IMG/VR virus record: IMGVR_UViG_3300010885_033832 | Span: 1-64,000 of that record | Source: a virus | Strand: one strand, 5' to 3' | DNA: 64,000 nucleotides | Part shown: one piece after another, positions 1 through 64,000 of the stretch | Layout: each line of letters starts with the position of its first letter | How positions within the stretch are numbered: position 1 is the stretch's first letter | The notes under the pieces: model-generated | The model's input: the letters and a program-made list of their open reading frames with translations, nothing else | The model's database searches: none | What the model was told of the DNA's origin: nothing | Made by a program: the position numbers and the translations under genes

Positions 1-374
1 ATCCCTGTAATGTTAAAAATAGCGTAGGTGTTGTCACCATTTGTGTTGCTTTTTATGATGAGTTGACCCTTGACAGTACTAGTGGAGTCTGCCCACGTCG
101 AAAGGTATGTTGTTACTGTTGCTCCGTCATACGTGGTCAGGGATACATCAATACTGGTAGTTGTTGCTGCGGTATTAGAATAAAATCTGATATTTCCTGA
201 ATTTACGTCATTCTCCCACGAAAAGTCTGAGTTGAAATAGTACTTCAGGCCGCCTTTGTCACCCTGGGCACCAGTGGGTCCCGTAGATCCTGTCGGACCC
301 GTAGGACCAATCGCCCCAGCAACAACTGGCTCCCACGCACTTGTGGAGCTATTGTAGGCTTTTACTTGAGTCAC
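1..374 (-). CDS. Collagen-like tail fibre/minor tail protein (runs off the window edge)
   Basis: Manual translation from GTG at 372-374: [41 protein letters not shown]..., open to position 1; Gly-X-Y repeats; not in the ORF track. Confidence 0.75.
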   Translation of the reverse strand, partial: MTQVKAYNSSTSAWEPVVAGAIGPTGPTGSTGPTGAQGDKGGLKYYFNSDFSWENDVNSGNIRFYSNTAATTTSIDVSLTTYDGATVTTYLSTWADSTSTVKGQLIIKSNTNGDNTYAIFNITG

Positions 375-547
375 TATTTATCTCCTACTGTTTCTTCTGG
401 CGTGGTACGCGCTAAAAACTCCACGTAGCGCGGGTTGGTCTCGTCTGCCGGGAACGATGTCACTGACCCGTCCTCATTGTGAATAACAATGTGTGACGTG
501 AATACACCTACGATGTCTGTCTCGACGTGCACTGTTTCCCAGTTCAT
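374..547 (-). CDS. Small tail-fibre-associated protein/assembly chaperone (57 aa)
   Basis: Manual translation [10 protein letters not shown]...SFPADETNPRYVEFLART...; start and stop overlap the neighbouring genes; PxDxxNxxY motif typical of small proteins that follow fibre genes. Confidence 0.65.
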   Translation of the reverse strand: MNWETVHVETDIVGVFTSHIVIHNEDGSVTSFPADETNPRYVEFLARTTPEETVGDK

Positions 548-2211
548 TATAGCTCCGCACTTGCTGCTAGGTATGGGACGGTTCCGCTTCCTACACCTTC
601 AAGAGCGTAGTTTATGCCCGCGCTTACGCCACTGTCTGCTAGGCTCACGGAAAGAAGTGTCGGCCTGCAGCCCGCCGCGTACAAGGTTATGGTGCCAGAG
701 ATAGTGTTAGAGCCGTTGTATCCGCGAAGGTTGTTGTACTCAATGGCTGTAGGCCTGACCCGCATTGTTGTTGGTAGAGGGATGCCAAAACGAGCGTTGT
801 TCCCGTCGTACCCAAAGCCGTGACCAAAGTACGTGACGTCTGTCGCGGCGCTTCCAGTAAAACGAATATAGTACCGCTGACACGCAGCCAACTCTGCTTG
901 AATACTGGGGGCGTTGCGACGGAACGGCGTAGCAACGGAGCCTTCTTCAAGTTGAACTCCAGTTATTTCGTAGTAGTCGTTTGCACCAGCCGTACCCACG
1001 GGAGTAAATTTCGTCTGCACGTGTAGTTGAGTTGCCAAAGATGAGACAGTCCCCGTGACTGAAAACCTTGTCCAAGTGGAAGTCAATGTAGCGTTTGTTG
1101 TTGCTACTGTTGCTTCACCTGACGGAGTAGTCGTTGCAAAGTTTTGGTCAGTACCTGTACTTGATAAAATGTTGGCGACCAGAATAGAACTTGCTGAAGA
1201 AAAGTTAGCCCCTGAACGTGCCCAGAAACTTAAGGTCACGGTTTCTCCAGCAAGGGCAAGTGAGTTGACCGTCTCGAAACTTTGCGTGTGATACATAACT
1301 GCAGTGCTTGTATTTCCCGAATCACGTTGTACTCGCGCGCAGTACTGAAACCCAGTGAGTCCAGAAGCAAATCGAGTGATAGTTATTCCTGTTGCCGCAG
1401 CAGCGCGAGCCTGAGTCCATCTGTCGGCGTTGTAAACAGCGTGTCCAGTGACACTTGTTCCTCGTTGCCAAATATCAAACGCACCGTTGATAATGTAGTT
1501 GTACGAGGGCGAAGTCGCGTTGACAAAGTTTGTGCCGTTGTAGAGAAGCGTCTGCCCAGTGGCCGCGGACGTGATGGCCACATCAGAGAGATCGTCACTT
1601 GATAAGAGTGAGTTAGCCCAGGCTGATCCTGAGTAACGAACCGTCTGCCCTGTAGCAGGAGACGAGACTGTGACATCATTGAGATCGTTGAACGCCATCT
1701 GAGTGCCATTGACCGTGGTGTCTCCCCACAACACATCGGTACTGACGGGTGCAGTGGCAGAGTAGACAATTCCTGCAGGACCAGTAGATCCTGTTGGACC
1801 GGAAACAGTTGAGTTAGCTCCTGTATTACCAGTTGCACCTGTTGCACCCGTTGGTCCAACCGCGCCAGTAGGTCCAGCCACCGTTGAGTTTGCTCCCGTT
1901 GCTCCAGTAACACCCGTGTTTCCTACCGCGCCAGTTGCACCTGTGACTCCCTGTGCCCCAGTATTTCCCACCGCGCCAGTCGGACCAGTATTTCCCGTAA
2001 GACCTGTATTCCCCGTGAGCCCCGTTGCTCCAGTGTTCCCAACCGCACCAGTTGCACCAGTAACACCCGTGTCGCCAACAGCTCCGGTTGATCCTGTTGG
2101 AGCGGGGGTGGTAACTGATTCCCAGACAACACCAGTCCACACCCATGATCGGGTACCGACAGTATGAATGTCGTTGACAAGGGGTGAGTTTGGGAAATCG
2201 ATTGCTGCCAT
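547..2211 (-). CDS. Tail fibre with collagen-like repeats and C-terminal carbohydrate-binding-like domain
   Basis: 554 aa; long G-x-T/G-A-V triplet run; [14 protein letters not shown] and [13 protein letters not shown] motifs typical of phage fibre beta-sandwich domains. Confidence 0.8.
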
Positions 2212-2229
2212 AATTATATTCTACCTGAC

Positions 2230-3537
2230 TTAGTATCCAGGATCCCCACCAACTATAGCCAGATTTTGTAGAAGAATGTCCGATGCACCACCATAGACTC
2301 CATTATTTAAGTATGATTCAAAAATACCGCCCAAAACTAATTTATCATTATTTAAATTAATTGAAAGACTATATATGGTAAGGGGTGTAGCTCCCGCATT
2401 AGACATAAATTTTGTATCTAGTGTAAAATCGGAGTTGAGTCTAAATATTGATGAATTACTTGCATATCCAGTAATGTATCCACTCGTGAGTGCTGATATC
2501 TTTCCATTACTGTGTCTAGACATTGAATCTATCTGTGGAGCAGAATTCTGTGCAAGATTCCAGCTTATTGCTGGGAGTGTGGCGTCGTATACTCCTAAAT
2601 TGCTTATTCTTACGATACATCGAGATGCATTACCCTTAAAAGTTGTAAAACTCCCATATGCAACAATATTATTTCCATCTGCTATAGCGCCAAATACTTG
2701 TCCACTAAATGCAGTGCCTAGATTTGTATTAAATGTTGTATATAAAGTTCCATCATTTTTTAGAGCTACTGCCCGGTTTATTGTGGTGCCATTAAAACTT
2801 GTAAAATTACCGACTACAAAATAATCAGTGGTGCCAGGAATATGTATAACTGATCTCACTGTTCCTGTGCTTGAGGTTCCAATATTTGTATTAAATGTTG
2901 TATCTGCTGTGCCATCGCTATTTAATCTATAAAGCCTATTTTTTGATACACCATTAAAAGATGTAAAATCTCCATAAATTAAAATTTTGTCATTTGAATC
3001 AACAAATACCCCATTTATTCCTAAATTTGCGCCAGTACCAGTATTAGTGATAAATGTCGTGTCTCTTGTCCCGTTAGCATTTAACCTGACAATTCTTCCT
3101 ACAGCGGACCCATTGAAGTTAGTAAAATCATCTCCAACAAGTATAATTTTGCCATCCGACTGTACGGCAATTCTATGTGGGAGCACACTAGAATATGGCG
3201 ATAAAAGAAATCCTGTTCCAACGTTCGTAAGAAAGTCCGTATCTATACTTAAGTCTTTATTTATTCTAATAATCCTGGGACAAGATACGCCGTTGTAAGC
3301 CGTGAAACTACCATAAAGAATTATTTTTTCATCTGATTGAACTGCTAGTGAAGCTAAAGATGAATTTGGACCAACGTATGTCACTGAGGTATCTAATAAA
3401 CCCCCAGATAGATATATTTGTTTCCAGGTTCCATTTATTTTTGTATATAGCTCTTTTGCTTGTACCCAGACTCCACCGGATTTTGCATATGGAGCAACTG
3501 ATGGGTATCCTGTTGGTGTTTTAGCGTATACGGTCAT
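2230..3537 (-). CDS. Delta-60-repeat beta-propeller protein (candidate receptor-binding/adhesin)
   Basis: Repeats such as AVQSDGKIILVG-FT-FNG---RIVRLN-NG--DT-F; visibly AT-rich compared with flanks. Confidence 0.75.
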   Translation of the reverse strand: MTVYAKTPTGYPSVAPYAKSGGVWVQAKELYTKINGTWKQIYLSGGLLDTSVTYVGPNSSLASLAVQSDEKIILYGSFTAYNGVSCPRIIRINKDLSIDTDFLTNVGTGFLLSPYSSVLPHRIAVQSDGKIILVGDDFTNFNGSAVGRIVRLNANGTRDTTFITNTGTGANLGINGVFVDSNDKILIYGDFTSFNGVSKNRLYRLNSDGTADTTFNTNIGTSSTGTVRSVIHIPGTTDYFVVGNFTSFNGTTINRAVALKNDGTLYTTFNTNLGTAFSGQVFGAIADGNNIVAYGSFTTFKGNASRCIVRISNLGVYDATLPAISWNLAQNSAPQIDSMSRHSNGKISALTSGYITGYASNSSIFRLNSDFTLDTKFMSNAGATPLTIYSLSINLNNDKLVLGGIFESYLNNGVYGGASDILLQNLAIVGGDPGY

Positions 3538-3539
3538 AT

Positions 3540-5465
3540 TTAATACCTAAACCATAGGTCGCCATTAGTGCCCCCTGTGGGTCCAGATGTAGAGATTGTT
3601 ACAGGATACACTGGGCCTGTAGATCCCGTTGACCCAGTCGAGCCAGTCGAGCCAGTGGCTCCTGTTGGGCCAGTTGGACCAGTAGGCCCGGTGGACCCTA
3701 CTTGACCTGGAACTGATCCAGTTGTTTCCACCCAGTAGGAGTCGTAGTAAACAAACTGCTTACCTGTTTCTGAGTTATACCAGACGTCCCCAGTCACTGG
3801 ACTTGGAATAGTAGGTGCTGTAGTTGACACAGTATATGTTCCTTTTGTGCCTGTAGGTCCTGTGAGTCCAGTTGCACCTGTGTTTCCGGTGAGACCTGTT
3901 GGGCCGACAGCACCCGTTTGGCCGACCTGCGTGTACATAACCTGAGTAATGCCGACAATGACTGAAGGCGTGACTGGGTGGACGGGGGAAGTTCCCGCCA
4001 CAGAGTGGTTGAGCGAAAGACTGGTATTGGTACCGTGCCAATAAATCTGAACATAGTCATTGACAGCAGTCGATGTTCCAACAAAAGTTACAGTTACGAG
4101 TTGGGCACTTGGCTCCCCCGCTGACTTTCGAGGGGAGATGGTGACGGTAGTAGACGAGTTAGCGTAGTCCGACCCATTCAGTTTGAGCCAGAAAGTGGCT
4201 TCTTCAACTGAGTTGGCTGTGTTGTATATTTGAGCAACAGCGGTCATGGTGTACGTGCCCGGTTGGGAAATAGTTATTTTGCTACTATCAACAATTGAAA
4301 TACCAGAAGATCCATTGGGGTAAGTAGAGTTGATTGTAACTACTTGAGCAGTATTGATATTTGCAATGGCTTGGTCAGTTGTGTCGTAGAACGATCCGTA
4401 GAGGCCAATAGTGCCGCCAGTTCCAGTTGGTCCAGTTGCGCCTGTATTGCCGATTGCACCTGTATTACCGACAGCTCCGGTTGCGCCAATCGCCCCAGTG
4501 TTTCCTACAGCTCCCGTGTTTCCGATTGCGCCAGTAACACCCGTGTTACCGACCGCCCCAGTATTTCCTACCGCGCCCGTTGGGCCCGTCGCACCCGTGT
4601 TACCGACAGCGCCCGTTGCGCCTATAGCACCCGTTGAGCCCGTTGGACCAGTAGGGCCAACAGATCCTCTAAGTTCAATGGCAATAAGAGTGGGAGAATC
4701 GGATGGAGAAGCTGATTCTCCATAAACCGTAGTATCCCCACCTTGAAATGCTTTGATGGTGTACGTGTAAGTTCCCGCAGCTACAGCGTCAACGTGCGAT
4801 ACGGCAAAAGGAATATTTGCAGAGGCCGTTGAGCCTTGATAAATAACAGCCTTGCCGAGTGCTGTCGTCCCACGATAAAGTTGAATATAGTTCCAAGCAC
4901 CACTTGTTGTGGGGTTTGCATCGCCAGTTCCCGATAGGTAGACAGGACCGCCAGTTGTTGTAATTGAAATCGTTGCAATAGTGGTGGGAGTAGTAGTATT
5001 TACAGTTACAGTTCCCGTAGTACTAGAAATTGCATAGTTCATGTTGCTAGGAGTTAGGGTCCCAGCCCCTGGTTGTTGTGGGTAGACAAGAACTTCGTTT
5101 GTGGCCGGATCAAAGGCAACAGTATACAGACCAGACGTACTTCCGAGCGAATCGTACGGCGCTTCGTATCGTAGTCCGTTAAGAATGAGGTGACCTTCAT
5201 TACCTACATTTAGAGAAAAACTTCCACCCGATGAGAGCGAAGTAATTTGAGACAAGTGCTCAGTGCTGATTGCTCCCAGCTCAATCTTGTTGCTGGTAAC
5301 GGCTCGATCTTGGACGTTGTCGGTAGCAACACCTGAACTAGCAATCTGGGTCGATCCAACAGAGTTTTCTTGGATCGTCTTCTTTTCGGTGGAGATAACT
5401 CTCGACTCGAGGTCGTTGAGCTTGTTTCCGACATTGCGGTTACGTCGTACGCGTCTAGTCGCCAA
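3540..5465 (-). CDS. Collagen-like minor tail/fibre protein
   Basis: 641 aa; three Gly-X-Y blocks separated by beta-rich domains; located in the tail module. Confidence 0.8.
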
Positions 5466-8400
5466 AGCCGTCCACCTCCCACTCAGGAATAACTTCCAGC
5501 GTAACTTGTTCAGGGAACGTCACACCGTCTGGGACGGTAACGGTATATGACTCAATTTTACGAACCAGCACGGTGTCCCTAGGCTCAAGGTCGGTGCTCA
5601 GTCGAGCCTGAATAAACGGGTCTCGTACTACAATACTACACCAGTCGCCAGGGGCATATGATCCGACGATGGGCTCTAACGACCCGTTAACACTGATGGA
5701 AAATTCAGCCATCGGCGGTGCGGCCTCGAGAGCGTATCGTCGAGCGTACCCATAAAGCACGGTTTTATTGTTGGCGTCATCGGCCTTCTCGTCAAAGTCA
5801 AGTAGCGGCCATTTGCGTCCCCGGGAACCATCGAGGAAGTCGGTGAGGGTAGCAACGCCAATGTTTGATCCGTAGTCGTCCCCCGCGTTCTCATTTCCGA
5901 CAACAAACATACGCGTGGCCGAGTCCTCGGCACTCTCATTAACGGAGAACTGGCCGATGTTTCCGGGGTACTCAAAGACCACTTCGTCTGCTCCGTACCT
6001 GCTTACGGGCGACACCACCCCGGCCGCTGGCGGGTTGGGGTACTCGAGAGGGAGCATAACAAAAGTCTTGGTAAAGGTCGATGTCGCCTCATCGTACTCG
6101 CAGTCAATTCGATAATCGAATCCGTCCACAGACGATGCGTACTTTTCTAGTGCCTCTCCAACAGTCGTGAGCTCAAATCCTCGGTGGATAGGGGGGTCGG
6201 TGTTGATGCCAGACGCCTCCCGGGTTGAGAACAGCAGCCCGATGTCGGCACTACCGGGGAAAGGACCAAACGTGCTGGCAATTGCAACAGGTCGGACAGT
6301 AGCTGAGCCTTGACTAATGATGAGTTCAGGAGATCGGTTATCATGCGTGACAGAGTATGAGAACGTCTTTGCCGTTGGGGCCGGACTAGACAGGATAGTT
6401 TTTGTTCCGTTATAGATGCTAGTGGCTTTAGCGTAGGCAACGGAGCTGACTACATCCTCTGTAATTGATGTGGTTTGTGCTCCAGCAGAGTAGTCAAAGA
6501 CATTGTTTGTAGCGTTACTAATTGTCTTATTAGTCCCATTGAATACACTGTTTTTAATGACGACACCAGCCAGTACTGGATCAGTCTTAAAATTTCGGGG
6601 AGGTGTTACAGCAAACGAAAGAGTACCACCATCAACCTTTGTGATAGTCCAATCACCATTTAAGATACTAGTCTTGGGAGTTACCTTAGGGTACGGCGTC
6701 TCAACATTCTTATCAGGTCGTTCTACAGCGACATTGGCAACTTCTGCTCCGTTTTGAACATAGGTAATCTGCGTAGTGGAGACACCAGTAAGCGGGTAGG
6801 TTCCGTTCATCGGGCTGAGAAAAAGAATTTTAGCAGCGGCCGCTGAAGAAGTTAGTGGTGAGTCGTAGGAGTTATTGATTTGATACGAGATTGTCGTAGC
6901 TGAAACTGCAGATACTTCGAAGTCTCCATTAAATATGGCCTCATTAGTAGTTACTGTCCCATCATCAGATTTTTCAGCTACGACAGTTTTCCTACCAGGT
7001 AATTTTATGTCCGCATCCCCGAGCACTACCTCATAGCTAAAACTATTGCTAGTCATGGGTTCGGTAACTCGATGCTCCCCACTAAACCCACCCCCCATGC
7101 TAGAGATTGTGACAGTATCCCCAGAGCTAAAGTTGTGCGGTCCACTCGTTGTAACAGTGGCATATCCACGAGAAGCTCGCTTGCTAATTAAATTTTCAGA
7201 GTCGGTACAACCTTGAACTTTAATCTTGGTACCAACCGTAATTCCATGACCTGTAGGGACAGTTAAAGTTGCTACCTCACTACCAATTCTTTGCTTCTGA
7301 ATAGTGACATAGTCATATATATCTTGGACTACTACATTATCGCCAATTGAGTAGGGGTGCTTGTATGTAGCATCTGTGCTCAGAGTGAGCGTGACGCTGT
7401 TACTAGTGCGAGACTTGTGAGTGACTATTATCGGTGTACTGATCCCAGAAACTTTTACTGTGTCACCATTTTTGAAGTTGACTGATTTAGAAGTCTTGAG
7501 TGTAGCAATATTATCTTTAACGTACACCGACTCGATGAAAGCTGCATCTTGAAGCCCTGTGATGTCAACTACATCACTGTCATTGAGAATGTGGTCTACT
7601 CCAGTTCGGATTGTGGCAGTACCAGTTCCAGATGCAACGCGAAGTGCTCGGGAGGAGATGGAGATAAGCGGAGATACGTTGGCTACCACAACCGACTGAC
7701 CCGCAGTAAACCCGTGGGCTTTATCTGTCGTGATGGTCGCAACATTGGAGGTAAGTTTTGCCTGCACAACACCAACCGCGCTGGCACCAACAGTAGCAGT
7801 AGCATTGTTAAAAGAAGTTTCTGGGATGCTAGCTTTAGACGCTTCTTGGTATGTAAAAGTTGTTGCCGTTGCGGCAGTAATTTTTTGTACTCCATTAAAG
7901 TAGCCTCCATACCCAAGGGATCCGATTTGAGTATTGACTTCTACGGTCTGTCCAACCCTGAATCCATGGTCTGCAGCTGTTGTGATTGTAGTTAGGCCCT
8001 CGACCGCCATCATCTTTGTAACGGTTGCTTTCGACTTTGCTACTGTAGTTGGGGAGAGTGTTCCGGTCTTTTCAAACGTAAACGTGGTGGGACTGGGAAC
8101 CGAGTAGACGCGATATTCACCATCAAAGTTATCGTCAACATTTTTGATCTGAACAGCCTGCTCCGAAACCAGACCGTGCGGCTGAGCCGTTGTGATGGTG
8201 GCAAACCCGTTAGCCAGTTTCTTAGAGACAATGTCGAGTGAGTAGCTGAGTCCGGGCTCAATGTAGACGTTGGGAAAGTTGACACCAACAAAGTCACTGG
8301 CCATGCCCGACAACAAATCTCGAATGTAGTCGTAGGTATCGGTACGCACTGAGACGTTGACATTATTGTAGGTTCCATCTGGAATAGTCCGAGTCCCTGT

Positions 8401-9159
8401 ACCAGTAATGGTAACACTATCGGCGTTGGCTAAGGTTAGGGCATATGAAAATTGCTTTCCGTCTACCCCCGACGCCGTAATTTTAAAGTCGGTTCCATTG
8501 ATACTAGTCAAGGAAGAAGCAATAGTGATAAGATCATCAGTCTTAAATTTGTGATCGTCAACGGTTGTGATGGTCACAACGTTGTCTGCAACTGAGGCAG
8601 AGGACAGCGTCGCCACACTATTGATACTACTAAGGGTGAATTGTTTAGTGGTGGGGGCAGGGCTTGACGCAATTGTGTAGATGCCGTCATACCGGAAGTC
8701 CGCAAACTGCAGTTCTACTGTGCGGCCAGACTTGAGAGCACCGCTAGTGTAGCCCAGGTCGAGATCAACGGTCCCAACTCCGCTGACCACGGTAAGCGTG
8801 GATCCGAGAGTGTGGCTGTAGGTCTTCCAAATCTTGCGGTGGTAGAGGTAGCTAGGGAACTCTGACCCACTGACAGATAGCGTTTTCTGAACGACGTCAT
8901 ACGATCGGGACCAAATAATCCCACCCCATACGCAGATTCCGTCTCGAACAATATATAGAGCGGTATTTCCAGGTGTCGTGCTGGAGTACAAGTTGAGATA
9001 GTTGGTCTGCTCGAACGTCGGGATAGACCCAGAGAAATAACCAGCACCGTTCAAGGCACGTTGATATGACACTCCACGGAATGGGATTTCCTCAAGAATT
9101 TCATTAGTGAGAAGATCGGCGGTGAAGTATCGATAAACGGGTGCGGATATGGTAGCCAT
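5455..9159 (-). CDS. Minor tail (baseplate hub-like) protein with inserted nested beta-barrel repeats
   Basis: 1234 aa; N-terminus ([10 protein letters not shown]...[15 protein letters not shown]) and C-terminus resemble actinophage minor tail proteins; many T-TT--HGF--G--V repeats in the middle. Confidence 0.8.
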
Positions 9160-9193
9160 GTGCCTAGTCTTTTGTCGTTACTTTTATTTTACA

Positions 9194-11317
9194 CTACCCA
9201 ATCCAGCCCGAACGGTATTCTATTTCCGCAGAGGCTGTGCTGGATGTTCGTCGGGCCGTTTCTTCTGGAAAAGCCAGGGCCACATCTTCATTGGTTGCAC
9301 CAGAAGCAGGGACGGTAGTTGCATAAACCACCGTGTCATACCGGGGAATACTTGTGACAATCTTGTCGACAGCGTTGTAAAGATTTTTATTGGCTGGAAC
9401 AGTGACTGTACCAGTAGTGACAGCTTCAGCTTGATCTGTAGCAATGGGCAACGAATAGGTAAATGACGAGGCAGTTGGGACTAATACTACCGCTGTCGTA
9501 GTGGCATTGAATACGCTTGCGTCTAGGCTGTTTGCAGTTCCACCAGTGGCAACGGTAGTAATGTTTGAACCAAGTACCGCACCTGTTACCGAGTAGTAAA
9601 CAGTTGAGCTGGGAGTCGACGTGCTGGAGTCTACTGTAAAATTGCCGCTCAAAGTAGCATTCGTCTTGTTGGTGACAGTAGAACTGATACCAATTGGAGC
9701 AGTGGTACTGGGCTGAAGGCTAGACAATGCAAAAGTAAAAGAGGTAGCTGCCGCTGTCGCAATGGGATAGTCACTACCAAAGATTGGGAGTAATACTTCT
9801 GAGACAGTCCCAAAACCACTATCGACTGATTGAACTGAGTAGGCTGTTCCGCCCGTCACGGGGTAGCTAAATGTCGTGGGGTTGATTACAGTGACTAAAT
9901 TGTCATAGGTCCCATCAAACTCAGCGTTGGTCAAGTTTGCCACAGTGTCGGTAACTTCTTGGATGGAACCATCCACTGGGATGCCCGAGACAGGCGCTGT
10001 CAAACTACCGACTTCAGTAGAGGTTACCAAATACGCTCGAATTGTGTAAGTGTATGAGGTTCCAGCATTCAGAGTCAGACTGCTATCAATATAGCTAGGA
10101 TTTGTCATATTTCCAACAATGGATCCCGCCACACCAACCCCAGCAATTTGCACACCGTCTCGGTAGATTTTGTATCCTCCTGTGTTAGTCATACCAGCAG
10201 GGGCCGTCCACGATAGGCGAAGCTGTTTGGGGACTTCAATTGAGGCCAAAACTGTTGTTGCAATAATTGACGTAACAGCGAGAGCCGATGGGGCGGCCGC
10301 AAAGCCGGGCGCTGTTGCAGTTGCTGTGTTGGATGAACCACTCTCTGTGGTGGAGGTGATAGAGGTGACGTAGAACGAATATGAGAGACCAGGAGATAAG
10401 CCAGTGACGGAGAAGGTCTCAGCCGGGTCTGACGATATCGCTATAGTTTGAATAAGTACACCGTTTTGGTAGATTTTATAGCCATAGTTCCCCGCCACGG
10501 AGGCTGGTGGTGACCACGTCAAATCAATACGCCCCGATATGGCGTTCGGTGTAGCCACCATGTTTGTTGGGTTGCCTACTACTGCTGCAAAGTTTGCTGT
10601 CGCAGTTGCATAGCTGGAGGCTTTACTGGTGGTATTGTCTGCAATTGTTACTTCGTTTTTGGCTCTAACGTCGTAGTAGTAGAGAGTGTTGTTTGGTGCC
10701 GTGTACGAAAATGTTAGTGCAGCAGTACTACCGATTAGCGTTGTAATAGCTGTTGACGTTGTGCCCCGGTAAATGTCGTATCCAGTTACATTTGAGCCGC
10801 CGTCATCTGCGGGAGCGGCCCACGTAAAGTTAACAACACCCGAAGTACCGCTGGGGGTTGCTAGAAACGATGTTGGTGCATCTGGTGATTCGATGTACCG
10901 ATACTCGCAATACGCTGTTCCAGCCCAGGTATATCCAGTACCTTGTTGCGTGGTAGACCCTGAACCAGATCGCTTAAAATAGAGACCACCCTCAGTAGAT
11001 GGATTAAGTCGGAAATTAGTAGAGGTACCACCATAGACAATAGATCCAGAAAGTGTCAACCACGCAGAAAGCCCAGGGGATGAGTCAATGGCAACGTTAT
11101 TAAATGTTCCGCTAAACCCGCCAATGGAAGCAACGATGTTTCCCTTAAGATCATAAGACCCTACATAGGTGCGGAGCTCGGTAATTATCATTGGCTTATT
11201 GTCGTTGAATGCCGTTTTCACTGCAGCAGAGGGCAGTGTCACTGCTGTTTGTACGTAGCTTCCATCCTTACTATAAGGGGTGTAAGTTGTGCCACCAATT
11301 GTTACTGACGTTGCCAT
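9194..11317 (-). CDS. Minor tail protein with three fibronectin type III domains plus C-terminal half-repeats and a Dit-like terminal strand
   Basis: FN3 motifs (FTWAAPADDGGSNVTGYDIYR, LTWSPP...GLSPGLSYSFYV, LSWTAP...AGTSYTYTIRAY); ends AEIEYRSGWIG. Confidence 0.8.
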   Translation of the reverse strand: MATSVTIGGTTYTPYSKDGSYVQTAVTLPSAAVKTAFNDNKPMIITELRTYVGSYDLKGNIVASIGGFSGTFNNVAIDSSPGLSAWLTLSGSIVYGGTSTNFRLNPSTEGGLYFKRSGSGSTTQQGTGYTWAGTAYCEYRYIESPDAPTSFLATPSGTSGVVNFTWAAPADDGGSNVTGYDIYRGTTSTAITTLIGSTAALTFSYTAPNNTLYYYDVRAKNEVTIADNTTSKASSYATATANFAAVVGNPTNMVATPNAISGRIDLTWSPPASVAGNYGYKIYQNGVLIQTIAISSDPAETFSVTGLSPGLSYSFYVTSITSTTESGSSNTATATAPGFAAAPSALAVTSIIATTVLASIEVPKQLRLSWTAPAGMTNTGGYKIYRDGVQIAGVGVAGSIVGNMTNPSYIDSSLTLNAGTSYTYTIRAYLVTSTEVGSLTAPVSGIPVDGSIQEVTDTVANLTNAEFDGTYDNLVTVINPTTFSYPVTGGTAYSVQSVDSGFGTVSEVLLPIFGSDYPIATAAATSFTFALSSLQPSTTAPIGISSTVTNKTNATLSGNFTVDSSTSTPSSTVYYSVTGAVLGSNITTVATGGTANSLDASVFNATTTAVVLVPTASSFTYSLPIATDQAEAVTTGTVTVPANKNLYNAVDKIVTSIPRYDTVVYATTVPASGATNEDVALAFPEETARRTSSTASAEIEYRSGWIG

Positions 11318-11320
11318 GCG

Positions 11321-14275
11321 CTAGCTCGCCTTCGTGTATGTGAATGTCGTGGGGGATGGGACGGATGTGATGGCCGTACCCGCACTGTTAAGTCCAGTGT
11401 TGGTCAAATTTGTGATTGTTCCGGTGGCCGTACCGTCCTCTACTACGGCAGCAGTTTGTGAACCAAAGTAGTAGTAGGTGAAAGACGTCGTAGTCGGGAT
11501 GGACTGAATGTAGTAGGTACCCTCATATGAGTCGTAGGTACTATTAAATAAGGGGCTGATTTGATCCCCAATTGAGAACCCATGCGCGGCTGTTGTTGTG
11601 ACGGTGACAAGCTGAGTGGCATATCCGCCGTAAGCAAAGGCGTCAACTGTGGCGGTGGTTGGCAGATCGATAACTACACGGTCGCCAAGGGAGAATCCAT
11701 GTGCAGCTGTAGTGATCATAGTCACCGTTGTTCCGCTCAGAGCCTTGAGGGCCAGAGTTGTGCTCACTGGGAGGACAACCGACGCATCCCCACCACTGGT
11801 CAATCCGTGCGCTGTTCGAGTAGTAAGTGTTGCAACGCCCGATTCGTTCATGCTCTTAGTGGCAATTGAGGAAAGGGACGGACTAGCAATATTGATTATG
11901 TCGCCCGCGGCAAATCCGTGTGCTGGTTGAGTTGTAATTGTCACAATATCGGTACTGGTGTTAAAAGCGTACGATGTTGCGGTGGTCGTAGAGGGGAGTG
12001 CCACATTAATTCGACTACCATCAGCCCAAGAATGGTTTGAGTTGAGGGTGAGAGTGGCAATATCAGTTGTAGCGTTATAGGCTTTTTGCGTAATGTTTCG
12101 TTCTTCTGTCCCCTCTACTGTAACAAGATCACCAATACCAAGACCATGAGCAGTTTGTGTACTGACAGTTACAATATCAGTTGACGCAACTGCCGAAGTC
12201 GTTGAGATATCAAGAATTTCTGGCAAGAAAACATTTACTGTATCTCCCAATCCAAGGAAGTGTGCCCGATCAAATTTGAGTGTAGCAAGAATAATTTTTG
12301 CGGTGCCCGAATCTGACCCCGCTCCAGCTACGTTTCCACTCGTCGTATGATCAAATGAAAAAGTAAATGGTGACTCGGTAGTGACTCCAGTAATAGACCA
12401 CAGCCCATTGAAAGCACCAGACCCATTAGTAGTCCCTGAAACTCTAACGGGGTATCCAATTTTAAACCCGTGAGCAGCGGAGGTTGTGACCGTTACAGTC
12501 GAGCCGCTTCGCGTTGTATTAGTGATAGTAGCGGTAGTAGTTGCGTACGATTTATTTACAGTGTTGTAGTTATCAAAGCTGTCAGTGAGAGTGATATCAG
12601 TCGAACCAGCGTCAAGTTTGATCCAGTCAATGAGAGGCTCGAGCTTGGAACGCTGACCAACAGTGATGCCATTGAATGATACTTCTTTATTGTAGGTGTC
12701 TACTACCAAAGTGTCTGGGTTTGTGAGCTTTACATCAACCCCGCCGCTAATTGTGGTGGTGACAATGTCTTCCCCATCATCAGTTCCAAATAGAAGTACA
12801 TCGACTAGCGAGTAAGAGAATGTATATGGCGTCTCAGTGGTGGTAGCAGTGACAACATGACTACCCCCTTGCGGGTCGATGTTCGGGTCATTAGATAGCC
12901 AATTAAAAGAAATGGTATCCCCCACTAACAAACCGTGGTCAGCATCAGTAGTAACTGTGACTATCAAGTTATCTCGGGTGTACGACGTACCCCGTGCAAT
13001 GGCCCCAGCATCACGCAACGCCGAAACAAGTGTGATTGTTTCGTCACGGTCTCGGCTTGTAGCATGGATGGTACTTCCCGACCCGATGGGTCCGAGAACA
13101 GTGATACTTGGCGTGACTGTTGTGTTTCCGGCGTTTACTGCCGTCACTGATTTTGATGCACCCGTTGGGCTAGTGGTGGTGTCGGGGACCAGACCATTAA
13201 TACTCTTGACTTCATATCCATTAACCTGGTTGTCAGCCCATGCGTACTTGATTGGGTCAGCGGCCCGAAGAGTGATAGAGAACTCGGTACGACCGCGAGC
13301 GTTTACCGTCGTAATGATTGGCTGTCCGACAAGACGAACTTTGGCAACCTTGGTGGGAACCTCGTCGACACGGAGAGTTGAGACGCGCCGAACCAAGTCT
13401 GTTTCAGTAATTAGTCGGCCAAGTGCCTTGGGGAGGTAGTCCCGGCTTTGAGGGAGGAATACTCCCGAGAGCGTAATGACGCGAGCCATGTAGCGTCCTG
13501 AGACATCGAACGATCCGTCTTCGGTACCGCGTGTGATATCTGGAACGTCGGGAGATGTCTGCCCCCACCAACCAGTGAGGTCTGTACAGACCCACACGGT
13601 GCCATCTTCATCGATGGTGTTAAATATGAGGCGTCCTAGGGAGATGTCGGCATTGAGCTCTGGTCCCGTGATATGTGGGATTGGCGTTGGGGTGAGCGCG
13701 CGGTTGACAAGTTCTTTTTCGCGTCCCTGTTCGTTAGCAGGGGTATCGCTGAGTTGATCAAAGTATTCATTAACCTGAGAAGCCTGCTCGATGAGAAGAG
13801 CATCGAGATAGAAGATTTCACTCGCTGTAGAAACATCAGTAGTAGCTTGGATTGTTGCAATAGCGTAAGAAACCCCAGTAGGTGCTGTTGTTACGATAGA
13901 GAGTCGGTTATCTTCCCAGCGGTCAGTGTCGTATACGCGGTGGATACCCGAGGTTGGCGATGTAGAACCAAGTGTGTTGTTACTACTGTCGTAGAACGTG
14001 ACCAGCATTTCAATGTCGTTGTAGTACGCAGTAGCGGTGGGGTTGTCTGGTAGGTACACATACACCGAGAACGCATAAGACAGACCTGCGGTAAATCCGG
14101 TGATGTTGGTGGTAGTAGTGCCGTAGAGGCCTGTACCCTTGTTGGTGATCTTGAGAGAATTGTCACCAAAGAACGAGACATTGCTCGATCGAAGGATGGT
14201 GGAGTTGGAGGTTGCTTCCCACCCCGTTGTGTTAGTTTTGAAAGACGGGTTGGGGGCTAGATTAATTCGTGCCAT
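11321..14275 (-). CDS. Distal-tail (Dit)-like minor tail protein with N-terminal carbohydrate-binding-like domain and beta-barrel repeats
   Basis: Directly after the tape measure gene; NLAPNPSF---TTGW N-terminus; Dit-like LTGWW...DG...R-ITLSG...LRAADP segment; HGF repeats. Confidence 0.75.
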   Translation of the reverse strand: MARINLAPNPSFKTNTTGWEATSNSTILRSSNVSFFGDNSLKITNKGTGLYGTTTTNITGFTAGLSYAFSVYVYLPDNPTATAYYNDIEMLVTFYDSSNNTLGSTSPTSGIHRVYDTDRWEDNRLSIVTTAPTGVSYAIATIQATTDVSTASEIFYLDALLIEQASQVNEYFDQLSDTPANEQGREKELVNRALTPTPIPHITGPELNADISLGRLIFNTIDEDGTVWVCTDLTGWWGQTSPDVPDITRGTEDGSFDVSGRYMARVITLSGVFLPQSRDYLPKALGRLITETDLVRRVSTLRVDEVPTKVAKVRLVGQPIITTVNARGRTEFSITLRAADPIKYAWADNQVNGYEVKSINGLVPDTTTSPTGASKSVTAVNAGNTTVTPSITVLGPIGSGSTIHATSRDRDETITLVSALRDAGAIARGTSYTRDNLIVTVTTDADHGLLVGDTISFNWLSNDPNIDPQGGSHVVTATTTETPYTFSYSLVDVLLFGTDDGEDIVTTTISGGVDVKLTNPDTLVVDTYNKEVSFNGITVGQRSKLEPLIDWIKLDAGSTDITLTDSFDNYNTVNKSYATTTATITNTTRSGSTVTVTTSAAHGFKIGYPVRVSGTTNGSGAFNGLWSITGVTTESPFTFSFDHTTSGNVAGAGSDSGTAKIILATLKFDRAHFLGLGDTVNVFLPEILDISTTSAVASTDIVTVSTQTAHGLGIGDLVTVEGTEERNITQKAYNATTDIATLTLNSNHSWADGSRINVALPSTTTATSYAFNTSTDIVTITTQPAHGFAAGDIINIASPSLSSIATKSMNESGVATLTTRTAHGLTSGGDASVVLPVSTTLALKALSGTTVTMITTAAHGFSLGDRVVIDLPTTATVDAFAYGGYATQLVTVTTTAAHGFSIGDQISPLFNSTYDSYEGTYYIQSIPTTTSFTYYYFGSQTAAVVEDGTATGTITNLTNTGLNSAGTAITSVPSPTTFTYTKAS

Positions 14276-17200
14276 TAGATACTACCTCGACGCATTTGAC
14301 GCATAAGTTCTTGAGAGACGACGGACGCGAGTTCGCGCTCGTCCATTCCGGGGGATGGGTTTACGGTAATGTTGACGGTTGATCCTGTGGATCCTGCGGC
14401 TCCTCCGTAGTTTATCGCATTGAGGGTAGAAAGGTTTCGAGCAGTTGCTGCCGAGTTCACGACGTACTCACCGTTGGAGAGCATAGCGGGGATGCGATCG
14501 GACCGACCTCCGCCATAGCCACCAGAGACCATGCCACCGTCCGCGAAGCCCATCATGTTGAGGCCACCGACCATGCCACCGTTCTTGAAGCCTGAGAACT
14601 TGAAGGGGATGGGGATTCCGGCAATTGTAACGGTACCAGCCTTTGGTTGGGCACTGGCGCTAACCCTGATTTTACTTACAGCTGATGCTTTATCAGCGGC
14701 CATTTTTGCGTTGGTTTCAATAAGACTGAAAGAACTCGTGTCTGCGGTAATCTTGACAGCTGGTGGTTTCCAGTCTTTAATAGTTCCATTAATAACACCA
14801 ATGAAAGTTGCGTTATCAATCAAACCCTTATCATATGCTATTTTGGCTTGTCGTTGAATCTGGGTAGCTCCTGCAGCAGTAGCCTGCGCCATAGCAGAGC
14901 TAAACTCCCCTGTCTGCCCGAGGATAGCGTTATTCATTTCGCCAAGTTTTTCAGGCCCATAGGTAGCAATCTCGTCGAACACAAGGTAAGCCTGAGCTCC
15001 ATATGTTTCTTTAATGTAGTCGACTGCTTGTTGACTCAGACCGTTGGCTTGTGCTGTTTGAATGTTGTTAAGGTTCTCAACTAACATCTTGGCGTTTTCT
15101 TTCATGGCGTCCATGAAGCCTTCAACCTGGAATTTTCCATCCTTAAAGCTTGAGGCCATGACATCAACACGATCAGCTGTTGCGTACGAGGCAGCTCCCA
15201 TATCAATGGCAGCCTGCTTAGCAGCTTCGGCCTCTCGTCGGAAAGCAACTTCACCCTCACCGAGGGCGTAGTTCATGGCAAGCTGGGCATCAATCAGACC
15301 ATCTTTACCGACGAGTGAGATACCTTCGGCAGCAGCTGATGTTTGGAGAGACTTGACATACTCATCACCAAATGCTTCGACACCACCTGTAAGTTCAATA
15401 AACTCGGCGGTAGTTGCTCCGGTGCTGGTCTTAAATCCTTGGAGAGCTTGCTGAGCAGCTCTAATGTCAGTCGTGGCGACTTGGGCTAGCGAGGCACCTA
15501 CTTCGTCTAAGCTACCTCTAAATTTTTCAACGTCTGCTAGTCCCTGATTAAATGCAGTTCCAGCGTAGCCGTACATACCACTATACGATCGACCTAGACT
15601 TGTATTTACTTTTGTAAGATTAGTAGTTTCATCTCGGACAGCTTCTAGAGCCGAAGTCATGTCAGATGTATCAAACTTATTGAAAGTGTCGCCAGTCTTA
15701 CCCAAAGCAGCATTGACAGTGTCAATGGCACTGGCATTTGCTTTGAGGGATACAGTTGTTGCCTCTACGCGGGCTTGGAACTGCTTCTCAATTTCTCCTG
15801 AAATGAAAGTAATAGCTGCCATTAAGGCTTCTAAGCCAATCAAGATAAGACCAATAGGGCCTAGTGAGGCGTAAAGTGCTTTACCTAGAAATGCGATGGA
15901 TTTAGTCATACCACCAACCGAACCTATAGCAGCCCTGAATGATGTACCCATAGTGAGGCCAGCATCTCGAGCTTTGTTAAATTCGCCAGAAAGTGAGCTC
16001 CATGCTGCTCGCAGGGGAGTCATTTCAATTCCCATTTTAGCAAAACCAACTGTTAGATTGGAAAGAAGACCAATCATAATTGTCTTAACTTTATTAACTG
16101 TTCCCATGACAAACCCAAGAGCGGAAAAACCAGCAAGAATTGGACCAAAAAAGTCAAGAAGTGGTTTAAATGTCTGCGCTAAAGATGCGAATCCATTTAC
16201 CAGAGAAGACACAACATTGAGGAATACAATGGCAGAATTAGAGTCAGCAAAAGCTGCAGCAAGTTTAGTAAGACCAAGGATAATTTGAGCTAGTGGGGCG
16301 GAGGCTTTGAGAGCTTCTTGAACGAGGTACTCCAGGTAGTACGCACCCTGATTGAGGGTGTTATAGAACTTTTCAATCTCAGGAGACCCACCAGCTTGCG
16401 CCAAAATGTCTACAAGAATTCCAAGCGAGTTTCCGAGAGCAATAGTGTTTTTGGCGGCCTGGACGAAGTAGTTTTGCAAGAATGTCTGGTTCATATTGGC
16501 CCAGCCGTCGGAGGCATCAATCATCCACCCGAGGAGGAGATCACCACCCGATCCTGGACCAAAGTTCGCGGCAATGATGTCTCCAAAGCCATTGAATAGA
16601 TTTCCAAATATTTTGCCAAACTGACCCGCAACTTCGCCCGCCCGAGTGAAGAATGTTTCAAGTTGGCCAGTGGCATTTTTTGTGTCAAGGAACTTGGCAA
16701 AGTCGGCTGCTTTACCGTCAATAAAGGCTGTGAATTTATCAATAAGCGGAGAGGCGGCGTCAAAAATAGTGAGAAGAGATGAGAATACTGAACCAAGAAT
16801 AGATCCAACCTTAGGCATGACATTCGCAACCATGGTAAAGAATTTACCAAGATCATCAATGGCACCAGACTTCATAAGTTGATCAGTAAAGTTTTTGACT
16901 GCTAGGCCGAGAGAGTCACCAACTTGACCAAACCCGTCACGAATTTCTGCAAATAGCCCAGCCTTAGAGAGGCGACGCATTTGTATTTCCAGCATTGGCA
17001 GGAATCCACTGGCCACTTCTTCACGGAGACCGACAAGTTGAGGCTGGATTTCGCGCCTGAGGAAGTCGGCAAATTTTTTCTGACTCTTGGTAAGTTTGTC
17101 ATATGCGGCTGTGGCAGCGCCAGCACCGGCAGTTCGGGCATTGGCTAAGGCTTCTTCAGCATCGAGTTGCGCCCTCAGATTATCTCGTACAGTGCGGGCT

Positions 17201-18105
17201 AGTTCTTCTTCAGCGTCAATCAGTCGCTGTTTAGCGTCAATGACTATATCAGTGGCTTCGACACCATTTTGTGCATACCGCTCTTGTTCAGTGGCAAGAT
17301 CACTTGATCGATCAGCAGCTTGACGGTAGTTAAGATCTGCTTCCTTAAAAGCAAGTTCTGCTTCTCGCCGGGCCCGAGAGTTGGGTGGGAGGTCTTGGAC
17401 CCGAGCAAGATTTTCTCTTGCTTCCTCAAGCGACATGGCTGCGCGTTCTTGGCTGAGAGCGGCATCCTCAGCCTCAAATCCTAGTTGCTGTAGGTACTCA
17501 GCGCCCTCTTTGTACGCGTCATTCAGACCAATCTGAGCACTACGAACATTCTCATTAGCAGCTGCTAGAGACTCTGCATTACGTTCTACAGTAAGGGCTA
17601 AGTTTTTTAAGGCCTGTGCTGTTGCATCAACCCCGGAACCACCACCTCCAGTGGTAGTTTTAAGAGCTGCTCCAATACCACCAAGGGCAAACTTCATGAG
17701 GGCAAACCCAGTTGCCGCTGCGGCCATTGCCCCACCAAGTGCAACCACGGAGGCAGCAGCTAAGCCAGCAGAACCAATCAGAGCACCAAGACCGCCAATA
17801 ATAGAGCCAATAGTTCCAGCAAGAGCCCCAAGTCCTGACTGCAGGTAGTAGCCCTTACGAACTAACTTAGTGAAAGCTTCTGCGGCCTGCTCACCACCAG
17901 GAGCAATTTCCCGGAGGTTGGTAAGAAACTTACCAATCCGCATATCGGCTATCTTGCTCTCAAAGCCCTTTTTGTAGCTATTACCTGCGCGGGTACCTGC
18001 AGACTGAACTTCTCGGTCTACTGTGTTAAACCCGCGCTTAATGTCATCCGCTACCTGACTTGTCAGGGCACGGACGACAATCTCGGCTCTACCTACAACT
18101 GCCAC
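14275..18105 (-). CDS. Tape measure protein
   Basis: 1276 aa, Ala/Gly-rich helical with hydrophobic segments; C-terminal FADGG...SDRIPAMLSNGEYVVN motif; follows the chaperone pair. Confidence 0.92.
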   Translation of the reverse strand: MAVVGRAEIVVRALTSQVADDIKRGFNTVDREVQSAGTRAGNSYKKGFESKIADMRIGKFLTNLREIAPGGEQAAEAFTKLVRKGYYLQSGLGALAGTIGSIIGGLGALIGSAGLAAASVVALGGAMAAAATGFALMKFALGGIGAALKTTTGGGGSGVDATAQALKNLALTVERNAESLAAANENVRSAQIGLNDAYKEGAEYLQQLGFEAEDAALSQERAAMSLEEARENLARVQDLPPNSRARREAELAFKEADLNYRQAADRSSDLATEQERYAQNGVEATDIVIDAKQRLIDAEEELARTVRDNLRAQLDAEEALANARTAGAGAATAAYDKLTKSQKKFADFLRREIQPQLVGLREEVASGFLPMLEIQMRRLSKAGLFAEIRDGFGQVGDSLGLAVKNFTDQLMKSGAIDDLGKFFTMVANVMPKVGSILGSVFSSLLTIFDAASPLIDKFTAFIDGKAADFAKFLDTKNATGQLETFFTRAGEVAGQFGKIFGNLFNGFGDIIAANFGPGSGGDLLLGWMIDASDGWANMNQTFLQNYFVQAAKNTIALGNSLGILVDILAQAGGSPEIEKFYNTLNQGAYYLEYLVQEALKASAPLAQIILGLTKLAAAFADSNSAIVFLNVVSSLVNGFASLAQTFKPLLDFFGPILAGFSALGFVMGTVNKVKTIMIGLLSNLTVGFAKMGIEMTPLRAAWSSLSGEFNKARDAGLTMGTSFRAAIGSVGGMTKSIAFLGKALYASLGPIGLILIGLEALMAAITFISGEIEKQFQARVEATTVSLKANASAIDTVNAALGKTGDTFNKFDTSDMTSALEAVRDETTNLTKVNTSLGRSYSGMYGYAGTAFNQGLADVEKFRGSLDEVGASLAQVATTDIRAAQQALQGFKTSTGATTAEFIELTGGVEAFGDEYVKSLQTSAAAEGISLVGKDGLIDAQLAMNYALGEGEVAFRREAEAAKQAAIDMGAASYATADRVDVMASSFKDGKFQVEGFMDAMKENAKMLVENLNNIQTAQANGLSQQAVDYIKETYGAQAYLVFDEIATYGPEKLGEMNNAILGQTGEFSSAMAQATAAGATQIQRQAKIAYDKGLIDNATFIGVINGTIKDWKPPAVKITADTSSFSLIETNAKMAADKASAVSKIRVSASAQPKAGTVTIAGIPIPFKFSGFKNGGMVGGLNMMGFADGGMVSGGYGGGRSDRIPAMLSNGEYVVNSAATARNLSTLNAINYGGAAGSTGSTVNITVNPSPGMDERELASVVSQELMRQMRRGSI

Positions 18106-18108
18106 GGG

Positions 18109-18522
18109 TTATCCTAGCGGTGTATCGAGAACTCCGCCAAATGGGTCTGGGCTCTCGGGGTTGAAATCAGTGGGTGGGGTGTACGGCTTTGCCGTGGGGT
18201 TAACTGGAGTAACATCGTTAAGATTATCCTCAAGATCCTCGGGATCGAGATATTGTCGACCCTGAGGTTCGTCGGTGACTCCATATGTGTAGTCGCGATC
18301 ATAGAATTCTCGGTACATAACCTTCCTTACCCGAGTTTTCTGCGTGGCTTGTTCCCTAGAGTCAGCAAGGTAGTCATCCTCCATATAATAATGAAGTAGA
18401 TCAAGCATTTTACTTGCCCCCATCTTCTCTAGGTGTATGTTGTTACTTAGGGCTCTTCCGTTGACCGTAGGCCAGAGGTCTAACGCCCACTGGATTAGAC
18501 CTCGGACGGCGATTCCGGGCGG
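18109..18522 (-). CDS. Tail assembly chaperone, frameshift extension (gpT-like)
   Basis: The -1 frame relative to 18495..18830 is open from 18522 (after a TGA at 18523-18525) to 18109; sits just before the tape measure gene. Confidence 0.7.
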   Translation of the reverse strand, partial: PPGIAVRGLIQWALDLWPTVNGRALSNNIHLEKMGASKMLDLLHYYMEDDYLADSREQATQKTRVRKVMYREFYDRDYTYGVTDEPQGRQYLDPEDLEDNLNDVTPVNPTAKPYTPPTDFNPESPDPFGGVLDTPLG

Positions 18523-18830
18523 TCACCGTACTGGGACATTACCCAGCCTACAATTTCACCGAGCGTCTCAGCACTGACAATTTTCTTTTTATCCTTGACA
18601 AGAGCCTGGAATCGCTTGTAGCTTTCCTCTTCAAGAGCTGCAGAGAAGAATTGTGTGATCGAACGAACTGAGTCGCCAGAATCATCACTCGAGCTGGCCG
18701 CAACCAGTTCAAGAATGACAAGTCCCTGCATCTCCTCGACGCAGAAAAACTCTTCGTCGTGAATCTTGAAAGAAATTTTTTCGGAGGCAGCATTGCGCTT
18801 GCCTTCACCAAAGTCTTTAAACTTTGACAT
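18495..18830 (-). CDS. Tail assembly chaperone (gpG-like)
   Basis: 111 aa ending YGDRPESPSEV; canonical position upstream of the tape measure gene. Confidence 0.75.
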   Translation of the reverse strand: MSKFKDFGEGKRNAASEKISFKIHDEEFFCVEEMQGLVILELVAASSSDDSGDSVRSITQFFSAALEEESYKRFQALVKDKKKIVSAETLGEIVGWVMSQYGDRPESPSEV

Positions 18831-18902
18831 GAGTAGTACCTCTATTCTTAGTTATGTCGTTTTAGGCGTACATGCCTAAGATAATTATACCGCAGAACAT
18901 AA

Positions 18903-19433
18903 CTATCGAGGAGTGAATACTCCACGGTCACTGCGAATAATCTCTTCCAGACGGTAAGTAAGGTATGGATTGGGCGCAGTACCGGGGTGGAAAATCTGCT
19001 TTGAGTAGACCGTCCGACCTTTAGACGAAAATCTTAATACCTCTTCTTGATCTGCCTGAATAACGTGTGGTGGAGTCCCCTCGTGGTGGTCGTAGGCATA
19101 AGAAGTGTAGGCACCGATGATACGCTCTTGGCCCCCAGCAAATCGGTTGGCTGACCACCTAATTGAGTTTCTCAGGCGTCCAGTTCTAACGCCAACTTTT
19201 AGTCGAGCAGCATCAGCAACTCGGTTAGCAATACGGTTCATATACAGAGCCACAGGACCCGTCGGACCGTTAACCACCTCATCCAGAATCTCTGGGTAGA
19301 GAATTAGACCGCTAAAAGTATAGCTAAATTGAGGTACTGAAAAAGAGCCCCCACTTGGACGACTACGGTGGGTTGCTCCTTTAACCCGCTTGTACGTTCC
19401 ATACAGCAGGCTATCAGGAAGGCCGTAAGTCAT
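18903..19433 (-). CDS. HK97 gp10-like neck/tail-completion protein
   Basis: VRTGRLRNSI, YAYDHHEGT and HPGTAPNPYL motifs. Confidence 0.7.
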   Translation of the reverse strand: MTYGLPDSLLYGTYKRVKGATHRSRPSGGSFSVPQFSYTFSGLILYPEILDEVVNGPTGPVALYMNRIANRVADAARLKVGVRTGRLRNSIRWSANRFAGGQERIIGAYTSYAYDHHEGTPPHVIQADQEEVLRFSSKGRTVYSKQIFHPGTAPNPYLTYRLEEIIRSDRGVFTPR

Positions 19434-19951
19434 TAGGGAATAGCCATCGTGAGGCTAAGGGTGGTCACAATATATCCACCCTGAACTGCTCCGATTTCAA
19501 CGGTAGCAATAACGCCAGGACCCGATAGGGAGCCGAGATCTTCATCCCAATAATCAAACTGGTTTAGAGATTGGAGGAGAACCCACGAGTCTATAAGGGC
19601 AATATCGGAAGCGCCCTGGATCACTTCAGCAGACGGTGTTCCACCATTCTGCCCAATGACGGGGATAGGTCGAGAAATGTCAACGCTCATTACCGCAGTA
19701 CGAGGCATGTTGCATCGTTGCGGACCAGAAGCTTGATCTCCGGGAGGGCCTAGGTACCCTTGTAAAAATGAGACAGTCAACTGCTCGCAGTCAATGACTG
19801 GCTGCCCAATCGTGTAGTAGCGACGAGACGGCAAAGGCACGCCAAACGACGTGAACACACTCTCTACACGTTCAAGAACGCCAGCGAGTAGGTCACGAAG
19901 ATTGAGCGCCTCCGCGTCAATGTCGTAATTTGCTACCTGAATGGATGGCAT
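19433..19951 (-). CDS. Putative tail terminator/head-tail joining protein
   Basis: 172 aa; synteny between the adaptor and the gp10-like gene; DCEQLTV motif. Confidence 0.55.
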   Translation of the reverse strand: MPSIQVANYDIDAEALNLRDLLAGVLERVESVFTSFGVPLPSRRYYTIGQPVIDCEQLTVSFLQGYLGPPGDQASGPQRCNMPRTAVMSVDISRPIPVIGQNGGTPSAEVIQGASDIALIDSWVLLQSLNQFDYWDEDLGSLSGPGVIATVEIGAVQGGYIVTTLSLTMAIP

Positions 19952-19954
19952 GGA

Positions 19955-20104
19955 TTACTCCGCAGGAGCCTCGTCTACCTCTTCAACAGGGGTTTCGACA
20001 ACAACGGGGGCAGGGGCTTCAACTTTTTTTGCCACAGGGACAGTAACGGTAGGCTTCTGGTTTCCGGGCATATCTTGTGCTCGGAAGTTGGTCATAACGG
20101 TCAT
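19955..20104 (-). CDS. Small acidic Pro/Val-rich protein (49 aa)
   Basis: Manual translation MTVMTNFRAQDMPGNQKP...EEVDEAPAE with an AAGGAG RBS; fills the intergenic gap. Confidence 0.6.
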   Translation of the reverse strand: MTVMTNFRAQDMPGNQKPTVTVPVAKKVEAPAPVVVETPVEEVDEAPAE

Positions 20105-20121
20105 GAGGTCGTTCTCCTTAT

Positions 20122-21177
20122 TTATGTGAGGTCTACATCTAGGTTACCAGATGTAATATAGGTGCTTGCGCCGTTTTGTACTCCATACAGATCCCATGTT
20201 CCAGGATCAATCATGCGAAGTACAGAAAAAGCATCAGCATAGGGGATGGTGATAGAAATATTTGTTGAGGTAACCGTGATGTAGGACGCGCCCGAGACGG
20301 TCTTAGAGTACGTCCCGTCATAACTGCGTAGAACCACTTCAGGAGTCCAACCTGCCTGCGAGTATAAGAACGCAGCATTGATAGAGGCAAGCGTTACGGT
20401 AATGGTTTTGGATTCGCCAGCGGGAACAATGATGTCCCGAGCACTGGCAACAAGCTTTCGTGTCTTGCGTGTGTACTTGCGGGCACGGGGGATGTCCGGG
20501 GTAAAGACGCGAGCGCGCTTCTTTGCTCCGTCTGGGTTGTTGGTCTTGAGGAACAGGTCGATTTCGTAGATACCTGTACGGAGTTCAGCGATAAAGTCCT
20601 GCTGATCGAGGATGGTGTAGTTCACTCCTTGACGCGAAACGGAAGTTACACGACGAGGAAGAGCGCAGTCATCGTCACCTGTCCACAGTCGGATGAACTC
20701 CTGAGCAAGACGCTTGGCCGCAACCTTTCCCATGGTGGGTGGGTTCATGCCGTAGGTGTAGGTGACTTCGATGTCAGCGGGGACAATAAGAGCGCCCTCG
20801 GAGAACTGGATTGTCGATCGATCGACAACGTAGTACTTATCTGGGGAGTAAACCTCACCCTTTGTGCTACGAACAGTCTGAATAGATTGAACGGGCTGAC
20901 TGCGAAGTCGGATACGGGTTTCAGCCGAGACCCACGGCTCAATCATCTCCGTTGTCTTGGTGATAATAGCATTGACGAGAGCCGCTTCTTGAAGCAGGTG
21001 CATGTTGAGGAGCGGTGCAAATCGGACGTAGCGCTCGGTGATTGTTTGCGTTCCGAAATACTTACGGCCCGACATTGACCACATCAAGTAGGACGCAGTC
21101 TTCACCGCATCCTGAGCGTATTCATTTTCTTGGAATTGAGGTTCGAGTTCGTCGACCGTGATCCAAAGTCCAGCCAT
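20122..21177 (-). CDS. Head-to-tail adaptor with C-terminal extension
   Basis: A--LMWSMSGRKY, YTYG--PP, CALPRRVTSVSRQGV motifs typical of actinophage adaptors. Confidence 0.75.
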   Translation of the reverse strand: MAGLWITVDELEPQFQENEYAQDAVKTASYLMWSMSGRKYFGTQTITERYVRFAPLLNMHLLQEAALVNAIITKTTEMIEPWVSAETRIRLRSQPVQSIQTVRSTKGEVYSPDKYYVVDRSTIQFSEGALIVPADIEVTYTYGMNPPTMGKVAAKRLAQEFIRLWTGDDDCALPRRVTSVSRQGVNYTILDQQDFIAELRTGIYEIDLFLKTNNPDGAKKRARVFTPDIPRARKYTRKTRKLVASARDIIVPAGESKTITVTLASINAAFLYSQAGWTPEVVLRSYDGTYSKTVSGASYITVTSTNISITIPYADAFSVLRMIDPGTWDLYGVQNGASTYITSGNLDVDLT

Positions 21178-21203
21178 TTTTTATTCCTAATCCTTTATGG
21201 TAA

Positions 21204-21235
21204 ATGGGTGGCACACCGTGAGACGTGCCACCCAT
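21204..21235 (-). terminator. Hairpin downstream of major tail gene
   Basis: ATGGGTGGCAC-N10-GTGCCACCCAT inverted repeat followed by TT on the minus strand. Confidence 0.65.
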
Positions 21236-21254
21236 CCACCTAGTTAACTATTGG

Positions 21255-22283
21255 TTAGGGCGCTCCAGTTGGGCCTGTCTGCGCGACTACCACGTTGTCG
21301 ATGGCGTTGTCAGCGTTGTAGTTGACGTTTCCAGGAACGTTGATAGCGATGTCGCTGTCAAGAGATCCTGTTGCAACTTCGGCGTAGGATCCGTAGCTCG
21401 TGACGGTTCCAGTGTCCGTGCCAGGTGCTGCAATAGTAGCTGTCTTGGCAACGGTGAAGGTAGTCGTCGTAGGAACAGTTGCAATGGTGTAGGTTCCATT
21501 GACGGTGGTACTTGTACCTGCCGCGATAGTTACCTCCTCACCAACGCGGAATCCGTGTGCGCCATCCGTGGTGACGGTAGTAACGCTACCAGCAGCAGTA
21601 ACGTTAGTGATCGTGTCAGTAACACCCCACGTGTAGAAGCCCTTGAGTCCGGTTGGAGCCCATGTCGAACGTGCGTACGAGTAGGGACGGTCCGAAGCCT
21701 GTGGGAACTCCCAGCGGTTGTCGGGTCCGAAGTCAAACGCAATGTTTCCAAGGCCGTAACCTTCGAATGTCGTTGCGAGCATTCCGTTCTCGATAACGCG
21801 GTCGCCCGACTGACGGAGCTTGGCGAATGGGAAAACCCAGTGGAAGTAGGGGTACGAAGCAGCCTTACGTCCATCCTTGATGGCAATCGACCAAGCTTCA
21901 ATGGAAACACCGTTACCAGCAGGGTCGTCTCCAACGCCGGGAGCAGCCCAACCAATGGACTGTACTGCCGATCCGGTGTTCTTGCGAAGCAAGAGTCCAC
22001 CAGAGAGGAGGGCCGAGAGTTCGGGGTCGGGCTCACAGATAGCGAGTTCCATTGTGATGCGCTTGAGTGTGTCGGGGGACTTGTATGTCACGCAGACAGC
22101 ACCGTTGGCGCTCTTTTCCGTGAATTCGTCACCTTCTTCATACTCGGGGGTGAACGATACGCGCATAAACGCGGATGTGGTGTATGAGTCACCAGCACCG
22201 TTCAGAAGGTTGCCGTTGGCATCGAGGCGGGTAACACGAATGGCAACACCTTGAATGCTGGCGGCGTAGTCTTGAGTAGCCAT
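21255..22283 (-). CDS. Major tail protein with a C-terminal beta-barrel (HGF) accessory domain
   Basis: SIQGVAIRVTRLD-NG, EEGDEFTEKSANG-VCV motifs; one complete TVTT--AHGF-VG...NGTYTI...TFT repeat. Confidence 0.85.
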   Translation of the reverse strand: MATQDYAASIQGVAIRVTRLDANGNLLNGAGDSYTTSAFMRVSFTPEYEEGDEFTEKSANGAVCVTYKSPDTLKRITMELAICEPDPELSALLSGGLLLRKNTGSAVQSIGWAAPGVGDDPAGNGVSIEAWSIAIKDGRKAASYPYFHWVFPFAKLRQSGDRVIENGMLATTFEGYGLGNIAFDFGPDNRWEFPQASDRPYSYARSTWAPTGLKGFYTWGVTDTITNVTAAGSVTTVTTDGAHGFRVGEEVTIAAGTSTTVNGTYTIATVPTTTTFTVAKTATIAAPGTDTGTVTSYGSYAEVATGSLDSDIAINVPGNVNYNADNAIDNVVVAQTGPTGAP

Positions 22284-22310
22284 GTAGCTATTCTCCTTAT
22301 TTGTTGTAGG

Positions 22311-23210
22311 TTAGGCCGCTGTCAGATCAACTCGAACAGCGAGGTGGATCGAAGTGTCAAAGAAGACCGATGCGGATCGGTATGCCTTGATCTTCATGTC
22401 ATTTGCATTTCCCGACACGTCATAGCCCTGGGCCAGTGTGTCGTTGACGACCTCAGGCTTACCGAGGTGAACTCGGAGTGTGCCTGTGGCGTACATCCAT
22501 TTGTTGGTGTCGGTAGCCGAAGCTCCCGTTGCGCCAACGGGTCCAGCGCCGGAGTACCCCGAGCCAATAATGACTGGAGTTCCACCCATTGTCTGGTGGT
22601 GGTCTTTTCCCTTTTCGTGGAACAGCATCTGGCTGTTCGAACTCAGAAGAGCTGCAACATCGCGAGTCATGTGAATAAACCCTTGCTCACCAAATGGCGA
22701 GACGTCCCCAATGTAGTGCTCAAGCAAGGCAAGAGCGCGCTTGGGAGAGAGAGCAGTCCCAGAGTTGAGAGTGGTAACCGTCGAGGCCTTGGTGAGATAT
22801 GGGTTAACGAGGGATTCTCCCTGAGCAATCGTACCGCTCCAAAGTTCGGTTTCAACGGCTTTCTGTGTTCCAGCTTCAAGCTGGCGAATAACACGAGCAA
22901 AACGATCTTCGGCAACGAGACCAAGAGTAGAAGCGTCGTCCTCTACTTCAATAAAGAATGGACGAATTTGAGCGATAAATCGATCTGCCCTACGAGCACC
23001 TGAATCAGGGCCGTGGATAACGTCATCAGTGTCACTGGTAATGTCCCAGTTGGTGAAGGCATAGGGAGAAGATTCAAGAATTTGTGCGTAGCCGCGTTCC
23101 CAGCGCTCGTCGTAGTCGCGCGAAGCGTGGGTGATTGGGGGAACCGCAGCGAAGAGTCCGAACTGAGTCGGCTCGAGGGGAAGTGCCGGGTGGACTCCAT
23201 TGAATGCCAT
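22311..23210 (-). CDS. Second capsid protein (pentamer-type major capsid protein)
   Basis: 299 aa directly after the MCP; FGLF, PFFIE, E-ELWSG, GFIH, GTPVIIGSGY and WMYATG pattern resembles the actinophage 'major capsid pentamer' family as I recall it. Confidence 0.65.
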   Translation of the reverse strand: MAFNGVHPALPLEPTQFGLFAAVPPITHASRDYDERWERGYAQILESSPYAFTNWDITSDTDDVIHGPDSGARRADRFIAQIRPFFIEVEDDASTLGLVAEDRFARVIRQLEAGTQKAVETELWSGTIAQGESLVNPYLTKASTVTTLNSGTALSPKRALALLEHYIGDVSPFGEQGFIHMTRDVAALLSSNSQMLFHEKGKDHHQTMGGTPVIIGSGYSGAGPVGATGASATDTNKWMYATGTLRVHLGKPEVVNDTLAQGYDVSGNANDMKIKAYRSASVFFDTSIHLAVRVDLTAA

Positions 23211-23249
23211 TTGGTTCTTTCCTTAAGGTCTGATCTTGTGTGGGGAGTC

Positions 23250-23273
23250 CCCCAGGGGCCGAAGCCCCTGGGG
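23250..23273 (-). terminator. Hairpin with UUCG loop after the major capsid gene
   Basis: CCCCAGGGGC-CGAA-GCCCCTGGGG (loop reads TTCG on the minus strand). Confidence 0.7.
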
Positions 23274-23303
23274 AACAACCACGGGGTGGTTACCTATCGA
23301 GGA

Positions 23304-25307
23304 TTAGTACTCGATGGTTGCTGCAGCCGTGCCACCAGTGGTGTCGCGGAGTGCTGCGGCGGTACCGTTGACGTTGATCGTCGAGGTGATGGCGAGAGAC
23401 TCGACACCAACCTTGGCGACGCCTTCGAAGGTTTCAACGAACATCTTGTAGTCGTTGGTTCCGACGAGGGTCGAGTCACGGATGATACCGAGGTCGAGGG
23501 TTCCACCGTCAAGGAAGACGAAGGTTCCTTCAGCAAACAGGTACCAAACGAACGAGTCAGGGAACTCGAGGAGTGCAGCAGCACTCTGCGAGCCGAAGAC
23601 CGACGAGTCGAACGAGGCAACGAGCGTCACGTTCGAGGTGGCAAGGTATCCGTTGATTTCTGACATCGAGATCGAGATTGTACCGTCACCAGGCATCGAC
23701 AGCGTGAGGTCTGCTGCGATTGCGTCATATACCCAGTCAGGGATGATGGCGCGAAGCTGGGTGCTGGTCTCGATACGGTGACGCGAGCGGTAAGCTGCGG
23801 CCGCACGACGGATCTGAACGAGGAAGTCGCGACCAAAGCCGATGAGGCTTGTGGTTGTGACTGCTGTCGAGTCAGTTGCGATACGCGAGAGCAGGTTCTG
23901 CTCTGCCTCACGAGCGTGCTGGATCAAGCCAAGCTCGTTGTGGCGAGCGAGGAGCTCGGGGTACGCACGGGTGAACAGGTTACCAAACTGCATCTGCAGA
24001 GTAACAGCGTCGGTGACGGCTGTAAGCTCAGCAGCAGCAGTAACGGTCAACGACAACTTCGACGCAGGCGAAGGAGTTGTTGCTGAGTCGTTAGCAGCGG
24101 TCCACACACCAACAGCGTTAGCGTAGGAGCTAAGTACTGGAGGAGTGACGTAGCGAACGCCGCCACGGTCTGCCTGGAAACGGGGGAGTGAGTCGCGGAC
24201 AGGACGCATGTTCGTTCCAAGTCCAAAGACGTCGTACTTTACCTCGAGAGGCGTTGCAAATCCACCGGAAGCGATAAGAGCTTCTGGGCCAACAACTGCT
24301 TGGATCTTTGCGCGGTTCTCTTCGGGGTCCGAGCTCAAAACGCGAGAGTCGGGGTACTGGGTCGAGAGGGATGCAACAATGTGCTGTTCTCCATCTCCAC
24401 CATTGACGCGACGGAGGGTGTGCAGGCGCTTTTCAAAAGCCTGTGCCACCTCCGACATGTCTGTAAGGGTGCTTCCAGCCGTGTAGCCAGGGATGTCCGC
24501 GCCCGCTGTGATAGCAACGGGTGCTGCGGGTGCAGCCTGAGCAACTGGACGGCGGTCTGCTGGAGCTTCGAAAGCTCCTTCTGCTGCGGCGGTCACGGGT
24601 GCCTCTTCCTGCGCCTCGGGCGCAATGTCGGTGATTTCTTCGGTTGGTGCCTCAGCCTCTTCAGCACCCTCGACGGAAGCAACAACTGCTTCTTCGCCAG
24701 CGGGAGCCTCTTCGGCAGGGGCGGGTTCTGCTGTTTCAGCAGGGACGACTTCCTCATCAGTTGAGAATTCAGCAACAGGAGCATCGACATCAGCCGATCC
24801 ATCCAGTACTTCTTCAACAACTTCGGGTTCTTCATCCGTCGAGAATTCGGCATTCTCATCGGAGACAGTCGATGCCTCAGACATTTTGTCTTTCTTGTCC
24901 TCTTCGGGCATGGTCATTGGAGCTTCTTCTTCTACAACGATCTCTTCCTCAGTTGGAGCGGTGGGCTCTTCGGTCTCTTCTACCATTTCTGGTTCAGTAG
25001 CCATTGGGGCTTCCTCTTCTTCCTCGGCGGGGATCATCTCTTCAGATTCTCCATCACCATATACTCGATTAGTGGCTTCGGCGGCCATGGAAACAAGTTC
25101 CTCAGCCTGCGCCTCACGGCGCTGTACCTCACCACGGACGGTCTCTAGCATGTCCGCTAGAGTTGTCATGGCATCCACTGACTCAGGTGTGAGATCGCCG
25201 TTCTCGTCGATAGACTCGAACTCGGTGATGATGCCCGCCTGAAGCTCCGAGACTTGCTCGTCGTTCAGTTCGGACAGTCGGTCCAGTTGGTTCTTAAAAG
25301 AATCCAC
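23304..25307 (-). CDS. Major capsid (hexamer-type) protein with fused acidic N-terminal scaffold region
   Basis: 667 aa; ~260-aa E/A/P-rich N-terminus; RPVRDSLPRF--DRGG and LDLGIIRDSTL--TNDY-MFVETFEG capsid motifs; GGAG RBS. Confidence 0.88.
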   Translation of the reverse strand: MDSFKNQLDRLSELNDEQVSELQAGIITEFESIDENGDLTPESVDAMTTLADMLETVRGEVQRREAQAEELVSMAAEATNRVYGDGESEEMIPAEEEEEAPMATEPEMVEETEEPTAPTEEEIVVEEEAPMTMPEEDKKDKMSEASTVSDENAEFSTDEEPEVVEEVLDGSADVDAPVAEFSTDEEVVPAETAEPAPAEEAPAGEEAVVASVEGAEEAEAPTEEITDIAPEAQEEAPVTAAAEGAFEAPADRRPVAQAAPAAPVAITAGADIPGYTAGSTLTDMSEVAQAFEKRLHTLRRVNGGDGEQHIVASLSTQYPDSRVLSSDPEENRAKIQAVVGPEALIASGGFATPLEVKYDVFGLGTNMRPVRDSLPRFQADRGGVRYVTPPVLSSYANAVGVWTAANDSATTPSPASKLSLTVTAAAELTAVTDAVTLQMQFGNLFTRAYPELLARHNELGLIQHAREAEQNLLSRIATDSTAVTTTSLIGFGRDFLVQIRRAAAAYRSRHRIETSTQLRAIIPDWVYDAIAADLTLSMPGDGTISISMSEINGYLATSNVTLVASFDSSVFGSQSAAALLEFPDSFVWYLFAEGTFVFLDGGTLDLGIIRDSTLVGTNDYKMFVETFEGVAKVGVESLAITSTINVNGTAAALRDTTGGTAAATIEY

Positions 25308-25427
25308 TGTACCTCTCCTTAGGTCAGTCGGCAGACGGGATGTCTACCTGGGGGATATAGTCTGAGGCGTAGGGACTATCATCATCGATGCAGGCGCTAC
25401 ACCCTTCTTACTAATTGTAACTTATTA

Positions 25428-28319
25428 TTAAGTTAGCAATCGAAGCAAACGATTCATCTGCGATGAAATATCTGCTTGACTGTATACATCCGATCCTGCT
25501 TGGAAACCTTTCAGTTCCCGGGTAGCAATATCGGCGTCCTCTTTCCCAATTTTATCTTCGACACGGGTTACCATGTCGTCCATCAACTTCTTCAGCGTAG
25601 GGGGAAGATCGCTGTAGCGAACTTTCTGCGCTTGGTTGTCAAATGGGAGAGGAAGATTTGCAATCGCTTTTCCAAGTTCTGTTGTGGAAGAGCGAACATT
25701 TTCGAGGGAGTCGGCGTTTAGTGCGCCAGCATCAAGACGATCAATGATGTCAATGAGGTCCTTTGAGGCCATAACGGAACCCAAGTAGTTTCCAGTGTTG
25801 TCAAGGTTCTCAATGTCTTCAATTTTTTGAAGAACATCTTGACTACCTGAGTCTCCAAGGTCTTGCTTCAGTCGAGCAAGAACCTGACGGAATCGACCCT
25901 GAGCATCACGAGGCTGAGTCTTGGGTGTGTACTTGACACGACCATCGTTCTTTCCCTCTTTGGCATCGATGATGTCCTGAATGTTGACACCAGGGAGGAG
26001 AATCTCCAACTGCTTGGGGTCAACCTCAGTAAGGTCAGGAGTGTTTCCGGCACGGATTTGGCGAACAGCCTCAATAACTGCATCTCCACTAGCAGAGGCC
26101 AAGATTGTCGCACGGTTACGCATTGACTCAAGACTGGCGGTGATGGAGTCTGAGGCCGCAGTCTTCCATTTTTCAGGAATCATCTTTGCTTCACCCAGCG
26201 CACGAGCGCGCTTGGCGATGTGCTTACGAACCTTGGCTTGGTCAGACTTCTTAGCGCGACCATATGCTTGGATGGCGTTCTTCAGGTCTGAGGCATTACG
26301 GATTGGATATGAGCCATCTGGAAGAGCCTGACCCTTGTCAGCAAGAGTCTCGCGCTCTTTTGAGGTAAACTTGGCAAACTCTGTAATAGCCGAGAGTTCG
26401 CGAACGCGCTGGACAATGTCGCCCGCGCTAGCCGTGAGGCCAGCCTCGAGGATACCCTGCTTGGAGAGAGATGCAAAGAACATGTCGTAGTTCTCTTCCT
26501 CCATCTCGTAGGGCTCTTCGGTCTTTTCAGAACGCTCTTCTTCGTACTCGTGCTTCTCATAGTTAGCGAGTGATACGCGCAACTGCCATGCCCACTTCTG
26601 GTGCATTTCAATGCGTCCACCAATGAAGTTGGTAATACCCTGCTCATTGACTTCATTTGCCACGTCAAAGACGGCCTTGAGAAGTCCAACAACACTTTCG
26701 TTGACTTCATGAAGATCAGCCACCATATCTTGAGGCGTTGCGTCACTACCGAGGGTAGACTCACCAAACTGACTCATTTTAGCAAAAGTAGCAAGATCAA
26801 AAGGAGCCTTGTATCCAAGCTTTCGGATATTCTCCGCAAGTGGATCAAGTGATTCTTCGACATCTTCATAAATTTCATCAAAGAGAGCGTGAAACTGTGG
26901 GAAGTCATTTCCTTCAACGTTCCAGTGGTAGCCCTTAACCTTGGCCGCAAAGACAGATACATCAGCGAGGGTCTGCTGGAGAATCTCAGCCAGACGTCCA
27001 TCAATCTTAGGAGCGTAGGACTTCATCTTCTTGTCAGCAAAGTCAACCCGAGCTTTTTCGGCAGCTGCTGTAAGAGCATTGCGCTCTTTTGTTTCGATGC
27101 GTGCAATGCGCTCGTGAAGCTCGTCAACGGGATTGGACTTCATACGAGCGAGAGTGGCAGCCCCAGCAGCAACCAGAGCCATGACCTGACCTGAGGCAAC
27201 GCGGGCACGAGCAATTGGGAAGCCGGGAACATTGACCTGGCATACGGCTACAAGCTCAAGTGAGCCGCGGATCGGACGCCAGTCACCCGAAGGTGCCGAC
27301 GCGCGAAGGGCACGAACCTGCTCAGGCTGGACTCCGGGGCGAAGTGCTCCAGCAACCCAGATTCCATAGCGGTCCTCGCCAGCGTGGACATCGGCAACGG
27401 CGCTCGCCGTGTCATCGTAGTGCTTGATGGCTTCGGCTGCTGATGCGGTAAGGTCGGCGTGTCCACCAGCGAGAGTGAGCTGACCAACAGGAACATCTGT
27501 TCCTCCGTCGGTGCGGATAACTCCAGTGTGGAAGAATCCATAGTCACTACGACTACGAGGTGGCTTAGTACCAAAGGGAAGACCAATGTGGTCGGTATCC
27601 CATGACGCAATGTGTCCGTATACATGACCGTCGTCAGAAACAGTAAGTGGGGTCGCCCTTTCAAGGCGTGGGTTTTCGAACCACATTGTGGGTGGTACGA
27701 CGGGGATCTGCTGAGCAACCATGCCGCACGCCACTAATGACGCGGCATCCATGGGGTCAGCATCGTCGGCGTATACGCCATCTGTCAACACAGTTTCCTC
27801 CTGAGTATAAGCTTCTTGCCCTTCATCGGCAAGAGCAATTTGACACTCTTGAAAAGCGGGCTTTGATACTATTGTAACCGCCATTACACGAGCCTTATTT
27901 ACAACAATTTTGTCTTTCTCGATTTTGTCCGGTTTCTTGGCCATATCCGAGACGTCTTTATCTTTTTCCTTGCGATTGTCTTCCGCTTCAAAGCGATCCA
28001 TGTCCGCAGAAACACCGCGCAGGAAACCGTTTCGGACGAGGCGCTCGGCCTCACGTCCATATGGGCCGTCATCGAAAGTGCCGTAGCAGTTTCCAATTCC
28101 GTTCTCAGTGCGTTCCATTTGATCGATGCGACCAACAACTACCGAACCATCGTGACCAGAGCCAGTCTTAATCTGCCACAGAAGCGGGAGGGGTAGTTCA
28201 CGAATCTCAATGGCGTCCTTGCGGAACATACGACCATCGCCAGACTCAACCTCCTCAGGGATAACAAGAGGAATAATAAACTTAGACCCGTTCATGCGAA
28301 TTTCACTGTCGTCGTGCAT
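25428..28319 (-). CDS. Capsid maturation protease polyprotein with an internal Dps/ferritin-like domain
   Basis: N-terminal protease-like region (E-ESGDGR, LPLPLLWQ, GH-GSVVVGRI, GVSAD, VTIV--PAF); second domain with SGDWR; Dps motif KGYHWNVEG-DF-QFH-LFDE-Y...D-LAE at ~26565-26995; LPDGSYPI domain. Confidence 0.85.
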   Translation of the reverse strand: MHDDSEIRMNGSKFIIPLVIPEEVESGDGRMFRKDAIEIRELPLPLLWQIKTGSGHDGSVVVGRIDQMERTENGIGNCYGTFDDGPYGREAERLVRNGFLRGVSADMDRFEAEDNRKEKDKDVSDMAKKPDKIEKDKIVVNKARVMAVTIVSKPAFQECQIALADEGQEAYTQEETVLTDGVYADDADPMDAASLVACGMVAQQIPVVPPTMWFENPRLERATPLTVSDDGHVYGHIASWDTDHIGLPFGTKPPRSRSDYGFFHTGVIRTDGGTDVPVGQLTLAGGHADLTASAAEAIKHYDDTASAVADVHAGEDRYGIWVAGALRPGVQPEQVRALRASAPSGDWRPIRGSLELVAVCQVNVPGFPIARARVASGQVMALVAAGAATLARMKSNPVDELHERIARIETKERNALTAAAEKARVDFADKKMKSYAPKIDGRLAEILQQTLADVSVFAAKVKGYHWNVEGNDFPQFHALFDEIYEDVEESLDPLAENIRKLGYKAPFDLATFAKMSQFGESTLGSDATPQDMVADLHEVNESVVGLLKAVFDVANEVNEQGITNFIGGRIEMHQKWAWQLRVSLANYEKHEYEEERSEKTEEPYEMEEENYDMFFASLSKQGILEAGLTASAGDIVQRVRELSAITEFAKFTSKERETLADKGQALPDGSYPIRNASDLKNAIQAYGRAKKSDQAKVRKHIAKRARALGEAKMIPEKWKTAASDSITASLESMRNRATILASASGDAVIEAVRQIRAGNTPDLTEVDPKQLEILLPGVNIQDIIDAKEGKNDGRVKYTPKTQPRDAQGRFRQVLARLKQDLGDSGSQDVLQKIEDIENLDNTGNYLGSVMASKDLIDIIDRLDAGALNADSLENVRSSTTELGKAIANLPLPFDNQAQKVRYSDLPPTLKKLMDDMVTRVEDKIGKEDADIATRELKGFQAGSDVYSQADISSQMNRLLRLLT

Positions 28320-31063
28320 TACTCTGCTCCTTCTTCCGCGTAAGCGCTAAATACCTTGGCTTTGACGTAGTCATTGCCATTGAGGTAGTTGCCGACACAT
28401 CGGTGGTGGCCATCGATAAGTTTGTAGCCTTCGTCGTCTTTCCAGACCTTGACAGGCTTGTCCGAAGTGTAGTTACGCCCGACTCTACGCATGTTGACAC
28501 TCTTCTGGGTAGGGATGAGATCCATAAACAAGATTTCTTCAATCTGATCTGAGTCACCATCTTCGACCATAACGCGAATAGATTCTGGGACCTCTACACG
28601 ATCAAGGTTGAAATAGTTAGCGGTGCTGGAGTTGTAGTCGTCACCAACGGTCTGGATCTGCCCGCCTGCACGGAGCGCAGACATACGTTGCACTAAATCG
28701 TCACGCTCAGCACGAAGGACAGCCGCAGTGAGAACTTGCTCTTCCGATACAAGGTATGTGGCGTCATCAATTATTCCGGCCTCGTGGTTACGCTTGTCAC
28801 CAGGCCAGTAGCCGTTCATTTCCTTGTGACGGAGAGCACAGTACCCCTTGGCGCGAGGGCCCATGTACTTGCGAAGGTTACGAACACAGCGAGTCCAGTC
28901 GCCGGGTGTCGTCCAGCGGATCTTGAGCCCGCCGCGACCAATGGTCCAGTATCGACGAAGTTCTTCGGCATTGCCGCGGTTGCGGTCAAGACCGCCCGCT
29001 GCCGTAACAGGGACGCTGGGTCCGAGTAAGACGGCGAGAGCAACAGAGGCAGCCATAGGCTTGTTGGGATCTTCCTCTTTTTTAACTCCGTGGCTTGAAT
29101 CAACCTGCTTGAGTACGTCGTTAAGCGTGTCATTATCGAGGGGGACAACGGGAGGAGGCGTTGTAGAGTTGAGTTCAGCAAGGCTCTGTGGGTCGCGGTT
29201 CCACTTTCCATCTTTGCGGGTGTAGACCATGGGCTGGCTCGACTGCGAGCTGGCGGGGATCAGGCTGATTAGTTTGAGAACAGCGCGGGGGTCATTGGAG
29301 TCAACGATAGCCATATACATAGGCTGAACGTCGGTGGTCTTGGGGGTAAGTTCTTGCTCGGGGTCTTTGTTGACACCAGCAGCAGTAATGGGGTTGTACC
29401 AAATGCTATTCTTGACACCTAAACCGCTAGTTCTTTTGAGCCAATTCTTGAGGAGCGGGTGGTAGTCAGGAGTTGTCTCCATCTCCTTGCCAACCTTGCG
29501 CTCAAGCTTCTCGCCGTAGGCTCCCTTTCCTCGGTAGCCCTTGTCTTGGACATCAATCTGAGGAACATCCATTGGGACGTAGTTATCACGCTGGGACTGA
29601 ACCCATGCAGGCCAGTCGCGGAGGATTTGCTGAAGGTCTTGGCTTGTCAGGCGAGGGAGTGTTCCGGGGAGGACGGCGTCGGGGTTAAGTCCCGAGTCGC
29701 GAGGCTCACCAAGAATCCCACTTGTGTCTAGTTGAGGAGATTCAGTCTGCGCGGCTACAGGAGCTGACTCGGCAGGTGAAGCCGAAGGAGCTCCTTCAGC
29801 AGTTGGGAGCATGGTTTTAGCAGGAGCAACACTCTTACCGGGGACGTTTACCTCGGTACCGTTATCCATCTGGACAGTGACGGAGCCACGAGAAGGATCG
29901 ATAGCGGTGATGTTACCCTGACGCGATGAGTCGCCGTCAATGGTTACGCGAGTCCCAGTCTTGGCAAACTTTCCAGTAGCGTCGCGGACCTGCTTTGACG
30001 CTTTCTGCGATCGCTCTTCAGGAGTGTAAACGCCGTCTTGATTGGTAACTGGCTCCCCAGCAGCGGTAAGGCTGTCGATGAAAGACCAATCAATTTCGTA
30101 GACGGCACTAGCAGCCAGTGTGGCCTCTTCAAGGTCAAGGTCTTCGAGACCGACAAACTGATGGGGACGGTACGTTAGTGAGGCAGCAATAGCAATAGCA
30201 GATTCTGGATCAACATCAAAGTGACTGACCTCAGGGTAGTGCTCTGCCTCCGAATCCATAATCTCGTCGATGTAGTAGATATTGGTATGTGGGTTTCCAA
30301 GATCGTCCCACTGGCCGTCGTCCCACATATAGGTGCGACCATCGAGATCTACTTTGTAGAGTCGATCGATGCCTGATCCGTCGTGGTGGAGGCGCACAAT
30401 AAAGTGTGGAATAATTTCTTCGACTTCGGTCTTGGCAAGCATGAAGTCGGAAAGCTCAGTAGTTGGGTGGATGTAGATGGGTTCGTACATCGGAGTTGCG
30501 TAACCATCGGCGCGGATAGCGGCCTTGTTCTCGCGCTCTACAATTGCTCGCGCCCAACGCCATGCTGGATCGCCACCCCACAAAGCCCATGCAATGCGTC
30601 CGTTGCTGGGGAATCCGTCTTCTCCTGGCGACCAGCCCTTGCCCTTTTTGTCAACTTCGTGACGGGGGAAATACTTAGCAATGTGGCGGACCTTCTCAAT
30701 GCCGATCTGTCCACCCTTAGCAAGAGTGCGGGCAGTGTTGACGCCGACAGGCGTACCACCGCGCTTCTCTTCTTTGCGCCATTCGAGGGCTTTTTTAGCT
30801 TCTTCTTGTGCGGTCTTGGGGATAGTGTAGAGCCGAGATTTGCCCGCAGCGGTGATAGAAACATCAAGAGTAGTCAGAGCTGAGTTGGCTAATTCAGTGG
30901 CAGGGCCCGCGTAATAGGGTTCTTCCCAGCCAGATTGAGACATCTTTACAACTTCAAAGTTGCCGGAAGCAACGACCACATTTAAAGAGGAGTCGATGAC
31001 GACTCCCTTTGATCCGTTGTTATACAGAAGTAAATCTCTGTACTGCCCGACTAGCTCTGTCAA
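28319..31063 (-). CDS. Multidomain head-associated protein with C-terminal ParB/Srx-like domain
   Basis: 914 aa; RIAWALWGG domain, QVRDATGKF plus SH3-like barrel, W-TPGDWTRC...KGYC domain, PTQ...LIDGHHR ParB/Srx motif. Confidence 0.7.
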   Translation of the reverse strand: MTELVGQYRDLLLYNNGSKGVVIDSSLNVVVASGNFEVVKMSQSGWEEPYYAGPATELANSALTTLDVSITAAGKSRLYTIPKTAQEEAKKALEWRKEEKRGGTPVGVNTARTLAKGGQIGIEKVRHIAKYFPRHEVDKKGKGWSPGEDGFPSNGRIAWALWGGDPAWRWARAIVERENKAAIRADGYATPMYEPIYIHPTTELSDFMLAKTEVEEIIPHFIVRLHHDGSGIDRLYKVDLDGRTYMWDDGQWDDLGNPHTNIYYIDEIMDSEAEHYPEVSHFDVDPESAIAIAASLTYRPHQFVGLEDLDLEEATLAASAVYEIDWSFIDSLTAAGEPVTNQDGVYTPEERSQKASKQVRDATGKFAKTGTRVTIDGDSSRQGNITAIDPSRGSVTVQMDNGTEVNVPGKSVAPAKTMLPTAEGAPSASPAESAPVAAQTESPQLDTSGILGEPRDSGLNPDAVLPGTLPRLTSQDLQQILRDWPAWVQSQRDNYVPMDVPQIDVQDKGYRGKGAYGEKLERKVGKEMETTPDYHPLLKNWLKRTSGLGVKNSIWYNPITAAGVNKDPEQELTPKTTDVQPMYMAIVDSNDPRAVLKLISLIPASSQSSQPMVYTRKDGKWNRDPQSLAELNSTTPPPVVPLDNDTLNDVLKQVDSSHGVKKEEDPNKPMAASVALAVLLGPSVPVTAAGGLDRNRGNAEELRRYWTIGRGGLKIRWTTPGDWTRCVRNLRKYMGPRAKGYCALRHKEMNGYWPGDKRNHEAGIIDDATYLVSEEQVLTAAVLRAERDDLVQRMSALRAGGQIQTVGDDYNSSTANYFNLDRVEVPESIRVMVEDGDSDQIEEILFMDLIPTQKSVNMRRVGRNYTSDKPVKVWKDDEGYKLIDGHHRCVGNYLNGNDYVKAKVFSAYAEEGAE

Positions 31064-31099
31064 AATAATCCCTCGCTGTTTGGATACAGTCTTATTACT

Positions 31100-31375
31100 T
31101 TATTTTACCGCTGATTTGTCGTCGCCACTAAACTTTCTTGAGGCGTCAAACAATTCCATCTTTAGTGGCGAGAGCGGGAAGTCTGGGTCATTAATTTCCC
31201 GAGTTTCGAGGTCGAGAATAAAGCGTTGATCCTCTTCAGGGAGTTCCTCAAATGTCTGGTATCGAGCCTTCTGGGCGCGACCTTTGATCTCCATAAACTG
31301 GATATTTAGTTCAGGGAAGAACAGGCGGACGGCAGAACCTGACCACCCAAGTCGGCGTGCTAAGTCTGGACTCAT
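31100..31375 (-). CDS. Hypothetical protein (91 aa)
   Basis: GGAG RBS; fits between the giant gene and the 914-aa gene. Confidence 0.65.
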   Translation of the reverse strand: MSPDLARRLGWSGSAVRLFFPELNIQFMEIKGRAQKARYQTFEELPEEDQRFILDLETREINDPDFPLSPLKMELFDASRKFSGDDKSAVK

Positions 31376-31384
31376 TATCTACTC

Positions 31385-34300
31385 CTATGCTAACTCGTCT
31401 GGGGTGAACCCCATCAATTCTAGTGCCTGCATGATCTCTTCGATTGAGGCGTTGTAGCGGTTAGCCACACCACCAGCAGAGTACTCAAGCGGTACGGACA
31501 TACGACCCTCAGACATGGCTTTCCGGTACTGAGCAAGAAGCGCATATCGGTCGAAGATCTCAGCCATAGTATCGGGCGAGAGCTGGCTCTGGCCTGTGGT
31601 CGGTGCTTGGCGAGAACCTGCGCCCTTGCCTGAATCTTCTGGCTTGTCAGCAGAATCTCCGCCCATCAAGAAATCAAAACTCTTGAGGATGTCGAGTACG
31701 TCCTCTGAAGCTTTTGGCGCTGGCGTCTCTTCTACTGGCTCGGCTGGAGGCTGCGCGGGCTTGCGCGGTGGACGTGGCTTACGCGGCGCTTTGGGGGGAG
31801 TAACTGTCTCAGTGGGCGGAGCCACTTCTGGGGTGTCTGGCGCAACAGGCACCTCTGGAACCTCAGGAACCTCAGGTGCGTCAGCAGGCTCAGCAAAGTA
31901 CGCGTTGAGCTTATCCAGCTCACCATCAAACAGCGCAGCAAACTGACGACGAACTTCTGGAATAACCACTCCTGCATTCTCTTTAGCTCGGAGTCGCTTG
32001 AAGATTAATCCTTCATAGAGTCCACGCAGGTTAGTTTTACGCTTATACAGCGCCTCAATTGCTGGATCGCCGGTGGGGATCTCGAGAGACGGATTGTTGT
32101 TGCGATCAACTAAGAACTTAGCAAACCCAAGAAGCTGTTCCTCCGAGAACTTCTCCAGAATTGGGAATGGAGCATCCCCGGGAATACGTCGCCAGTCTAG
32201 TGAGTTGTCGAAGGGCTCTGGGAGTGCCGGGAAGTCCTGGTAGTGAGTAGAAGTAGAAGTTGGGCTTCTCCACTGCACGCTTGGGTTCTCAAGGTTGATT
32301 CCCTCAGGCAGAGCCATCGTTGCTCGGGACGCCCGTCGTGCGCGGGAGCTGGTGCTGGCAGGTCCTGCGCCTTTCTCCTTGCCCTTTTCCTGCTCTTCGT
32401 AGGCTTCTTTGTACTGTTCAATGAAGAAGTCAGTTGGGTAGGCGGACGTGGTGGTACTCCAGATGTCGTAATCCTCGAGATCCTTTTTATCGATTCCACG
32501 TTCTTGGAGAAGATCCTCTACTGTGGCGGCGATTTCCAGGAGGCGAGCCATGTTACCAATATCCATGGCTTCTTCAGCTCGGGAGAGAGCGACATAGAGC
32601 ATGTTAGCCTGTTGCATAATCTCGTCATCTGAGAGATCACGGAGTTCGCGCTTTGGCTCACCATCTGCGTTCTTTTCAACTTCCCAGAAAGCAAAGACAC
32701 TGTCACCTACCTTAACATTGGGGGCTTCCAGACCTTTTGCGCCGTGCACGGTCAGCAAGGCCACATCGTAGCCCAGCTCGTCAGTGTAGGGGTCGCCAGA
32801 TTTAGTTCCATCAATCAATGCGCTGTACTTTGTACGAGCCGACTTGTCGACAGCGCTCATCTGGAAAACAGTTTGACCCGGACGGATTGTCTCATATTGA
32901 GCGTAGGCCACGGCGTAGAAGAGATCATCGGTAGATTCTTTGTTCTTTGCTCTACCGTCGATAAACTGACCAACTACCTCTTCGCGCGGCTTGGGCGACC
33001 CAACAGCCTTGCCGTTAGACCATAGTGTCAACATATCTTCGCCGTCAGAGCCTTCACTAACAATATATGTGCGAAGACTCTCAATGGTAGGAGTCCCCTC
33101 TTCATCAGGGGCTCCCTCGAGTCCAAAAGTAACAAGGTTTCCCGCTCCCAATGAGTACTTGAAGTCAATTAAGCCGGGTAGATTTTGCTTAAGAGAGGGT
33201 TTTTCGTTAGGACTATTGGTTCTCTTTTTGTCCTCTTTGCCCAGATTATTTGTGTAAAACTTAGAGAACTCTCCTGGAGTAGGTTTGTCGGCTTTTTCAG
33301 CCTCACGATACGTAGACTCAAATCCGAGGACATTGAGAGCGTCTTTACTGAGTGGGTTGTGCACCGAAGCATCTGCTTGGTACTTGAGACCACCGTCCAG
33401 GATTGATACAGTGACAATCTTTGTGCCTTCATTGCGCTCGAAGAGAAGCTCAACAACGCCCTCACCGAGGATTACACTAGGATTGCCAGCTTTGTTAATT
33501 TTATCTGGGTCCCGGAGTACGTTTCCGTCTTCATCACGGAGGGCAAAATTGGTGGAGGTGTAGAACTGCTTGACAATCGGCTTACCACCAGCGGCCCGGA
33601 ACTCAGCGTCAGTTGGCATACTGACATCGCCCATCAACTTGTCTTTGTCGAGAGCTTCAATTCTACTGCGGGCTTTGGCTGCTTCTTTGAGCAAGACATT
33701 GACTGTATCAGAGCCTGGGTACACATTTGCAATTCTCATACCCTCGAACTCTTTGTCGGTGGTGTTGAATTTAATTAATTCAAGCTCTTCCCGCAGTCTG
33801 TCTGAGATGTTTGGATCGGCCAGCAGGTCACGCTTGGAGCGCTCGAGTCGCTGACGGAAGCCTAACAATCCAATGTTCGAACCTGTGATTCTAAGGTTTA
33901 ACAGCTCGGAAGACTTTCCCTTTGTAACCGCGTACTTGAATCTGCCGGGAACGAGGGGCTCAAAGTCAAACCCATCACCATCAAGATCAGCCATCCGCTG
34001 AGGAATGTTGGGAGTTATTAGTCCCTCATACTCTTCGACATAGTCCTTTTGTCCGGAGATCAGGTATGAAGGCTTGGGAGATACAGTCTGACGGATAAGT
34101 CGGAGCATTTCTTGACGCCGTTCAACTGCCTTGACAACTACATCTTTCTTTATGGTTTTTCCGTCAGAAGATTTTTCTTTTACGGTTTTGGTATCATCCG
34201 AAATCATGCCAAATTCTTCGGCGACTCGGAGGAAGGCAATCACCTTGGAAGACAAGCCAGCACCACCTTTTCGGTACTTATCCATGATAGATTGCTCACC

Positions 34301-37300
34301 GCTAGTTCCAGGAGCGTTCAACCGAAGATCGGGGTAGTTTTGGAATACGCCCATTTCATGGTTGGCAAATGCCTCTTTACGAGACCTAGTTGTTGGTCTC
34401 ATTTGCATCAAACTTAGAGCTTCAATGTTTGTGATGAACTCTTCACGTCGGTTGGCGTTGATTGCAACGCGACGTCCAGCAGAGGCATATGTAGGTAGGA
34501 CACCTAAGAGTGCGGTGTTAGTGGCTTCGATGTGCATGTCAACTTGTTCAGTTGGCATAGAAGTGCCGCCAGCGCGCTTGATAGCCGCTTGAATTTCAGG
34601 AGTCATCTTTTTCAAAACTTCGGGGGGAAGAATTCTAGAGAAGATTTTTCCCTTGGGTGCTTCGTCTGACTTGCCAGAGGTAGTACGAAGCGGCTCACCC
34701 ATCAACCACAGTGGGACGTTCGCCACATCAACGAGTGCCTGGGGGGAGCGGTATGTTTTGGTAAGACCATTCTTGACGTCAGCGACGCTATCTGCTTGAT
34801 CGTAGAACTTGAACATCTGGTTGACAGCACCACGGAACGCGTACAGAGCTTGTCGGTTGTCACCGACTACAACCACTTGCACAGCTAGCCCATCTTCGTT
34901 CGGCATAGCAAGCTGGTTTACTAGGTCGATTTGTGCAGCGTTAAGGTCCTGAGCTTCATCAACAAACAGAGTGTCTGCTGTGGAACCTCCAGGGACTTTT
35001 TTCACAACATTGGCAAGGCCCGATAACTGCCAAATCTTTGACAACATAGAGTTAGTGACTGGAAGCGGGGAGAAGGGCTGTCCATCGATAGCGCTAAACG
35101 CCAGCTTATTCTTGATGGTGATAGGGACCGTTATATTTTCGTCCCACATCCTCTGTGCAATTTTGACATAGTCCCATGCAAGCGCCTCATCTTTAAGAAC
35201 CTTTTTTCTTAGAGCTGAGCTCATGTGTGGGAGCAGGTGATCTAGTGTTATTTTTCTATCTGCTGTAGACGCAAATCCATTCGCAATACCGCTCATGAGG
35301 TCGCTAAAAATAATATCAGAAGTTATTTTGTCATCTTTACTGATTACTACTTCTTCAATACCGTAAAGCTCGGTGGCCTCATAAGCAGACATAAATGAGG
35401 TGCTATCTAGTTTGGCGGACCTTCCGTCTTTGGCTCCCATCGACAAGTCGAGCTTGGCGTTGAGAGTGGCTCGTTTTGTTGCTTTGAGGTCAGAGTCAAC
35501 GTAGGTTGTGTTGGGGTCGTCGAGTGTCATTTCTACCCCGAAGAAACCCAAGCTGTCCAAGGTTCGAGCCTGTACGTTGGCTCCAAATCGAGCAGCGGCT
35601 TCCTCGGCAGTGCTACGGTTGAACGCGGCCAAGAGTATCTTGTGTTCGGGGAACATATCGGACAACAGTTTGAGCGTACTGGTTTTTCCGGTACCAGCGC
35701 GGGCGACAATCACCATACTCTGGTTCTGACCAAAGTCGTTGATGATCTTCAGCTGTTGCTCACTGGGGGTAATACCAGTCTGTTGGTAGACCTGCTCAGC
35801 GGTATACGTCCGGGCCTTGTAGCCACCCACTTTTCCTCGACGAATCTTGGAGAAGTTGTCAGGCTCGCCAGACTTGCTCACACGCGAGGCGGCCCCAGTA
35901 CCAGTTGAATTTTGCTGATCCGACAGGGCGTCGCGGAGGCTTTGCTTCTTATCGGAGATGAAGATCATGCCAGAGTCAATCTCGGAAATGAGCGCACTCT
36001 TTTGGGCATCGCTAATCGGGTCTTCTTCGGTGAGATCGGTTTCAGGGGAGACACGGTACCACTGGCCGTCTTCACCCTTGGCGTAGGTGTCCAAGGAGAC
36101 CTGACGAGCGCCCTTAGTTGACTCTCCATCTGCGCCTGCGATTACGTCGCGGGAAATACGAGCACCTGTTGGAGCCACATCGAAGATGTCCGCCGACGTT
36201 ACGCGGGTACGAGAAGCAGACTGGTTACGGTCCTGAGAAGTGACCGGACGCTCAGAGTTGGTAAGGCTCGGAGTGAAAGGAGCGCGCGAACCGCTAATCT
36301 CAGACTGACCGTCGGCTGCATCAAGAGCGTCAAACACCTCAGACGATGAATACGAACGCGTGTTGTCGGAGACTCCAGCATCGTCAGCCGCGTACCACAG
36401 TCCGTCGGATCCCCGGACAAAGTTGTCTACTCCGTTGGATACTATATCTCCAGCAGTTGCTGAGTTGAGATCGTCAACGGTAGAGATAGACATATCAATC
36501 TCATCGGGCAGCGCTGCACCAGCGCCCTTACCTTCTTCAGCATCTTCTTGTTTAGGTGCTCGTCCTCGGTCAGGACGGCGGCCCGATGCTTCGGTAAAGG
36601 CAGCGATGACACGCTGGACGGTTTCTTGTCGTTCTTGCGCCTTAGCAATTCGCTCGCTGTACCCATTGAGGATTTCGCGCTGTTCGTCCGTCAGGTACTG
36701 CTCGTCAGGGTTGTCAAGCGAGTTGGCGTATTCGCTCTTCTCGTTGTTTAGTTCCCCGAGAAGTTCTTGGTACTCACGCCACTTACGGAGTGCCTGTTTG
36801 CGTCGACGAGCAAACTCCTCAATGGGGATACTGAGGAAGTCGCGGTAGTTAGTCGACTCTGTGTAATCTTCTTCGTCCTCGCTAGCAGCAGAAGGCCTCG
36901 ATCCGTCGCCATCACTCGGCTCGGGCTCTGGTTTGCTTGGCTCGCTGGGTAGGGCACCCGGACCCTTGGGTGGTGGGTTACCTTCAAGAGGGAGGAATGG
37001 ACCAGACGGTCCTCGGCCATCAGGCTGTCCGTCTTGAGAGTCGCTTTTACCCTTCTTTCCCAACTCAATGAGTGGGATAAGTCCGCCAAAGAATTCGATG
37101 TGCTTGATGTAACCAACCATGTCGTTTTCGTCGTACATCTTGCGAATCTGGACAGAGCGCTTATACGCCCAACGATCCCAGAGTGCCCGCTCATTGGGGT
37201 CCAGTCGCTGAAGGAACTTGTACGAGTCAGTGACAAAGTCTGAACGCTCTTTTTCGGCGCGCTGAAAGTTAGCGAAAGCTGCGGCTTTTTCAGAGGCAGA

Positions 37301-40300
37301 AGCATCGGGATTTTTCTGAGCTTCGCGCGCATCAAAGTAAGCACGGCGGACACGATCTTCAAGGTAGTCGATGTTTGAGATGATGTCGTCGACCTTGAGA
37401 GGCATGAACTTGGTATCTTTGAATGCCTGCCATGCATTGAATACGGCTCGGGGATCGGCCCCGACCGGACCATCAGCAAAGCGATCTGCTGTAGGGGAGT
37501 AGGGGGCTCCTTCGTCGTTGACGTAGTCCCCACTCTTCATCTCTTCGTTGATGCGGTCGTCGAGATCCTTAATGGATATGTTAAGTTTTCGCTCTTCAGC
37601 AGCAATCTGGTTCTCAAGGATGGTGATACGCCCACGCCAGAAGTTGAAGTCGCGAAGCAGCTCAGTGCGGCTAATGATGCCCATTTGATCAGCGTTCTCG
37701 ATCATCTTACGCACACGGTTGTATTCGCGGTGAGCATCTTCGAGGCGACGCTGAATATCGATTAGCTTGCGGACACGCTTGTCTTGGAAGATTGGAGCGT
37801 TAAAGTCGGTACGCGAGTTGATGGGTAGTTCTTCTTCTACCAACTCAGGGTATTCATCCCACCAATTTTTCTTACCTCGGGGCTCCTTGTCGCGTGGACG
37901 TCGACCGCCACCGCCACCGCCGCCTCCGGATCCCCCACCACCGCCGGGTCCGCCCGGACCACCAGGAGGGGGAGTCTTACCGCCAGGCTTGGCTCCTTCG
38001 CCTTGACCAGTGCCAGGTTGTTCGCCTCCTTGACCGGATTCTCCGCCTTCTTCTGGTTCAGGGTCAGGTTCAGTGTAGTCTTTTCCGTTGATAACGCCAG
38101 CCAAAAGTTTGCGACGGCGCATTATTTCTTCGATGCGACGTTTTTTCTCAGCCATCGACAGACGAGCGTCCTTGAGGCGATCCATCTCAACACCGTAGTC
38201 GTTGTAGAGGCCACGCAGAGCATCTTTTTGATTGTCGTTTAAGTTCTGGCCCAAATCCGTAAGGTCTTGATTAACTCCATCAACAAAATCAGCGTAGTTT
38301 TCAGCGTTAAGGAAGAACTTTCTGGGTTGATCTACACCCCTATCGTCCTTTTCAGTGCCGTAAACAACCTCAACTTCACCAATCTCTTCGATGTCGTTCA
38401 GGATTTGCGTAAATGACTCATACGCATTGAGAGCGTCCTTGAAACGCTTAATAGTTTCTTTAGCTTCGGCCTTTTCGTCTTTGTCCTGGTCCTTATCCTT
38501 ATCCTGCCCAGCACCAGTATCACGCTGGCCCTGACCGCCAGAAGTGGGGGGAACTTCTTCCTCGGCACCGTCAGGAATACCGGCGTCCTGGTTGATAAAC
38601 ATCTGACCAGTGCCCTCCATGCGTTTGAGCTTGGAGGGGTCATAACGACGCTTCTGGATGTCGATTAGATCGGCTGCGGTATAGCTTTCAGGGAAGAATT
38701 TTCCAGTTGCTGGGTTGAGTCGTCGCCACGACGTAGTTCCGTCTTCTCGAACTTGGTAGAACTCAAAGATGTTCTTTTTGGTTTCGTCGTCCTCGTACCG
38801 AATAACTACACGCGATCCCCGAGGAACTCCGGTTACATCTGCAATTCCCGTAACAGGGGTGAGGTTTTCTTCGTCGGTGGTGGTTGTGGTTTCATCGTCT
38901 TCGTCGCCGGGACCCTGCAGGTTGATATAGCCGTTTTCAGTCTTGGCAAAAAGCTCTTCGCTAGAGAGTCCTACAGCGTCTTCGCCGTCGGCCACATTAA
39001 ACCAAAGACCGTCTCTCTTGGTGTAGAACTCGTCGTCAAGCTCAGGGTCGTTAATGCGGAAGTCAGCTTCTGCGCCCTCGACGGAGTCATTAAGTTGGTC
39101 GACACTATCAACTTCGTCGCCCAGAAAAAGCGTAATGTTGTCGTCAGTAAGTTCAGAGATAAGATCAAAAATTTCTTGGCTATCAGGAGTATCTCCAACG
39201 AGTTGTTCAATATCCTTGAGATACCCTCGGAGATCATCGCGATCTTGACGGTTTGATAGATCATCCAGACCTTCAATAGTGCTGTTGAAGTCGTCAATGA
39301 GCGAGAGTACTGCATCACCGTCTTCTTCACCGAGCAATGCCTTGAGGCGCTCGCGTTTGAGCTTGCGAGCAATCTCTTCGTCGGAATCTTCCGTGGTGGT
39401 AGCGGTGCTGGCAGCCTTGAGCTTTTTGATGGCTGCTTCGTGAATACGAGCCAGCTTTTCAAAATTAGCTTTGTTCTCGAGGTTGTCGTCAAAACGTCCC
39501 GAATCGATGGCGGCCCTGATTTGGTCGAGTTTTGCTTGGAGAGCTTCGACGTCGTTGTTCATTTCCGCAATGAGATCGTCGACATCCTTATCGCTGAAAG
39601 CATTGGGGTCGACTTCTTCTTCGATACCGAGGAGTTTGTTGACCTGCTTCTTGATGTCTGAAAGTGCTTCTTGAGCAAGCTCCTGCACTTCAGGGTCGTC
39701 GTCAAAATCTCGCATTCGAGTTTCAACAGCCTCAACCAAAGTGTTCAGCGCCTCAATAAGGCTTTGGCGGTCTTCGTCAGAAATTTCATCCAGCTCGTCG
39801 ACGTAGTCGAATAGGTCTTTCACATCACTCAACGCTGAGTCAACGTCTGGGTCTAGCAACGAGTTCTTTAGGTCATTGTATGGATCACCCGTTGAGCTGA
39901 CCGCTGTCTCTTCTTCGGAGAGGTCCGCCACCTTTGAGTTGATATATCCGTTGTATACCTCGGTCGGGATAGCGACGTTGTCTTCCCGAGACTTGTTGAT
40001 GGCAAAGTCAATGTCATCGCGGTACTTGGTCAACTCGTCAACACGGTCGGGAGACAGGCTCAACTGTCCGTTGGCGTTGCGATTCAGAATGTCGTCAACT
40101 AGTTTGCGTCGCTTCTCGAGATTCTGGACATACGCTTTATTGGTCGGAGAATCAAATCCGCTAGGGGTTTTGGCGCGATCGATGGCGGCTGCCAAAAGCT
40201 TCATAACAAGTTCTGCTCGAGCTTTGCGCTCTAGAGTGTCATTGAAGACTCCATCATCGTAGTCCTTCTTGACTGCGTCATAGTCAGCCTGCATCTCATC

Positions 40301-43300
40301 AATAGAATTGTTGTACTTATCAAGAATTTCTTGGATGTCATCGTCAGAAACAGCAGTAGACGTTGGTGTAGCCGGGACTGCTGGGGCTGCAGGAGCCTTT
40401 GTCGTACGAGCGGCTTTTTTGGCTGCATCAATTTTATCTTGCTCAACTTTGAGAGCTTGGAATGCTTCAGAGGAGAGTTTGACACCCTTATCGTTGCGGG
40501 GGAACTCTCCCTTGTACAGGTTTGAAATGCTACCTTGATCTAGGGCAGCAGCAAGATCCTCGCCACTAGCAATTCCAGTGTCTGGGTTGTTAGCGTCGTA
40601 CCAGTACCCGTCGTCGCCTCGAACTACTTCTTGGAACTTTCCGCCTCTTCGGTTGAAGAATACTCGGTCTCCGGTTTTACCATTGAGAAGGAATGCCTTT
40701 GTCGCACGCGTGAGTACGTTGGCCTGTGGCTTAGGGGTTGCAGGAGCTGCAGGTGCTTTGGCCTCAGGCAAAGTCTCAACTGTATAAGTACGCTCCTTGA
40801 GGAACTCTGCTACTTGCTCTTCGGACGGCACAACCATGCCGTTCCAGACATTCTTTGTATTCTTCTTGAGTAGCTGTGCGCCGTTGACCTTGCCGTCTGG
40901 ACCAACAGTGAGTCGCATGGCCTGCTTGCGACCTGACTGAGGTGTGAAAATAACTGTGTTGAGTGGCAGAGTCTTGAGCTCATCAAGCGTCGTTACTTGA
41001 TCCCCTACTTTGAGGGGTGCAATCTCCGGCTTGGCTGGGCCGACACGTTCGACGGTTGACTCTCGTTGGCCAAGCTGGTAGGTGATGTCCTTGTCTGAGG
41101 GGAGCACTGCTTGTTCGAGCCACTGGCCACTGTTAGTCTGTAGCTCTCCCTTAGAGACGAGGTTGTTAGGGTCATTGCTGTCACTACGCGTGTAGCGGAA
41201 TGGAAGATTAGTTCCCTGTCGCAGAATGATGGTGGACCCGGCAGGAAGGTTCTTAAAATCTTTAATGGTGGCAACATTATCGCCGACCTTAGGGGTTGCA
41301 GGAGTCGCAGGAGTTTGAGCCTGCTGACGAGCTTTTAGCCAATCTCTGAGGGCCTCTGTCTTTTTTATGTACGGCTTAACTCCGTCTGTCCAACCCCAGT
41401 CCATGTCCACATCAGAGGCGTCTAAATCCTTGGTTAGTTTCTTAGCTTCGAGGAACTTGCGATTTCCTTGAATGACGAGTCCCGTGGGGATGTGATATAT
41501 AACAGATTCCCCTGGACGTCCACCAACAACACCAAGAAGACCGCTCGGAGAGATGTCTTTCTTCTTAATAACAGCAACCCCTAGGCGGAGAGATTGTCCA
41601 TTTGGACCGAATTTTTCGATCTCAATGTCGCCGTTTTCTAGACGAGTAACACGGGTTGTTCCCCCATCCTCGCCGTAGGGAACAAATCGCTCTGCGGCAG
41701 TCTTTACGTCGGCAGGGGTTGCAGAAGTTGCAGGAGTTGCAGGAGTTGCAGTCTTTGCTACAGGATCCTTGAGCAATTTTTCTGGAACAACAGACTTAGC
41801 CCGGGGAGCCCCCTTGACGGGGAGCTTGTCCGTACCCTTGACATACCTCTTGAGCAGAGTGGGCCAGACCTCAAAAGTGTAGTGAGACTGAAGTGCGGCA
41901 ATCGCGTTCTGAACGTGGGTCTGGTCTGCATCTGGGCGACCCTTCCACTCATTGATTTTGTCGACAGCCTTGTAGTACTCGGCCATGTCTGGGTCAATCT
42001 CTGCCAATTTACGCAGGAATTCGACGCCAGCTGTTTTATCTTTTTGTTCCTTGGCAGCGGCAGCGCGAGCGTCCCAAAGCTTTTGCCCAAACTCAACCTT
42101 TTCGTCGTAGGACATGTTTGAGGTGTCTACGGAGAGGAGTTCGTCGGTAGCAGTGTCTGCGTCTGTCGCGGCAATCTCTTCCTCGACGATGAAAGCGTCA
42201 TAAACTTCCTTGCTAACCTCTACCTCGTGGTCTTCAGGGTCGGTTGCGGATGTTCTTTCATCTATACGAACAAAATACTTGTTAGTGTCCGGGTCAAATC
42301 TCTTAGCGTAGCCACCCTCTTTGAGAAGTTGTTCGAGTGTTAGAGCCTTACCGCTGGCTCGTCTCTCCGCTATGTTTGTGTTTAGGCGGCGAGCCAGACC
42401 AGGAGTAGCGTCAACTATAGCTTGATCAAAAGAGCCATACTTTTTGAGATCAGGAACAGTGGCGTCGCGGGACACCAAATCAAAATCTTTAATCTCAGTA
42501 GGATTTTCGTACTTTCGTTCAAGATCTTTTCTGGGGTTATCCGTGGCAAAGGTAATAATGACGCCTCGTCGTTCGTTGTCACGTCCAATCCCAGACCAAG
42601 TGACCCCAGTTGAGATGGATCGAACAGTTACGGGTTTTCCGTCAACTGTAACCACATCTCCAGCGCGAAGTTCTGAGAAGGGGAGCTTCTTAGGTGCATT
42701 AGTGTCGGCTGCAGGAATCGTGGCAACGGGGGTGGATTTTACATCTTTCTTAAACTTAACCTGTTCGAAGAGATCGTCGCTTCTAAAATCATCAAGGAGC
42801 ATGTCCTGCAACTCTTCGTCGTCAAGACCAAGTGCAGTAATCTCGGCGTCAGCCGCGTCCAGAAGATTGAATGCCTCTTCGCGCGTGAGGTCTTGGTTGT
42901 CCTTGGAAAGTGCGGCCTGCTGATTGATCTTGGCTTCGAGGGCTTTGAAGGCGTCGGTCTTTCGGAGGGCGAGGAGTTTGGTGGCGTCTTCATCTGAAAG
43001 CTCACGTCCGGTGACGGATTTGAAGTGCTCTTTGATCTTGGGGCGTGAGAGGTCTTTACTATCGACGTTGAAGTGCTTCTTGAAAGCGTCTTTGTAGGAC
43101 TTTTGGAAGTTGTTGACGTCGGCAATGAGGCTATCGTCGCGACCAGGAGTCTCGACGTCGGTAATATCCTCAGCGGTGACTGGGGTACCCTCTTTTACAG
43201 GAGGAACATCAGGAACGTCTTTGCCGTAAACATCTTCGAAAGACTCAGCTGGCTTGTCGCCGTTCAGTGTGGCATAAAGCTCTTTTGCCTTTTTACCTTG

Positions 43301-44662
43301 ACTGCGCTTGACAAGACCCTCAATGATACTACTTACGGTCTTCTTGACGCGGTTATCGTATTCTTCTTTAGTCTCTCCTGGGCGCGCCCTGAGGTTGAAT
43401 TTAGCACTAGTCGCTAGGTTTTTAGCAAGAGTCAATGTATATCCGTAGTCTTGCTCGAGAAATTTTTGATCGGCGAGTTTGCCAAACTTTTCTTGGTTGG
43501 CCGCTGCGGCTGCTTCGCGCTCTTCCTTGGTCATAGGGGGGGAAATTGGCGTCTGGAATCCGACTGACCGCTCCCGAGCGGGGGATTTTTTAGGCTTTTC
43601 TACAATCTCGCCATCTTCAGTAATATCGACAACATCTTCTTCATCTTGATTTTTAATGTCTTTATTAGATGGCTCTTCAGGCGTGACTACTTCTGGCTCT
43701 ACTTTTGTATCTTCTTGGGCTTTTGTTTCTTTGTACTGAGCGCGAGTAGCATCAATCTTCTGCTGGAGGGCGGCGTCTTTCTTGTCGAAGTCTTTGTCCA
43801 TGGGGTCGAGGTCTTGTTGCTTACCCTCGAGGGCAACAATCTCGTCAGCGAGTTGTGCTGAGGTCTTTTCGGTCGGCTTCTTAGCTGCAGCACCCTTACC
43901 CTTGGCAGTGCCGCTTGAGAGAGCGTCCCGGAGGGCACCCTTGGCACGGTTCTGCATGGCCGCGGCTTCTTCTTTAGACTCGGGGACCTTCTCGCCAGCC
44001 TCTTCAATGAGGGTGCGGTTGACCGTGGCAATAGCGTCTACCCAGTCGTCAGCCTCGTAACTCTCTCCGGTAAGTTTGTCTTTGATGAGGAACTTGCCCT
44101 CAGACGTAGTTGTGACGTCGAAGTCGCCACCCTCAGTTTCGTAGTGACGGTTGCCATCCGAATTAGTTCCGAGGTCTTTCCACCCAAGGGGGACGTCGCG
44201 ACGAGTGATGCTGGAAAGATCAGGAGTAGCGGTCGTTACCCGAGCTCCAGCAGGAGTCTTGACTCCGGCACGCTGAAGTGCTTCGGTGGAGAGTTCGGCC
44301 TCAACCTCAGAGGTTGCGCTGACGTCGACGTCATAGAATCCAGAGCGGATCCCAGCTTCTCGAGCCTGCTTGGGGTTGACGTAAATTTCAATGTTCTTGT
44401 CACCAGAACCAGGCTGGGTGACAGTACCTGTGATACGAACGGGCTTGGCGTTACCGTTCTTGTCGCGACCGAGAAGAGCAAACAAACGACGAAGGGCGCG
44501 CTTGAGGCCTCCACCCATATAAATCCACTGACCACCGTTTTCTCCGCCTGGGTCACGGAGCTGTCGACGGGCTCGAAGTGAGAGGGCTAGGCGGGAGTTA
44601 CCACCTGCTGCGATGAGCGCCTCAATCTCGTTGAAGTCGTCGAAGTCGTTATTGTCCGTCAC
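31385..44662 (-). CDS. Giant (4425 aa) polyvalent virion-associated protein with UvrD/Rep-type SF1 helicase domain
   Basis: ARAGTGKT (motif I), LFVDEAQD (II), VGDNRQALYAFRGA (III), LTKTYRS (IV), TVHGAKGLE (V), LYVALSRA (VI); located inside the head module; GGAG RBS before GTG. Confidence 0.85.
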   Translation of the reverse strand: MTDNNDFDDFNEIEALIAAGGNSRLALSLRARRQLRDPGGENGGQWIYMGGGLKRALRRLFALLGRDKNGNAKPVRITGTVTQPGSGDKNIEIYVNPKQAREAGIRSGFYDVDVSATSEVEAELSTEALQRAGVKTPAGARVTTATPDLSSITRRDVPLGWKDLGTNSDGNRHYETEGGDFDVTTTSEGKFLIKDKLTGESYEADDWVDAIATVNRTLIEEAGEKVPESKEEAAAMQNRAKGALRDALSSGTAKGKGAAAKKPTEKTSAQLADEIVALEGKQQDLDPMDKDFDKKDAALQQKIDATRAQYKETKAQEDTKVEPEVVTPEEPSNKDIKNQDEEDVVDITEDGEIVEKPKKSPARERSVGFQTPISPPMTKEEREAAAAANQEKFGKLADQKFLEQDYGYTLTLAKNLATSAKFNLRARPGETKEEYDNRVKKTVSSIIEGLVKRSQGKKAKELYATLNGDKPAESFEDVYGKDVPDVPPVKEGTPVTAEDITDVETPGRDDSLIADVNNFQKSYKDAFKKHFNVDSKDLSRPKIKEHFKSVTGRELSDEDATKLLALRKTDAFKALEAKINQQAALSKDNQDLTREEAFNLLDAADAEITALGLDDEELQDMLLDDFRSDDLFEQVKFKKDVKSTPVATIPAADTNAPKKLPFSELRAGDVVTVDGKPVTVRSISTGVTWSGIGRDNERRGVIITFATDNPRKDLERKYENPTEIKDFDLVSRDATVPDLKKYGSFDQAIVDATPGLARRLNTNIAERRASGKALTLEQLLKEGGYAKRFDPDTNKYFVRIDERTSATDPEDHEVEVSKEVYDAFIVEEEIAATDADTATDELLSVDTSNMSYDEKVEFGQKLWDARAAAAKEQKDKTAGVEFLRKLAEIDPDMAEYYKAVDKINEWKGRPDADQTHVQNAIAALQSHYTFEVWPTLLKRYVKGTDKLPVKGAPRAKSVVPEKLLKDPVAKTATPATPATSATPADVKTAAERFVPYGEDGGTTRVTRLENGDIEIEKFGPNGQSLRLGVAVIKKKDISPSGLLGVVGGRPGESVIYHIPTGLVIQGNRKFLEAKKLTKDLDASDVDMDWGWTDGVKPYIKKTEALRDWLKARQQAQTPATPATPKVGDNVATIKDFKNLPAGSTIILRQGTNLPFRYTRSDSNDPNNLVSKGELQTNSGQWLEQAVLPSDKDITYQLGQRESTVERVGPAKPEIAPLKVGDQVTTLDELKTLPLNTVIFTPQSGRKQAMRLTVGPDGKVNGAQLLKKNTKNVWNGMVVPSEEQVAEFLKERTYTVETLPEAKAPAAPATPKPQANVLTRATKAFLLNGKTGDRVFFNRRGGKFQEVVRGDDGYWYDANNPDTGIASGEDLAAALDQGSISNLYKGEFPRNDKGVKLSSEAFQALKVEQDKIDAAKKAARTTKAPAAPAVPATPTSTAVSDDDIQEILDKYNNSIDEMQADYDAVKKDYDDGVFNDTLERKARAELVMKLLAAAIDRAKTPSGFDSPTNKAYVQNLEKRRKLVDDILNRNANGQLSLSPDRVDELTKYRDDIDFAINKSREDNVAIPTEVYNGYINSKVADLSEEETAVSSTGDPYNDLKNSLLDPDVDSALSDVKDLFDYVDELDEISDEDRQSLIEALNTLVEAVETRMRDFDDDPEVQELAQEALSDIKKQVNKLLGIEEEVDPNAFSDKDVDDLIAEMNNDVEALQAKLDQIRAAIDSGRFDDNLENKANFEKLARIHEAAIKKLKAASTATTTEDSDEEIARKLKRERLKALLGEEDGDAVLSLIDDFNSTIEGLDDLSNRQDRDDLRGYLKDIEQLVGDTPDSQEIFDLISELTDDNITLFLGDEVDSVDQLNDSVEGAEADFRINDPELDDEFYTKRDGLWFNVADGEDAVGLSSEELFAKTENGYINLQGPGDEDDETTTTTDEENLTPVTGIADVTGVPRGSRVVIRYEDDETKKNIFEFYQVREDGTTSWRRLNPATGKFFPESYTAADLIDIQKRRYDPSKLKRMEGTGQMFINQDAGIPDGAEEEVPPTSGGQGQRDTGAGQDKDKDQDKDEKAEAKETIKRFKDALNAYESFTQILNDIEEIGEVEVVYGTEKDDRGVDQPRKFFLNAENYADFVDGVNQDLTDLGQNLNDNQKDALRGLYNDYGVEMDRLKDARLSMAEKKRRIEEIMRRRKLLAGVINGKDYTEPDPEPEEGGESGQGGEQPGTGQGEGAKPGGKTPPPGGPGGPGGGGGSGGGGGGGGRRPRDKEPRGKKNWWDEYPELVEEELPINSRTDFNAPIFQDKRVRKLIDIQRRLEDAHREYNRVRKMIENADQMGIISRTELLRDFNFWRGRITILENQIAAEERKLNISIKDLDDRINEEMKSGDYVNDEGAPYSPTADRFADGPVGADPRAVFNAWQAFKDTKFMPLKVDDIISNIDYLEDRVRRAYFDAREAQKNPDASASEKAAAFANFQRAEKERSDFVTDSYKFLQRLDPNERALWDRWAYKRSVQIRKMYDENDMVGYIKHIEFFGGLIPLIELGKKGKSDSQDGQPDGRGPSGPFLPLEGNPPPKGPGALPSEPSKPEPEPSDGDGSRPSAASEDEEDYTESTNYRDFLSIPIEEFARRRKQALRKWREYQELLGELNNEKSEYANSLDNPDEQYLTDEQREILNGYSERIAKAQERQETVQRVIAAFTEASGRRPDRGRAPKQEDAEEGKGAGAALPDEIDMSISTVDDLNSATAGDIVSNGVDNFVRGSDGLWYAADDAGVSDNTRSYSSSEVFDALDAADGQSEISGSRAPFTPSLTNSERPVTSQDRNQSASRTRVTSADIFDVAPTGARISRDVIAGADGESTKGARQVSLDTYAKGEDGQWYRVSPETDLTEEDPISDAQKSALISEIDSGMIFISDKKQSLRDALSDQQNSTGTGAASRVSKSGEPDNFSKIRRGKVGGYKARTYTAEQVYQQTGITPSEQQLKIINDFGQNQSMVIVARAGTGKTSTLKLLSDMFPEHKILLAAFNRSTAEEAAARFGANVQARTLDSLGFFGVEMTLDDPNTTYVDSDLKATKRATLNAKLDLSMGAKDGRSAKLDSTSFMSAYEATELYGIEEVVISKDDKITSDIIFSDLMSGIANGFASTADRKITLDHLLPHMSSALRKKVLKDEALAWDYVKIAQRMWDENITVPITIKNKLAFSAIDGQPFSPLPVTNSMLSKIWQLSGLANVVKKVPGGSTADTLFVDEAQDLNAAQIDLVNQLAMPNEDGLAVQVVVVGDNRQALYAFRGAVNQMFKFYDQADSVADVKNGLTKTYRSPQALVDVANVPLWLMGEPLRTTSGKSDEAPKGKIFSRILPPEVLKKMTPEIQAAIKRAGGTSMPTEQVDMHIEATNTALLGVLPTYASAGRRVAINANRREEFITNIEALSLMQMRPTTRSRKEAFANHEMGVFQNYPDLRLNAPGTSGEQSIMDKYRKGGAGLSSKVIAFLRVAEEFGMISDDTKTVKEKSSDGKTIKKDVVVKAVERRQEMLRLIRQTVSPKPSYLISGQKDYVEEYEGLITPNIPQRMADLDGDGFDFEPLVPGRFKYAVTKGKSSELLNLRITGSNIGLLGFRQRLERSKRDLLADPNISDRLREELELIKFNTTDKEFEGMRIANVYPGSDTVNVLLKEAAKARSRIEALDKDKLMGDVSMPTDAEFRAAGGKPIVKQFYTSTNFALRDEDGNVLRDPDKINKAGNPSVILGEGVVELLFERNEGTKIVTVSILDGGLKYQADASVHNPLSKDALNVLGFESTYREAEKADKPTPGEFSKFYTNNLGKEDKKRTNSPNEKPSLKQNLPGLIDFKYSLGAGNLVTFGLEGAPDEEGTPTIESLRTYIVSEGSDGEDMLTLWSNGKAVGSPKPREEVVGQFIDGRAKNKESTDDLFYAVAYAQYETIRPGQTVFQMSAVDKSARTKYSALIDGTKSGDPYTDELGYDVALLTVHGAKGLEAPNVKVGDSVFAFWEVEKNADGEPKRELRDLSDDEIMQQANMLYVALSRAEEAMDIGNMARLLEIAATVEDLLQERGIDKKDLEDYDIWSTTTSAYPTDFFIEQYKEAYEEQEKGKEKGAGPASTSSRARRASRATMALPEGINLENPSVQWRSPTSTSTHYQDFPALPEPFDNSLDWRRIPGDAPFPILEKFSEEQLLGFAKFLVDRNNNPSLEIPTGDPAIEALYKRKTNLRGLYEGLIFKRLRAKENAGVVIPEVRRQFAALFDGELDKLNAYFAEPADAPEVPEVPEVPVAPDTPEVAPPTETVTPPKAPRKPRPPRKPAQPPAEPVEETPAPKASEDVLDILKSFDFLMGGDSADKPEDSGKGAGSRQAPTTGQSQLSPDTMAEIFDRYALLAQYRKAMSEGRMSVPLEYSAGGVANRYNASIEEIMQALELMGFTPDELA

Positions 44663-44742
44663 AAAATCTCCAATGCGGATCTGGCTAGCAGAGCGTAGGT
44701 CTTAGAACTATTTTACACTAATAATGGTGTCTAGTGTTGAGT

Positions 44743-44910
44743 CTACTTGTTCTTGCGTTCGGCTATTTTCTTGAGCAGGCCACGTCGGATGTACTCCGCC
44801 TCGTGCGCCAAAGAACCTCGGGATCCAGCAACAATGAGGTCGGACTCGGGGACCTGTGACAGGTCCTCATCGTCTCCAGGGAACAAGTTGTCAACAATTT
44901 CTTTAGCCAT
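44743..44910 (-). CDS. Small hypothetical protein (55 aa)
   Basis: Manual translation MAKEIVDNLFPGDDEDLSQVPESDLIVAGSRG...ERKNK; AGGA upstream. Confidence 0.6.
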   Translation of the reverse strand: MAKEIVDNLFPGDDEDLSQVPESDLIVAGSRGSLAHEAEYIRRGLLKKIAERKNK

Positions 44911-44939
44911 GTGTCTATCCTATCTAACTTTGTCTCAGA

Positions 44940-46421
44940 CTAGAAAACGTACTTCTCAATAAAGTCGCGGAGGGCGTCGGGGATTCGAGAGTCAATGCCA
45001 GCGCCAGAGAACTTTTCCATGAATACCTGAGCAAAAAGTTCGGCAAACGCTTCGTACGGGTTAGTCATTCCATACTCGCTGAGCGCGGCCAAGATCCATG
45101 GGTTAGCCTGAATGAGTTTGGCTAGTCGAGCTGAAAACTGAGCTGCGTCTTCGCGTTCTCCGTTGAAGTCGACCTCTTCTGTTACACCCTCAGGGGAGTC
45201 GCCAAAGTCGATGACGTGCCCCCACTCATGGTTGATCACATACTCAACAAATCGGTCTACCCCACCTGAGTAAGCAGCCATCATCTGCCATGCCTGATCA
45301 CCGCGCTGTGCTTTTAGACGTTGTCTATCAAAGAACCTGTCAAGACGGTCTTGCGCGGCAATGTTGTCAGGGAGGAGGACCGACGCGTCAACAATGATTG
45401 ACCTCGTGGCTTTGTCGTAAGTTGGTTCACCATTTTGATCTAAATACGAGACTGTGGAGCTTCGAGCATACCCAGTGTAATTATCGTTGTCTGTATCATC
45501 AGGAATTCGATTAGCCAAAATAGTTACTTCAACAAGTCCTCCAGTGTCCTTGGTGTTATCACGAAGCTTTTGAATATTCTTGAGGAAAGAGTCAATCTTA
45601 TTGGGGTGCGCCCTAAATTCTTTACTGATTGCAACGGTAACATTGCCTAGCCGATAAAGATCGACATTCTCGTAGGCTTCAGCCTGTTTCGCAATAAAAT
45701 CTTGCTGAATATCGAGGATATCCTTGCGAAGACGATCCTCCCACCCCGGACCATCAGCTTTGTAGCTATCGATGATGCTAGCGCTACTAGGGTCACTGAT
45801 AAATCGATCATATTGCCTACTCGCAACGCGCCCAGCAATCTCATCAAGATAGGACGAGGCCGATACATTTTCCCAGCCGTCGATATCTACGCGGGGGAGA
45901 GACCGAGCACTCCCAGCATCTCGCGCCATAGAAGACCCGGGAGTGACGTCGGGACTTTGATATCGCTGGGTGTAGTCGTCGTCAATGATGATTTCTATAC
46001 CATCGTCGTCTTCGCCCATCTGAGAGGCAGCACCCTTACCCATGTCGGAGAGATTAGGGATGTTGCTAAGATCGGTGGGAGGCTTGGATTTGATTCCCAG
46101 TTTACGAAGAGTGCTTTCGGGAATAATGGCACTGGCTTGAGTAAGATTTTTAGAATCAGCGAGGTAGTCTCCGCCGGGGACGTCGCCACCGTTCTTAGCA
46201 TCGACGCGGACAACGGCTTGGGTCGGCGACGTGATTTTGACAATCTTGCCAACACCACTACCAATTTTTCCATTAGCAAGGCGTGCAAAGAAGCGGACTA
46301 AACCGCCCATGTAAATCCACTGGCCTTCTGCATCTCGCAGTTGCCACTTCCAGTTGTCGTTTCCTTGGAAGGCGGCAGATACTAGTGAGTCAATGTCTCC
46401 ATCGTTACTCTGTGGTGCCAT
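44940..46421 (-). CDS. Zincin metallopeptidase-domain head protein
   Basis: HEWGH zinc motif plus downstream SEYG-TN-YEAFAE; N-terminal ~120 aa similar to the N-terminus of the 4425-aa protein. Confidence 0.78.
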   Translation of the reverse strand: MAPQSNDGDIDSLVSAAFQGNDNWKWQLRDAEGQWIYMGGLVRFFARLANGKIGSGVGKIVKITSPTQAVVRVDAKNGGDVPGGDYLADSKNLTQASAIIPESTLRKLGIKSKPPTDLSNIPNLSDMGKGAASQMGEDDDGIEIIIDDDYTQRYQSPDVTPGSSMARDAGSARSLPRVDIDGWENVSASSYLDEIAGRVASRQYDRFISDPSSASIIDSYKADGPGWEDRLRKDILDIQQDFIAKQAEAYENVDLYRLGNVTVAISKEFRAHPNKIDSFLKNIQKLRDNTKDTGGLVEVTILANRIPDDTDNDNYTGYARSSTVSYLDQNGEPTYDKATRSIIVDASVLLPDNIAAQDRLDRFFDRQRLKAQRGDQAWQMMAAYSGGVDRFVEYVINHEWGHVIDFGDSPEGVTEEVDFNGEREDAAQFSARLAKLIQANPWILAALSEYGMTNPYEAFAELFAQVFMEKFSGAGIDSRIPDALRDFIEKYVF

Positions 46422-47115
46422 CGTACTTGTCCATTAGCGTCAGACCATCTGCGTCATCGAGGTCTGGGTCAAGAGCGGACGTTGGTGTCCACCGAGGTTT
46501 GTCGATGCGGTCAAGGTCGTTGGCTAAACGCTGTTCAGCGTTAGCCTCAATCTCAAGTAACTGCTGGACATACTGAGGGTCGTCTTCAGGATCGTCCACC
46601 TCATCTTGCTGGGCTATTTCTGCAGCAGCAACAATGACCGAGTCTGCCAAGTCAACAAGGTAGGCGTAACTCACGCCTTGGTCCATGATGGCGTAGTTGT
46701 TGAACTCACGCTCAAGGCTTCGTGGCTGAGCACAGATTGATGCAATAAGGGCATCTTCGATAGATGCAGGAGCCTGCGTCGAGAGGTATTCAGCAAGAGC
46801 AGCGCGGGGCTGAGCGTCGGGGCGTCGAGGGTGTCCGTCAGGGAGGAGTTCCGTGTAGGAGGTGAGGACGTTGCTGTGGATGTTCTCCGCGTCGGAGATG
46901 TAGTTCATGACCTCGCGGAATGCCTGGGCGTCTCCGTATCCTTGGTAGCGCTCGTTGGCGTAAATGTAGGACAAGACCTCGTGATCGATATAAACCCGAC
47001 TCTTGTCAGCAACCTCAAAGGCAGATGCGAGAAGAGGGTCTACCGCTGGTGCGGGGAGAGACTTCTTAGCGCGGAGAGGCTCTTCGTCGTAGGAATCAAT
47101 GATGTCTTGGAACAT
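46405..47115 (-). CDS. Hypothetical head-module protein
   Basis: 236-aa acidic ORF with a leaderless -10 (TAGAAT, 6 nt before ATG). Confidence 0.65.
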   Translation of the reverse strand: MFQDIIDSYDEEPLRAKKSLPAPAVDPLLASAFEVADKSRVYIDHEVLSYIYANERYQGYGDAQAFREVMNYISDAENIHSNVLTSYTELLPDGHPRRPDAQPRAALAEYLSTQAPASIEDALIASICAQPRSLEREFNNYAIMDQGVSYAYLVDLADSVIVAAAEIAQQDEVDDPEDDPQYVQQLLEIEANAEQRLANDLDRIDKPRWTPTSALDPDLDDADGLTLMDKYDGTTE

Positions 47116-47124
47116 GGTGCGATT

Positions 47125-47562
47125 CTACCTCTCGGTCTTGTACGGAAGCAAATCAGCGTCGGGCGATTCGTAAGTCTGGGTCGCCAAGCTAGTTACGCGG
47201 GAGAAGGGGTCGTCACCTTCGGAGACAGCGCGGAGCCACGTGGCCCGAAGGGCGGGGACAATCTCGTGCCCGAGTCCCGAGTATTCTGCCAAAGAGAACA
47301 GCGCATGCTCAGGGGAGGAGTATTCCTCCTCAGGAAGGATGGTCGTGAAGGACGGAACCTCGGGAAGTTCATAAATAGGAATGTAGTTGTCCGAAACCGC
47401 ATACTGAGCCGCTTCTCGAGGGGTGAACCCTGACGCCGTAACCGCGTAGCGGTAGCGGGCACGTACATCAAGTGGGTCGAGGTTCTTTTCGTCAGCGGTC
47501 TTGTGGAGGAGTGACTCCACCTCAACCGAGAACATGAGTGGACGCTCTGGATACTGGTTCAT
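47125..47562 (-). CDS. Hypothetical protein (145 aa, start reassigned to MNQYPERP)
   Basis: ATG immediately after the portal stop codon. Confidence 0.6.
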   Translation of the reverse strand: MNQYPERPLMFSVEVESLLHKTADEKNLDPLDVRARYRYAVTASGFTPREAAQYAVSDNYIPIYELPEVPSFTTILPEEEYSSPEHALFSLAEYSGLGHEIVPALRATWLRAVSEGDDPFSRVTSLATQTYESPDADLLPYKTER

Positions 47563-47563
47563 A

Positions 47564-49195
47564 TTAGACCTCGGGTTCTGCAAGTGGGACAGGAGGAAGT
47601 GCCTCAGGTGGTGCTTCACCTGGGTTTACGGGTGTGGGTCCGGGAGCGCCGAGAGGCTGACCTGCGAGAGCCTGTTGGACCTCGGGTGGGATCGGAGCGG
47701 GGTTGTTAGCCTGTGCGCCCTGACGGATTGTCTCCATAACCTCGGGTGCGAACGCCGAGAGCATGGCTTCGGTGAGTTCGGGCGTGATAACGGCGCGAGA
47801 CTGAAGCAGGCGGAGCGTAAGTTCAGTTGGCGTGGGTGCATCGGCGTCGGAGAAGCCGTGGGCACGTCGCCACGTCTGGTACGAGATCGCCATGTTGCTA
47901 AATCCAGCATCTGCATCAGCCGCGCGGTCGTTTCGAGTCGAAACTTCGGCGGGGTCATACCAAACTACAACGCGAGAGATCTCTTCGTCGATGAACCCGA
48001 GGCTTTTGAGGTAGGGGCGGAGGTAGACAACGGTCAACGCGTCAGACAGGAGCAACATGATGGGTTCGATGTGTGCCTTGTAGAGGCTTTCATCAATTTG
48101 GACGGCGTTGGAGTACTTGACGTTGGCAAGACCAGTAACGGTGTCCTTAGGAACGTCGAGGCCCTGCAAGATACGCTCCAAAACTCGGTCTGAACGCTGA
48201 GCGAGGGCTGGGTCAAAGGAACGCTCAAACTTAAACTGCTTAATCTTGTCGGCAAGCTCGGCTGGGCCGCGAATAATGAGTGGCACGACGGCGCTCGCAG
48301 AGGATTCGTCCGAGATCGGAGTCGTCATGGCGTCAACGAGTTGATCTTCGAAGTCGTCCTCCTGCTCCTCAGGCAAAATGTTGGTTCCTTGCTCGTCATC
48401 GTCCGAGTAGGGGTAGTCAGCATCGGCAGAAGCGGCCAAAGAGAGGCCGTCGGGGAGGTAGAGTGCTCCGGCGTTGAGGCGCGAGCGTGCTGTAGCGCGG
48501 AAGGTGCGGTTCAAGAGGAGAAGTTCGGCGCACAGGTCGAGGACACCGCGCATTGAAGAGTCTGGCTCGTCCGAGAAGCGGGGGTGAGCTCGCCAAATGC
48601 GTCCGACGAAGGCTGACTTAGAGATAGGGATAGAATCTCCTGCTGGTGAGTCGCGTCGCTGGAGGATGGAGTAGTTTCCACGTGCGTCCATGACTAATTC
48701 GTCGGTGGAACGGATATCCCAGCTCTCAAGGAGGCCAGAACCAATCATTTCGGGACGCTGGACGAGGTAGCACTCGCCTGTGACGCAGAGATTGAGAGCA
48801 GCGTCGCGCAAGAGGCCAGCCTGACCACCAAAGGTTGAGCTGAGGCGAGCAAGACCACGTTCTGCAGCCTCCGCCATACCGTCGGGGATCATATCGGACG
48901 AACGAGCGTTGACTGGAGTCTCGGCGGGGTTCTCAATAACGGCTGCGTAGAGCTTGATTCGGGAAACGATAGACGCAACGAGGTTGAAGGCATACTTGAC
49001 TTCACCAATAGCGTCGTAGTATTCCCACGCCTCTTGTTGCCACTGCGTTCCGCCCGATGCCTTGCGACGTTTGAAGGCTTCGCCCTCGGCTTTGTCGTCG
49101 AGACGCATGCGAGTAGCAGCAGCGGTCAGTCCTCGGGGGGCTGCGTAGGGGGCAGCGGTGAAGGGGATGCCCGAGTCCTTGCGAAAAACGCCCAC
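47564..49195 (-). CDS. Portal protein
   Basis: 543 aa; WQQEAWEYYDAIGEVKYA, RIWRAHPR---EPDS and RILQGLD-P motifs of actinophage portals. Confidence 0.88.
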   Translation of the reverse strand: MGVFRKDSGIPFTAAPYAAPRGLTAAATRMRLDDKAEGEAFKRRKASGGTQWQQEAWEYYDAIGEVKYAFNLVASIVSRIKLYAAVIENPAETPVNARSSDMIPDGMAEAAERGLARLSSTFGGQAGLLRDAALNLCVTGECYLVQRPEMIGSGLLESWDIRSTDELVMDARGNYSILQRRDSPAGDSIPISKSAFVGRIWRAHPRFSDEPDSSMRGVLDLCAELLLLNRTFRATARSRLNAGALYLPDGLSLAASADADYPYSDDDEQGTNILPEEQEDDFEDQLVDAMTTPISDESSASAVVPLIIRGPAELADKIKQFKFERSFDPALAQRSDRVLERILQGLDVPKDTVTGLANVKYSNAVQIDESLYKAHIEPIMLLLSDALTVVYLRPYLKSLGFIDEEISRVVVWYDPAEVSTRNDRAADADAGFSNMAISYQTWRRAHGFSDADAPTPTELTLRLLQSRAVITPELTEAMLSAFAPEVMETIRQGAQANNPAPIPPEVQQALAGQPLGAPGPTPVNPGEAPPEALPPVPLAEPEV

Positions 49196-49197
49196 GC

Positions 49198-49494
49198 TTA
49201 CGTCCTATCTAGAAAATCAGAGATAATTCCCGTCACAGCAGAGAGTGCGAGCACCACGCAGACAGGGAAAAATATGGTTGGTATAAGTATACAACCGATT
49301 ACAATAAGTGAGGCCGTCCAAATGGACGTGCACCAGTTGCAGGTGAGGAGGTACCCGAGTTGAGTGTTCGGGGGGAACCGCTTCCAGATTCGATCCCGAA
49401 TGGGCGCGGAAATTTGGTCGGTTGTGATGATCCGCGCGAGGCGGAAGGTTGCCAAGGTGAGGGTCAGGAGAATTATGGGGTCTGTGAAACTCAT
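49198..49494 (-). CDS. DUF1360-like membrane protein
   Basis: LATFRLARIITTDQI--PIR and LLTCNWCTSIW motifs; start reassigned to MSFTDP. Confidence 0.75.
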   Translation of the reverse strand: MSFTDPIILLTLTLATFRLARIITTDQISAPIRDRIWKRFPPNTQLGYLLTCNWCTSIWTASLIVIGCILIPTIFFPVCVVLALSAVTGIISDFLDRT

Positions 49495-49835
49495 GCGAGA
49501 GCCTTGTAGGGGTTCCATGAGCGGAGGCGCGACCCACAACCACAACTCGAGGTGATGTGGAAGGCGATTTGACGCCCTCCTCGAGTCTGGATGCGATGGA
49601 GGCCTCGACGTTCGGCGTCGCGGATGTAGAGTCCGGGGTCGTACTCTTCTTTGAACACAACTTGAGGCCCGCCCGGCCCGTCCTGCGCCATGATGATGTG
49701 CGTAGGAGTGACAATGATACGGACAGCCGTGATGTCATGCCTTTCCGCGACAGAGAAGTCAAAGGTGTTGAGGGGCTGATCGGTGGCTGGGCGGAGGATG
49801 GCCTCGGCGGGAAACAGGTCTTGGAGGATTTTCAC
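49491..49835 (-). CDS. Hypothetical protein
   Basis: 114 aa ending CGCGSRLRSWNP; overlaps neighbours in operon fashion. Confidence 0.65.
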   Translation of the reverse strand: MKILQDLFPAEAILRPATDQPLNTFDFSVAERHDITAVRIIVTPTHIIMAQDGPGGPQVVFKEEYDPGLYIRDAERRGLHRIQTRGGRQIAFHITSSCGCGSRLRSWNPYKALA

Positions 49836-50323
49836 TAGTTCTTGATCCTTTTGTACATTGCGCGGTAGGAAACCTTGGCCGCGTCGGCTAGTTCTTGAAT
49901 CTTAACGCCATTTTCATAGAGAGAGACAACAAGAATAGTGAGTTGCTGATTCGCGAGGGCGTAAGGGTGGTTGAGGGCGTGACGCGAACGGAAAAGTCGG
50001 GCTTGTTGGGAAAGGTACAAGATGGTTGACAGGTCGGTCGGGTTGACACCAGGCGAGGGAAGTCGACGATTGACGTACTCGGAGAGGTGTGGGATGGGGA
50101 TTGGGGTGGTATCCGTGGTTAGAGTGAGGGTTTCGTGGATCCAGTAGTGAAGAGCGCTTCTCGAACGTCGAGCGTGGCGGGGGAGGGCTTCTTGGATGGA
50201 GCGAAGAGTCCATCCTGCATTGAAGAGATCGCGTACTCGTTCGCGGAGGTGTTGAGGGGCGAGATCGTACAGGTAGACGGATTCACATTCGGGGAGGTGC
50301 TGTCCACGGGCTGACTTTCTCAT
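49835..50323 (-). CDS. Double helix-turn-helix DNA-binding protein
   Basis: GWTLRSIQEAL...SALHYWI and GVKIQELADAAKVSYRAMYKRI HTH-like segments. Confidence 0.7.
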   Translation of the reverse strand: MRKSARGQHLPECESVYLYDLAPQHLRERVRDLFNAGWTLRSIQEALPRHARRSRSALHYWIHETLTLTTDTTPIPIPHLSEYVNRRLPSPGVNPTDLSTILYLSQQARLFRSRHALNHPYALANQQLTILVVSLYENGVKIQELADAAKVSYRAMYKRIKN

Positions 50324-51113
50324 GGTTTCATTTTACGCCATATGTTCAGGACGGATAAAACTGAACAGAAGACGATGTTTTAGTACCTTTACGATAAATG
50401 CTTTTGGCCGGAGAGACGGATACGCGCTATTTTCGGGCCTTCGCGAAACGTTTCCAAAACACCGACGCCCCCCTTGCGCCACGTCGCCAAGTGTGGTAGG
50501 GGGTCAGTCTTTTCTAGAATGGTCGACCCCCTCCCCCTCCCCTGCCAATCATCATGTCGTGCCTGTCGACGACGACGAGGTCGAGGTGGTCATGATGCCT
50601 GACCTTGATGACAGGGGGGGTGGGGGTAGGGGCTGGCTAAGTCACCACCTAGTCAACGAGGTTGAGTCACCACCTGCCCACGCCCACCACCATCGAGCAT
50701 GCCTAACATCACTTGATGAGTGTGACAGTCACGAGGGGGCTGGGCTAGGTGATAGACATCAAGGCTAGTCGACTAGGCTACCTGCCTCGACGATGCCTCG
50801 AGGTGACCCTGACCACGACCCTGCCCAGCCTGCCAGCCCGACCACCCTGCCAGCCCACCCTGCCAGATAGGCTAGCCGCATGACCTTGATGGTCGATACA
50901 TATTGTCAGGGACCATGACCACTACACGAGAACACGTCGAGAGATGCATCGAGGCAGGGGGGTGGATGCATCGACAGGTATGCACATCAAGGTTGATGGA
51001 CTCGACTCGACCATGCTCACCCGACCGACCATCGAGGGGATGCCCCTAGGTACCCATCACCTCGAGGTACATCACCTAGGTAGGACGGCGTAAAAGGCTC
51101 ACCGCAAGGGGTG

Positions 51114-52910
51114 TCAGCGACTCGTGCCAGCGGTGGTCAGAGCCTTAGCCGCAAGGCGACCCACGACCTCGACGACGTTGACGACTGACCCATTCCCGAG
51201 GGGTACGAATTCAGCTGACCCTCGAGTGCAGAACGCCTTAGCCTTGGACAGGCCATAGTCTCCAGCACCTAGCCATAGCACGCCCACCCCGGCGCGAGCG
51301 GCCTGAGCCAACCGCGCATCGACGGCCTTGAGCTGGTCGAGGCGGTACTGCCCATCGGACACGATCACGAGTAAGCGAGCACCCTTGCCCTCGGTCAGGG
51401 TCAGCCCACCATCGAGCGCGAGGAACGCCTTGTCGAACTCCTCGGTCGAGTCGGGGGCAGTGTAGACCTGCACCTCGTTCAGGTGTTGTCCAGGCTTGAG
51501 CGTCGAGAACACGGACGACCCATAGTAGACCATGGCCACTCGCCCCTGAACTCGGCGTACTGCTTCGGATAGCACCCACGCAGTTGAGGCCATCGACTTC
51601 ATCGCCGAGCCCATCGAGCCACTGACATCGACCATCACCCCAATGGTCAGGGGTGGGTTGTCAACATGACGATGCTGGACTCGATTCCATGGCTCGACGT
51701 CGACCATCATCCCACGTGCACGTTGCGCCTGCCCCTGTACGAGAGCACGAGTTCGGAGTCGTCCAGGTGGTAGTCGACTGGCTGACTCGGTGCGAACGCG
51801 GTCACGATAACGGGCCTTCTCGAGTTGACGTGCGAGGAGTACTGCTGCCTGTCGTTCTTGAGCGTTGGGGGCACGGGTCTCAACGAGCTTGGACGAGGTC
51901 GAGCTACCCCTGACCACGGACTTGACACCAGCCTGAAACACCTCGCGAGCCATCGTCTTGGCCTGTGCACGCTCGTTGGCCTTGGCCCTGTTCTCGACCG
52001 ACCTCTCATCGTACTCAGCCATCTTGGCCTGCCTGCCTGCCTCGGACTCGACAGCCATCGTGACAGTGAATCCATCCTCGCCTAGTGCATCGAGCATCTC
52101 GCCCAACTGCTTGGACGTGAGGATCATGCCCTCCTTGCCCGACTGACCCTGACGTTCAGCCTCAGTGGTGATGATCGTGTTCCAGTCTCGCGCGAGGTCG
52201 ATCATCCCATCGACATCACCATGTGAGGTGACAGCGAACTTGGACCATACGCGAGACAGTGCATCGACGACCTCGTCCGACAGGACACGTCCCACGAATG
52301 CGCGGACGTTGACCACGTCCTCGTCGAGGAGGATGCCCACGTCACGTCGCCCGAGGATGAGCGTTGCCATCTTGGCAGCCTGCCTGACCTTGGGGATGTC
52401 ATCGTCGACGCCCACCTTGAGGTCGGACATTACGATGCCCATCGCCGATGCTCGGAGCATGATCTGATTCTCTGGGTACTCCAGAACACCTCGTGCCTCG
52501 ATACGTACCTCCTCGAGGACGACCATTGCATCCCATACACCAGCCTCGTGCTTGAGGCGTTCTTGGGTCGCCTCGAGTGGCCACAACGAGTATCGTGCAT
52601 GACACGCCTCGTGGAAGATTGCCCCTGTCGCCTTGGCATTCTCGAGCTGGACCACACGACGTGTGAAGTCACCAATCACCTCGGGGTTGCCATGGTCGAA
52701 CGCGATGTCGGAGTTGACCTCGATCTCGGACGTGGCAGGGTTGTACGCTGCGGGGGCACCATGGTCCATGCCTACCCATGGGCCGACGAATACAGTGAGG
52801 TCACCACGACCTGACCACTCGTTGACCATCGACCCAATCGAGGCACCGACCTTGAGCCACTTGGATGATGTGGTGCGACGTGCAACGACGCTGTGCCCGA
52901 AGTGTGTCAT
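51114..52910 (-). CDS. VWA (MIDAS) domain protein with N-terminal HExxH region, CobT-like partner of MoxR
   Basis: FHEACH...LEEVRIE; VDVSGSM MIDAS motif; VIVSDG. Confidence 0.85.
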   Translation of the reverse strand: MTHFGHSVVARRTTSSKWLKVGASIGSMVNEWSGRGDLTVFVGPWVGMDHGAPAAYNPATSEIEVNSDIAFDHGNPEVIGDFTRRVVQLENAKATGAIFHEACHARYSLWPLEATQERLKHEAGVWDAMVVLEEVRIEARGVLEYPENQIMLRASAMGIVMSDLKVGVDDDIPKVRQAAKMATLILGRRDVGILLDEDVVNVRAFVGRVLSDEVVDALSRVWSKFAVTSHGDVDGMIDLARDWNTIITTEAERQGQSGKEGMILTSKQLGEMLDALGEDGFTVTMAVESEAGRQAKMAEYDERSVENRAKANERAQAKTMAREVFQAGVKSVVRGSSTSSKLVETRAPNAQERQAAVLLARQLEKARYRDRVRTESASRLPPGRLRTRALVQGQAQRARGMMVDVEPWNRVQHRHVDNPPLTIGVMVDVSGSMGSAMKSMASTAWVLSEAVRRVQGRVAMVYYGSSVFSTLKPGQHLNEVQVYTAPDSTEEFDKAFLALDGGLTLTEGKGARLLVIVSDGQYRLDQLKAVDARLAQAARAGVGVLWLGAGDYGLSKAKAFCTRGSAEFVPLGNGSVVNVVEVVGRLAAKALTTAGTSR

Positions 52911-52918
52911 GCCCGGCC

Positions 52919-53992
52919 TCAGATACGCGAGGGGAGCATGGACTCACCAAAAGCACGACTGAAGACATCGGACACTACAGGTCGGTCCATCTCAGGCGCG
53001 GAGGCCAACAGGTTCTGAATCGCGAATCGTGCCCCGAACTTCTCGGTCACATCCCTGAATGCCAGGAGCTCACGGAGCTGTGGAGCCCACGACACGTCGC
53101 CTGACTCGAGGCGCTTGTTGAGGTTCTGGGCCGCGGTCACTGCGAGGCGTTCGACGCCCAGCTTCTTGGCCAGTGCCCAGTCCGTCGTCATCTCAGTCTG
53201 GATTGCGAATCGAGACAGCAACGCCTCGGACAGGTTGACACCTGGGGCGTGGGGATTCGTCGCGGCCACGATGAAGAATCCAGCCTGAGCCTTGACGGTC
53301 CCGCGTTCAGGGTTGGCAGTGACGGTGTACTCGCGACGACCATCCATCAGGCCATAGACCACGGACAGGACCTTGGGGTCGATGAGGCCGACCTCGTCGA
53401 TGAGAAGGACCTTGCCCTCCTCGGCTGCCTTGATGAGCGGGCCGTCGACCCACGAGAATCCATCGGGGGTCTGGATGTATCCGCCAACGAGGTCGGACAC
53501 CTCGGTGTCGCCCGAGCCCAAGATCGTGTACAGATTCGTCCCGAACGCGGCCTCGACCAGCGCGGTCTTGCCTGTGCCGGGCGGGCCATAGAACAACGAG
53601 TACAGCCCTGACTCACGTGCCTCGCGAAGGACATCGACGTCGACGTGCTCGCCCCACTTGCGCGTGTAGTACTTCTCTCCGTTGGGCCGGAGGAACGACT
53701 CGTCTTCGGTTGCGTTCGGGAGCATCTTCTTCTCTTCTAAGGACTTGGGAGGAATCATGGCTTTCGAGGGGGTCGAGCCATTCTGACCGCGACCACGTGC
53801 TCGTGAGGACGGCGTTGAGTATGCCTCGAAGTTGCCCGTGAGCATGTCGACGTCGGCCCACTTCGAGTCTACCTCACTGAGTAGGGCCGAGACGAGGATG
53901 TATGAGATCTCCTCAGGCAGGTGGATGTCCTTGCCATAGTGATCGGCCAGTCTCTTGTTGATCTTGAATGGTGATGTGCTGTACGTAGGCAT
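52919..53992 (-). CDS. MoxR-family (CobS/CbbQ-like) AAA+ ATPase
   Basis: GPPGTGKT, LLIDE, AATNP, LSEALLSRF, RELL. Confidence 0.9.
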   Translation of the reverse strand: MPTYSTSPFKINKRLADHYGKDIHLPEEISYILVSALLSEVDSKWADVDMLTGNFEAYSTPSSRARGRGQNGSTPSKAMIPPKSLEEKKMLPNATEDESFLRPNGEKYYTRKWGEHVDVDVLREARESGLYSLFYGPPGTGKTALVEAAFGTNLYTILGSGDTEVSDLVGGYIQTPDGFSWVDGPLIKAAEEGKVLLIDEVGLIDPKVLSVVYGLMDGRREYTVTANPERGTVKAQAGFFIVAATNPHAPGVNLSEALLSRFAIQTEMTTDWALAKKLGVERLAVTAAQNLNKRLESGDVSWAPQLRELLAFRDVTEKFGARFAIQNLLASAPEMDRPVVSDVFSRAFGESMLPSRI

Positions 53993-53994
53993 GG

Positions 53995-54627
53995 CTAGAC
54001 TGCACTCCCCGTTGTCAGCAGTGCAGGGATCGACTTGCCTATGGGCTCGGTCACGGACTCAGGGAATCCGGCGTCACGACGGACACGCTCGAGACGTCGG
54101 AGCAGGGCCGATGGGGTCTGCTTGCTATACGCCTCGCGAGCATCGGTGTCGGTCACCTCGATGTACAACGGCTTCTGGATCGCGTACACCTCGGGCTTGC
54201 CCATCATCGCACCGAGCCAGTCCATGATGTACTCGTACGCGTTGGAGTCCATGACTTCGGACACCACCTCTTGGACATCGAGGAGACGATCGAAGACGAG
54301 GCTCTGCTGCTCGATTCGGGTCATGTAGTGCATCTTCGGGGCGGTGACACTGCCAGCGCTATGCACGACGCCGCCCGAGCTCGAGAACGTTTCATTACGG
54401 ACTGAGCCATGAATCGCAGCGAATCGCCAACGGGCTCGAGGATTGGTCGGGGCGGTAGAGCGGTGGAAGATCGACGGCCACTTCCACTCCCGAGTGGTCA
54501 CGTCGCGGTGGGGTGGCATCACCAGCACCTGACGGGTGTAGACCTCGGTCCCATTCCCAGCGATGGGTCGGGCCTCAAGGTACAGTGCGAATCGTTTCGG
54601 TGGGGCTTTAGTGGTGACGACAGCCAT
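53995..54627 (-). CDS. Hypothetical protein
   Basis: 210 aa with GAAAGGA RBS, directly upstream of the AAA gene. Confidence 0.65.
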   Translation of the reverse strand: MAVVTTKAPPKRFALYLEARPIAGNGTEVYTRQVLVMPPHRDVTTREWKWPSIFHRSTAPTNPRARWRFAAIHGSVRNETFSSSGGVVHSAGSVTAPKMHYMTRIEQQSLVFDRLLDVQEVVSEVMDSNAYEYIMDWLGAMMGKPEVYAIQKPLYIEVTDTDAREAYSKQTPSALLRRLERVRRDAGFPESVTEPIGKSIPALLTTGSAV

Positions 54628-54657
54628 CAGAGTCCTTTCGTGGAGACGTAAGACTCA

Positions 54658-54888
54658 CTATACGCCCATGGCCTCCAGCGTCAAGCTAAGACACGCTGAG
54701 CACGAGATCTGCACATCACCATCGTCGGCCATCACGGCCCATCTCTCGGTGCCTTGAGCATCCTGACACCCAGCGCAGGCAATACTTCTACCCTCGTCGA
54801 CGATGCCTGACTTCTCAACGGCGTCGAGGTCACAGCGAAGTCCGGCGTCGAACTTGACGACCTCGAACGCGCGTACGGTCATGCTCAT
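54658..54888 (-). CDS. Small CxxC...CxxC zinc-binding protein (76 aa)
   Basis: ATG overlaps the terminase TGA; CAGC and CSAC motifs. Confidence 0.6.
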   Translation of the reverse strand: MSMTVRAFEVVKFDAGLRCDLDAVEKSGIVDEGRSIACAGCQDAQGTERWAVMADDGDVQISCSACLSLTLEAMGV

Positions 54889-56303
54889 CGGACCCTGAAC
54901 TTCGATCCGCCAGCACCCTGCTGACCGATGCCGGGCAGGGTGAATCGGCGACCTGCTGGTGACTTGGCTGATAGCCCACCACCGAGGAATCCAGCGGGTG
55001 GCTTGATGAGCAACGCGGTCAGTGCATGCACGAGGGCGTCGACGCGGTCGGGGGACTTGCCCTCGCCAGGGATCCACGACATCATCTGGGACTCGAGCTG
55101 AGGGAACACGCCCACGTGGTGGACACGGCCCTGCTCATACGCGAGGGTGATCGGCTCAGCGCGGAGTGCCTTGCCATACTTGGAGTGCACCTCGAGGACC
55201 TTGATCGTGGGGTCGATTGTGTGGATGGCGTTCTTGACGAGCGCCCCACCCTGATTGACCTCGGCGACAACGGGGCATCCCCACTTCTTGGCCGCGGCGA
55301 CAACGGCCTGTGCCCACACGGTGGGGGACCCGAGGATAGATGTATCCTCGAGTACCCATGACTGACGCTTATACAAGTCTCGTTCGCCCGTTGAGCCTAC
55401 CACGACGATGCCACACTCGTCCTTGGGGCTCTCGGCGACGGATGGGTCGACACCGATCACGCGCAGTGGCATCTGTGGCGGGTAGGCACCCTGTCGATAG
55501 TTGTCGATGATGTCTTCGGTCCAGAGCGCACCATCAACGGAGTCGAGCATCTCACCATAGAGCTCTTGAGCGGCGAGGGAAGTACCACCATAGACACCGA
55601 GCATGGTATCGAGGTACGCGCTCGACAGGTTCCCGGCGTTGTCCATCGTCGATCCGCGAGTGACACGGACGCGGTTGGGGTGTTCCTCGGATTCCTTGAG
55701 AAGTTCGCGGAGCATGGCCACGCGCTTCGGTGTGGTCGTGATCATGATCTTGGGGACGGCTCCGAGACGCGTAGCGATACGGAGGTTCTGCCACGCGGTC
55801 AGTCCCGAGTCGTCGGGCATCTGTCGCCAAGCGGCGGCCTCGTCGGCGAGTGACGCGTGGAACTGTGGACCACGGAGAAGGTTGGGTTCGTCGGCGGAGA
55901 ACGTCGTCGCGATGGTTCCGTTGGGCCACGTCAGTCGTCGCTTCGACGGCTCGTACAGTGGCATCTCACTCGGTGGTGAGATCGACATAATCCCTGACTG
56001 TCCTTCGACCACAACGTCGCGGGCGTCGGCGGCTGTACGGGCAACGATGGCGATACGCTTCGGCCCTGTCTTACTGATGTCGCGGGCTTGCTCTCTGAGC
56101 CACTCGGCTCCGGTCCGGGTCTTACCCCAACCACGACCCGCGAGGGCAATCCAGATGTTCCAGTCACCATCCGGCGCGTGTTGTTCGGGGCGACCCCAGA
56201 ACGACCAATCCCACAGCAGACCCTCGGGGTCCATACCTGCCATCATCCGAGCGCGATCGTCGGGGGATAGCTCAGCGATTACCTGCGCGAGTGACTTCGA
56301 CAT
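54885..56303 (-). CDS. terL: Terminase large subunit
   Basis: AGRGWGKT Walker A, LRGPQF--SLADEAAAW Walker B, TTTP, VIGVDPS and DRVDAL nuclease motifs. Confidence 0.93.
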   Translation of the reverse strand: MSKSLAQVIAELSPDDRARMMAGMDPEGLLWDWSFWGRPEQHAPDGDWNIWIALAGRGWGKTRTGAEWLREQARDISKTGPKRIAIVARTAADARDVVVEGQSGIMSISPPSEMPLYEPSKRRLTWPNGTIATTFSADEPNLLRGPQFHASLADEAAAWRQMPDDSGLTAWQNLRIATRLGAVPKIMITTTPKRVAMLRELLKESEEHPNRVRVTRGSTMDNAGNLSSAYLDTMLGVYGGTSLAAQELYGEMLDSVDGALWTEDIIDNYRQGAYPPQMPLRVIGVDPSVAESPKDECGIVVVGSTGERDLYKRQSWVLEDTSILGSPTVWAQAVVAAAKKWGCPVVAEVNQGGALVKNAIHTIDPTIKVLEVHSKYGKALRAEPITLAYEQGRVHHVGVFPQLESQMMSWIPGEGKSPDRVDALVHALTALLIKPPAGFLGGGLSAKSPAGRRFTLPGIGQQGAGGSKFRVR

Positions 56304-56325
56304 GACACAATCCTACCTAAAGGTT

Positions 56326-56351
56326 GGACCCCCTAGAAAACTAGGGGGTCC
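56326..56351 (-). terminator. Hairpin between thioredoxin and terminase genes
   Basis: GGACCCCCTAG-AAAA-CTAGGGGGTCC perfect 11-bp inverted repeat. Confidence 0.65.
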
Positions 56352-56373
56352 CGACGGCGACGACAGCAGGGCG

Positions 56374-56694
56374 TTATACGAGGTAGTCCGATAGGTCAGA
56401 CTCGAGGGCTGGGCGTGGCTTCGCGCCGACAATTGTCTTGACGACTTCTCCGCCAACGAACACCTTCATCGTCGGAATCGAGACAACACCATACGCGGTG
56501 GGTGTCTCGGGATCCTCTTCGATGTTCAGCTTCACGATTGTAAGGCTGGGGTATTCATCGGCGATAGCGTCAAGTACTGGACCAACGGCGCGGCAGGGGC
56601 CACACCATTCAGCCCAGAAGTCAACGAGGACCGGACCCTCGGCGCTGAGCACATCGGCGTCGAAGGTCGAGTCGGTTGTTTTTCCAGCGGGCAC
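56374..56694 (-). CDS. trxA: Thioredoxin
   Basis: VLVDFWAEWCGPC active site, SIPT cis-Pro motif, GAKP. Confidence 0.95.
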   Translation of the reverse strand: MPAGKTTDSTFDADVLSAEGPVLVDFWAEWCGPCRAVGPVLDAIADEYPSLTIVKLNIEEDPETPTAYGVVSIPTMKVFVGGEVVKTIVGAKPRPALESDLSDYLV

Positions 56695-57068
56695 TACACA
56701 ACCACCTTGACGGTGTTGTCACCCTTGAAGATAGCCTTGAGTGTATCGGCGTTGAGGACGTCGGTCACCTCGAGTCGGTTCTTCGACTGGAACTGCTGAA
56801 CGGCGATCTGGGTACCGTTCTGGTAGACACCGGGCTTGTCCCCAATTACGGACACGAACTCAAGTTCGCGGAGGCGACGCTGAAGTTCGGTGACGCTGGT
56901 GGACTCGCGCTGGTGCAGTGGGTTCTGCAGAATCGCAGCGAGCACAACCTGAACGGCGGTGCTCGGTGCTTCGACAGACGCGGGGGCAGACGGCGCAGCG
57001 GGCTTGGACGGAGTCGAGGCGGGCTCGAAGGGTTCGGGGACGATGGAGTCGATGTTGTTATCAGTCAT
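56694..57068 (-). CDS. Peptidoglycan-binding-domain protein
   Basis: VTELQRRLRELEF...GVY--GTQIAVQQFQ...LEVT motif; start reassigned to MTDNNID from the leaderless -10. Confidence 0.7.
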   Translation of the reverse strand: MTDNNIDSIVPEPFEPASTPSKPAAPSAPASVEAPSTAVQVVLAAILQNPLHQRESTSVTELQRRLRELEFVSVIGDKPGVYQNGTQIAVQQFQSKNRLEVTDVLNADTLKAIFKGDNTVKVVV

Positions 57069-57088
57069 GGAATTCATTCTACCGAAGG

Positions 57089-57274
57089 TTACTCACCCTT
57101 ACTCGAGAGGACGGCGAGCGCCACCGCGGCCAGTCCTAGAGCTTGGATAGTAGCGAACGGATTACCGAGATCGACGGCGACGACTATCGCAGCGACGGCG
57201 AGCGCCAGCGCGACGACAGGTAGCCAGTTGGTGTTGCTGATGATGAAACGGATTCGTCGGAGTAGTTGATTCAT
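57089..57274 (-). CDS. Small two-TM membrane protein (holin-like)
   Basis: Two hydrophobic helices; next to the peptidoglycan-binding gene. Confidence 0.55.
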   Translation of the reverse strand: MNQLLRRIRFIISNTNWLPVVALALAVAAIVVAVDLGNPFATIQALGLAAVALAVLSSKGE

Positions 57275-57286
57275 ACCGAAATCCTA

Positions 57287-57466
57287 TCACGACTCTTCAT
57301 CGCGGATCGTGGCCCGGAGATCGTCGGCGCGAGTACGTCGGCGCTTCGTGCGCTTGTCGGCATGCGTTCCCCACGCGTTCGATTGGGCGCGCTCGGCGTC
57401 TGCCCGTGCCTTGTCTGGATTCGCAGCGGGCACGTAACGGCGTGGCTTCTTGTCGTCGGCGCTCAT
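57287..57466 (-). CDS. Small basic protein (59 aa)
   Basis: MSADDKKPRR...AWGTHADKRTKRRRTR; TACAAT 6 nt before ATG. Confidence 0.6.
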   Translation of the reverse strand: MSADDKKPRRYVPAANPDKARADAERAQSNAWGTHADKRTKRRRTRADDLRATIRDEES

Positions 57467-57709
57467 CCCCCCATTGTACCGCGAGCGCCGGAGTCCCGTC
57501 AACGGCGCTCAGCGCCTCTCTGACGGCGTAACGCGTTCCGGCCACTACGACAGACGGCCTGCCGGAGTGACGCGTCTAACGACGGCGCAGAGCGTCGGCG
57601 AGCGCCTAACGGCGTCGGCGTCCGGCGTCCGCGATCGCAGCGCAACGGCGAGCGCCGACCAACGGCGAAACGCCCAACCGTTTCCACTCGGCTGGGCGTT
57701 TCGTCGGCG

Positions 57710-57925
57710 CTAGTTGTTCGGGTCGAATTCTTCGACGTGGCGGACGTTGCAGACTTCGCAGTCGTCGACGATGGCGAGCGCCTTACCGTCGGCGAAGTAC
57801 TGGAACGTGGCGGGCTGGTTGTGGAGCGTGGTGTCGTCGTTGTCCCAGCCACAGGCTCGGAATCCAAACTCTCCCTCGTTCTCGGCGACGCACCCGTTTG
57901 GGTCGGTGTCGTAGTATCCGCTCAT
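57710..57925 (-). CDS. Cassette gene: Cys-containing hypothetical protein (71 aa)
   Basis: GAAAGGA RBS, own promoter and downstream hairpin at 57666-57703. Confidence 0.7.
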   Translation of the reverse strand: MSGYYDTDPNGCVAENEGEFGFRACGWDNDDTTLHNQPATFQYFADGKALAIVDDCEVCNVRHVEEFDPNN

Positions 57926-58137
57926 TGTGTTTCCTTTCGTCGCGGTCGGCGTTTCCTCCCGCGTAATCAGTCTATCGGCGGGCACCGACATGTAATAGCC
58001 TCCCCTCCCCGACTGTGGCCGGAATCAGGCCGGCCATCGATGGCCACAACGTCACGACGACGAGCGCCGAAGTCGCCGCGGACAGTCGACGCAGACGACG
58101 AAACGCCTACCCTTTCGGGTAGGCGTTTCGGAGGGAC

Positions 58138-58383
58138 TCACGCCTGAGGGTAGGCGCGAGTGGACAGGCTCTCGGTGCTCTGAGCGAGTCGGGCAAACGT
58201 CTTCGCGAGACGGTACAGTGCGTCTCCGACGACGACGCGGACGCGGTACTCGGCGTCGACCTTCGGCGTGAAGGGGTAATCCTCCGTGATGGTCGCAACG
58301 ATGTCGGCATAGCACGTCGCGCAGACTGCGTCGTACGCTCCGTCGGCGAAGTTGGCAGAGCAAAGGCGCTCGTCGTGGTACAT
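58138..58383 (-). CDS. Cassette gene: hypothetical protein (81 aa)
   Basis: GAAAGGA RBS, MYHDERLC...CATC; hairpin at 58099-58130. Confidence 0.7.
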   Translation of the reverse strand: MYHDERLCSANFADGAYDAVCATCYADIVATITEDYPFTPKVDAEYRVRVVVGDALYRLAKTFARLAQSTESLSTRAYPQA

Positions 58384-58530
58384 GGTCGATTCCTTTCGGT
58401 TGGGGAGGCGTGTTCCTCCGTGACTCCACTCTATTGGCGAGCGCCGACATGTAACGGTATCCCCTCCCCATCGGCGAGCGCCGCACAACGACAAACAGCC
58501 TCCCCGAAGGGAGGCTGTCGGTCGTCCAAG

Positions 58531-58725
58531 TCAGGCGAAGTCGGGGAGGTGATACTTTGCGGCGAGAGCGGATTCCATTGCTTGGAGCGAGGCGATGGAC
58601 TCGGCGATGTGGTCGCGCATATCTCCGACCTCGTTCGCTTTCCACAGCACCATCGCGTCGGTGAGTGACGCGGCGGCGGCCGCGTAGTTTGACAGCACAG
58701 CGCTGTCGGTAGCGTCGTACAACAT
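58531..58725 (-). CDS. Cassette gene: hypothetical helical protein (64 aa)
   Basis: GAAGGAG RBS; hairpin at 58495-58518. Confidence 0.7.
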   Translation of the reverse strand: MLYDATDSAVLSNYAAAAASLTDAMVLWKANEVGDMRDHIAESIASLQAMESALAAKYHLPDFA

Positions 58726-58836
58726 GGTGACTCCTTCGATTCGGGAGGCGTGTTCCTCCGTGATATCAGACTACGGCACGGCACGGACAAACAACAACCT
58801 CCCCTCCCCGAATCGGGAGGAGAGGTTGTCGGCGCG

Positions 58837-59031
58837 TCAGAGGATTATCGGCTCAACGACTAGGCGCGTTTCGTTCAGCGCACCGCAACCGCACCGATAC
58901 CATTGCGCGATTCGACCATCGGTGCGCCAGATGATATGAATGGTCGGGTGTTCGTGACCGACTCGGCATCGTGGGCAACGGTGATTCAGCGGGGAACGGC
59001 GTTCCTCCGTCTGGATGATATCGTCTAACAT
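58837..59031 (-). CDS. Cassette gene: zinc-ribbon-like protein (64 aa)
   Basis: CPRC...CGC; GAAAGGA RBS. Confidence 0.7.
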   Translation of the reverse strand: MLDDIIQTEERRSPLNHRCPRCRVGHEHPTIHIIWRTDGRIAQWYRCGCGALNETRLVVEPIIL

Positions 59032-59128
59032 TCGGGATTCCTTTCGTTCGTGATTCCAGACTACGGCCGCAACGGCATAGACGGCGATAGCCCCCCTGAC
59101 GGTGTGTCAGAGGGGCTACCGTATGGCG

Positions 59129-59365
59129 TTACGCTTGGCGAGCGTATCGGGCAACCGCATCGGCAATTCGCGTACCGATGTAGTCGGGCGTGAGCATCGA
59201 ACGGCGAGGCGCGCGTGCTTGGGCGAACCGTCCAGAGGTGTTGCCGACCTCGTGAACGATGACAACATAATCGCTACGCGAGATGTTGCCGAGGTAGCGG
59301 AGTAGGTACTCCGCACCCTCGTAGGTGAACGGCGTGAGGGTGCCGCGTTTGAGTGTGATGGACAT
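59129..59365 (-). CDS. Cassette gene: hypothetical protein (78 aa)
   Basis: AAAGGAGG RBS; flanked by promoter and hairpin. Confidence 0.72.
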   Translation of the reverse strand: MSITLKRGTLTPFTYEGAEYLLRYLGNISRSDYVVIVHEVGNTSGRFAQARAPRRSMLTPDYIGTRIADAVARYARQA

Positions 59366-59456
59366 TGTGTCCTCCTTTCGTTTTCAGACTACGGCATACC
59401 CCCGACACGAAACAACCAACCCCCACCGCATAGGCGGTGAGGGTTGGCGTTTGGCG

Positions 59457-59687
59457 TTACCGCGAGCGCCGAAGACTACGGCGGTACACTTCTTCCCCGA
59501 CATTCCAACTGAGTAGGGCAGAGGCGACAACGATACAACCGACAACCATAACGCGGTCGAATGTAGCGTTGTAGGACAGTCCCGACATCTCGGCGGAACG
59601 GGCGAGGCTATCGGCGGTAAGCGCGGTGACAACCGCAACCGCATACAGCCCCAGCGCCATAAGGGCGCGGAATCGACGAATGGACAT
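59457..59687 (-). CDS. Cassette gene: two-TM membrane protein (76 aa)
   Basis: Two hydrophobic segments; AAAGGAG RBS. Confidence 0.68.
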   Translation of the reverse strand: MSIRRFRALMALGLYAVAVVTALTADSLARSAEMSGLSYNATFDRVMVVGCIVVASALLSWNVGEEVYRRSLRRSR

Positions 59688-59790
59688 TCCATTCTCCTTT
59701 CGTTGGTGATATCAGATTACAACGGCGAGCGCCGAAACGGCAACAACCCCCCACCGCATAAGCGATAGGGGGTTGTCGGCGGCGACTACT

Positions 59791-59895
59791 TCATCGGTTG
59801 AAGACGAAGTCGAGGTCGTGCGTGTGGTACGCAATTCCCTCGGTGTCGCGAGTACCGCACTCGGGGCACGGGTCGGTGAGGTCACCAGTAGCCAT
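59791..59895 (-). CDS. Cassette gene: CxxC microprotein (34 aa)
   Basis: AAGGAGG RBS; MATGDLTDPCPECG...HTHD. Confidence 0.6.
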   Translation of the reverse strand: MATGDLTDPCPECGTRDTEGIAYHTHDLDFVFNR

Positions 59896-60017
59896 AAGAG
59901 TCACCTCCTTGGGGCAACGGCGTGGGGCGTGTCCCCCACGCCGACAACGATACGCGGCCCCACGCCGACAACGCAACAACCCCCCACGCCGATTGGCGTG
60001 AGGGGCTGTTGGTGGCG

Positions 60018-60419
60018 TTACTCGGCGGTGGCTTCGGCGGTAACGGGGGCGTTCGCGTTGGACACTACAACGCGCTTGGCTTCAGCGGTACACCAGAACA
60101 GGTCGTGACCGAGCGTTTCCGCTTCGATTTCGACATTCGTTCCCGTGCGGTCGTCGGTCTGCCAATCGCGAACGCGCAAGCGACCGACGACTACGATACG
60201 GTCGCCCTTGTTCAGCGACGCCATTGAGTTCACGGCGAGAGCGCGGAACGCCGTGACCGTGTACCAATTGGTCGAAGCGTCAAGCCACTTTTCAGTAGCC
60301 TTGTCGTATCGTCGCTGTGACGACGCGAGGCGGAATGAAGTGATGGGCAGACCTTCTGCCGTCACGATATGGCGTGGTGTCGTGGCGATAAGCCCCGTCA
60401 CCGTGAGCGTGTCGCTCAT
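60018..60419 (-). CDS. ssb: Single-stranded DNA-binding protein (short, no acidic tail)
   Basis: OB-fold motifs SFRLASSQRRYD, WYTVTAF--LA-N, KGDRIVVVGRL, EIEAETLGHDL; start at MSDTLTV. Confidence 0.92.
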   Translation of the reverse strand: MSDTLTVTGLIATTPRHIVTAEGLPITSFRLASSQRRYDKATEKWLDASTNWYTVTAFRALAVNSMASLNKGDRIVVVGRLRVRDWQTDDRTGTNVEIEAETLGHDLFWCTAEAKRVVVSNANAPVTAEATAE

Positions 60420-60532
60420 GTGATTCTCCCTTGCTTGTGTGAGCCGTGTTGCCCACACCTCAACGATAGCGCGGCCACACCCGACAACGCAACAACCCCC
60501 CCACCGCATAAGCGATAGGGGGTTGTCGGCGG

Positions 60533-60712
60533 TTAGACAGGTTCGTTGTTGATTGTTCCGTTGGCGCAGGCTTGGTTGTATTCCTCAACTAGTCGCGTTG
60601 CGTTGTCCACTACGATAAAGTTCGCACCTACTCCCTCACCGAAGATACCCTCTTCGGTAATCGCGCGAGTGATGAGCGTGTGGGCTTGTTTCAGGATTTC
60701 GTAATCCGTCAT
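60533..60712 (-). CDS. Cassette gene: hypothetical protein (59 aa)
   Basis: Manual translation MTDYEILKQAHTLITRAITEEG...; GAAAGGA RBS; not in the ORF track. Confidence 0.65.
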   Translation of the reverse strand: MTDYEILKQAHTLITRAITEEGIFGEGVGANFIVVDNATRLVEEYNQACANGTINNEPV

Positions 60713-60780
60713 TTCGTTCCTTTCGTTCGGTTGAGAGTGTAGCGCGCCACCGTGTTCCCAACGGTGGCGCGCCGTGTCAC

Positions 60781-60963
60781 CTATTCGGTGACGGTGGCGT
60801 TCGCCGTGTTATCGGCGTTAGCCGTAGAGAGCTTTTCGATTTGGGCGTTGATTTCGCCCAACCGCATAGCGTTCTCCACCATCAACTCTGCCACCGTGTT
60901 TCGCATTTCTTTTAGGGTGGCGATTGAGTTTTCCAGAAACTCAATCTGTTCTTGCTTGTCCAT
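60781..60963 (-). CDS. Cassette gene: coiled-coil protein (60 aa)
   Basis: MDKQEQIEFLENSIATLKEM...; GAAAGGT RBS. Confidence 0.65.
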   Translation of the reverse strand: MDKQEQIEFLENSIATLKEMRNTVAELMVENAMRLGEINAQIEKLSTANADNTANATVTE

Positions 60964-61071
60964 TGGACACCTTTCGATTAGCGGGGCGTGTTCCCCACAT
61001 TCACAACGATACGCCGAACGCCGAACAAACGCCAACACCCCCCACCTTTCGGCGGGGGGTGTCGCGTTCCG

Positions 61072-61197
61072 TTATTTCAGTTTGTCCAAGATTGCCATTA
61101 TCTCGGCGCGTTGTGCTTCGGGCAACGCTTCGATTCGTTCCGCAGCGTCGGGGACGAAAAGGCTATCCAAATCGTCGGGGTTAGTCCAGTCGAACAT
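61072..61197 (-). CDS. Cassette gene: acidic microprotein (41 aa)
   Basis: MFDWTNPDDLDSLF...; GAAAGGA RBS. Confidence 0.62.
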   Translation of the reverse strand: MFDWTNPDDLDSLFVPDAAERIEALPEAQRAEIMAILDKLK

Positions 61198-61302
61198 TGT
61201 TTCCTTTCGGGGGCGGTTCCCCCATACCGCAAAGGTAGCACCGGCATCGGCCAGAACGCAAACACCCCCCACACCGTTAGGCGTAGGGGGCGTTCGTTCG
61301 CG

Positions 61303-61485
61303 TTACTTGTTCTTGGACTTGGTGAACGGTGAGTGGTTCATCGCGTAGATGTATTGGCGTTGACGGCGATTGAACCGTGGGCGGTGCTTGAGCAGATAGA
61401 ACCAGTTGATCGTGAATAGCGTGACGGCGATACCCGTCACGAAACTCGCGACAACCGTCACGATGAATATCGTGTCGTTGGACAT
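61303..61485 (-). CDS. Cassette gene: single-TM protein (60 aa)
   Basis: MSNDTIFIVTVVASFVTGIAVTLFTINWFYLL followed by a basic tail. Confidence 0.65.
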   Translation of the reverse strand: MSNDTIFIVTVVASFVTGIAVTLFTINWFYLLKHRPRFNRRQRQYIYAMNHSPFTKSKNK

Positions 61486-61550
61486 TGTTTCCCTCTCGTG
61501 AGAGTTGGGAACGGTGTGACCCTCTCGCGAGAGCCACACCGTTCGATGGA

Positions 61551-61838
61551 CTAGGGGAGGCGAACCGAAGTCACCGAAGCGACATTGGTGAACTCGCCTT
61601 TGGATACCGCTTCCGCGATAGCAGGGTACGCCGAGAGAATGGATTTGGTGTCCGTTGTCTTGCGTTCGGTGACGGTTACGCGAGCGATTGTCTGCCCTTT
61701 GTATTCCACCGTTCCCTCGCCGACCGCGCCGATGATGAGCGCGCGGAGCGTTTCACTCTGCTTGGTGAGTGTGTCGATTTCCGCCTTGAGAGCGCGGAAC
61801 TCGGCGACCGCGTCAGCGACCTTTTTGGTTACGACCAT
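61551..61838 (-). CDS. Cassette gene: hypothetical protein (95 aa)
   Basis: MVVTKKVADAVAEFRALKAEID...; GAAAGGA RBS. Confidence 0.7.
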   Translation of the reverse strand: MVVTKKVADAVAEFRALKAEIDTLTKQSETLRALIIGAVGEGTVEYKGQTIARVTVTERKTTDTKSILSAYPAIAEAVSKGEFTNVASVTSVRLP

Positions 61839-61950
61839 TGTCGTGTCCTTTCGTTGGGAGAGGGCGTGTCCCTCTCGTGATTCCACTCTACGCGGCCACA
61901 CCCGACAAACGCAAACACCCCCCACCTTTCGGTGGAGGGTGTTCGTGGCG

Positions 61951-62205
61951 TTAGCCGATGTAGCGAGCGTAAACGGTAACGCGCTTACTGCGGTTGGAGT
62001 TCTTGCGCGAAGTCGCTTCAAACGACCCAGCAGGGGTGAATCCAATCAAGATACCTCGCTTGATTGACACCACATAACTTGCTGGTGCGTTGTCGCTAAC
62101 GACGGCCCATTCTCCTGGATTTGCTTTGAGGGCTTTAGCAATCGCCCCGTACTTACCTGTTTGCACAGCGCGCTTCGGCGGTGCTTCCCAGCGGATTTTT
62201 ACCAC
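61951..62205 (-). CDS. Cassette gene: putative DNA-binding protein (84 aa)
   Basis: WEAPP...LKANPGEWAVV...FEATSR...VYARY pattern common in actinophages; AAAGGAG RBS. Confidence 0.68.
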   Translation of the reverse strand: MVKIRWEAPPKRAVQTGKYGAIAKALKANPGEWAVVSDNAPASYVVSIKRGILIGFTPAGSFEATSRKNSNRSKRVTVYARYIG

Positions 62206-62313
62206 GTCTCTCCTTTGCGAGGGGCGTGTCCCCTCTCGGTTCTACTTTACGACCAGAGCGAACACAACGCAAACAACCCCCCCACCCGATAGGGCAGGGG
62301 GGCGCGGTTGGGG

Positions 62314-62406
62314 CTAGTACCCGAACACCCACTCACCTTTGTGTTCGCAGGTGAAGAGCGCACCGCACTCGTCGCACGGCACTAGCACAATCTCTTCGTT
62401 GTCCAT
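62314..62406 (-). CDS. Cassette gene: CxxC microprotein (30 aa)
   Basis: Manual translation MDNEEIVLVPCDECGALFTCEHKGEWVFGY; AAAGGAG RBS, own promoter and hairpin. Confidence 0.58.
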   Translation of the reverse strand: MDNEEIVLVPCDECGALFTCEHKGEWVFGY

Positions 62407-62516
62407 CGGTTCTCCTTTGTTGGCAGGGCGTGTTCCCCACATCTCCACCGTACGCGATCGTGGGGCGAACCGACAAACACCCCCCACCCTTTCGGGTGAG
62501 GGGCGTTCGGTTCAGG

Positions 62517-63005
62517 CTACCAACTTGCTCGGTAGGTGAAGTCACAATCGGCGAGTGACTTGTTGGCGAGTATCTGCGAGAGTTCGTCACGAGTGGTTTC
62601 CAAGTCCTTCCAGTACCACTCGTCAATCTCGGTCGAACCGAAGAAGAAGCCAGCCTGTGGTGGCAGGTGTTCTTCCGCGATTGCCGTTCGGTTTGCTTCG
62701 CTCGCGCCGAGAATGATGTCGCACAGGTTTCGCAACGCTTCCAAGCCGTCACGCGGTACGCCGATTTCTTGGCACTCGTCAAGCCCATCAGCGAAGTTGC
62801 TCACGAACCATTGGTGAATGGCGTTCGCTTTCCGCCAATACATTACCGTCACAGCGAGGGTCGCAGACGGCGAGTATTCGGGCAGTATCGCAGGGTCGAA
62901 CCCTGCCGTTTCCAGCACACTCGCAAACTGCTCGCGGTCTGCTTCGGGTCGGTGTTCCCAACCCGATAGGTACTTCTCGGCAGATAGATACATATCCAGT
63001 CCCAT
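62517..63005 (-). CDS. Cassette gene: conserved phage protein (MGLDMYL...YWRKANAIH-WF family)
   Basis: Recognisable widespread phage family: YWRKANAIHQWFV, LPPQAGFFFGS, YRASW. Confidence 0.8.
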   Translation of the reverse strand: MGLDMYLSAEKYLSGWEHRPEADREQFASVLETAGFDPAILPEYSPSATLAVTVMYWRKANAIHQWFVSNFADGLDECQEIGVPRDGLEALRNLCDIILGASEANRTAIAEEHLPPQAGFFFGSTEIDEWYWKDLETTRDELSQILANKSLADCDFTYRASW

Positions 63006-63114
63006 TATGTTTCCTTTGCTTGGTGTGAACCGTGTTGCTCACATTTCCAAACTACGGCACCGGCGGCCACAACGCAAACAACCCCCCACCGTGAGGTGAG
63101 GGGTTGCTCGGCGG

Positions 63115-63321
63115 TCACTCGTATTGAGCGTGGATTACATCCCAGCAGGGGAAGCAGTACGGCTCTCCGTTGTCGCGGTGAGTTTTCTTACCACAGGCAT
63201 CACAGGGAACTTTCCCCTCTCCACCGTCATAGCACGAATAGCAGGTGTAACCGTCTTCTTCGAGAATGTCCTCGTCGAGTTGGTCGCAGGTACAGGTCGG
63301 GTTGTTCGGGTTCTTTTTCAT
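63115..63321 (-). CDS. Cys-rich zinc-binding protein (68 aa)
   Basis: CTC, CYSC, CDAC, CFPC; ATG overlaps the upstream TGA. Confidence 0.65.
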   Translation of the reverse strand: MKKNPNNPTCTCDQLDEDILEEDGYTCYSCYDGGEGKVPCDACGKKTHRDNGEPYCFPCWDVIHAQYE

Positions 63322-63449
63322 CAGTTCCCCTCGCAATCGTGTCCGTAGGACAGTTCCTGCTCGTCAACCTCGTTGGTCGGGTCGAACACTCGCGAGCATT
63401 CGACACACTTGAGCAGAAGTCCTGCTCGCGTAATGGTGAGTTCCATCAT
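63321..63449 (-). CDS. Cassette gene: CxxC...HxC microprotein (42 aa)
   Basis: Manual translation MMELTITRAGLLLKCVECSRVFDP...YGHDCEGN; GAAAGGA RBS. Confidence 0.62.
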   Translation of the reverse strand: MMELTITRAGLLLKCVECSRVFDPTNEVDEQELSYGHDCEGN

Positions 63450-63514
63450 CTCGGTTCCTTTCAGGGGCGGTTCCCCTCTACTTCCAATCTACGCGATCGG
63501 GGCGCAAACGCAAA

Positions 63515-63608
63515 GTACCCCCCGAGCGAAAGGGATAACTCTCGGGGGGCGTTTCTTTGTGTGTGGCGTTACCGTCAAGGGGTAAACACGATTCCCTGAC
63601 AACCACTC
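63515..63608 (-). ncRNA. Candidate ~90-nt small RNA (ORF-less cassette)
   Basis: Extended -10 TGTGG-TAGCCT (63614-63624), hairpin GUCAGGG/CCUUGAC with a loop containing CGUGUU, terminator hairpin at 63518-63549, no RBS-led ORF inside. Confidence 0.45.
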
Positions 63609-63691
63609 CGTCTAGGCTACCACACCGTGACGCGCGCAAAATACCAAAACAACGAACCCCCCTACCGAAGTAGAGGGGTTCGCGGTGACCG

Positions 63692-64000
63692 TCAGACGGT
63701 GAGGTTGCTTGCTTGGATTTCAGCGAGCGAGCGCGGTTCCCAGTAGAGGTCGCGTTCGACCATCATTCCCATCGGACCGACCACGCCTGAGAGTTCCGAG
63801 AGCGAGAAGTATCCCAACTCCATCTCGAAGCCGTTGACCAGACCGAAGAACTGGTCTTCGCCATCGAACTCGGTTGCGTACCAAGTCCAGTTCGCCCAGG
63901 GGGTGAAGTACTTGACCGTAGCCATCGTTTCCTCAAGCGACTTGTTCTCGTTCGTGTAGAGCGGTGGAAGTGCTGCGCGCACCTCGTCGTTCATCAGTTC
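63692..64000 (-). CDS. DUF2958-like protein (5' end may lie outside the window)
   Basis: LPPLY, VKYFTPWANWTWYATE, FFGLV-GFE-ELGYFSL-EL, ERDLYW. Confidence 0.8.
   Translation of the reverse strand, partial: ELMNDEVRAALPPLYTNENKSLEETMATVKYFTPWANWTWYATEFDGEDQFFGLVNGFEMELGYFSLSELSGVVGPMGMMVERDLYWEPRSLAEIQASNLTV

Follow-up and report, generated by a model that had tools for sequence, protein, structure and literature searches.

In all likelihood, residues 466-955 of the 1234-aa minor tail protein P0001 form six FCCH-type barrels that are nested within one another like brackets. The protein is encoded by positions 5455..9159 on the minus strand of the analyzed window, which comprises the first 64,000 nucleotides of the virus record IMGVR_UViG_3300010885_033832, and the phage carrying it is a large actinobacterial phage. 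The gene was defined from the list of open reading frames, its translation and two profile matches. P0001 matched the minor tail protein profile phrog_1885 with an E value of 2.1e-27 (best stretch residues 7-124), and the Pfam domain E1_FCCH (PF16190) scored 37.3 bits at residues 192-230, compared with a gathering cut-off of 29.5. Several orthologues of P0001 also scored for PF16190, some of them just below the cut-off. No match for P0001 was obtained in NCBIfam, and a PDB sequence search with P0001 and the family profile gave no meaningful related structure. Among cultured phages, the closest relatives are Microbacterium phages of 186-195 kb, whose "minor tail proteins" show about 40% identity.

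On the same strand, the genes are arranged in the order 1276-aa tape measure, 984-aa Dit-like minor tail protein, 707-aa fn3 protein and P0001. P0001 occupies the Tal position, following the tape measure and Dit genes with the 707-aa protein in between; beyond it lie a collagen-like fiber, a DUF5122 propeller protein and another fiber, all on the same strand. The protein begins with a conserved domain (residues 1-125; 8785..9159, minus strand) that is common to small Streptomyces-phage minor tail proteins, and it ends with a second conserved domain (residues 956-1234; 5458..6294, minus strand), which is probably Tal-like (Sipho_Gp37/Prophage_tail). The original prediction had described intact copies of the barrel domain upstream of the array and in the major tail protein. 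In P0001, these were located with the domain HMM as barrel A (residues 187-243; 8431..8601), barrel B (residues 312-365; 8065..8226) and barrel C (residues 383-440; 7840..8013), all on the minus strand. The 342-aa major tail protein (phrog_792; 21255..22283, minus strand) carries one intact barrel copy, which was confirmed by a domain scan.

Half-domains of the array and their conservation

A domain HMM was constructed from the intact copies in P0001 and 120 homologues, divided into one profile for strands 1-3 (N-half) and one for strands 4-6 (C-half), and iterated. In residues 466-955 of P0001, six N-halves were followed by six C-halves. The N-halves detected by the HMM started at residues 468, 513, 548, 582, 627 and 659, and the C-halves at residues 691, 741, 782, 831 and 914. 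An additional C-half at residue 873 was visible as a motif, yet it remained under HMM detection in P0001, and the N-half at residue 513 was weak (iE 0.88). In the family consensus, all six halves of either kind were canonical, including those at 513 and 873. A six-deep insertion had originally been placed at 6300-7790, corresponding to residues 457-954. All twelve motifs quoted for it are present in the translation of 5455..9159 (minus strand), and the series of six N-halves and six C-halves was borne out by the half-domain HMMs and the family consensus. The "GGG" described as the turn between the two series is the β3-β4 loop of the intact innermost domain, where N6 adjoins C6. The same loop is affected at every level, as the interruption consistently lies between the "V-T-V-S/G" strand and "(F/Y)-N-G". 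For six N-halves and six C-halves, one ordering in 924 gives NNNNNNCCCCCC; the N-then-C order is no chance pattern. No DNA-level repeats were found in the array, which argues that it is ancient.

The arrangement was also examined in 100 orthologues covering the whole array, where N-halves and C-halves had been expected to be equal in number. The strict order of N-halves followed by C-halves was kept in 98 of them. Six halves of each kind were detected directly in 48 orthologues, and in 68 of the 98 ordered arrays if a gap of double length was counted as a missed half. The orthologous arrays were 452-536 residues long, and most were about 30% identical over the array region.

A homologue without the nest was found in the Actinomycetia phage DSL-LC01, where the tape measure gene is followed by a 385-aa minor tail protein gene and then by the P0001 homologue. 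The homologue, a 659-aa minor tail protein, directly follows the 385-aa protein, a simple Dit, and shares the gene position of P0001. In the N- and C-terminal domains, it shares 40-48% identity with P0001 (48% for the C-terminal domain). Whereas P0001 contains the nest, the DSL-LC01 protein contains tandem intact barrels only, and barrel A is missing from it. Residues 914-1234 of P0001 align with residues 345-659 of the DSL-LC01 protein, C1 being the counterpart of the C-half of the last intact barrel in DSL-LC01, and in both proteins the shared C-terminal domain follows at once. With C1 matched in this way to one half of an intact barrel, the array can be described as roughly 420 residues inserted into that barrel's loop.

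The succession of halves could also be read without any nesting. In this case, the six N-halves would form one β-structure, for example stacked hairpins or a solenoid, the six C-halves would form a second one, and the likeness of the halves to a split domain would be a relic. In favor of this reading, the P0001 sequence gives a weak signal or none for N2 and C2, and some distant proteins have many more N-halves than C-halves. However, the proteins with excess N-halves end right after a few C-halves, resembling a split neighbor gene, which argues against N-only folds. The intact barrel at the N1...C1 position in DSL-LC01 likewise speaks against it, as do the structural matches and the covariation described below, and we consider this reading extremely improbable.

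Pairing of the half-domains

Residues 440-960 were modeled with AlphaFold2 from an alignment of 50 full-length homologues (model 1), resulting in a pLDDT of 89.9 and a pTM of 0.74. For the balanced inner fragment 537-872 (model 2), a pLDDT of 92.7 and a pTM of 0.83 were obtained, and the ends of the fragment were confident. The excised fragment folds even better, as expected of a balanced piece of a nested array. The pairing of the halves was read indirectly, from the first and the last aligned residue given by an exhaustive structure aligner that tolerates large gaps; 48,161 chains were compared. The innermost, contiguous barrel N6+C6 (residues 652-740; 6940..7206, minus strand) matched the FCCH domains of UBA1 and UBA6 with Z scores of 8.6-9.5 (rmsd 2.2-2.5 Å, 75 aligned residues) and the barrel domain of phage endosialidases with Z scores of 9-9.9, the highest being that of phi92 (Z 9.9). 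The mouse FCCH structure 2v31 gave a Z score of 7.4 with the predicted model.

Other compact PDB barrels of about 85-100 residues, each contiguous in its own chain, superposed on only 65-81 residues of the model. These barrels were FNR-type FAD-binding domains, domain 2 of EF-Tu, EF-Sec, eRF3 and ribosomal barrels, and the ends of their split spans coincided with the sequence-defined start of an N-half and the end of the corresponding C-half. All halves described in the following are encoded on the minus strand. Level 5 consists of N5 (residues 615-651; 7207..7317) and C5 (residues 741-780; 6820..6939), the latter defined by the HMM and by the end of the structural span. Here, about 10 matches covered residues 615-618..780 (79-82..244 of model 2 and 176/177..341 of model 1), among them 8qq5_A with a Z score of 7.2. 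For level 3, with N3 (residues 537-576; 7432..7551) and C3 (residues 833-872; 6544..6663; HMM and structural span end), more than 10 matches spanned residues 537..872, i.e. 1..336 of the second model, including EF-Tu domain 2 (5i4q_C, Z 7.3) and EF-Sec (Z 7.0). Level 2 comprises N2 (residues 497-536; 7552..7671) and C2 (residues 873-914; 6418..6543), which was recognized from its motif and is canonical in the family consensus. More than 10 single-barrel matches extended over residues 57/58..475 of the model, corresponding to 496/497..914 of the protein, for example 1tll_B (Z 6.8), 5ogx_A (Z 6.6) and residues 1..92 of 1qfj_A (Z 5.9).

The two remaining levels behaved differently. At level 1, formed by the outermost N-half N1 (residues 466-496; 7672..7764; HMM iE 2.4e-11) and C1 (residues 915-955; 6295..6417; HMM), one weak match with a Z score of 5.8 covered residues 451..937 (12..498 of the model). 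Level 4, with N4 (residues 577-614; 7318..7431; HMM iE 4.3e-6) and C4 (residues 781-832; 6664..6819; HMM), obtained no structural match of its own in the aligner runs on both models.

Covariation was analyzed in 101 orthologous arrays (Meff 83) after removal of columns with ≥5% gaps. Mean-field DCA over all columns was set aside because indel columns dominated the result. In the filtered set, 44 of 80 long-range N-by-C pairs from mean-field DCA fell into cells that combine an N-half with the C-half of the same level, as did 35 of 89 pairs from MI with APC, where about 1 in 6 would be expected for either method. N1-C1 (28 and 14 pairs) and N4-C4 (10 and 5 pairs) were the top cells of their rows, and the pairs 583-809 and 581-809, both linking N4 to C4, were among the strongest long-range MI pairs overall. 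At levels 2, 3 and 6, covariation was noisy with the few sequences available, and a stray column at residue 650 paired with C1. The AlphaFold2 models and the covariation are not independent, since their homologue sets overlap.

Nested rather than local contacts had been predicted for the array, and in the AlphaFold2 models, domains built from distant segments in mirror order were indeed found at levels 2, 3, 5 and 6. The pairing at level 1 is weakly indicated by the one structural match together with covariation and the relative with an intact domain at this position, and the pairing at level 4 is supported by covariation and otherwise by elimination. The position of the break and the structural spans also support the original claim that each barrel is inserted into the same loop of the previous one. 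The rigidity of the proposed fiber would follow from the pTM only, as the high value fits a fixed geometry between the domains of the model. A predicted model of a P0001 orthologue is already contained in BFVD (TM 0.51 with our model); the next-best BFVD matches were cyanophage fiber proteins.

Many phage fibers are intertwined trimers, and halves might pair between the chains of the hub, which is probably a trimer, to give an intertwined, domain-swapped fiber instead of three separate arms. Monomer AlphaFold2 models and covariation are blind to the difference between contacts within and between chains, and the neighboring Dit-like genes appear to distribute N-halves and C-halves over two gene products, so that such pairing seems feasible for this domain. 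In P0001, however, N- and C-halves are equal in number within a single chain, N6 and C6 are joined by a normal short loop as in the intact copies, and the monomer model is confident throughout. Pairing between chains is judged highly improbable.

Nesting depth and comparison with known systems

Searches with the array as query revealed other bracket shapes, namely NNCC (P0196), N(NC)(NC)C (P0198) and (N(NC)C)(NC) (P0179). P0191 contains about four levels, of which four N-halves and three C-halves were detected. Altogether, depths of 1, 2, 4, 6 and 7 or more were found, whereas the orthologues of P0001 are fixed at six. The original proposal that the fiber changes its length by nested duplication thus holds over long evolutionary distances, where depth varies between families, but not among the orthologues. 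Similarity matrices of the N-halves and the C-halves were compared for traces of nested co-duplication of whole domains, and their correlation was not significant (r 0.37; exact Mantel test, 121 of 720). Levels 2-3 and levels 4-5 were among the closest in both matrices.

The known system most similar in organization is the Si3 insert in the β' subunit (RpoC2) of cyanobacterial RNA polymerase. In its crystal structure (8EMB), SBHM-2 to -5 are assembled from distant chain segments, and the seven SBHMs span 150 Å (PMC10895346). A survey from 2026 that covered 2.7 million domains names the six levels in cyanobacterial RNA polymerase as the extreme of domain nesting (PMC13114784). As in the P0001 array, a small β domain is repeated in Si3, with copies formed from distant segments as the chain folds back. 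By E value (1.4e-5), 8EMB was the top Foldseek match of the model, with about 600 aligned columns, but the TM score was 0.08-0.10. The best 1000 chains in this search were nearly all matches to the innermost barrel, with one level-2 match (57..475) and nothing further on Si3. The repeated unit of Si3 is a sandwich-barrel hybrid motif, whereas the best matches of the individual P0001 domains are barrels of the FCCH type and the FNR/EF-Tu type. Only SBHM-2 to -5 are discontinuous in Si3, in contrast to five of six barrels split in one strict series in P0001. Si3 is inserted into an enzyme's trigger loop and moves during catalysis, whereas the P0001 array belongs to a phage tail protein. Si3 would be an analogue of the P0001 array in grammar rather than a homologue in fold. 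It is rare for a domain to be nested deeply in its own copies, and the P0001 array would reach the same depth as RNA polymerase with a different fold and in a virus particle protein.

The innermost barrel has the same fold as the E1 FCCH domain (PF16190) of UBA1 and UBA6 and the barrel of the endosialidases from K1F and phi92 (75-79 aligned residues). The matched barrels are internal in their chains (residues 424..506 of 666 in K1F and 215..295 of 987 in UBA1). In both E1 enzymes and endosialidases, this barrel is itself an inserted domain, and hence its ends are expected to be adjacent. Whereas those proteins carry a single copy inserted into a different host domain, in P0001 each copy is hosted by a further copy of the same domain. 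Pfam and NCBIfam scans of P0001 revealed no adenylation or catalytic domains of E1 enzymes; P0001 shares the E1_FCCH fold only and not the E1 function. Among phage proteins, an FCCH decoration domain has been described on the outer surface of the siphovirus tail tube proteins gp39 and gp13 (PMC13576161). There the domain is single and terminal, with no insertion, and the major tail protein of the present phage also has one copy. No relevant paper emerged when the literature was searched for phage tail proteins with nested or recursive insertions.

The arm on the tail tip and its putative function

P0001 gave no match above cut-off to the Tal profiles PF06605 and PF14594 in Pfam or NCBIfam. The DSL-LC01 homologue scored 14 bits for PF06605 (Prophage_tail), compared with a cut-off of 31.3, and the language-model neighbors of residues 950-1234 carry PF14594 or PF06605 (score 0.93, taken as a lead only). 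Together with the gene position, the language-model neighbors and the sub-threshold match in DSL-LC01 point to P0001 as a Tal-type tail-tip hub. Given where the gene lies, behind those for the tape measure and Dit, the array would be a side arm emerging from the middle of a hub subunit.

In the proposed architecture, each six-stranded barrel would be broken at its β3-β4 loop by the next barrel. On the outward run, the chain would form strands 1-3 of each level from 1 to 6, close the contiguous innermost barrel (652-740) and then, on the return run, supply strands 4-6 of levels 5 to 1. Two chain segments would cross each junction between barrels. As a consequence of the nested topology, the chain would enter and leave the array in the level 1 barrel, and with entry and exit of 490 residues in one barrel, the array must project from mid-chain as a side arm. 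We conclude that the array is very probably a side arm of six barrels on a tail-tip protein. By analogy with Si3, its length could be of the order of 150 Å. The arrangement suggests a design rule: a rod that starts from mid-chain needs the chain to run out and back, and nesting achieves this with two segments per joint. Because an outer barrel can close only after its own C-half has been made, folding would proceed from tip to base. Five barrels would be unable to close before the far end of the array is translated, which makes the array a useful folding problem.

A plausible, if tentative, generalization is that self-insertion of FCCH-type domains serves as an evolvable grammar for stiff side arms of Tal and Dit proteins, in which depth sets the reach, folding runs from tip to base and halves even complement each other across two gene products. 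If this were true, such arms would form a new class of adhesion device in phages and offer a natural system in which the deep folding of domains within domains can be studied. The array, conserved across more than 100 relatives, would represent an unrecognized part of the adsorption apparatus in large Microbacterium-type phages, which are amenable to laboratory culture and in which it has been annotated only as "minor tail protein".

We infer the shape, stiffness, oligomeric state and binding of the arm, which may act as a fairly stiff strut or as an adhesin that reaches toward the cell wall, and which is probably adhesive. In this phage, both the tail tube protein and the Dit arm were found in the domain scan to carry the same type of barrel, and longer relatives of P0001 contain CBM_4_9 or peptidoglycan-binding (PF01471) modules in the same protein. 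By analogy, a binding role is suggested by the decoration of the tail tube, the use in the Dit arm and the additional modules of the relatives. Alternatively, the nesting may be real but functionally neutral, the fixed product of accidental repeated insertions, acting as a spacer only and having no binding role. A neutral spacer would fit the depth fixed at six and the uniform conservation along the arm. It would also fit the sequence entropy, which was 1.9-2.15 bits at every level of the arm and revealed no hypervariable tip; this uniformity gives no support for a receptor-binding tip. On the other hand, the array has been kept in more than 100 orthologues down to about 30% identity, the domain recurs as an outer decoration of the tube and of the Dit arm, and relatives add CBM_4_9 and peptidoglycan-binding modules. 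The roles of spacer and binding device are, moreover, compatible, and a purely neutral arm appears rather unlikely. Within the innermost barrel, a variable tip loop extends over residues ∼711-740, and indels cluster at residues 717-726.

Possible divided nest in the Dit-like protein

The 984-aa Dit-like protein and a 707-aa ORF are encoded together at window positions 9194-14275 on the minus strand. The Dit-like protein contains two intact FCCH-type barrels, followed by seven N-halves (barrel strands 1-3) at residues 664-906. Only two C-halves (strands 4-6) were detected at residues 917-981, ahead of the TAG stop. The 707-aa ORF is in frame with the Dit-like gene, one codon past the stop ('...KAS*RM...'), and weak C-half matches were obtained within it at residues 467-622. 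Many database proteins (P0135, P0140, P0145, P0150, P0153, P0170 and P0189) likewise have 8-9 N-halves and ~3 C-halves before the protein ends. Judging from the excess of N-halves, the weak C-half matches in the in-frame ORF and the same pattern in the database proteins, the Dit-like nest seems to be divided between two gene products or to depend on stop-codon read-through.

Extra modules and other bracket shapes

Nests like that of the 1234-aa minor tail protein P0001 are retained in its homologues P0125, P0111 and P0132 from outside the window. In P0125 the detected halves number six N and six C; P0111 is one N-half short of this, and in P0132 just two C-halves were picked up. Each of the three carries one additional module of roughly 220-250 residues, for which no Pfam match was found; in P0125 and P0132 it separates N2 from N3, where the chain is still running outwards. 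These modules, together with additional material between the C-halves of the database protein P0091, resemble side branches of the arm. Small database proteins made of FCCH-type barrel only showed balanced brackets of other shapes: NNCC in P0196, N(NC)(NC)C in P0198, (N(NC)C)(NC) in P0179, and a depth of about four levels in P0191 (four N-halves and three C-halves detected).

Further barrels and neighbouring genes

In P0001, the first intact copy (187-243) has a degenerate seventh barrel-like unit ahead of it, at residues 119-178 (window 8626-8805), where the HMM matches in part over 142-175. On sequence comparison, this intact barrel is a separate insertion, because it has no counterpart in the 659-aa homologue from the Actinomycetia phage DSL-LC01. 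The major tail protein (window 21255-22283, minus strand; phrog_792 over residues 8-187) ends in one intact barrel at about 230-279, which resembles the outward-facing FCCH domain described for siphovirus tail tubes.

Downstream of the P0001 gene, three minus-strand genes (window 547-5465) encode a 641-aa collagen-repeat fibre, a 435-aa DUF5122 beta-propeller protein and a 554-aa tail-fibre protein, all likely to be distal fibres on the tail tip that P0001 also belongs to. A single 4425-codon ORF (window 31385-44662, minus strand) adjoins the head genes.

Follow-up and report, generated by a model that had tools for sequence, protein, structure and literature searches.

Gene organization of the locus

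The window analysed here, i.e. the 64,000 nucleotides at positions 1 to 64,000 of IMG/VR virus record IMGVR_UViG_3300010885_033832, from a freshwater phage, contains two neighbouring ORFs on the same minus strand, at 11321-14275 (984 aa, P0001, TAG stop at 11321-11323) and at 9194-11317 (707 aa, P0002, TAG stop at 9194-9196, according to the ORF list and the translation). The first of them begins at 14275, directly downstream of the tape measure protein gene (14275-18105, minus strand; ORF list and PHROG tape measure families, E 2.8e-51), and is therefore at the position of a Dit gene. The same order, tape measure then Dit, was found in phage Zooman and in the viral loci compared. A megablast search against cultured phages gave no match. 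All the features described below are on the minus strand.

The 984-aa protein was divided into several consecutive parts. Its N-terminal part (residues 1 to about 165, 13781-14275) resembles a CBM_4_9 domain (Pfam PF02018, E 2e-4), which is a lead only, as its 22.1 bits fall short of the cut-off of 25.9. The match to phrog_5577 (minor tail protein, E 5.6e-23) covers residues 210-404 (13064-13648), which form a Dit core homologous to known Dit and minor tail families. Within the Dit core, an adjoining N-half and C-half recognized by half-domain HMMs make up a complete FCCH-type barrel (residues 439-490, 12806-12961). The SPP1_Dit domain, which is the C-terminal domain of Dit (Pfam PF22768, E 0.013), was found without its last strand at residues 513-565 (12581-12739). 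A second complete FCCH-type barrel (residues 594-643, 12347-12496) corresponds to the best Pfam E1_FCCH stretch of the protein (residues 592-646) and is missing from the 906-aa relatives, which show a gap in the alignment. The E1_FCCH (PF16190) score of the protein was 39.2 bits, compared to a Pfam gathering cut-off of 29.5. The remainder consists of five orphan N-halves, N1-N5 (residues 664-850, 11726-12286; HMM matches at 664, 702, 740, 778 and 815), which form the outgoing arm of a stalk, and of a single-chain distal cap made of N6, N7, C7 and C6 (residues 851-984, 11324-11725; HMM matches).

The 707-aa protein, hereafter the partner, starts with a domain (residues 1-143, 10889-11317) that is conserved in the alignment of homologues, for which nothing matched in Pfam, PDB or Atlas, and which is a putative adhesin head. 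It is followed by three FN3-type domains (residues 144-447, 9977-10888; Pfam fn3 E 1e-14 and matches to titin FN3) and by five orphan C-halves (residues 456-667, 9317-9952; HMM matches at 456, 502, 545, 592 and 635), which form a returning arm for barrels 5 to 1. The protein ends with the last strand of a Dit, TASAEIEYRSGWIG (residues 694-707, 9197-9238), as judged from the alignment with the unsplit Dit P0116. Ten homologues of the partner with 50-71% identity were unchanged in both length and start. Between lineages the middle part of the partner is very variable (707 to >1669 aa), with both arms retained.

Complementary half-barrels in the two proteins

With half-domain HMMs built on the window coordinates, the 984-aa protein read NC NC NNNNNNN CC, i.e. 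two whole domains, seven N-halves and two C-halves, and the 707-aa protein read CCCCC, with zero N-halves. As other Dit-like proteins showed a strict NCNCNC... alternation with the same HMMs, N and C can be considered the two halves of one domain. Iterated general HMMs drifted to complete domains, with too few halves detected in the partner, and lineage-specific HMMs were used instead. The nested block of the Dit-like protein was then found to be either 7N/2C or 8N/3C, so that the excess was five orphan N-halves in each case, against five orphan C-halves in the partner. This five-versus-five complement was seen in about 11 lineages with less than 55% identity, cultured Microbacterium phages among them (the window, L012, L014, L016, L017, L019, L021, L055, L068, L070 and Microbacterium phage Zooman gp83/gp84; one N-half was deduced from a 72-aa gap in L017 and L055, and the second C-half of L014 was recognized by eye). 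The Dits of the counted lineages share 36-50% identity with each other. In L013, a close relative of the window, one N-half was not detected, and L015 and L063 are uncounted in this tally. The number of orphans was five in all of the ten countable lineages, so that the counts do not vary and carry no co-variation signal.

Truncated Dit profile and position of the last strand

Taken alone, the 984-aa protein matched positions 34-85 of the 97 positions of the SPP1_Dit profile, with 16.1 bits against a cut-off of 25, and does not contain a complete C-terminal SPP1_Dit domain. The match of Zooman gp83 (positions 38-85) stops at the same point, and that of the unsplit Dits P0116 and P0113 extends to position 97. 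The C-terminus of the partner aligned with that of P0116 with 9 of 14 residues identical. A YRSGW-type match was present in 69 of 80 related viral loci, each with one motif-ending ORF and never more; in the unsplit loci, about 55 in number, this ORF was the Dit itself, and in 12 of the 13 split loci it was the gene that follows, the partner of the thirteenth being cut at the contig end. The YRSGW end was found in none of the 59 Dit-like clusters with at least four excess N-halves and in 15 of the 17 proteins with excess C-halves.

As far as the sequences go, the complementary anatomy of the two proteins, its conservation and the relocation of the last strand are well documented, and the full Dit is matched by the pair, with its missing end on the 707-aa protein, and not by a single gene. 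The window pair has all the marks of the split-Dit group, i.e. five orphan N-halves, five orphan C-halves together with the YRSGW end, and the cut Dit profile. A preliminary description of this DNA had listed seven N-halves and two C-halves in the first protein and five orphan C-halves in the second, a count which the half-domain HMMs reproduced, all the listed motifs being present. The FN3 module that it had placed in the returning arm corresponds to the N-terminal domain and the three FN3 domains, which stand between the C-halves of barrels 6 and 5, and the Dit-like last strand that it had noticed on the second protein was recovered in the alignment with the unsplit Dit.

Structure predictions

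For the complex, residues 655-984 of the Dit-like protein were modelled together with partner residues 448-707 by one predictor, in a construct that leaves the Dit core outside. The ipSAE was 0.81 (0.82, 0.79 and 0.81 in the individual runs), compared to 0.00 for the best of three controls. Among solved complexes, 58 of 80 attain the pass mark of the predictor, as do 2 of 110 mismatched pairs; these rates are only rough, as our own alignments were supplied. Contact agreement between runs was at least 82%, and the pLDDT of the partner was at least 75. It was 75-77 with the true chain versus 34 with an unrelated chain, and that of the Dit-like chain was 86-88 with the true partner versus 64-66 with an unrelated chain. 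The contacts with the lowest error were nested and antiparallel, the modelled pairing joining N5, N4 and N3 to the first, second and third C-halves, respectively (contacts of 815 with 485, of 778-793 with 517-529 and of 740-760 with 553-575).

When the Dit arm was folded alone with AlphaFold2, the pLDDT was 28-60 over N1-N5 and 64-89 over the single-chain cap. The fusion that would result from read-through of the TAG was folded as residues 495-984, Q and R, and the whole partner (1199 aa, 12-row alignment). It had a mean pLDDT of 41.6 and was confident only in the FN3 domains (pLDDT 66-88); the cap, which was confident when the arm was folded alone, failed as well, and there was no usable model for either arm.

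A single-chain barrel of the model (model residues 216-308) matched the barrel of the phi92 endosialidase (Z 8.9, rmsd 2.4, 82 residues aligned) and E1 FCCH chains (Z 8.4, rmsd 2.8-3.0, 77-79 residues aligned), a Z near 8 being barely over the common background of the structure-comparison tool. These structural matches indicate the six-stranded barrel fold of the E1_FCCH type. A Foldseek search against the PDB gave no match at E<=0.001 (weak ones at 0.03-0.1) and no solved nested rod.

It might be argued that the repeat units of the Dit arm (38 aa) and of the partner (40 aa) each make up complete folds, alone or as homo-oligomers, that their likeness to half-barrels is an evolutionary residue and that the partner is bound otherwise. 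The structural support for the pairing is indeed all predicted, predictors tend to pair complementary beta pieces, and the AlphaFold2 model of the fusion is not confident. We nevertheless consider such independent folding unlikely, since the orphan N-halves and the orphan C-halves number five each in every countable lineage, since the Dit profile ends at position 85 of 97 and the partner carries the strand that is lacking, and since both arms were of low confidence singly, whereas the complex cleared its three controls.

Junction, stop codon and translation

The junction reads in full AGC TAG CGC ATG, i.e. the stop codon of the Dit-like gene, a 3-nucleotide spacer and the start codon of the partner (TAG CGC ATG, 11315-11323), so that both ORFs are in one frame. 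A Shine-Dalgarno-like sequence, AAGGCGAG, lies inside the last codons of the Dit-like gene (11325-11332), 8-15 nucleotides upstream of the partner ATG, and all 15 junctions compared have an AAGG or GAGG motif 10-18 nucleotides ahead of the start codon of the partner. An independent contig from a second freshwater metagenome study was identical to the window over 11231-11381, at a low depth of 2.1. Among the relatives, including cultured and annotated phages, the split point was always the same despite differing stop codons and spacers.

No fused or unsplit nested homologue was found in the sequence searches. The partner arm, used as query in an exhaustive representative search, retrieved 10 matches, all of the partner type, the near homologues, up to 1722 aa in length, included no fused form, and a word search for longer proteins gave none, which is weak evidence. 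A sequencing error, or a nonsense mutation that recently arose in one long gene, is a highly improbable source of the TAG: such an origin would fit an in-frame junction with one codon between stop and ATG, but not an identical contig from a second study, even at that depth, nor a split at the same point in all relatives with different stops and spacers, nor the outcome of the searches for a fused form.

The in-frame layout is also what would be expected if the TAG were decoded by programmed read-through, giving a 1693-aa fusion, either functional or required as a minor form, in which the rod would be folded in one chain. Only TAG CGC separates the two ORFs of the window, a read-through-capable layout is shared with L013, L014, L015, L018 and L021, and a fusion would be sterically compatible with the position of the junction, at the turn of the rod. 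Against this, the junction of L012/L004, with a Dit-like protein 86% identical to that of the window, has TAA and 2 nucleotides and is out of frame, double stops are present in L017 and L019 (TAG TAA ATG) and in L070 (TAA TAA), and the partner is out of frame in L016, L055, L063, L068 and Zooman. Other relatives have an overlapping TAATG or spacers of 10-17 nucleotides. Neither the frame relation nor a single leaky stop is conserved, and at the lineage level 5 of about 11 junctions are read-through-capable, versus about 3.5 expected by chance. In addition, TAG is used more often than the other stop codons in this genome (23 of 59 long ORFs) and likewise terminates the partner and the following gene; no tRNA gene, and neither a suppressor tRNA nor TAG recoding, was found in the 95-kb record, which is only 56% complete; and a Shine-Dalgarno-like site from which the partner could be initiated separately is found at each junction. 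By the junctions compared, amber read-through is not the conserved mechanism, and we regard it as very unlikely to be programmed, although it may occur at a low level in the window phage.

A split intein pair was rejected as well: no Hint or intein domain was found in the Pfam search, the Dit-like protein ends in the C-half of a barrel and the partner starts with its own conserved domain.

The preliminary description had read the same junction, with both ORFs in one frame, had asked whether the TAG was an error, which the second contig (no difference over 11231-11381) does not bear out, and had suggested a comparison of homologues for unsplit versions; the split was present in all relatives. 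Its central proposal, that the second protein completes five of the barrels as well as the Dit core, is supported by the complementary counts, the moved last strand and the controlled complex model. Of the two mechanisms that it had offered for this, completion in trans is supported, whereas amber read-through does not hold as a conserved mechanism in view of the relatives with out-of-frame or double-stop junctions.

Proposed assembly and relation to known systems

We consider it probable that one 'evolved Dit' was cut in two by an old gene fission and that the two chains fold together in trans. By its homology to Dit, the 984-aa protein would form a hexameric ring, with a peripheral C-terminal domain short of its last beta-strand. 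A rod of seven FCCH-type barrels, nested as successive insertions from N1 outward to N7, would leave this domain from the loop preceding that strand, and the Dit chain would come back just through C7 and C6, the two distal barrels, before it stops. The 707-aa protein, presumably translated on its own from the embedded Shine-Dalgarno site, would place its head and three FN3 domains as a branch between barrels 6 and 5 and would then descend the rod, giving the C-halves of barrels 5, 4, 3, 2 and 1, until its terminal YRSGWIG strand docks on the Dit domain and closes it. The outcome would be a heterodimeric zipper, in six copies per tail should the Dit be a hexamer, as it usually is, each holding a side arm, probably an adhesin, without a covalent link. 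We also lean towards the view that the two proteins are obligate folding partners, neither arm being stable alone and both together forming five split beta-barrels and a closed Dit domain, and that a large group of siphophages, actinobacterial and freshwater, use this multi-domain zipper as a standard, exchangeable socket for their side arms.

Searches of the literature on FCCH in phage tails, on nested domains, on evolved or split Dits and on Microbacterium phages did not turn up this arrangement. The evolved Dits of Gram-positive siphophages carry carbohydrate-binding modules in loops of their C-terminal galectin-like domain. The window pair resembles them in that the Dit gene comes straight after the tape measure gene, in that the outward modules are inserted in the peripheral C-terminal domain and, as a lead, in the carbohydrate-binding-like domain. 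It differs from them by a seven-deep nested rod of FCCH-type barrels placed just before the last strand, and by the presence of two genes, five barrels and the Dit domain itself apparently requiring the second chain. The unsplit P0113 and P0116 have the same Dit core, barrel family and C-terminal strand motif, but their barrels are complete and serial (NCNCNC...) in one chain, YRSGWLG is on the Dit itself, and they have neither an orphan half nor such a partner gene.

Incomplete beta folds on one chain that are finished by another, forming a very stable non-covalent joint, are known from donor-strand complementation in chaperone-usher pili and from natural split genes and protein-fragment complementation. 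The window pair would work likewise, the part of the fold that is lacking on one chain being contributed by the other. Unlike in donor-strand complementation, the pieces would be five half-barrels and one strand along a rod of about 200 residues, and the chains would come from one ancestral protein. If this is true, it is to our knowledge the most extensive natural between-chain completion of a fold in a virion, and a natural case of large-scale protein-fragment complementation.

FCCH domains are known from phage tail tubes (PMC13576161). The barrels described here share with E1_FCCH (PF16190) and the endosialidase beta-barrel (PF12195) a sequence match above the Pfam cut-off and a structural match; the known FCCH and endosialidase barrels are single complete domains, whereas these are nested in one another and divided between chains.

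If the proposed assembly is correct, a peripheral arm would be attached to the baseplate in a new mode, by a nested rod common to two chains and not by a docking surface, and annotations would have to be changed, the 'minor tail protein' after Dit being the second half of Dit. Because the middle of the partner varies in length while both arms are kept, the data suggest a fixed socket with exchangeable heads, which is relevant to host-range evolution and phage engineering. As the layout is present in cultured Microbacterium phages, with Zooman, Big4, Cece, Pumpernickel and A3Wally as cultured members, the claim is directly testable.

The neighbouring minor tail protein of 1234 aa (5455-9159), with an E1_FCCH score of 37.3 bits in Pfam, belongs to the same barrel family and likewise has series of N-halves with series of C-halves after them, but its return arm is within the same polypeptide.

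Organization of the locus

The window belongs to an IMG/VR virus record, a 95-kb contig of freshwater metagenome origin with a completeness estimate of 56%. On the minus strand, the tape measure protein gene (14275-18105) is followed by the genes of the 984-aa Dit-like protein P0001 (11321-14275), of its 707-aa partner P0002 (9194-11317) and of a 1234-aa minor tail protein (5455-9159). As described in the preliminary description, the P0001/P0002 junction reads AGC TAG CGC ATG, and both ORFs share a single frame. Within the window, G+C content is 0.47-0.49 for the tail genes (1-20 kb) and higher, 0.58-0.61, at 48-60 kb, and an open frame of 4425 aa is found among the head genes (31385-44662, minus strand).

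Complementary half-domains in P0001 and P0002

The Dit core of P0001 matches phrog_5577 (E 5.6e-23) and its E1_FCCH barrels score 39.2 bits against a Pfam cut-off of 29.5, whereas the CBM_4_9 likeness of its N-terminus, which scores under the Pfam cut-off, serves only as a lead. FCCH domains occur on phage tail tubes (PMC13576161) and several mycobacteriophage baseplate structures are available (PMC13252515); the literature was searched for a split Dit or a nested rod, and neither was found. HMMs of the two parts of the FCCH-type barrel were made solely from window coordinates, one for the N-half (~22 aa, centred on T-x-x-x-H-G-x-x-x-G-D) and one for the C-half (~30 aa, ending in T-F-T-Y). With these, P0001 reads NC, NC, NNNNNNN CC, that is two complete barrels, seven N-halves and two C-halves, and P0002 reads CCCCC with no N-half at all; every motif listed earlier was found in the two proteins. 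The identical HMMs gave a strict NCNCNC… alternation in another set of Dit-like proteins, which shows that N and C together make up a single domain, one half each, and that composition alone does not trigger the HMMs.

The SPP1_Dit profile (PF22768, Pfam, 97 positions) covers residues 513-565 of P0001 with its positions 34-85 only, and Zooman gp83, the distant homologue from a cultured Microbacterium phage, with positions 38-85. On P0116 and P0113, unsplit Dits with serial barrels, the match extends to position 97, the extreme C-terminus, and both proteins end in …PGxNxIEFxD…L-x-V-x-YRSGWLG. P0002 ends in TASAEIEYRSGWIG, with 9/14 identities to the P0116 end. In a tally drawn from the 168 proteins gathered in the analysis, the YRSGW ending was present in 0/59 proteins with at least four excess N-halves, 15/17 with excess C-halves and 36/55 with balanced halves. 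An ORF with this terminal motif, exactly one per locus, occurs in 69 of the 80 related viral loci. In ~55 unsplit loci this ORF is the Dit itself (401-1774 aa); among the 13 split loci it is the gene following the Dit in 12, the partner ORF of the 13th (L018) being cut by the locus end. The cut Dit profile and the relocated motif place the nested rod in the peripheral domain of the Dit, between its penultimate and last strands, and the next gene encodes the return arm and this last strand.

Conservation across lineages

The close relatives L003/L013 and L004/L012 (~85% protein identity) retain all seven N-halves and both C-halves of the P0001 nested block as well as the five C-halves of its partner, and only one complete barrel is missing. 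With lineage-specific HMMs, and not counting the barrel within the Dit core, 7N/2C or 8N/3C was obtained for the nested block, with always five orphan N-halves, lacking a counterpart in their own chain, and five orphan C-halves in the partner. This complement covers the window, L012, L014 (second C-half read by eye), L016, L017 and L055 (one N-half each inferred from a 72-aa gap), L019, L021, L068, L070 and Zooman gp83/gp84; one N-half is undetected in the window's close relative L013, and L015 and L063, with ambiguous patterns, are outside the count. Identity between lineages is 36-50% for these Dits, giving ~11 lineages under 55% identity, and the excess-N pattern occurs in 59 protein clusters. 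Partner length ranges from 707 to >1669 aa, the arm and terminal motif being kept in every case.

A complete FCCH barrel plus linker at P0001 residues 586-663 (12347-12580, minus strand) is shared with P0050/P0051 (982 aa) and missing in the 906-aa close relatives; it is a clean gain or loss of a single domain.

Proposed mechanisms: completion in trans or amber read-through

The complex of P0001 655-984 and P0002 448-707 was modelled with a separate alignment per chain. Its ipSAE was 0.81 (runs 0.82, 0.79, 0.81), whereas the highest-scoring of three controls reached 0.00. The pass mark of the tool had been attained by 58/80 solved complexes and 2/110 mismatched pairs, counts that apply only approximately here since own alignments were used. 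Contact agreement between runs was at least 82% and partner pLDDT at least 75. The ~950 contacts involve chain 1 residues 658-872 and chain 2 residues 450-671, and the lowest-error pairs (815 with 485; 778-793 with 517-529; 740-760 with 553-575) match the nested antiparallel map. The partner had pLDDT 75-77 with its cognate chain 1 but 34 when chain 1 was unrelated; chain 1 had 86-88 with P0002 but 64-66 when paired with unrelated proteins. Alone, the Dit arm was predicted by AlphaFold2 with pLDDT 28-60 over N1-N5 and 64-89 over the distal one-chain cap (N6-N7-C7-C6), which resembles the phi92 endosialidase barrel (Z 8.9, rmsd 2.4, 82 aligned) and E1 FCCH (Z 8.4, rmsd 2.8-3.0, 77-79 aligned). 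The AlphaFold2 fold of the read-through fusion (mean pLDDT 41.6) gave no verdict, and the pairing is therefore based on one predictor together with sequence logic. Half counts, relocated strand and complex model support the main proposal of the preliminary description, that a second protein completes the barrels and Dit core.

Two mechanisms had been proposed, completion in trans and amber read-through. The latter would be compatible with the in-frame TAG plus sense spacer of the window, L013, L014, L015, L018 and L021, but the junction is TAG TAA ATG in L017 and L019, TAA TAA in L070, and out of frame in L012 (TAA + 2 nt), L016, L055 (overlapping TAATG), L063, L068 and Zooman (17-nt spacer). 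The L012 Dit-like protein is 86% identical to that of the window, yet its junction is out of frame, and read-through-capable junctions amount to 5 of ~11 at the lineage level, close to chance expectation. An AAGG or GAGG motif, mostly embedded within the final Dit codons, lies 10-18 nt upstream of the partner start in 15/15 junctions. TAG is the most frequent stop in the genome (23/59 long ORFs; TAA 21, TGA 15, nearly even) and also terminates P0002 and the following gene; no tRNA genes were found in the 95-kb record. The junction TAG recurs in a contig from another study, which argues against a sequencing error. Taken together, these features led us to reject read-through as a conserved mechanism, and P0001 and P0002 probably complete each other in trans.

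Probable origin, and possible nesting in neighbouring tail proteins

The partner end is homologous to unsplit Dit ends and the cut falls where the rod turns back, which is also the site of the extra head-plus-FN3 module; the simplest origin would therefore be fission of a single long evolved Dit gene, which may have yielded P0001 and P0002. No unsplit nested form was found among the homologues searched.

In the 1234-aa minor tail protein, FCCH halves are non-alternating (e.g. …NN CCC), and its L012-L019 homologues and Zooman gp85, the product following the partner, contain runs such as NNNN CCC. These patterns suggest nested barrels inside one chain. L023-L053 and similar loci, from related phages, have short unsplit Dits (470-567 aa) ending in YRSGWLG, mostly with one complete barrel. 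The gene that follows (655-734 aa) shows NCNNCC and similar patterns, suggesting shallow nesting within a different tail protein.

Follow-up and report, generated by a model that had tools for sequence, protein, structure and literature searches.

Organization of the head-gene locus

The window, by which we mean the whole 64,000-nucleotide stretch of DNA analysed here, derives from an uncultured lake phage whose genome is known as a metagenome-assembled viral contig that is ∼56% complete. It encodes portal, tape-measure, adaptor and tail proteins. On the minus strand the genes run from the portal through several ORFs to a 914-residue polyprotein, a 963-residue ORF and the capsid protein, after which come the adaptor and tail genes. 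The 963-residue ORF lies in the head module, directly upstream of the gene for the major capsid protein. Its principal neighbours are listed below.

23304..25307, minus strand: major capsid protein, 667 residues (phrog_777 major head protein, E 1.8e-78), acidic over an N-terminal region of ∼265 residues
24483-24524, minus strand: conserved ITAGA site of the capsid protein, a likely maturation cut
28319..31063, minus strand: multi-module head polyprotein, 914 residues, with motif sites at residues 70, 332, 559 and 686 and a ParB/Srx-like end module
47564..49195, minus strand: portal protein, 543 residues (phrog_776 portal, E 5.8e-103), with LTAAA at residue 23

The capsid segment VAITAGADIP is conserved in the relatives L006 and L007 and in phage DSL-LC01, and reads VAIVAGADIP in phage Big4, in which the counterpart of the 914-residue protein and the protease form a single protein of 1552 residues. 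The 914-residue ORF was considered as the portal and rejected, as the phrog_776 portal sits at 47564-49195. Pfam found no match for the Cys-rich insert of DSL-LC01 or for the ParB-like end; a HiPIP-like reading of that insert lacks support.

From the ORF list and translation, the 963-residue protein starts with the protease region, continues with the Dps module of ∼210 residues and ends in the conserved C-terminal region. The codons of the two candidate cleavage motifs that flank this module were checked.

25428..28319, minus strand: head protein, 963 residues
27090..28319, minus strand: prohead-protease region, residues 1-410, with an S78-like N-terminal part (residues 55-171) and a second conserved domain (residues ∼200-395)
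27060..27074, minus strand: LTAAA, upstream candidate cleavage motif, residues 416-420
27000..27059, minus strand: short, mildly basic N-terminal tail of the Dps module, residues 421-440, where the insert relative to homologues starts
26562..26999, minus strand: Dps core, residues 441-586, with Pfam, PHROG, solved-structure and fold matches
26439..26561, minus strand: acidic linker or tail, residues 587-627, including the short conserved hydrophobic helix NYDMFFASL
26424..26438, minus strand: LTASA, downstream candidate cleavage motif, residues 628-632
25431..26423, minus strand: conserved C-terminal region, residues 633-963, comprising the ALPDGSYPIRN module, the motif RDAQGRF (25890-25910) and a last block that closes with LRLLT
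25428-25430, minus strand: stop codon of the 963-residue ORF

The identification of this ORF as a putative capsid maturation protease rests on matches to two PHROG head-maturation-protease families (phrog_859, E 5e-93; phrog_18402, E 3e-57) and on the annotation of its homologues in Arthrobacter and Microbacterium phages. The protease region is 55-63% identical to those of phages DSL-LC01, Big4 and Mimi, while Pfam Peptidase_S78 matches it weakly, slightly below threshold (E 7e-4; 20.2 bits, cut-off 21), and a PDB sequence search with the region returned no solved homologue. Within the S78-like stretch, GHDGS (His56) and GVSAD (Ser103) are conserved in four homologues, and we take these to be the candidate catalytic His/Ser pair of the S78 family. 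A profile comparison of A2 with P0016 returned the Dps match only, with no alignment of protease catalytic residues. The C-terminal region, presumed to be a capsid-binding or scaffold-like part, is kept in Big4 and DSL-LC01, both of which are without Dps. The motif RDxxG[KRQ][FW] was seen three times against 0.04 expected, and an ESM Atlas look-up of the C-terminal region gave scores of at most 0.81, a lead only.

The embedded domain is an intact Dps

The original prediction had placed a full Dps domain in frame inside the protease ORF, and the evidence from Pfam, PHROG, solved structures, fold and codons bears this out. Pfam PF00210 (Ferritin) matches residues 445-586 (E 2.2e-20; 73.5 bits, cut-off 24.5), which places the domain at 26562-26987, compared with 26565-26995 as first flagged. 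The phage Dps family phrog_3636 matches residues 443-584 (E 8e-28), and the best solved-structure match, Pseudomonas Dps (8ff9; E 1e-20), spans residues 14-155 of the 156 in that protein. An AlphaFold2 model of residues 410-640 has a mean pLDDT of 88 (94-99 in the core) and displays helices A, B, a short BC, C and D. The top PDB matches of the domain model in Foldseek are all Dps proteins, with an rmsd of 1.3-1.8 Å over 142-152 columns and a TM score (target) of 0.84-0.93; superposition on solved Dps is at ∼1.4 Å. The domain model alone was used, the full-length model, built on a six-row alignment, being uninformative (pLDDT 38). In Dps proteins the ferroxidase site forms between subunits, from two His on helices A and B and an Asp-x3-Glu pair on helix B, and a Trp comes after the first His. 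The corresponding residues here, each with its codon checked, are as follows.

26925-26927, minus strand: H465, ferroxidase ligand, in YHWNVEG
26922-26924, minus strand: W466, Trp neighbouring the first His, in YHWNVEG
26889-26891, minus strand: H477, ferroxidase ligand, in QFHALF
26844-26846, minus strand: D492, ferroxidase ligand, in LDPLAE
26832-26834, minus strand: E496, ferroxidase ligand, in LDPLAE

All five align with their equivalents in solved Dps proteins, as had been anticipated for the ferroxidase residues, and show no variation either in close relatives or in 77 aligned distant long fused forms; the auxiliary Asp481 is Ala in the relatives P0007 and P0008. Judged by these active-site residues, the domain is a catalytically intact Dps mini-ferritin. 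Free-standing Dps proteins comprise ∼150-200 residues, whereas the domain here lies within a 963-residue ORF and its predicted cleavage product has 212 residues. The whole module is strongly acidic (pI 4.56; 41 Asp plus Glu versus 21 Lys plus Arg), the acidic residues including the tail at 587-630 (14 versus 4), while residues 419-440 have a pI of 9.3 (6 Lys plus Arg versus 4 Asp plus Glu). A basic tail serves DNA binding in some Dps proteins.

Architecture and gene order are identical in L005-L007 and P0006-P0008, and the same architecture, at 75-98% identity, occurs in three IMG/VR contigs besides that of the window and in several proteins from ENA, JGI and Logan. The junctions are bridged by contigs from lake runs of different studies, the lake-run evidence being drawn from runs other than X8-X20 (<0.2 of sampled words) and from the covered parts of X2 and X7. 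The dN/dS ratio is 0.09-0.14 for the Dps core, compared with 0.03-0.09 for the protease region and 0.06-0.10 for the C-terminal region; on these ratios the Dps domain is maintained under purifying selection. Exact matches to the Dps core also occur in contigs of a lake metatranscriptome, which could come from contaminating DNA. The nearest cellular Dps found is at most 37% identical, in a single-protein scan whose hits were confined to Bacteroidota and a few other phyla and which relies on exact peptide patterns, such that closer cellular relatives may exist.

The Dps module is an insert between conserved regions

Comparison with homologous proteases, a check suggested at the outset, showed that the module is absent from DSL-LC01, Big4 and Mimi, and it is missing in 98 of the 121 closest protease homologues. 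Across these 121 proteins the linker from the protease to the C-terminal region measures 232-251 residues with Dps and 25-64 residues in almost all of those without it. The other long linkers are duplications of the ALPDGSYPI module only, with no alternative cargo at the site. On the protease tree, the presence of Dps needs 2 changes compared with ∼20 in shuffles, and 21 of the 22 Dps carriers group in one supported set. Relative to homologous proteases, Dps is thus an insert and, as relatives without it are common, the module is dispensable. Capsid engineering might exploit the junction between the protease and C-terminal regions as a natural place to load foreign proteins.

Motifs at the module borders are candidate cleavage sites

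The capsid, protease and 914-residue proteins together contain the motif [LIVM]TA[AGS][AGS] ten times, against 0.26 expected (∼40-fold); shuffled sequences never gave more than three in 2000 trials. It is not enriched in the other proteins (4 versus 2.3 expected). Its positions at module borders are conserved across DSL-LC01, Big4 and Mimi. The two members of the pair that brackets Dps differ in conservation. LTASA, on the downstream side, is invariant in P0006-P0008, L006 and L007, sits in a non-helical, low-pLDDT stretch of the model, and is retained as hydrophobic-[TVI]-A-[SA/T]-[AG] in distant relatives whose Dps is at most 54% identical. In distant fusions of the type seen in the window, Dps is again succeeded by an aromatic-x-x-F-x-x-L element and then by the candidate cleavage motif. 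LTASA is, from these comparisons, the robust site of the pair. The upstream LTAAA is the less certain of the two because it is loosely conserved, ALTAAA being replaced by ALVAAA in the close relatives P0008 and L007, and because it falls within a confidently predicted helix. The original prediction that ALTAAA and GLTASA flank Dps and recur at domain boundaries is upheld by the enrichment, the border positions and the downstream site, while conservation upstream is weaker than had been stated. Overall, the flanking motifs are likely to be cutting sites of the prohead protease. The motif analysis also provides a candidate cleavage code for a large and little-studied group of actinobacterial phages, which could be checked by mass spectrometry in cultured relatives that lack Dps, such as Microbacterium phages Big4, Pumpernickel and Cece and Arthrobacter phage Mimi.

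Dps is repeatedly joined to head proteins

Among the nearest Dps representatives, 88 of 148 are longer than 350 residues. In 36 of these 88 long forms, Dps is joined on its N- or C-terminal side to a prohead protease belonging to one of three sequence types. Some Dps fusions bear MuF, zeta-toxin or RelA/SpoT domains and one relative, P0032, contains a tandem pair of Dps domains. The closest free-standing viral Dps genes are located between terminase and portal; at two stand-alone loci (L010 and L011), PHROG scans of the neighbouring genes yielded no further protease or capsid matches. Of the 39 deposited phage records that match Dps, not one places the domain within a head protein. In deposited phages Dps occurs solely as a gene of its own, at most 35% identical to the domain studied here. 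In the literature we found no paper describing a fusion of Dps to a prohead protease, or Dps as head cargo.

A model for Dps as head cargo

Dps is probably head cargo, as it is built into the capsid maturation protease and bracketed by likely cutting sites. The original prediction held that Dps is packaged into the prohead and then released, which is plausible and now better supported by the repeated joining of Dps to three protease types in both orders. In the model that we favour, and consider more probable than not, the module is loaded into the prohead as part of the protease protein, cut free, and retained as an Fe(II)-oxidizing cargo. The whole protein would be built into the prohead like other prohead proteases, such that Dps enters the shell alongside. 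The activated protease would then cut head proteins at hydrophobic-T/V-A-A/S-A/G sites, freeing an acidic Dps of ∼24 kDa (residues ∼419-630). The folded protein, or its 12-mer, would be too large to exit and would stay in the head with the DNA, where it could oxidize and store Fe(II) using peroxide, limiting the harm done by Fenton chemistry to the packaged genome while the virion is in oxic, sunlit lake water. Dps monomers might also enter the host with the DNA. The strongly acidic character of the module (pI 4.6) makes scavenging of iron and peroxide more likely than DNA coating. As the upstream site is loosely conserved and helical, Dps may instead stay attached to the protease region. A wider redox theme had been suggested from a phage thioredoxin, and such a gene was found at 56392-56682.

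It is possible, although unlikely, that Dps is a late-expressed helper in the cytoplasm, either released by the protease or ejected from the prohead, ahead of DNA packaging or while it proceeds, which shields the replicating phage and its host from iron and peroxide stress. Free-standing phage Dps genes have been read in this way, as a proposed means of countering these stresses (PMC8008677, PMC6669764). The Dps genes of cultured phages sit among metabolism and replication genes, and the acidity of the module and its dispensability in most relatives are also consistent with such a helper. The explanation does not account, however, for the specific and repeated linkage of Dps, in several different orders, with prohead proteases and with polyproteins of the head, or for its position between the protease and the conserved C-terminal region. 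Furthermore, prohead proteases, such as those of HK97 and T4, are generally active only within assembled proheads, and a folded Dps, surely a 12-mer, would be large compared with the openings of the capsid shell.

A structural role, in which the Dps 12-mer bundles twelve protease and C-terminal arms and thereby nucleates or organizes the prohead core, iron chemistry being secondary, is distinctly improbable. Both termini point outwards in known Dps dodecamers, so a chain-embedded Dps could still assemble; the loading of encapsulins is known to be driven by multivalent cargo, and the two tandem Dps domains of P0032 are in line with such a hub. A purely structural role would not, however, need the four ferroxidase ligands and the Trp to be invariant in 77 diverse fused forms. 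In addition, most homologous proteases build heads without the module, and the conserved flanking sites suggest that it is cut away rather than kept. Finally, an assembly chimera of host and phage sequence, an artefact at the domain boundaries that was flagged with the original prediction, or a decaying relic domain has next to no likelihood: although the window is part of an incomplete metagenome-assembled contig, such an origin is effectively ruled out by the independent assemblies, the junction-bridging contigs and the low dN/dS, and is further opposed by the invariant catalytic residues and by the distance to the nearest cellular Dps found in a scan limited to exact peptide patterns.

Relationship to known cargo systems

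The proposed packaging resembles that of T4 internal proteins and Alt, which have capsid-targeting sequences, and of the ejection proteins of SPN3US and phiKZ-like phages, in that a non-structural cargo is placed in the prohead. In those systems the cargo is trimmed at a short consensus by the prohead protease, stays with the DNA and is passed on to the host (PMC9026906, PMC7697877, PMC10052503). Each such cargo, however, has a gene of its own and bears a targeting peptide or propeptide at its N terminus, whereas at this locus the cargo forms part of the protease protein itself, and no ferritin-family cargo has been described in the T4 and SPN3US/phiKZ-like systems. The candidate site, hydrophobic-T/V-A-A/S-A/G, also differs from the Glu-ending sites of T4; prohead-protease sites of phiKZ-like phages likewise end in Glu. 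The acidic module (pI 4.6), unlike the basic internal proteins of T4, would be an unusual partner for packed DNA.

Polyvalent proteins and MuF-fused effectors are large multi-domain proteins, encoded among virion genes, with swappable enzymatic modules (ParB-like, RelA/SpoT, kinases), for which packaging and injection have been proposed (Iyer et al. 2017, PMC5512222). The 914-residue neighbour, with its ParB/Srx-like end, fits this pattern, and the 963-residue ORF is similar in architecture and context. The processing enzyme here is a predicted prohead protease rather than the zincin-type peptidase that is a hallmark of polyvalent proteins, of which Pfam detected none in the ORF, and the module would be a protective metallo-enzyme rather than an effector with an evident anti-defence role. 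Dps and ferritin receive no mention in the polyvalent-protein survey (PMC5512222). If Dps truly travels in the head it would represent a new class of capsid cargo, a protective metallo-enzyme that is neither scaffold nor anti-defence effector, and could help to explain the endurance of virions in oxidative, iron-containing sunlit waters.

Encapsulins with ferritin-like cargo (EncFtn, Flp and IMEF; EncA with EncB/C in M. xanthus) consist of an HK97-fold shell loaded inside with a ferritin-superfamily iron oxidase via a shell-binding segment (PMC9321382, PMC11202242). The likeness would lie in the loading of a shell from within, by physical linkage of an iron oxidase to a shell-binding segment. 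An encapsulin shell comes without portal, terminase or tail genes, whereas the locus described here belongs to a complete tailed phage. By family the cargo is a Dps-type former of 12-mers, rather than EncFtn, Flp or IMEF; unlike encapsulin cargo, it is internal, has no terminal loading peptide of its own and should occupy the shell together with DNA. That enzymes might be carried as cargo inside procapsids was predicted in a 2026 paper (PMC13669383), and Dps in a phage head would be the counterpart of ferritin-loaded encapsulins, bearing on the procapsid-encapsulin link proposed there. A further, very unlikely extension is that the heads are themselves encapsulin-like iron compartments, in which protease-loaded Dps 12-mers would mineralize iron and the virion would supply a freshwater host that is poor in iron and sensitive to peroxide with an iron store and a peroxide sink. 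On that view the phages would be living intermediates in the proposed traffic between phage procapsids and ferritin-loaded encapsulins.

Phage-encoded Dps or ferritin-like proteins of the same family, with the ferroxidase motif, are known from Lactobacillus phages such as Semele, 'Gratiaviridae', Proteus phage Privateer-type podophages, Streptomyces phage Bmoc (gp31) and Bacillus phage G (gp346). These are the products of separate genes, ∼140-240 residues in length, whereas here the domain is inside a head protein; in Bmoc and phiCT9441A, the two cultured phages examined, the Dps gene lies among metabolism, replication or lysogeny genes. Phage Dps has so far been read as an ordinary helper in the infected cell, whereas at this locus it is wired into the head-assembly machinery, and such wiring has happened repeatedly, with different protease sequence types. 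The ferritin-like protein gp346, an assignment backed by a fold match, offers the one indirect precedent for such cargo in a mature virion, having been detected in virion proteomics of phage G (PMC12484599).

An intact Dps domain within the capsid maturation protease protein

The original prediction placed an intact Dps domain in frame within the protease ORF, and profile searches, solved structures and modelling bear this out. The carrier protein is encoded as follows.

25428-28319, minus strand, 963-aa ORF holding the flagged bases (from translation)

An HMM search, proposed as a check, matched residues 445-586 to the Pfam Ferritin-like domain (E 2.2e-20; 73.5 bits, cut-off 24.5), and a six-frame search returned the same match at 26562-26987, the sole ferritin-family match in the 95-kb viral contig. 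The PHROG phage Dps family matches residues 443-584 (E 8e-28), while the closest solved structure is Pseudomonas Dps 8ff9 (E 1e-20, almost full length), followed by about 40 further Dps entries. A model of residues 410-640, predicted from 45 aligned sequences (mean pLDDT 88, core 94-99), displays helices A and B, a short BC helix, and helices C and D; its top PDB matches are Dps throughout (rmsd 1.3-1.8 A). The ferroxidase residues originally read from the sequence, two His, an Asp and a Glu, are confirmed codon by codon (H465 with W466, H477, and D492 with E496 at the usual D-x3-E spacing) and line up with their equivalents in solved Dps proteins.

The fusion is genuine and maintained

The same ORF and gene order occur in three further viral contigs, in which the insert and linkers are 98, 83 and 75% identical, and the architecture is also found in proteins from other sources. 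A single contig of one lake run spans 25428-27146 with zero differences, and contigs from another study's run bridge 27042-27291 and 26406-26628. For the Dps core, dN/dS lies at 0.09-0.14, close to that of its flanks. The independent contigs and dN/dS, together with the shared architecture, lead us to reject an artefact, whether a decaying relic or an assembly chimera at the boundaries, the latter having been named at the outset as an outcome that would count against the fusion. Contigs exactly matching parts of the Dps core were also present in a lake metatranscriptome, possibly through DNA carry-over. Several studies of lakes and other freshwaters yielded metagenomes with near-identical DNA; the IMG/VR contig itself is estimated to be about 56% complete. 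DSL-LC01, the closest relative with a name, was likewise assembled from a lake metagenome, and its host is predicted to be actinobacterial (PMC10611076).

Dps forms an insert within its protease family

Compared with the protease proteins of DSL-LC01, the Microbacterium phage Big4 and the Arthrobacter phage Mimi, the carrier contains ~210 extra residues (~425-632) between well-aligned blocks. Homologous proteases lacking the insert, sought as a check on the original prediction, include these three and most of the 121 closest homologues in a large protein collection, 23 of which contain Dps. Between the end of the protease and the conserved block that follows, homologues with Dps have 232-251 aa, versus 25-64 aa in nearly all those without it. 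The two exceptions carry no other cargo at the Dps site and have a duplicated C-terminal module instead. This module (ALPDGSYPI...KRAR) is tandem-duplicated in two homologues and absent from a third (P0269, P0273 and P0283), and the differing copy number indicates that modules of the carrier protein vary independently.

In a tree built from just the protease domain, which included 22 Dps carriers, Dps presence required 2 changes, compared with about 20 when labels were shuffled, and 21 of the 22 formed one supported set. The module was therefore captured essentially once within this protease family and subsequently inherited.

The protease protein of DSL-LC01 has, in its C-terminal region, an unrelated insert of ~90 aa with four Cys (about 5300-5971), for which Pfam gave no match. 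The annotated border between the '603-aa' gene of this phage and the protease gene (3419-3422) cuts through a conserved block, suggestive of a frameshift or an error in assembly.

The head-gene neighbourhood and candidate cleavage sites

PHROG head-maturation-protease families match residues 1-410 of the carrier strongly, and in Arthrobacter and Microbacterium phages its homologues bear the annotation capsid maturation protease. The Pfam Peptidase_S78 match is weak, falling slightly below the cut-off, and sequence searches found no solved homologue of the protease region. The major capsid protein gene (phrog_777) is directly downstream, followed by adaptor, tail tube, tape-measure and tip genes. 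Two further head genes are relevant here.

28319-31063, minus strand, 914-aa multi-module protein, upstream neighbour of the carrier
47564-49195, minus strand, portal (PHROG)

The location of the portal led us to reject the 914-aa ORF as a candidate for that function. It is a head polyprotein laid out like beads on a string, in which four motif sites are conserved, and in Big4 its counterpart is fused to the protease in one 1552-aa protein. Its C-terminal ParB/Srx-like module (DGHHR) is missing in DSL-LC01, Big4 and Mimi, pointing to a second lineage-specific cargo module.

The strict motif [LIVM]TA[AGS][AGS] occurs 10 times across the capsid, protease and 914-aa proteins (2544 aa together), whereas composition-preserving shuffles gave an expectation of 0.26 and a maximum of 3 over 2000 trials. 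The other 16,334 aa tested contained 4 matches against 2.3 expected. When the proteins are aligned with those of DSL-LC01, Big4 and Mimi, the motif is also found at the same borders of conserved blocks, despite differing linkers around it, and VAITAGADIP is conserved where the capsid protein's acidic N-terminal part ends. As the motif is both enriched and conserved, it may be the recognition site of the prohead protease. The proposal that such motifs flank Dps and recur at domain boundaries of the head proteins thus holds for the enrichment, the conserved borders and the downstream site; in all window-type fusions examined, including those with Dps at 54% identity or less, Dps is followed by a linker that is acidic and contains a small hydrophobic helix, and then by the motif. 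The upstream ALTAAA, in contrast, is only loosely kept, reading ALVAAA in two close relatives, and falls in a confidently predicted helix; it is the weaker of the two candidate sites.

A second motif, RDxxG[KRQ][FW], occurs on the minus strand in the C-terminal region of the carrier (25890-25910, residue 804), in the 914-aa polyprotein (29964-29984, residue 360) and in a 493-aa ORF (about 46317-46337, residue 29). These 3 matches compare with 0.04 expected, and the motif, kept in Big4 and DSL-LC01, could be a shared capsid-address signal. Between the portal and polyprotein genes, within the head module, lies a 4425-aa ORF with a helicase-like stretch (31385-44662, minus strand) containing zero copies of the strict cleavage motif. 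The phage thioredoxin cited in the original prediction is present at 56392-56682 (minus strand; PF00085, E 1.6e-28).

A possible route for Dps into the head

The observation of an embedded Dps is real, and its interpretation as cargo packaged into the prohead and cut free is partly supported. At the sequence level the domain is intact with conserved catalytic ligands, has been maintained long-term, has an enriched boundary motif and is repeatedly joined to prohead proteases. In the carrier, Dps is placed after the protease and ahead of the conserved C-terminal region. The carrier would enter the prohead in the manner of prohead proteases. Cleavage at the candidate motif would then free a ~24-kDa acidic Dps (residues ~419-630, pI 4.6), which would stay with the DNA because, once folded or assembled, it could not exit. 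In Dps 12-mers both termini face outwards, making assembly ahead of cleavage sterically possible. The rival views are that Dps serves as a late cytoplasmic helper or as a structural 12-mer hub. Given its low pI, Dps released in the head would more likely scavenge iron and peroxide than coat DNA.

Dps fusions recur among freshwater phages

When 1.8 billion cluster representatives were searched with the Dps core in a full HMMER run, 4502 matches were obtained. While ordinary Dps proteins comprise about 150-200 aa, 88 of the 148 nearest Dps representatives exceed 350 aa. Among 77 aligned long forms the invariant columns are two His, Asp, Glu, a Phe and a Trp, and nothing else. Pfam identified Peptidase_S78 in 18 long forms, Peptidase_S78_2 in 3, Mu-like_Pro in 1 and Phage_Mu_F in 2, together with kinase, phosphatase, zeta-toxin and RelA/SpoT domains; PHROGs placed head-maturation-protease families in many. 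Local searches recognized a prohead protease, of three sequence types, in 36 of the 88, with the protease before Dps, Dps before the protease, or modules intervening between both. In UniProt, such proteins from uncultured phages of freshwater are named automatically, for example 'Prohead protease'. By sequence, Dps-prohead protease fusion is a recurrent theme rather than a one-off.

On this reading the fusion would bring together two known things, phage Dps and capsid cargo that is processed by a protease. Phages with a free-standing Dps gene are established (PMC8008677, PMC6669764), a ferritin-like protein has been detected in the virions of phage G (PMC12484599), and cargo trimmed by prohead proteases is known in T4 and the SPN3US group (PMC9026906, PMC7697877, PMC10052503). 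MuF fusions and polyvalent proteins are packaged multi-domain effectors, and the survey describing them makes no mention of Dps or ferritin (PMC5512222). Encapsulins are HK97-fold shells loaded with ferritin-like enzymes, and a 2026 paper speculated on procapsids with enzymatic cargo (PMC13669383). The open papers searched contain no description of Dps naturally fused to a head protease, an arrangement widespread among uncultured freshwater phages.

One relative, P0032 (777 aa), contains tandem Dps domains (residues 40-182 and 203-343). In the fused relatives P0134, P0117, P0121 and P0096 metallothionein-like Cys-rich stretches (runs of CGC/CxxC) adjoin the Dps module, which hints at an additional metal-binding element.

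The nearest free-standing viral Dps genes are in two related loci.

L010, 1227-1661, free-standing Dps gene, 144 aa, 48-49% identical to the window Dps
L011, 2371-2805, free-standing Dps gene, 144 aa, 48-49% identical to the window Dps

Both are located between terminase and Mu-type portal genes, with a DUF6321 protein encoded one gene away, and may represent unfused head-module Dps; the DUF6321 domain also occurs in Dps-bearing polyproteins. In the 39 deposited phage genomes with any Dps match, Dps is encoded only by a small gene of its own and is 35% identical or less; the two cultured phages inspected have this gene amid metabolism, replication or lysogeny genes.

Follow-up and report, generated by a model that had tools for sequence, protein, structure and literature searches.

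The small-gene cassette array

The record is an IMG/VR virus entry of 95,416 bp with an estimated completeness of ~56%, and the window, meaning the whole 64,000-nt stretch of DNA that was analysed, corresponds to its bases 1-64000. The large genes all lie on the minus strand and comprise tail genes, the genes for the major head protein, the portal and the large terminase, and an ORF of 4425 aa. The public sequencing runs in which the stretch is present are freshwater metagenomes. The best relatives of the terminase are found in Actinomycetia phage DSL-LC01 (67% identity at the amino acid level), in Microbacterium phages of ~190 kb (~58%) and in Gordonia phages; as these are all actinophages, the phage is taken to be an actinophage as well, and it is a virulent-looking phage of aquatic (freshwater) actinobacteria. 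A megablast search of GenBank phages with positions 56000-64000 returned no match. A sister phage, IMGVR_UViG_3300027499_000013, carries a terminase that is 99% identical.

Approximately 40 small-gene cassettes occupy the minus strand between ~57.9 kb and 76.5 kb. Each opens with a G/C-rich terminator hairpin, which is followed by a promoter, a leader hairpin and then a GAAAGGA ribosome site ahead of the start codon. The cassette promoter is often TTGCGT-N17/18-TAnnnT, with a -10 that mostly takes the form (c/t)G-TAnnnT-GGAA, and in the part of the array that holds the sites described here the -35 follows the hairpin and lies within its T/G-rich tail. In the upstream half of the array, beyond the window (64800-76500), the -35 hexamer (TTGCGC, TTGACC and others) is located in the loop of the preceding terminator hairpin, and the 3' arm of the terminator together with the T-tract forms the 17-nt spacer. 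The features of the downstream end of the array are as follows.

54885-56303, minus strand: large terminase
57710-57925, minus strand: gene A, 71 aa, ORFan, preceded by P_A, a leader hairpin and the ribosome site GAAAGGAAAC
57969-57990, minus strand: promoter P_A, TGTCGG at 57985-57990, a 10-nt gap (N10) and -10 TAGACT at 57969-57974; no TTG -35
58138-58383, minus strand: gene B, 81 aa, ORFan, no family match
58428-58449, minus strand: promoter P_B, TGTCGG at 58444-58449 and -10 TAGAGT at 58428-58433; no TTG -35
58531-58725, minus strand: gene C, 64 aa, ORFan
58768-58789, minus strand: promoter P_C, TGTCCG, N10, -10 TAGTCT
58837-59031, minus strand: gene D, with cassette -10 TAGTCT at 59058-59063
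59129-59365, minus strand: gene E, 78 aa, ORFan
59386-59407, minus strand: promoter P_E, TGTCGG, N10, -10 TAGTCT
59947-59976, minus strand: off-register copy, TTGCGT, TGTCGG, N12, TATCGT, with an 18-nt spacer between -35 and -10
60463-60492, minus strand: off-register copy before the SSB gene, TTGCGT, TGTCGG, N12, TATCGT
61885-61914, minus strand: off-register copy, TTGCGT, T, TGTCGG, N11, TAGAGT
65035, just outside the window: TGTCCG-N10-TACGGT, with a TTG hexamer at 18 nt

An earlier reading made from the sequence alone had proposed that the four N10 sites of the window match the DNA-damage motif recognised by the actinobacterial activator PafBC, and had noted TGTCGG at 11-12 nt in three TTGCGT-type promoters as well. 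All four N10 sites were confirmed on the minus strand, as were the three copies at wider spacing (59947 and 60463 at N12, 61885 at N11). Each of the three TGTCGG-N10 sites is followed, after 40-60 nt, by a start codon that has a good ribosome site. The box sites are best read as genuine promoters of the housekeeping-sigma type within the small-gene cassette array.

Neither Pfam nor PHROGs gave a match for any of the six genes A to F, and genes A and B had no relatives among the viral contigs searched at the protein level; promoter conservation ahead of orthologous genes can therefore be followed in the sister phage only. That phage has no homologue of gene A, B, C or E. The SSB gene (60018-60419, minus strand; Pfam SSB, E 1e-16) sits in the array as one of its cassettes, and the sister phage contains a second SSB-like match at 21475-21756 that is 48% identical. 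One contig from an RNA library spans 57708-57875, over gene A, with 100% identity and so hints weakly at expression, and a second gives coverage of 61630-61870. The public runs were read as Logan contigs, which report presence and carry no transcript starts, strand or level, such that uncovered bins of RNA runs are uninformative.

The TGTC(G/C)G box is locked in register with the -10

The pattern TGTCGG-N10-TANNNT has exactly three matches in the 95,416 bp, all on the reverse (coding) strand and within 1.4 kb, and the backwards control of the same pattern has none in the record. Shuffles of the window hold 0.4 matches on average and only 1 of 100 reaches three. The sister phage contains eight matches to TGTCSG-N10-TANNNT, all forward, with no reverse and no control matches, and a ninth box site there has CATACT as its -10. 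The two phages were then considered together in a set of 77 curated promoters anchored on the -10. TGTC starts 16 nt before the -10, which is the PafBC register, in 14 of the 77, and any other register holds it in at most four. The peak persists in a non-redundant set of 45 sequences (11 of 45, other registers at most four), and when the upstream segments were rotated at random, 0 of 20,000 trials gave a peak as high as the observed one, in the full and in the non-redundant set alike. When the promoters are grouped by single linkage at 80% identity, TGTC in the PafBC register falls in 9 of 43 clusters.

The surroundings of the box vary while its distance to the -10 does not. The N10 spacers and the upstream sequence diverge widely among the copies, and the distance from hairpin to box varies between 8 and 12 nt, whereas the distance from box to -10 is constant. 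At N10, 14 promoters carry the exact hexamer and only two a version with one mismatch. At N12, by contrast, it is exact in three of seven promoters, and the G of GTC has been lost in the other four (TTTCGG or TATCGG); one example is the sister-phage orthologue of the SSB promoter at 60463-60492, which has TTTCGG in place of TGTCGG. Exactness at N10 against decay at N12 is the pattern expected from selection on the box at the former spacing and none at the latter, and to judge by these alignments the box behaves as if under selection at N10 and not at N12. The strongest evidence against a chance origin is the locking of register. In a subset of the promoters, a gap of exactly 10 nt thus separates the -10 from a second element, TGTC(G/C)G, and it is highly probable that this N10 element (TGTCSG) is a real sub-element of the promoter, constrained in its position.

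Reading nTGTCS as a -35 hexamer in its own right was rejected, since the spacer would then be only 11 nt. In the freshwater DNA run X6, the N11 promoter at 61885-61907 has four spacer substitutions and none listed in the box. It also lacks one nucleotide at 61895 and has gained one immediately upstream of the box. These paired indels would set the box at N10 with the 18-nt distance between -35 and -10 kept, which is a hint only.

Box promoters are a minority among the TTGCGT-type promoters of the array, 5 of 37 in the studied phage (~1 in 7), and they cluster at its downstream end, adjoining the terminase and structural genes. They head four of the last five cassettes in the studied phage and, in the sister phage, six of the final eight. 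This clustering fits either a temporal class of promoters or local duplication.

Box promoters with and without a -35

The four window sites are not uniform with respect to the -35. As the sequence-only reading held, P_A (57969) and P_B (58428) have no TTG 16-19 nt upstream of the -10, and they are the only such cases, given that a TTG is present at 17-18 nt in 12 of the 14 box promoters (three of five in the studied phage, nine of nine in the sister). P_C has TTGTTG 18 nt upstream of its -10, within the terminator tail (hairpin 58801-58825), and its orthologous promoter is present in the sister phage; P_E has TTGTTT at the same distance, directly behind the terminator hairpin at 59415-59448. 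The TTG of the 12 promoters lies in the T/G-rich terminator tail and in some cases could be there by chance. Known PafBC promoters combine a SigA -10 with no -35 (PMC8635444), and promoters with a TTG at 17-18 nt appear to depart from this. These 12 may be ordinary promoters to which an extra element has been added.

The two sites that do lack a -35 should not be counted twice. P_A and P_B are clear paralogues that have GGGGAGGGGA-N5-TTACATGTCGG in common, and hence are not independent events. Furthermore, the promoter of gene D has neither box nor TTG -35 and is kept in the sister phage, so that it provides an internal contrast: the absence of a -35 is by itself no proof of dependence on an activator, and a -10 alone may be sufficient, as at this promoter. 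A recognisable -35 is also often missing from actinobacterial promoters (PMC8635444).

pafBC in the likely host family

The in vivo consensus of PafBC promoters is tGTCgg(N10)tA(N3)T, in which GTC is contacted by Arg46 and Arg50 of PafB and the box lies at -23 to -28, and PafC touches sigma region 4 in what has been termed 'sigma adaptation' (PMC8635444). PafBC is activated by ssDNA of at least 6 nt and binds only RNAP-SigA that is already seated on such a promoter (PMC11804915). The consensus of these RecA-NDp promoters and the sensing of single strands by PafBC had been stated accurately in the earlier reading (PMC8635444, PMC11804915). Judged by its letters and spacing, the TGTC(G/C)G element of the phage coincides in sequence and position with the -26 element of host DNA-damage promoters, the one recognised by PafB. 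P_A, with TGTCGGTG-N8-TAGACT, also satisfies the older wording of RecA-NDp.

A ribonucleotide reductase of the phage (L019:11392-14754) is 72-79% identical to Microbacteriaceae proteins, with matches in Cryobacterium, Conyzicola, Pseudolysinimonas, Protaetiibacter and Gryllotalpicola, which is consistent with the Microbacterium phages among the terminase relatives. From the similarity of these two proteins, the host family is likely Microbacteriaceae. Adjacent (tandem) WYL genes are present in five of five Microbacteriaceae genomes; in a Cryobacterium MAG the pair consists of a PafB-like protein (WYL and WCX) and PafC (HTH_PafC, WYL and WCX), followed by tatC. HTH_PafC occurs in 149 of the 151 genomes of the family that were sampled, among them genomes of 1.2-1.7 Mb, and recA is preceded by aT-TGTCnn-N10-TAnnGT in all five genomes with the tandem WYL genes. 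A host lineage without pafBC would have spoken against the sequence-only reading; the inferred host family has both pafB-pafC and the recA box.

A phage-encoded WYL domain was not found in the 95 kb of the record, which is ~56% complete. The LexA SOS box TCGAAC-N4-GTTCGA, with up to two mismatches, occurs six times in the window against 4.0 expected, which is no enrichment, and not at all within 57900-59500.

Related promoters in other phages

A pattern scan of IMG/VR followed by counting identified four unrelated contigs of aquatic actinophages (L124, L129, L159 and L181; GC 35-44%) in which almost all small genes have aaaTGTC(A/G)GTGG-N7-TAnnnT in front of them; the strand counts are 17/5, 11/1, 11/0 and 9/0. 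As in the studied phage, the coding strand carries TGTC(R)G-N10-TAnnnT ahead of small genes whose ribosome site is GAAAGGA. Unlike in the studied phage, the box promoter is the dominant or sole type and the form aaaTGTCRGTGG is conserved. Several of these promoters have TTGAnA immediately upstream of the box, and a -35-like hexamer near the box is therefore not peculiar to the phage studied here.

In closer relatives the box is not seen. It is not above background in the terminase relatives (L005-L010) or the SSB relatives (L233-L238), and there is none in the first 50 kb of Microbacterium phage Cece or in Actinomycetia phage DSL-LC01. The latter (L016, OQ999401.1 24063-65421) has the same cassette layout with a different conserved promoter, ATTCTAAAG-N2-GTTATAAT. 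Given that closer relatives are without the box and unrelated actinophages have it, this promoter class is lineage-specific and has arisen or been retained separately in different groups of actinophages. In its full form, (g)ATTCTAAAG-N2-GTTATAAT-aGAATCA, the DSL-LC01 promoter is almost invariant in front of ~30 small genes; an inverted repeat lies within it, and a -35 hexamer is absent.

Comparison with known systems

The PafBC-dependent promoters of Mycobacterium and other Actinobacteria, of the RecA-NDp or recA P1 type, share with the phage sites the sequence tGTCgg-N10-tAnnnT with an invariant GTC and a box at approximately -23 to -28 upstream of a SigA-type -10 (PMC8635444, PMC11804915, PMC6789036). 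TGTC is present in all 14 register copies of the two phages (as TGTCGG in three and TGTCCG in two copies of the studied phage), P_A even has TGTCGGTG-N8-TAnnnT, and recA of the candidate host family is preceded by the same box. There are also differences: the phage sites precede ORFan genes and the known sites repair genes, most phage copies have a TTG -35-like hexamer at 17-18 nt that the known promoters are without, the fifth box position is C in about half of the phage copies, and the three window copies at N11 or N12 miss the fixed 10-nt gap.

The middle promoters of phage T4 likewise have an element between -35 and -10, namely a MotA box at -30, which acts with AsiA in 'sigma appropriation'; the adaptor sits between sigma region 4 and the DNA, as is proposed here for PafBC. 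This comparison between MotA/AsiA and PafBC has been drawn previously (PMC8635444). The T4 adaptors, however, are phage-encoded and remodel sigma, whereas in the 95 kb of the studied phage no such protein was found and the box copies the site of a host activator.

A third likeness concerns the cassettes themselves. The PeSL cassettes of T4-type phages, attributed to Arbiol et al. in 2010, reportedly consist of an early promoter and a stem-loop that flank shuffled small genes. The array of the studied phage is similar in that conserved segments of terminator, promoter and leader lie on either side of variable small ORFs, and close relatives have swapped ORFs at these segments. PeSLs differ in host phylum and promoter sequence, and they concern the mobility of cassettes and not a second promoter element.

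Origin and reader of the box

The exchange of cassettes bears directly on whether the box has a function. Between the studied phage (57900-60500) and its sister (L014/L015, sister positions 26-32 kb), promoter and leader segments are 76-94% identical. The promoter, leader and terminator segments are common to the close relatives while the ORFs between them differ, so that, as in PeSLs, conserved promoter and stem-loop segments flank ORFs that are not the same in close relatives. In the freshwater DNA run X6, cassette-sized joints at 59124/59384, which removes gene E, and at 57995/58735 were identified. In a recombinogenic region with paralogous promoters, the copies of the box are not independent events.

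It is therefore conceivable that the box is a functionless relic carried in duplicated regulatory segments that recombination has homogenised, and that its register lock reflects descent from one ancestral promoter. The relation between P_A and P_B, the promoter and leader segments that both phages share before unrelated ORFs and the cassette-sized joints in a related freshwater population are all in keeping with this, and TGTC also arises as part of the T/G-rich tail of the terminator and in TTGTCG, a variant of the -35. However, descent alone is an unlikely explanation for three reasons: first, the box is exact in 14 of 14 promoters despite divergent 10-nt spacers and gaps of 8-12 nt between hairpin and box. 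Second, the homologous hexamer at N12 has lost its G in four of seven promoters, while near-misses at N10 are almost absent. Third, the register peak is retained in the non-redundant set and was matched by none of the 20,000 rotations.

If the box is functional, its reader could be something other than PafBC, such as a phage factor comparable to T4 MotA with its -30 box, another host regulator of the WYL/HTH kind, or the polymerase itself through direct contact with the spacer. The register lock and the conservation of the box argue for function and do not name the reader. Most box promoters retain a -35-like TTG, unlike known PafBC promoters, and with ~56% of the genome in the record, a phage gene for such a factor may lie outside it. 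Against this, no WYL domain is encoded in the 95 kb of the record, the box and its spacing are identical to those of the recA box in all five candidate host genomes, and the same geometry, in the extended form TGTCRGTG, dominates unrelated actinophages, which points to a reader shared through the host. A reader other than PafBC is thus considered improbable.

It is very unlikely that the signal in the last cassettes before the terminase region is instead the oriented 10-mer GGCGCTCGCC, maybe an operator or a packaging-related repeat, with TGTCGG of P_B partly its by-product: the 10-mer has nine copies in the record, eight of them on the coding strand within 57113-59733, constitutes the spacer of P_B and fills, as copies or near-copies with one mismatch, those of the promoters at 59719 and 57473-57502, but three copies lie inside ORFs as Ala-Leu-Ala codons, at the other offset (59719) the hexamer reads TTTCGG, and the repeat accounts for at most the CGG of one box, not for TGT or for the other 13 sites, besides which it is compatible with a role for PafBC and not exclusive of it.

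A proposed role for host PafBC

The reading held most likely is that PafBC of the host reads the box, with stimulation coupled to ssDNA that would be strongest at P_A and P_B; from the sequence comparisons above, the chances of this are put at about even. Infection would generate single-stranded DNA, either through phage replication or through the breakdown of host DNA, and host PafBC activated by it would dock on RNA polymerase-SigA at the box promoters, which in turn would raise transcription of the downstream ORFan genes. Without a -35, P_A and P_B would show the greatest dependence on PafBC. P_C, P_E and the 65035 site have a TTG at 18 nt and would thus be dual-mode, with basal activity and a boost. 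The earlier claim that a subset of cassettes is wired to the PafBC response is upheld in part: the box is locked in register and the likely host family has pafBC and the recA box, while the -35-like TTG kept by 12 of the 14 box promoters appears to depart from the -35-less architecture expected of PafBC targets. The further suggestion that these promoters fire when phage DNA is attacked is speculation.

More generally, it is tentatively suggested, at somewhat less than even chances, that phages of aquatic actinobacteria use the host ssDNA alarm PafBC as a gene switch, which in the studied phage would take a hybrid form composed of a -35-like TTG, a -26 box and a -10, with basal expression and a boost tied to replication or damage. 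With similar reservation, such a hybrid switch possibly serves hypervariable ORFan cassettes adjoining the structural genes and does so without a phage adaptor, in which case it would be the counterpart, built on a host factor, of sigma appropriation in T4. Full-text searches of the literature that combined PafBC or RecA-NDp with promoters of phages turned up no account of PafBC-type promoters carried by a phage, the sole co-occurrence of the two being the comparison with T4 MotA/AsiA. What the window contributes is the minority hybrid variant and the contrast between N10 and N12.

If PafBC does read the boxes, a lytic phage would time some of its genes by the LexA-independent DNA-damage sensor of its host, and replication of the phage or attack on its DNA would be linked to phage expression with no phage-encoded regulator. 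'Sigma adaptation' would then extend from ~150 host repair genes to viral genomes, and the hybrid layout would lend itself to asking whether sigma region 4 and PafBC can take turns at one promoter. The promoters could also be of use as compact damage-responsive or infection-responsive parts for Microbacteriaceae and related actinobacteria.

A near-consensus promoter beside the array

Further copies of GGCGCTCGCC occur in a 240-bp non-coding stretch at 57466-57709. Within it, a near-consensus promoter, TTGACG-N18-TACAAT (57473-57502, minus strand), lies 6 nt before an ATG, and as a consequence its transcript would be leaderless. The ORF that follows (57297-57464, minus strand) encodes a very basic protein of 55 aa that is 93% identical in the sister phage. 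This promoter is the only one that a generic sigma-70 scan detects; the cassette promoters are missed because they differ from the E. coli hexamers.
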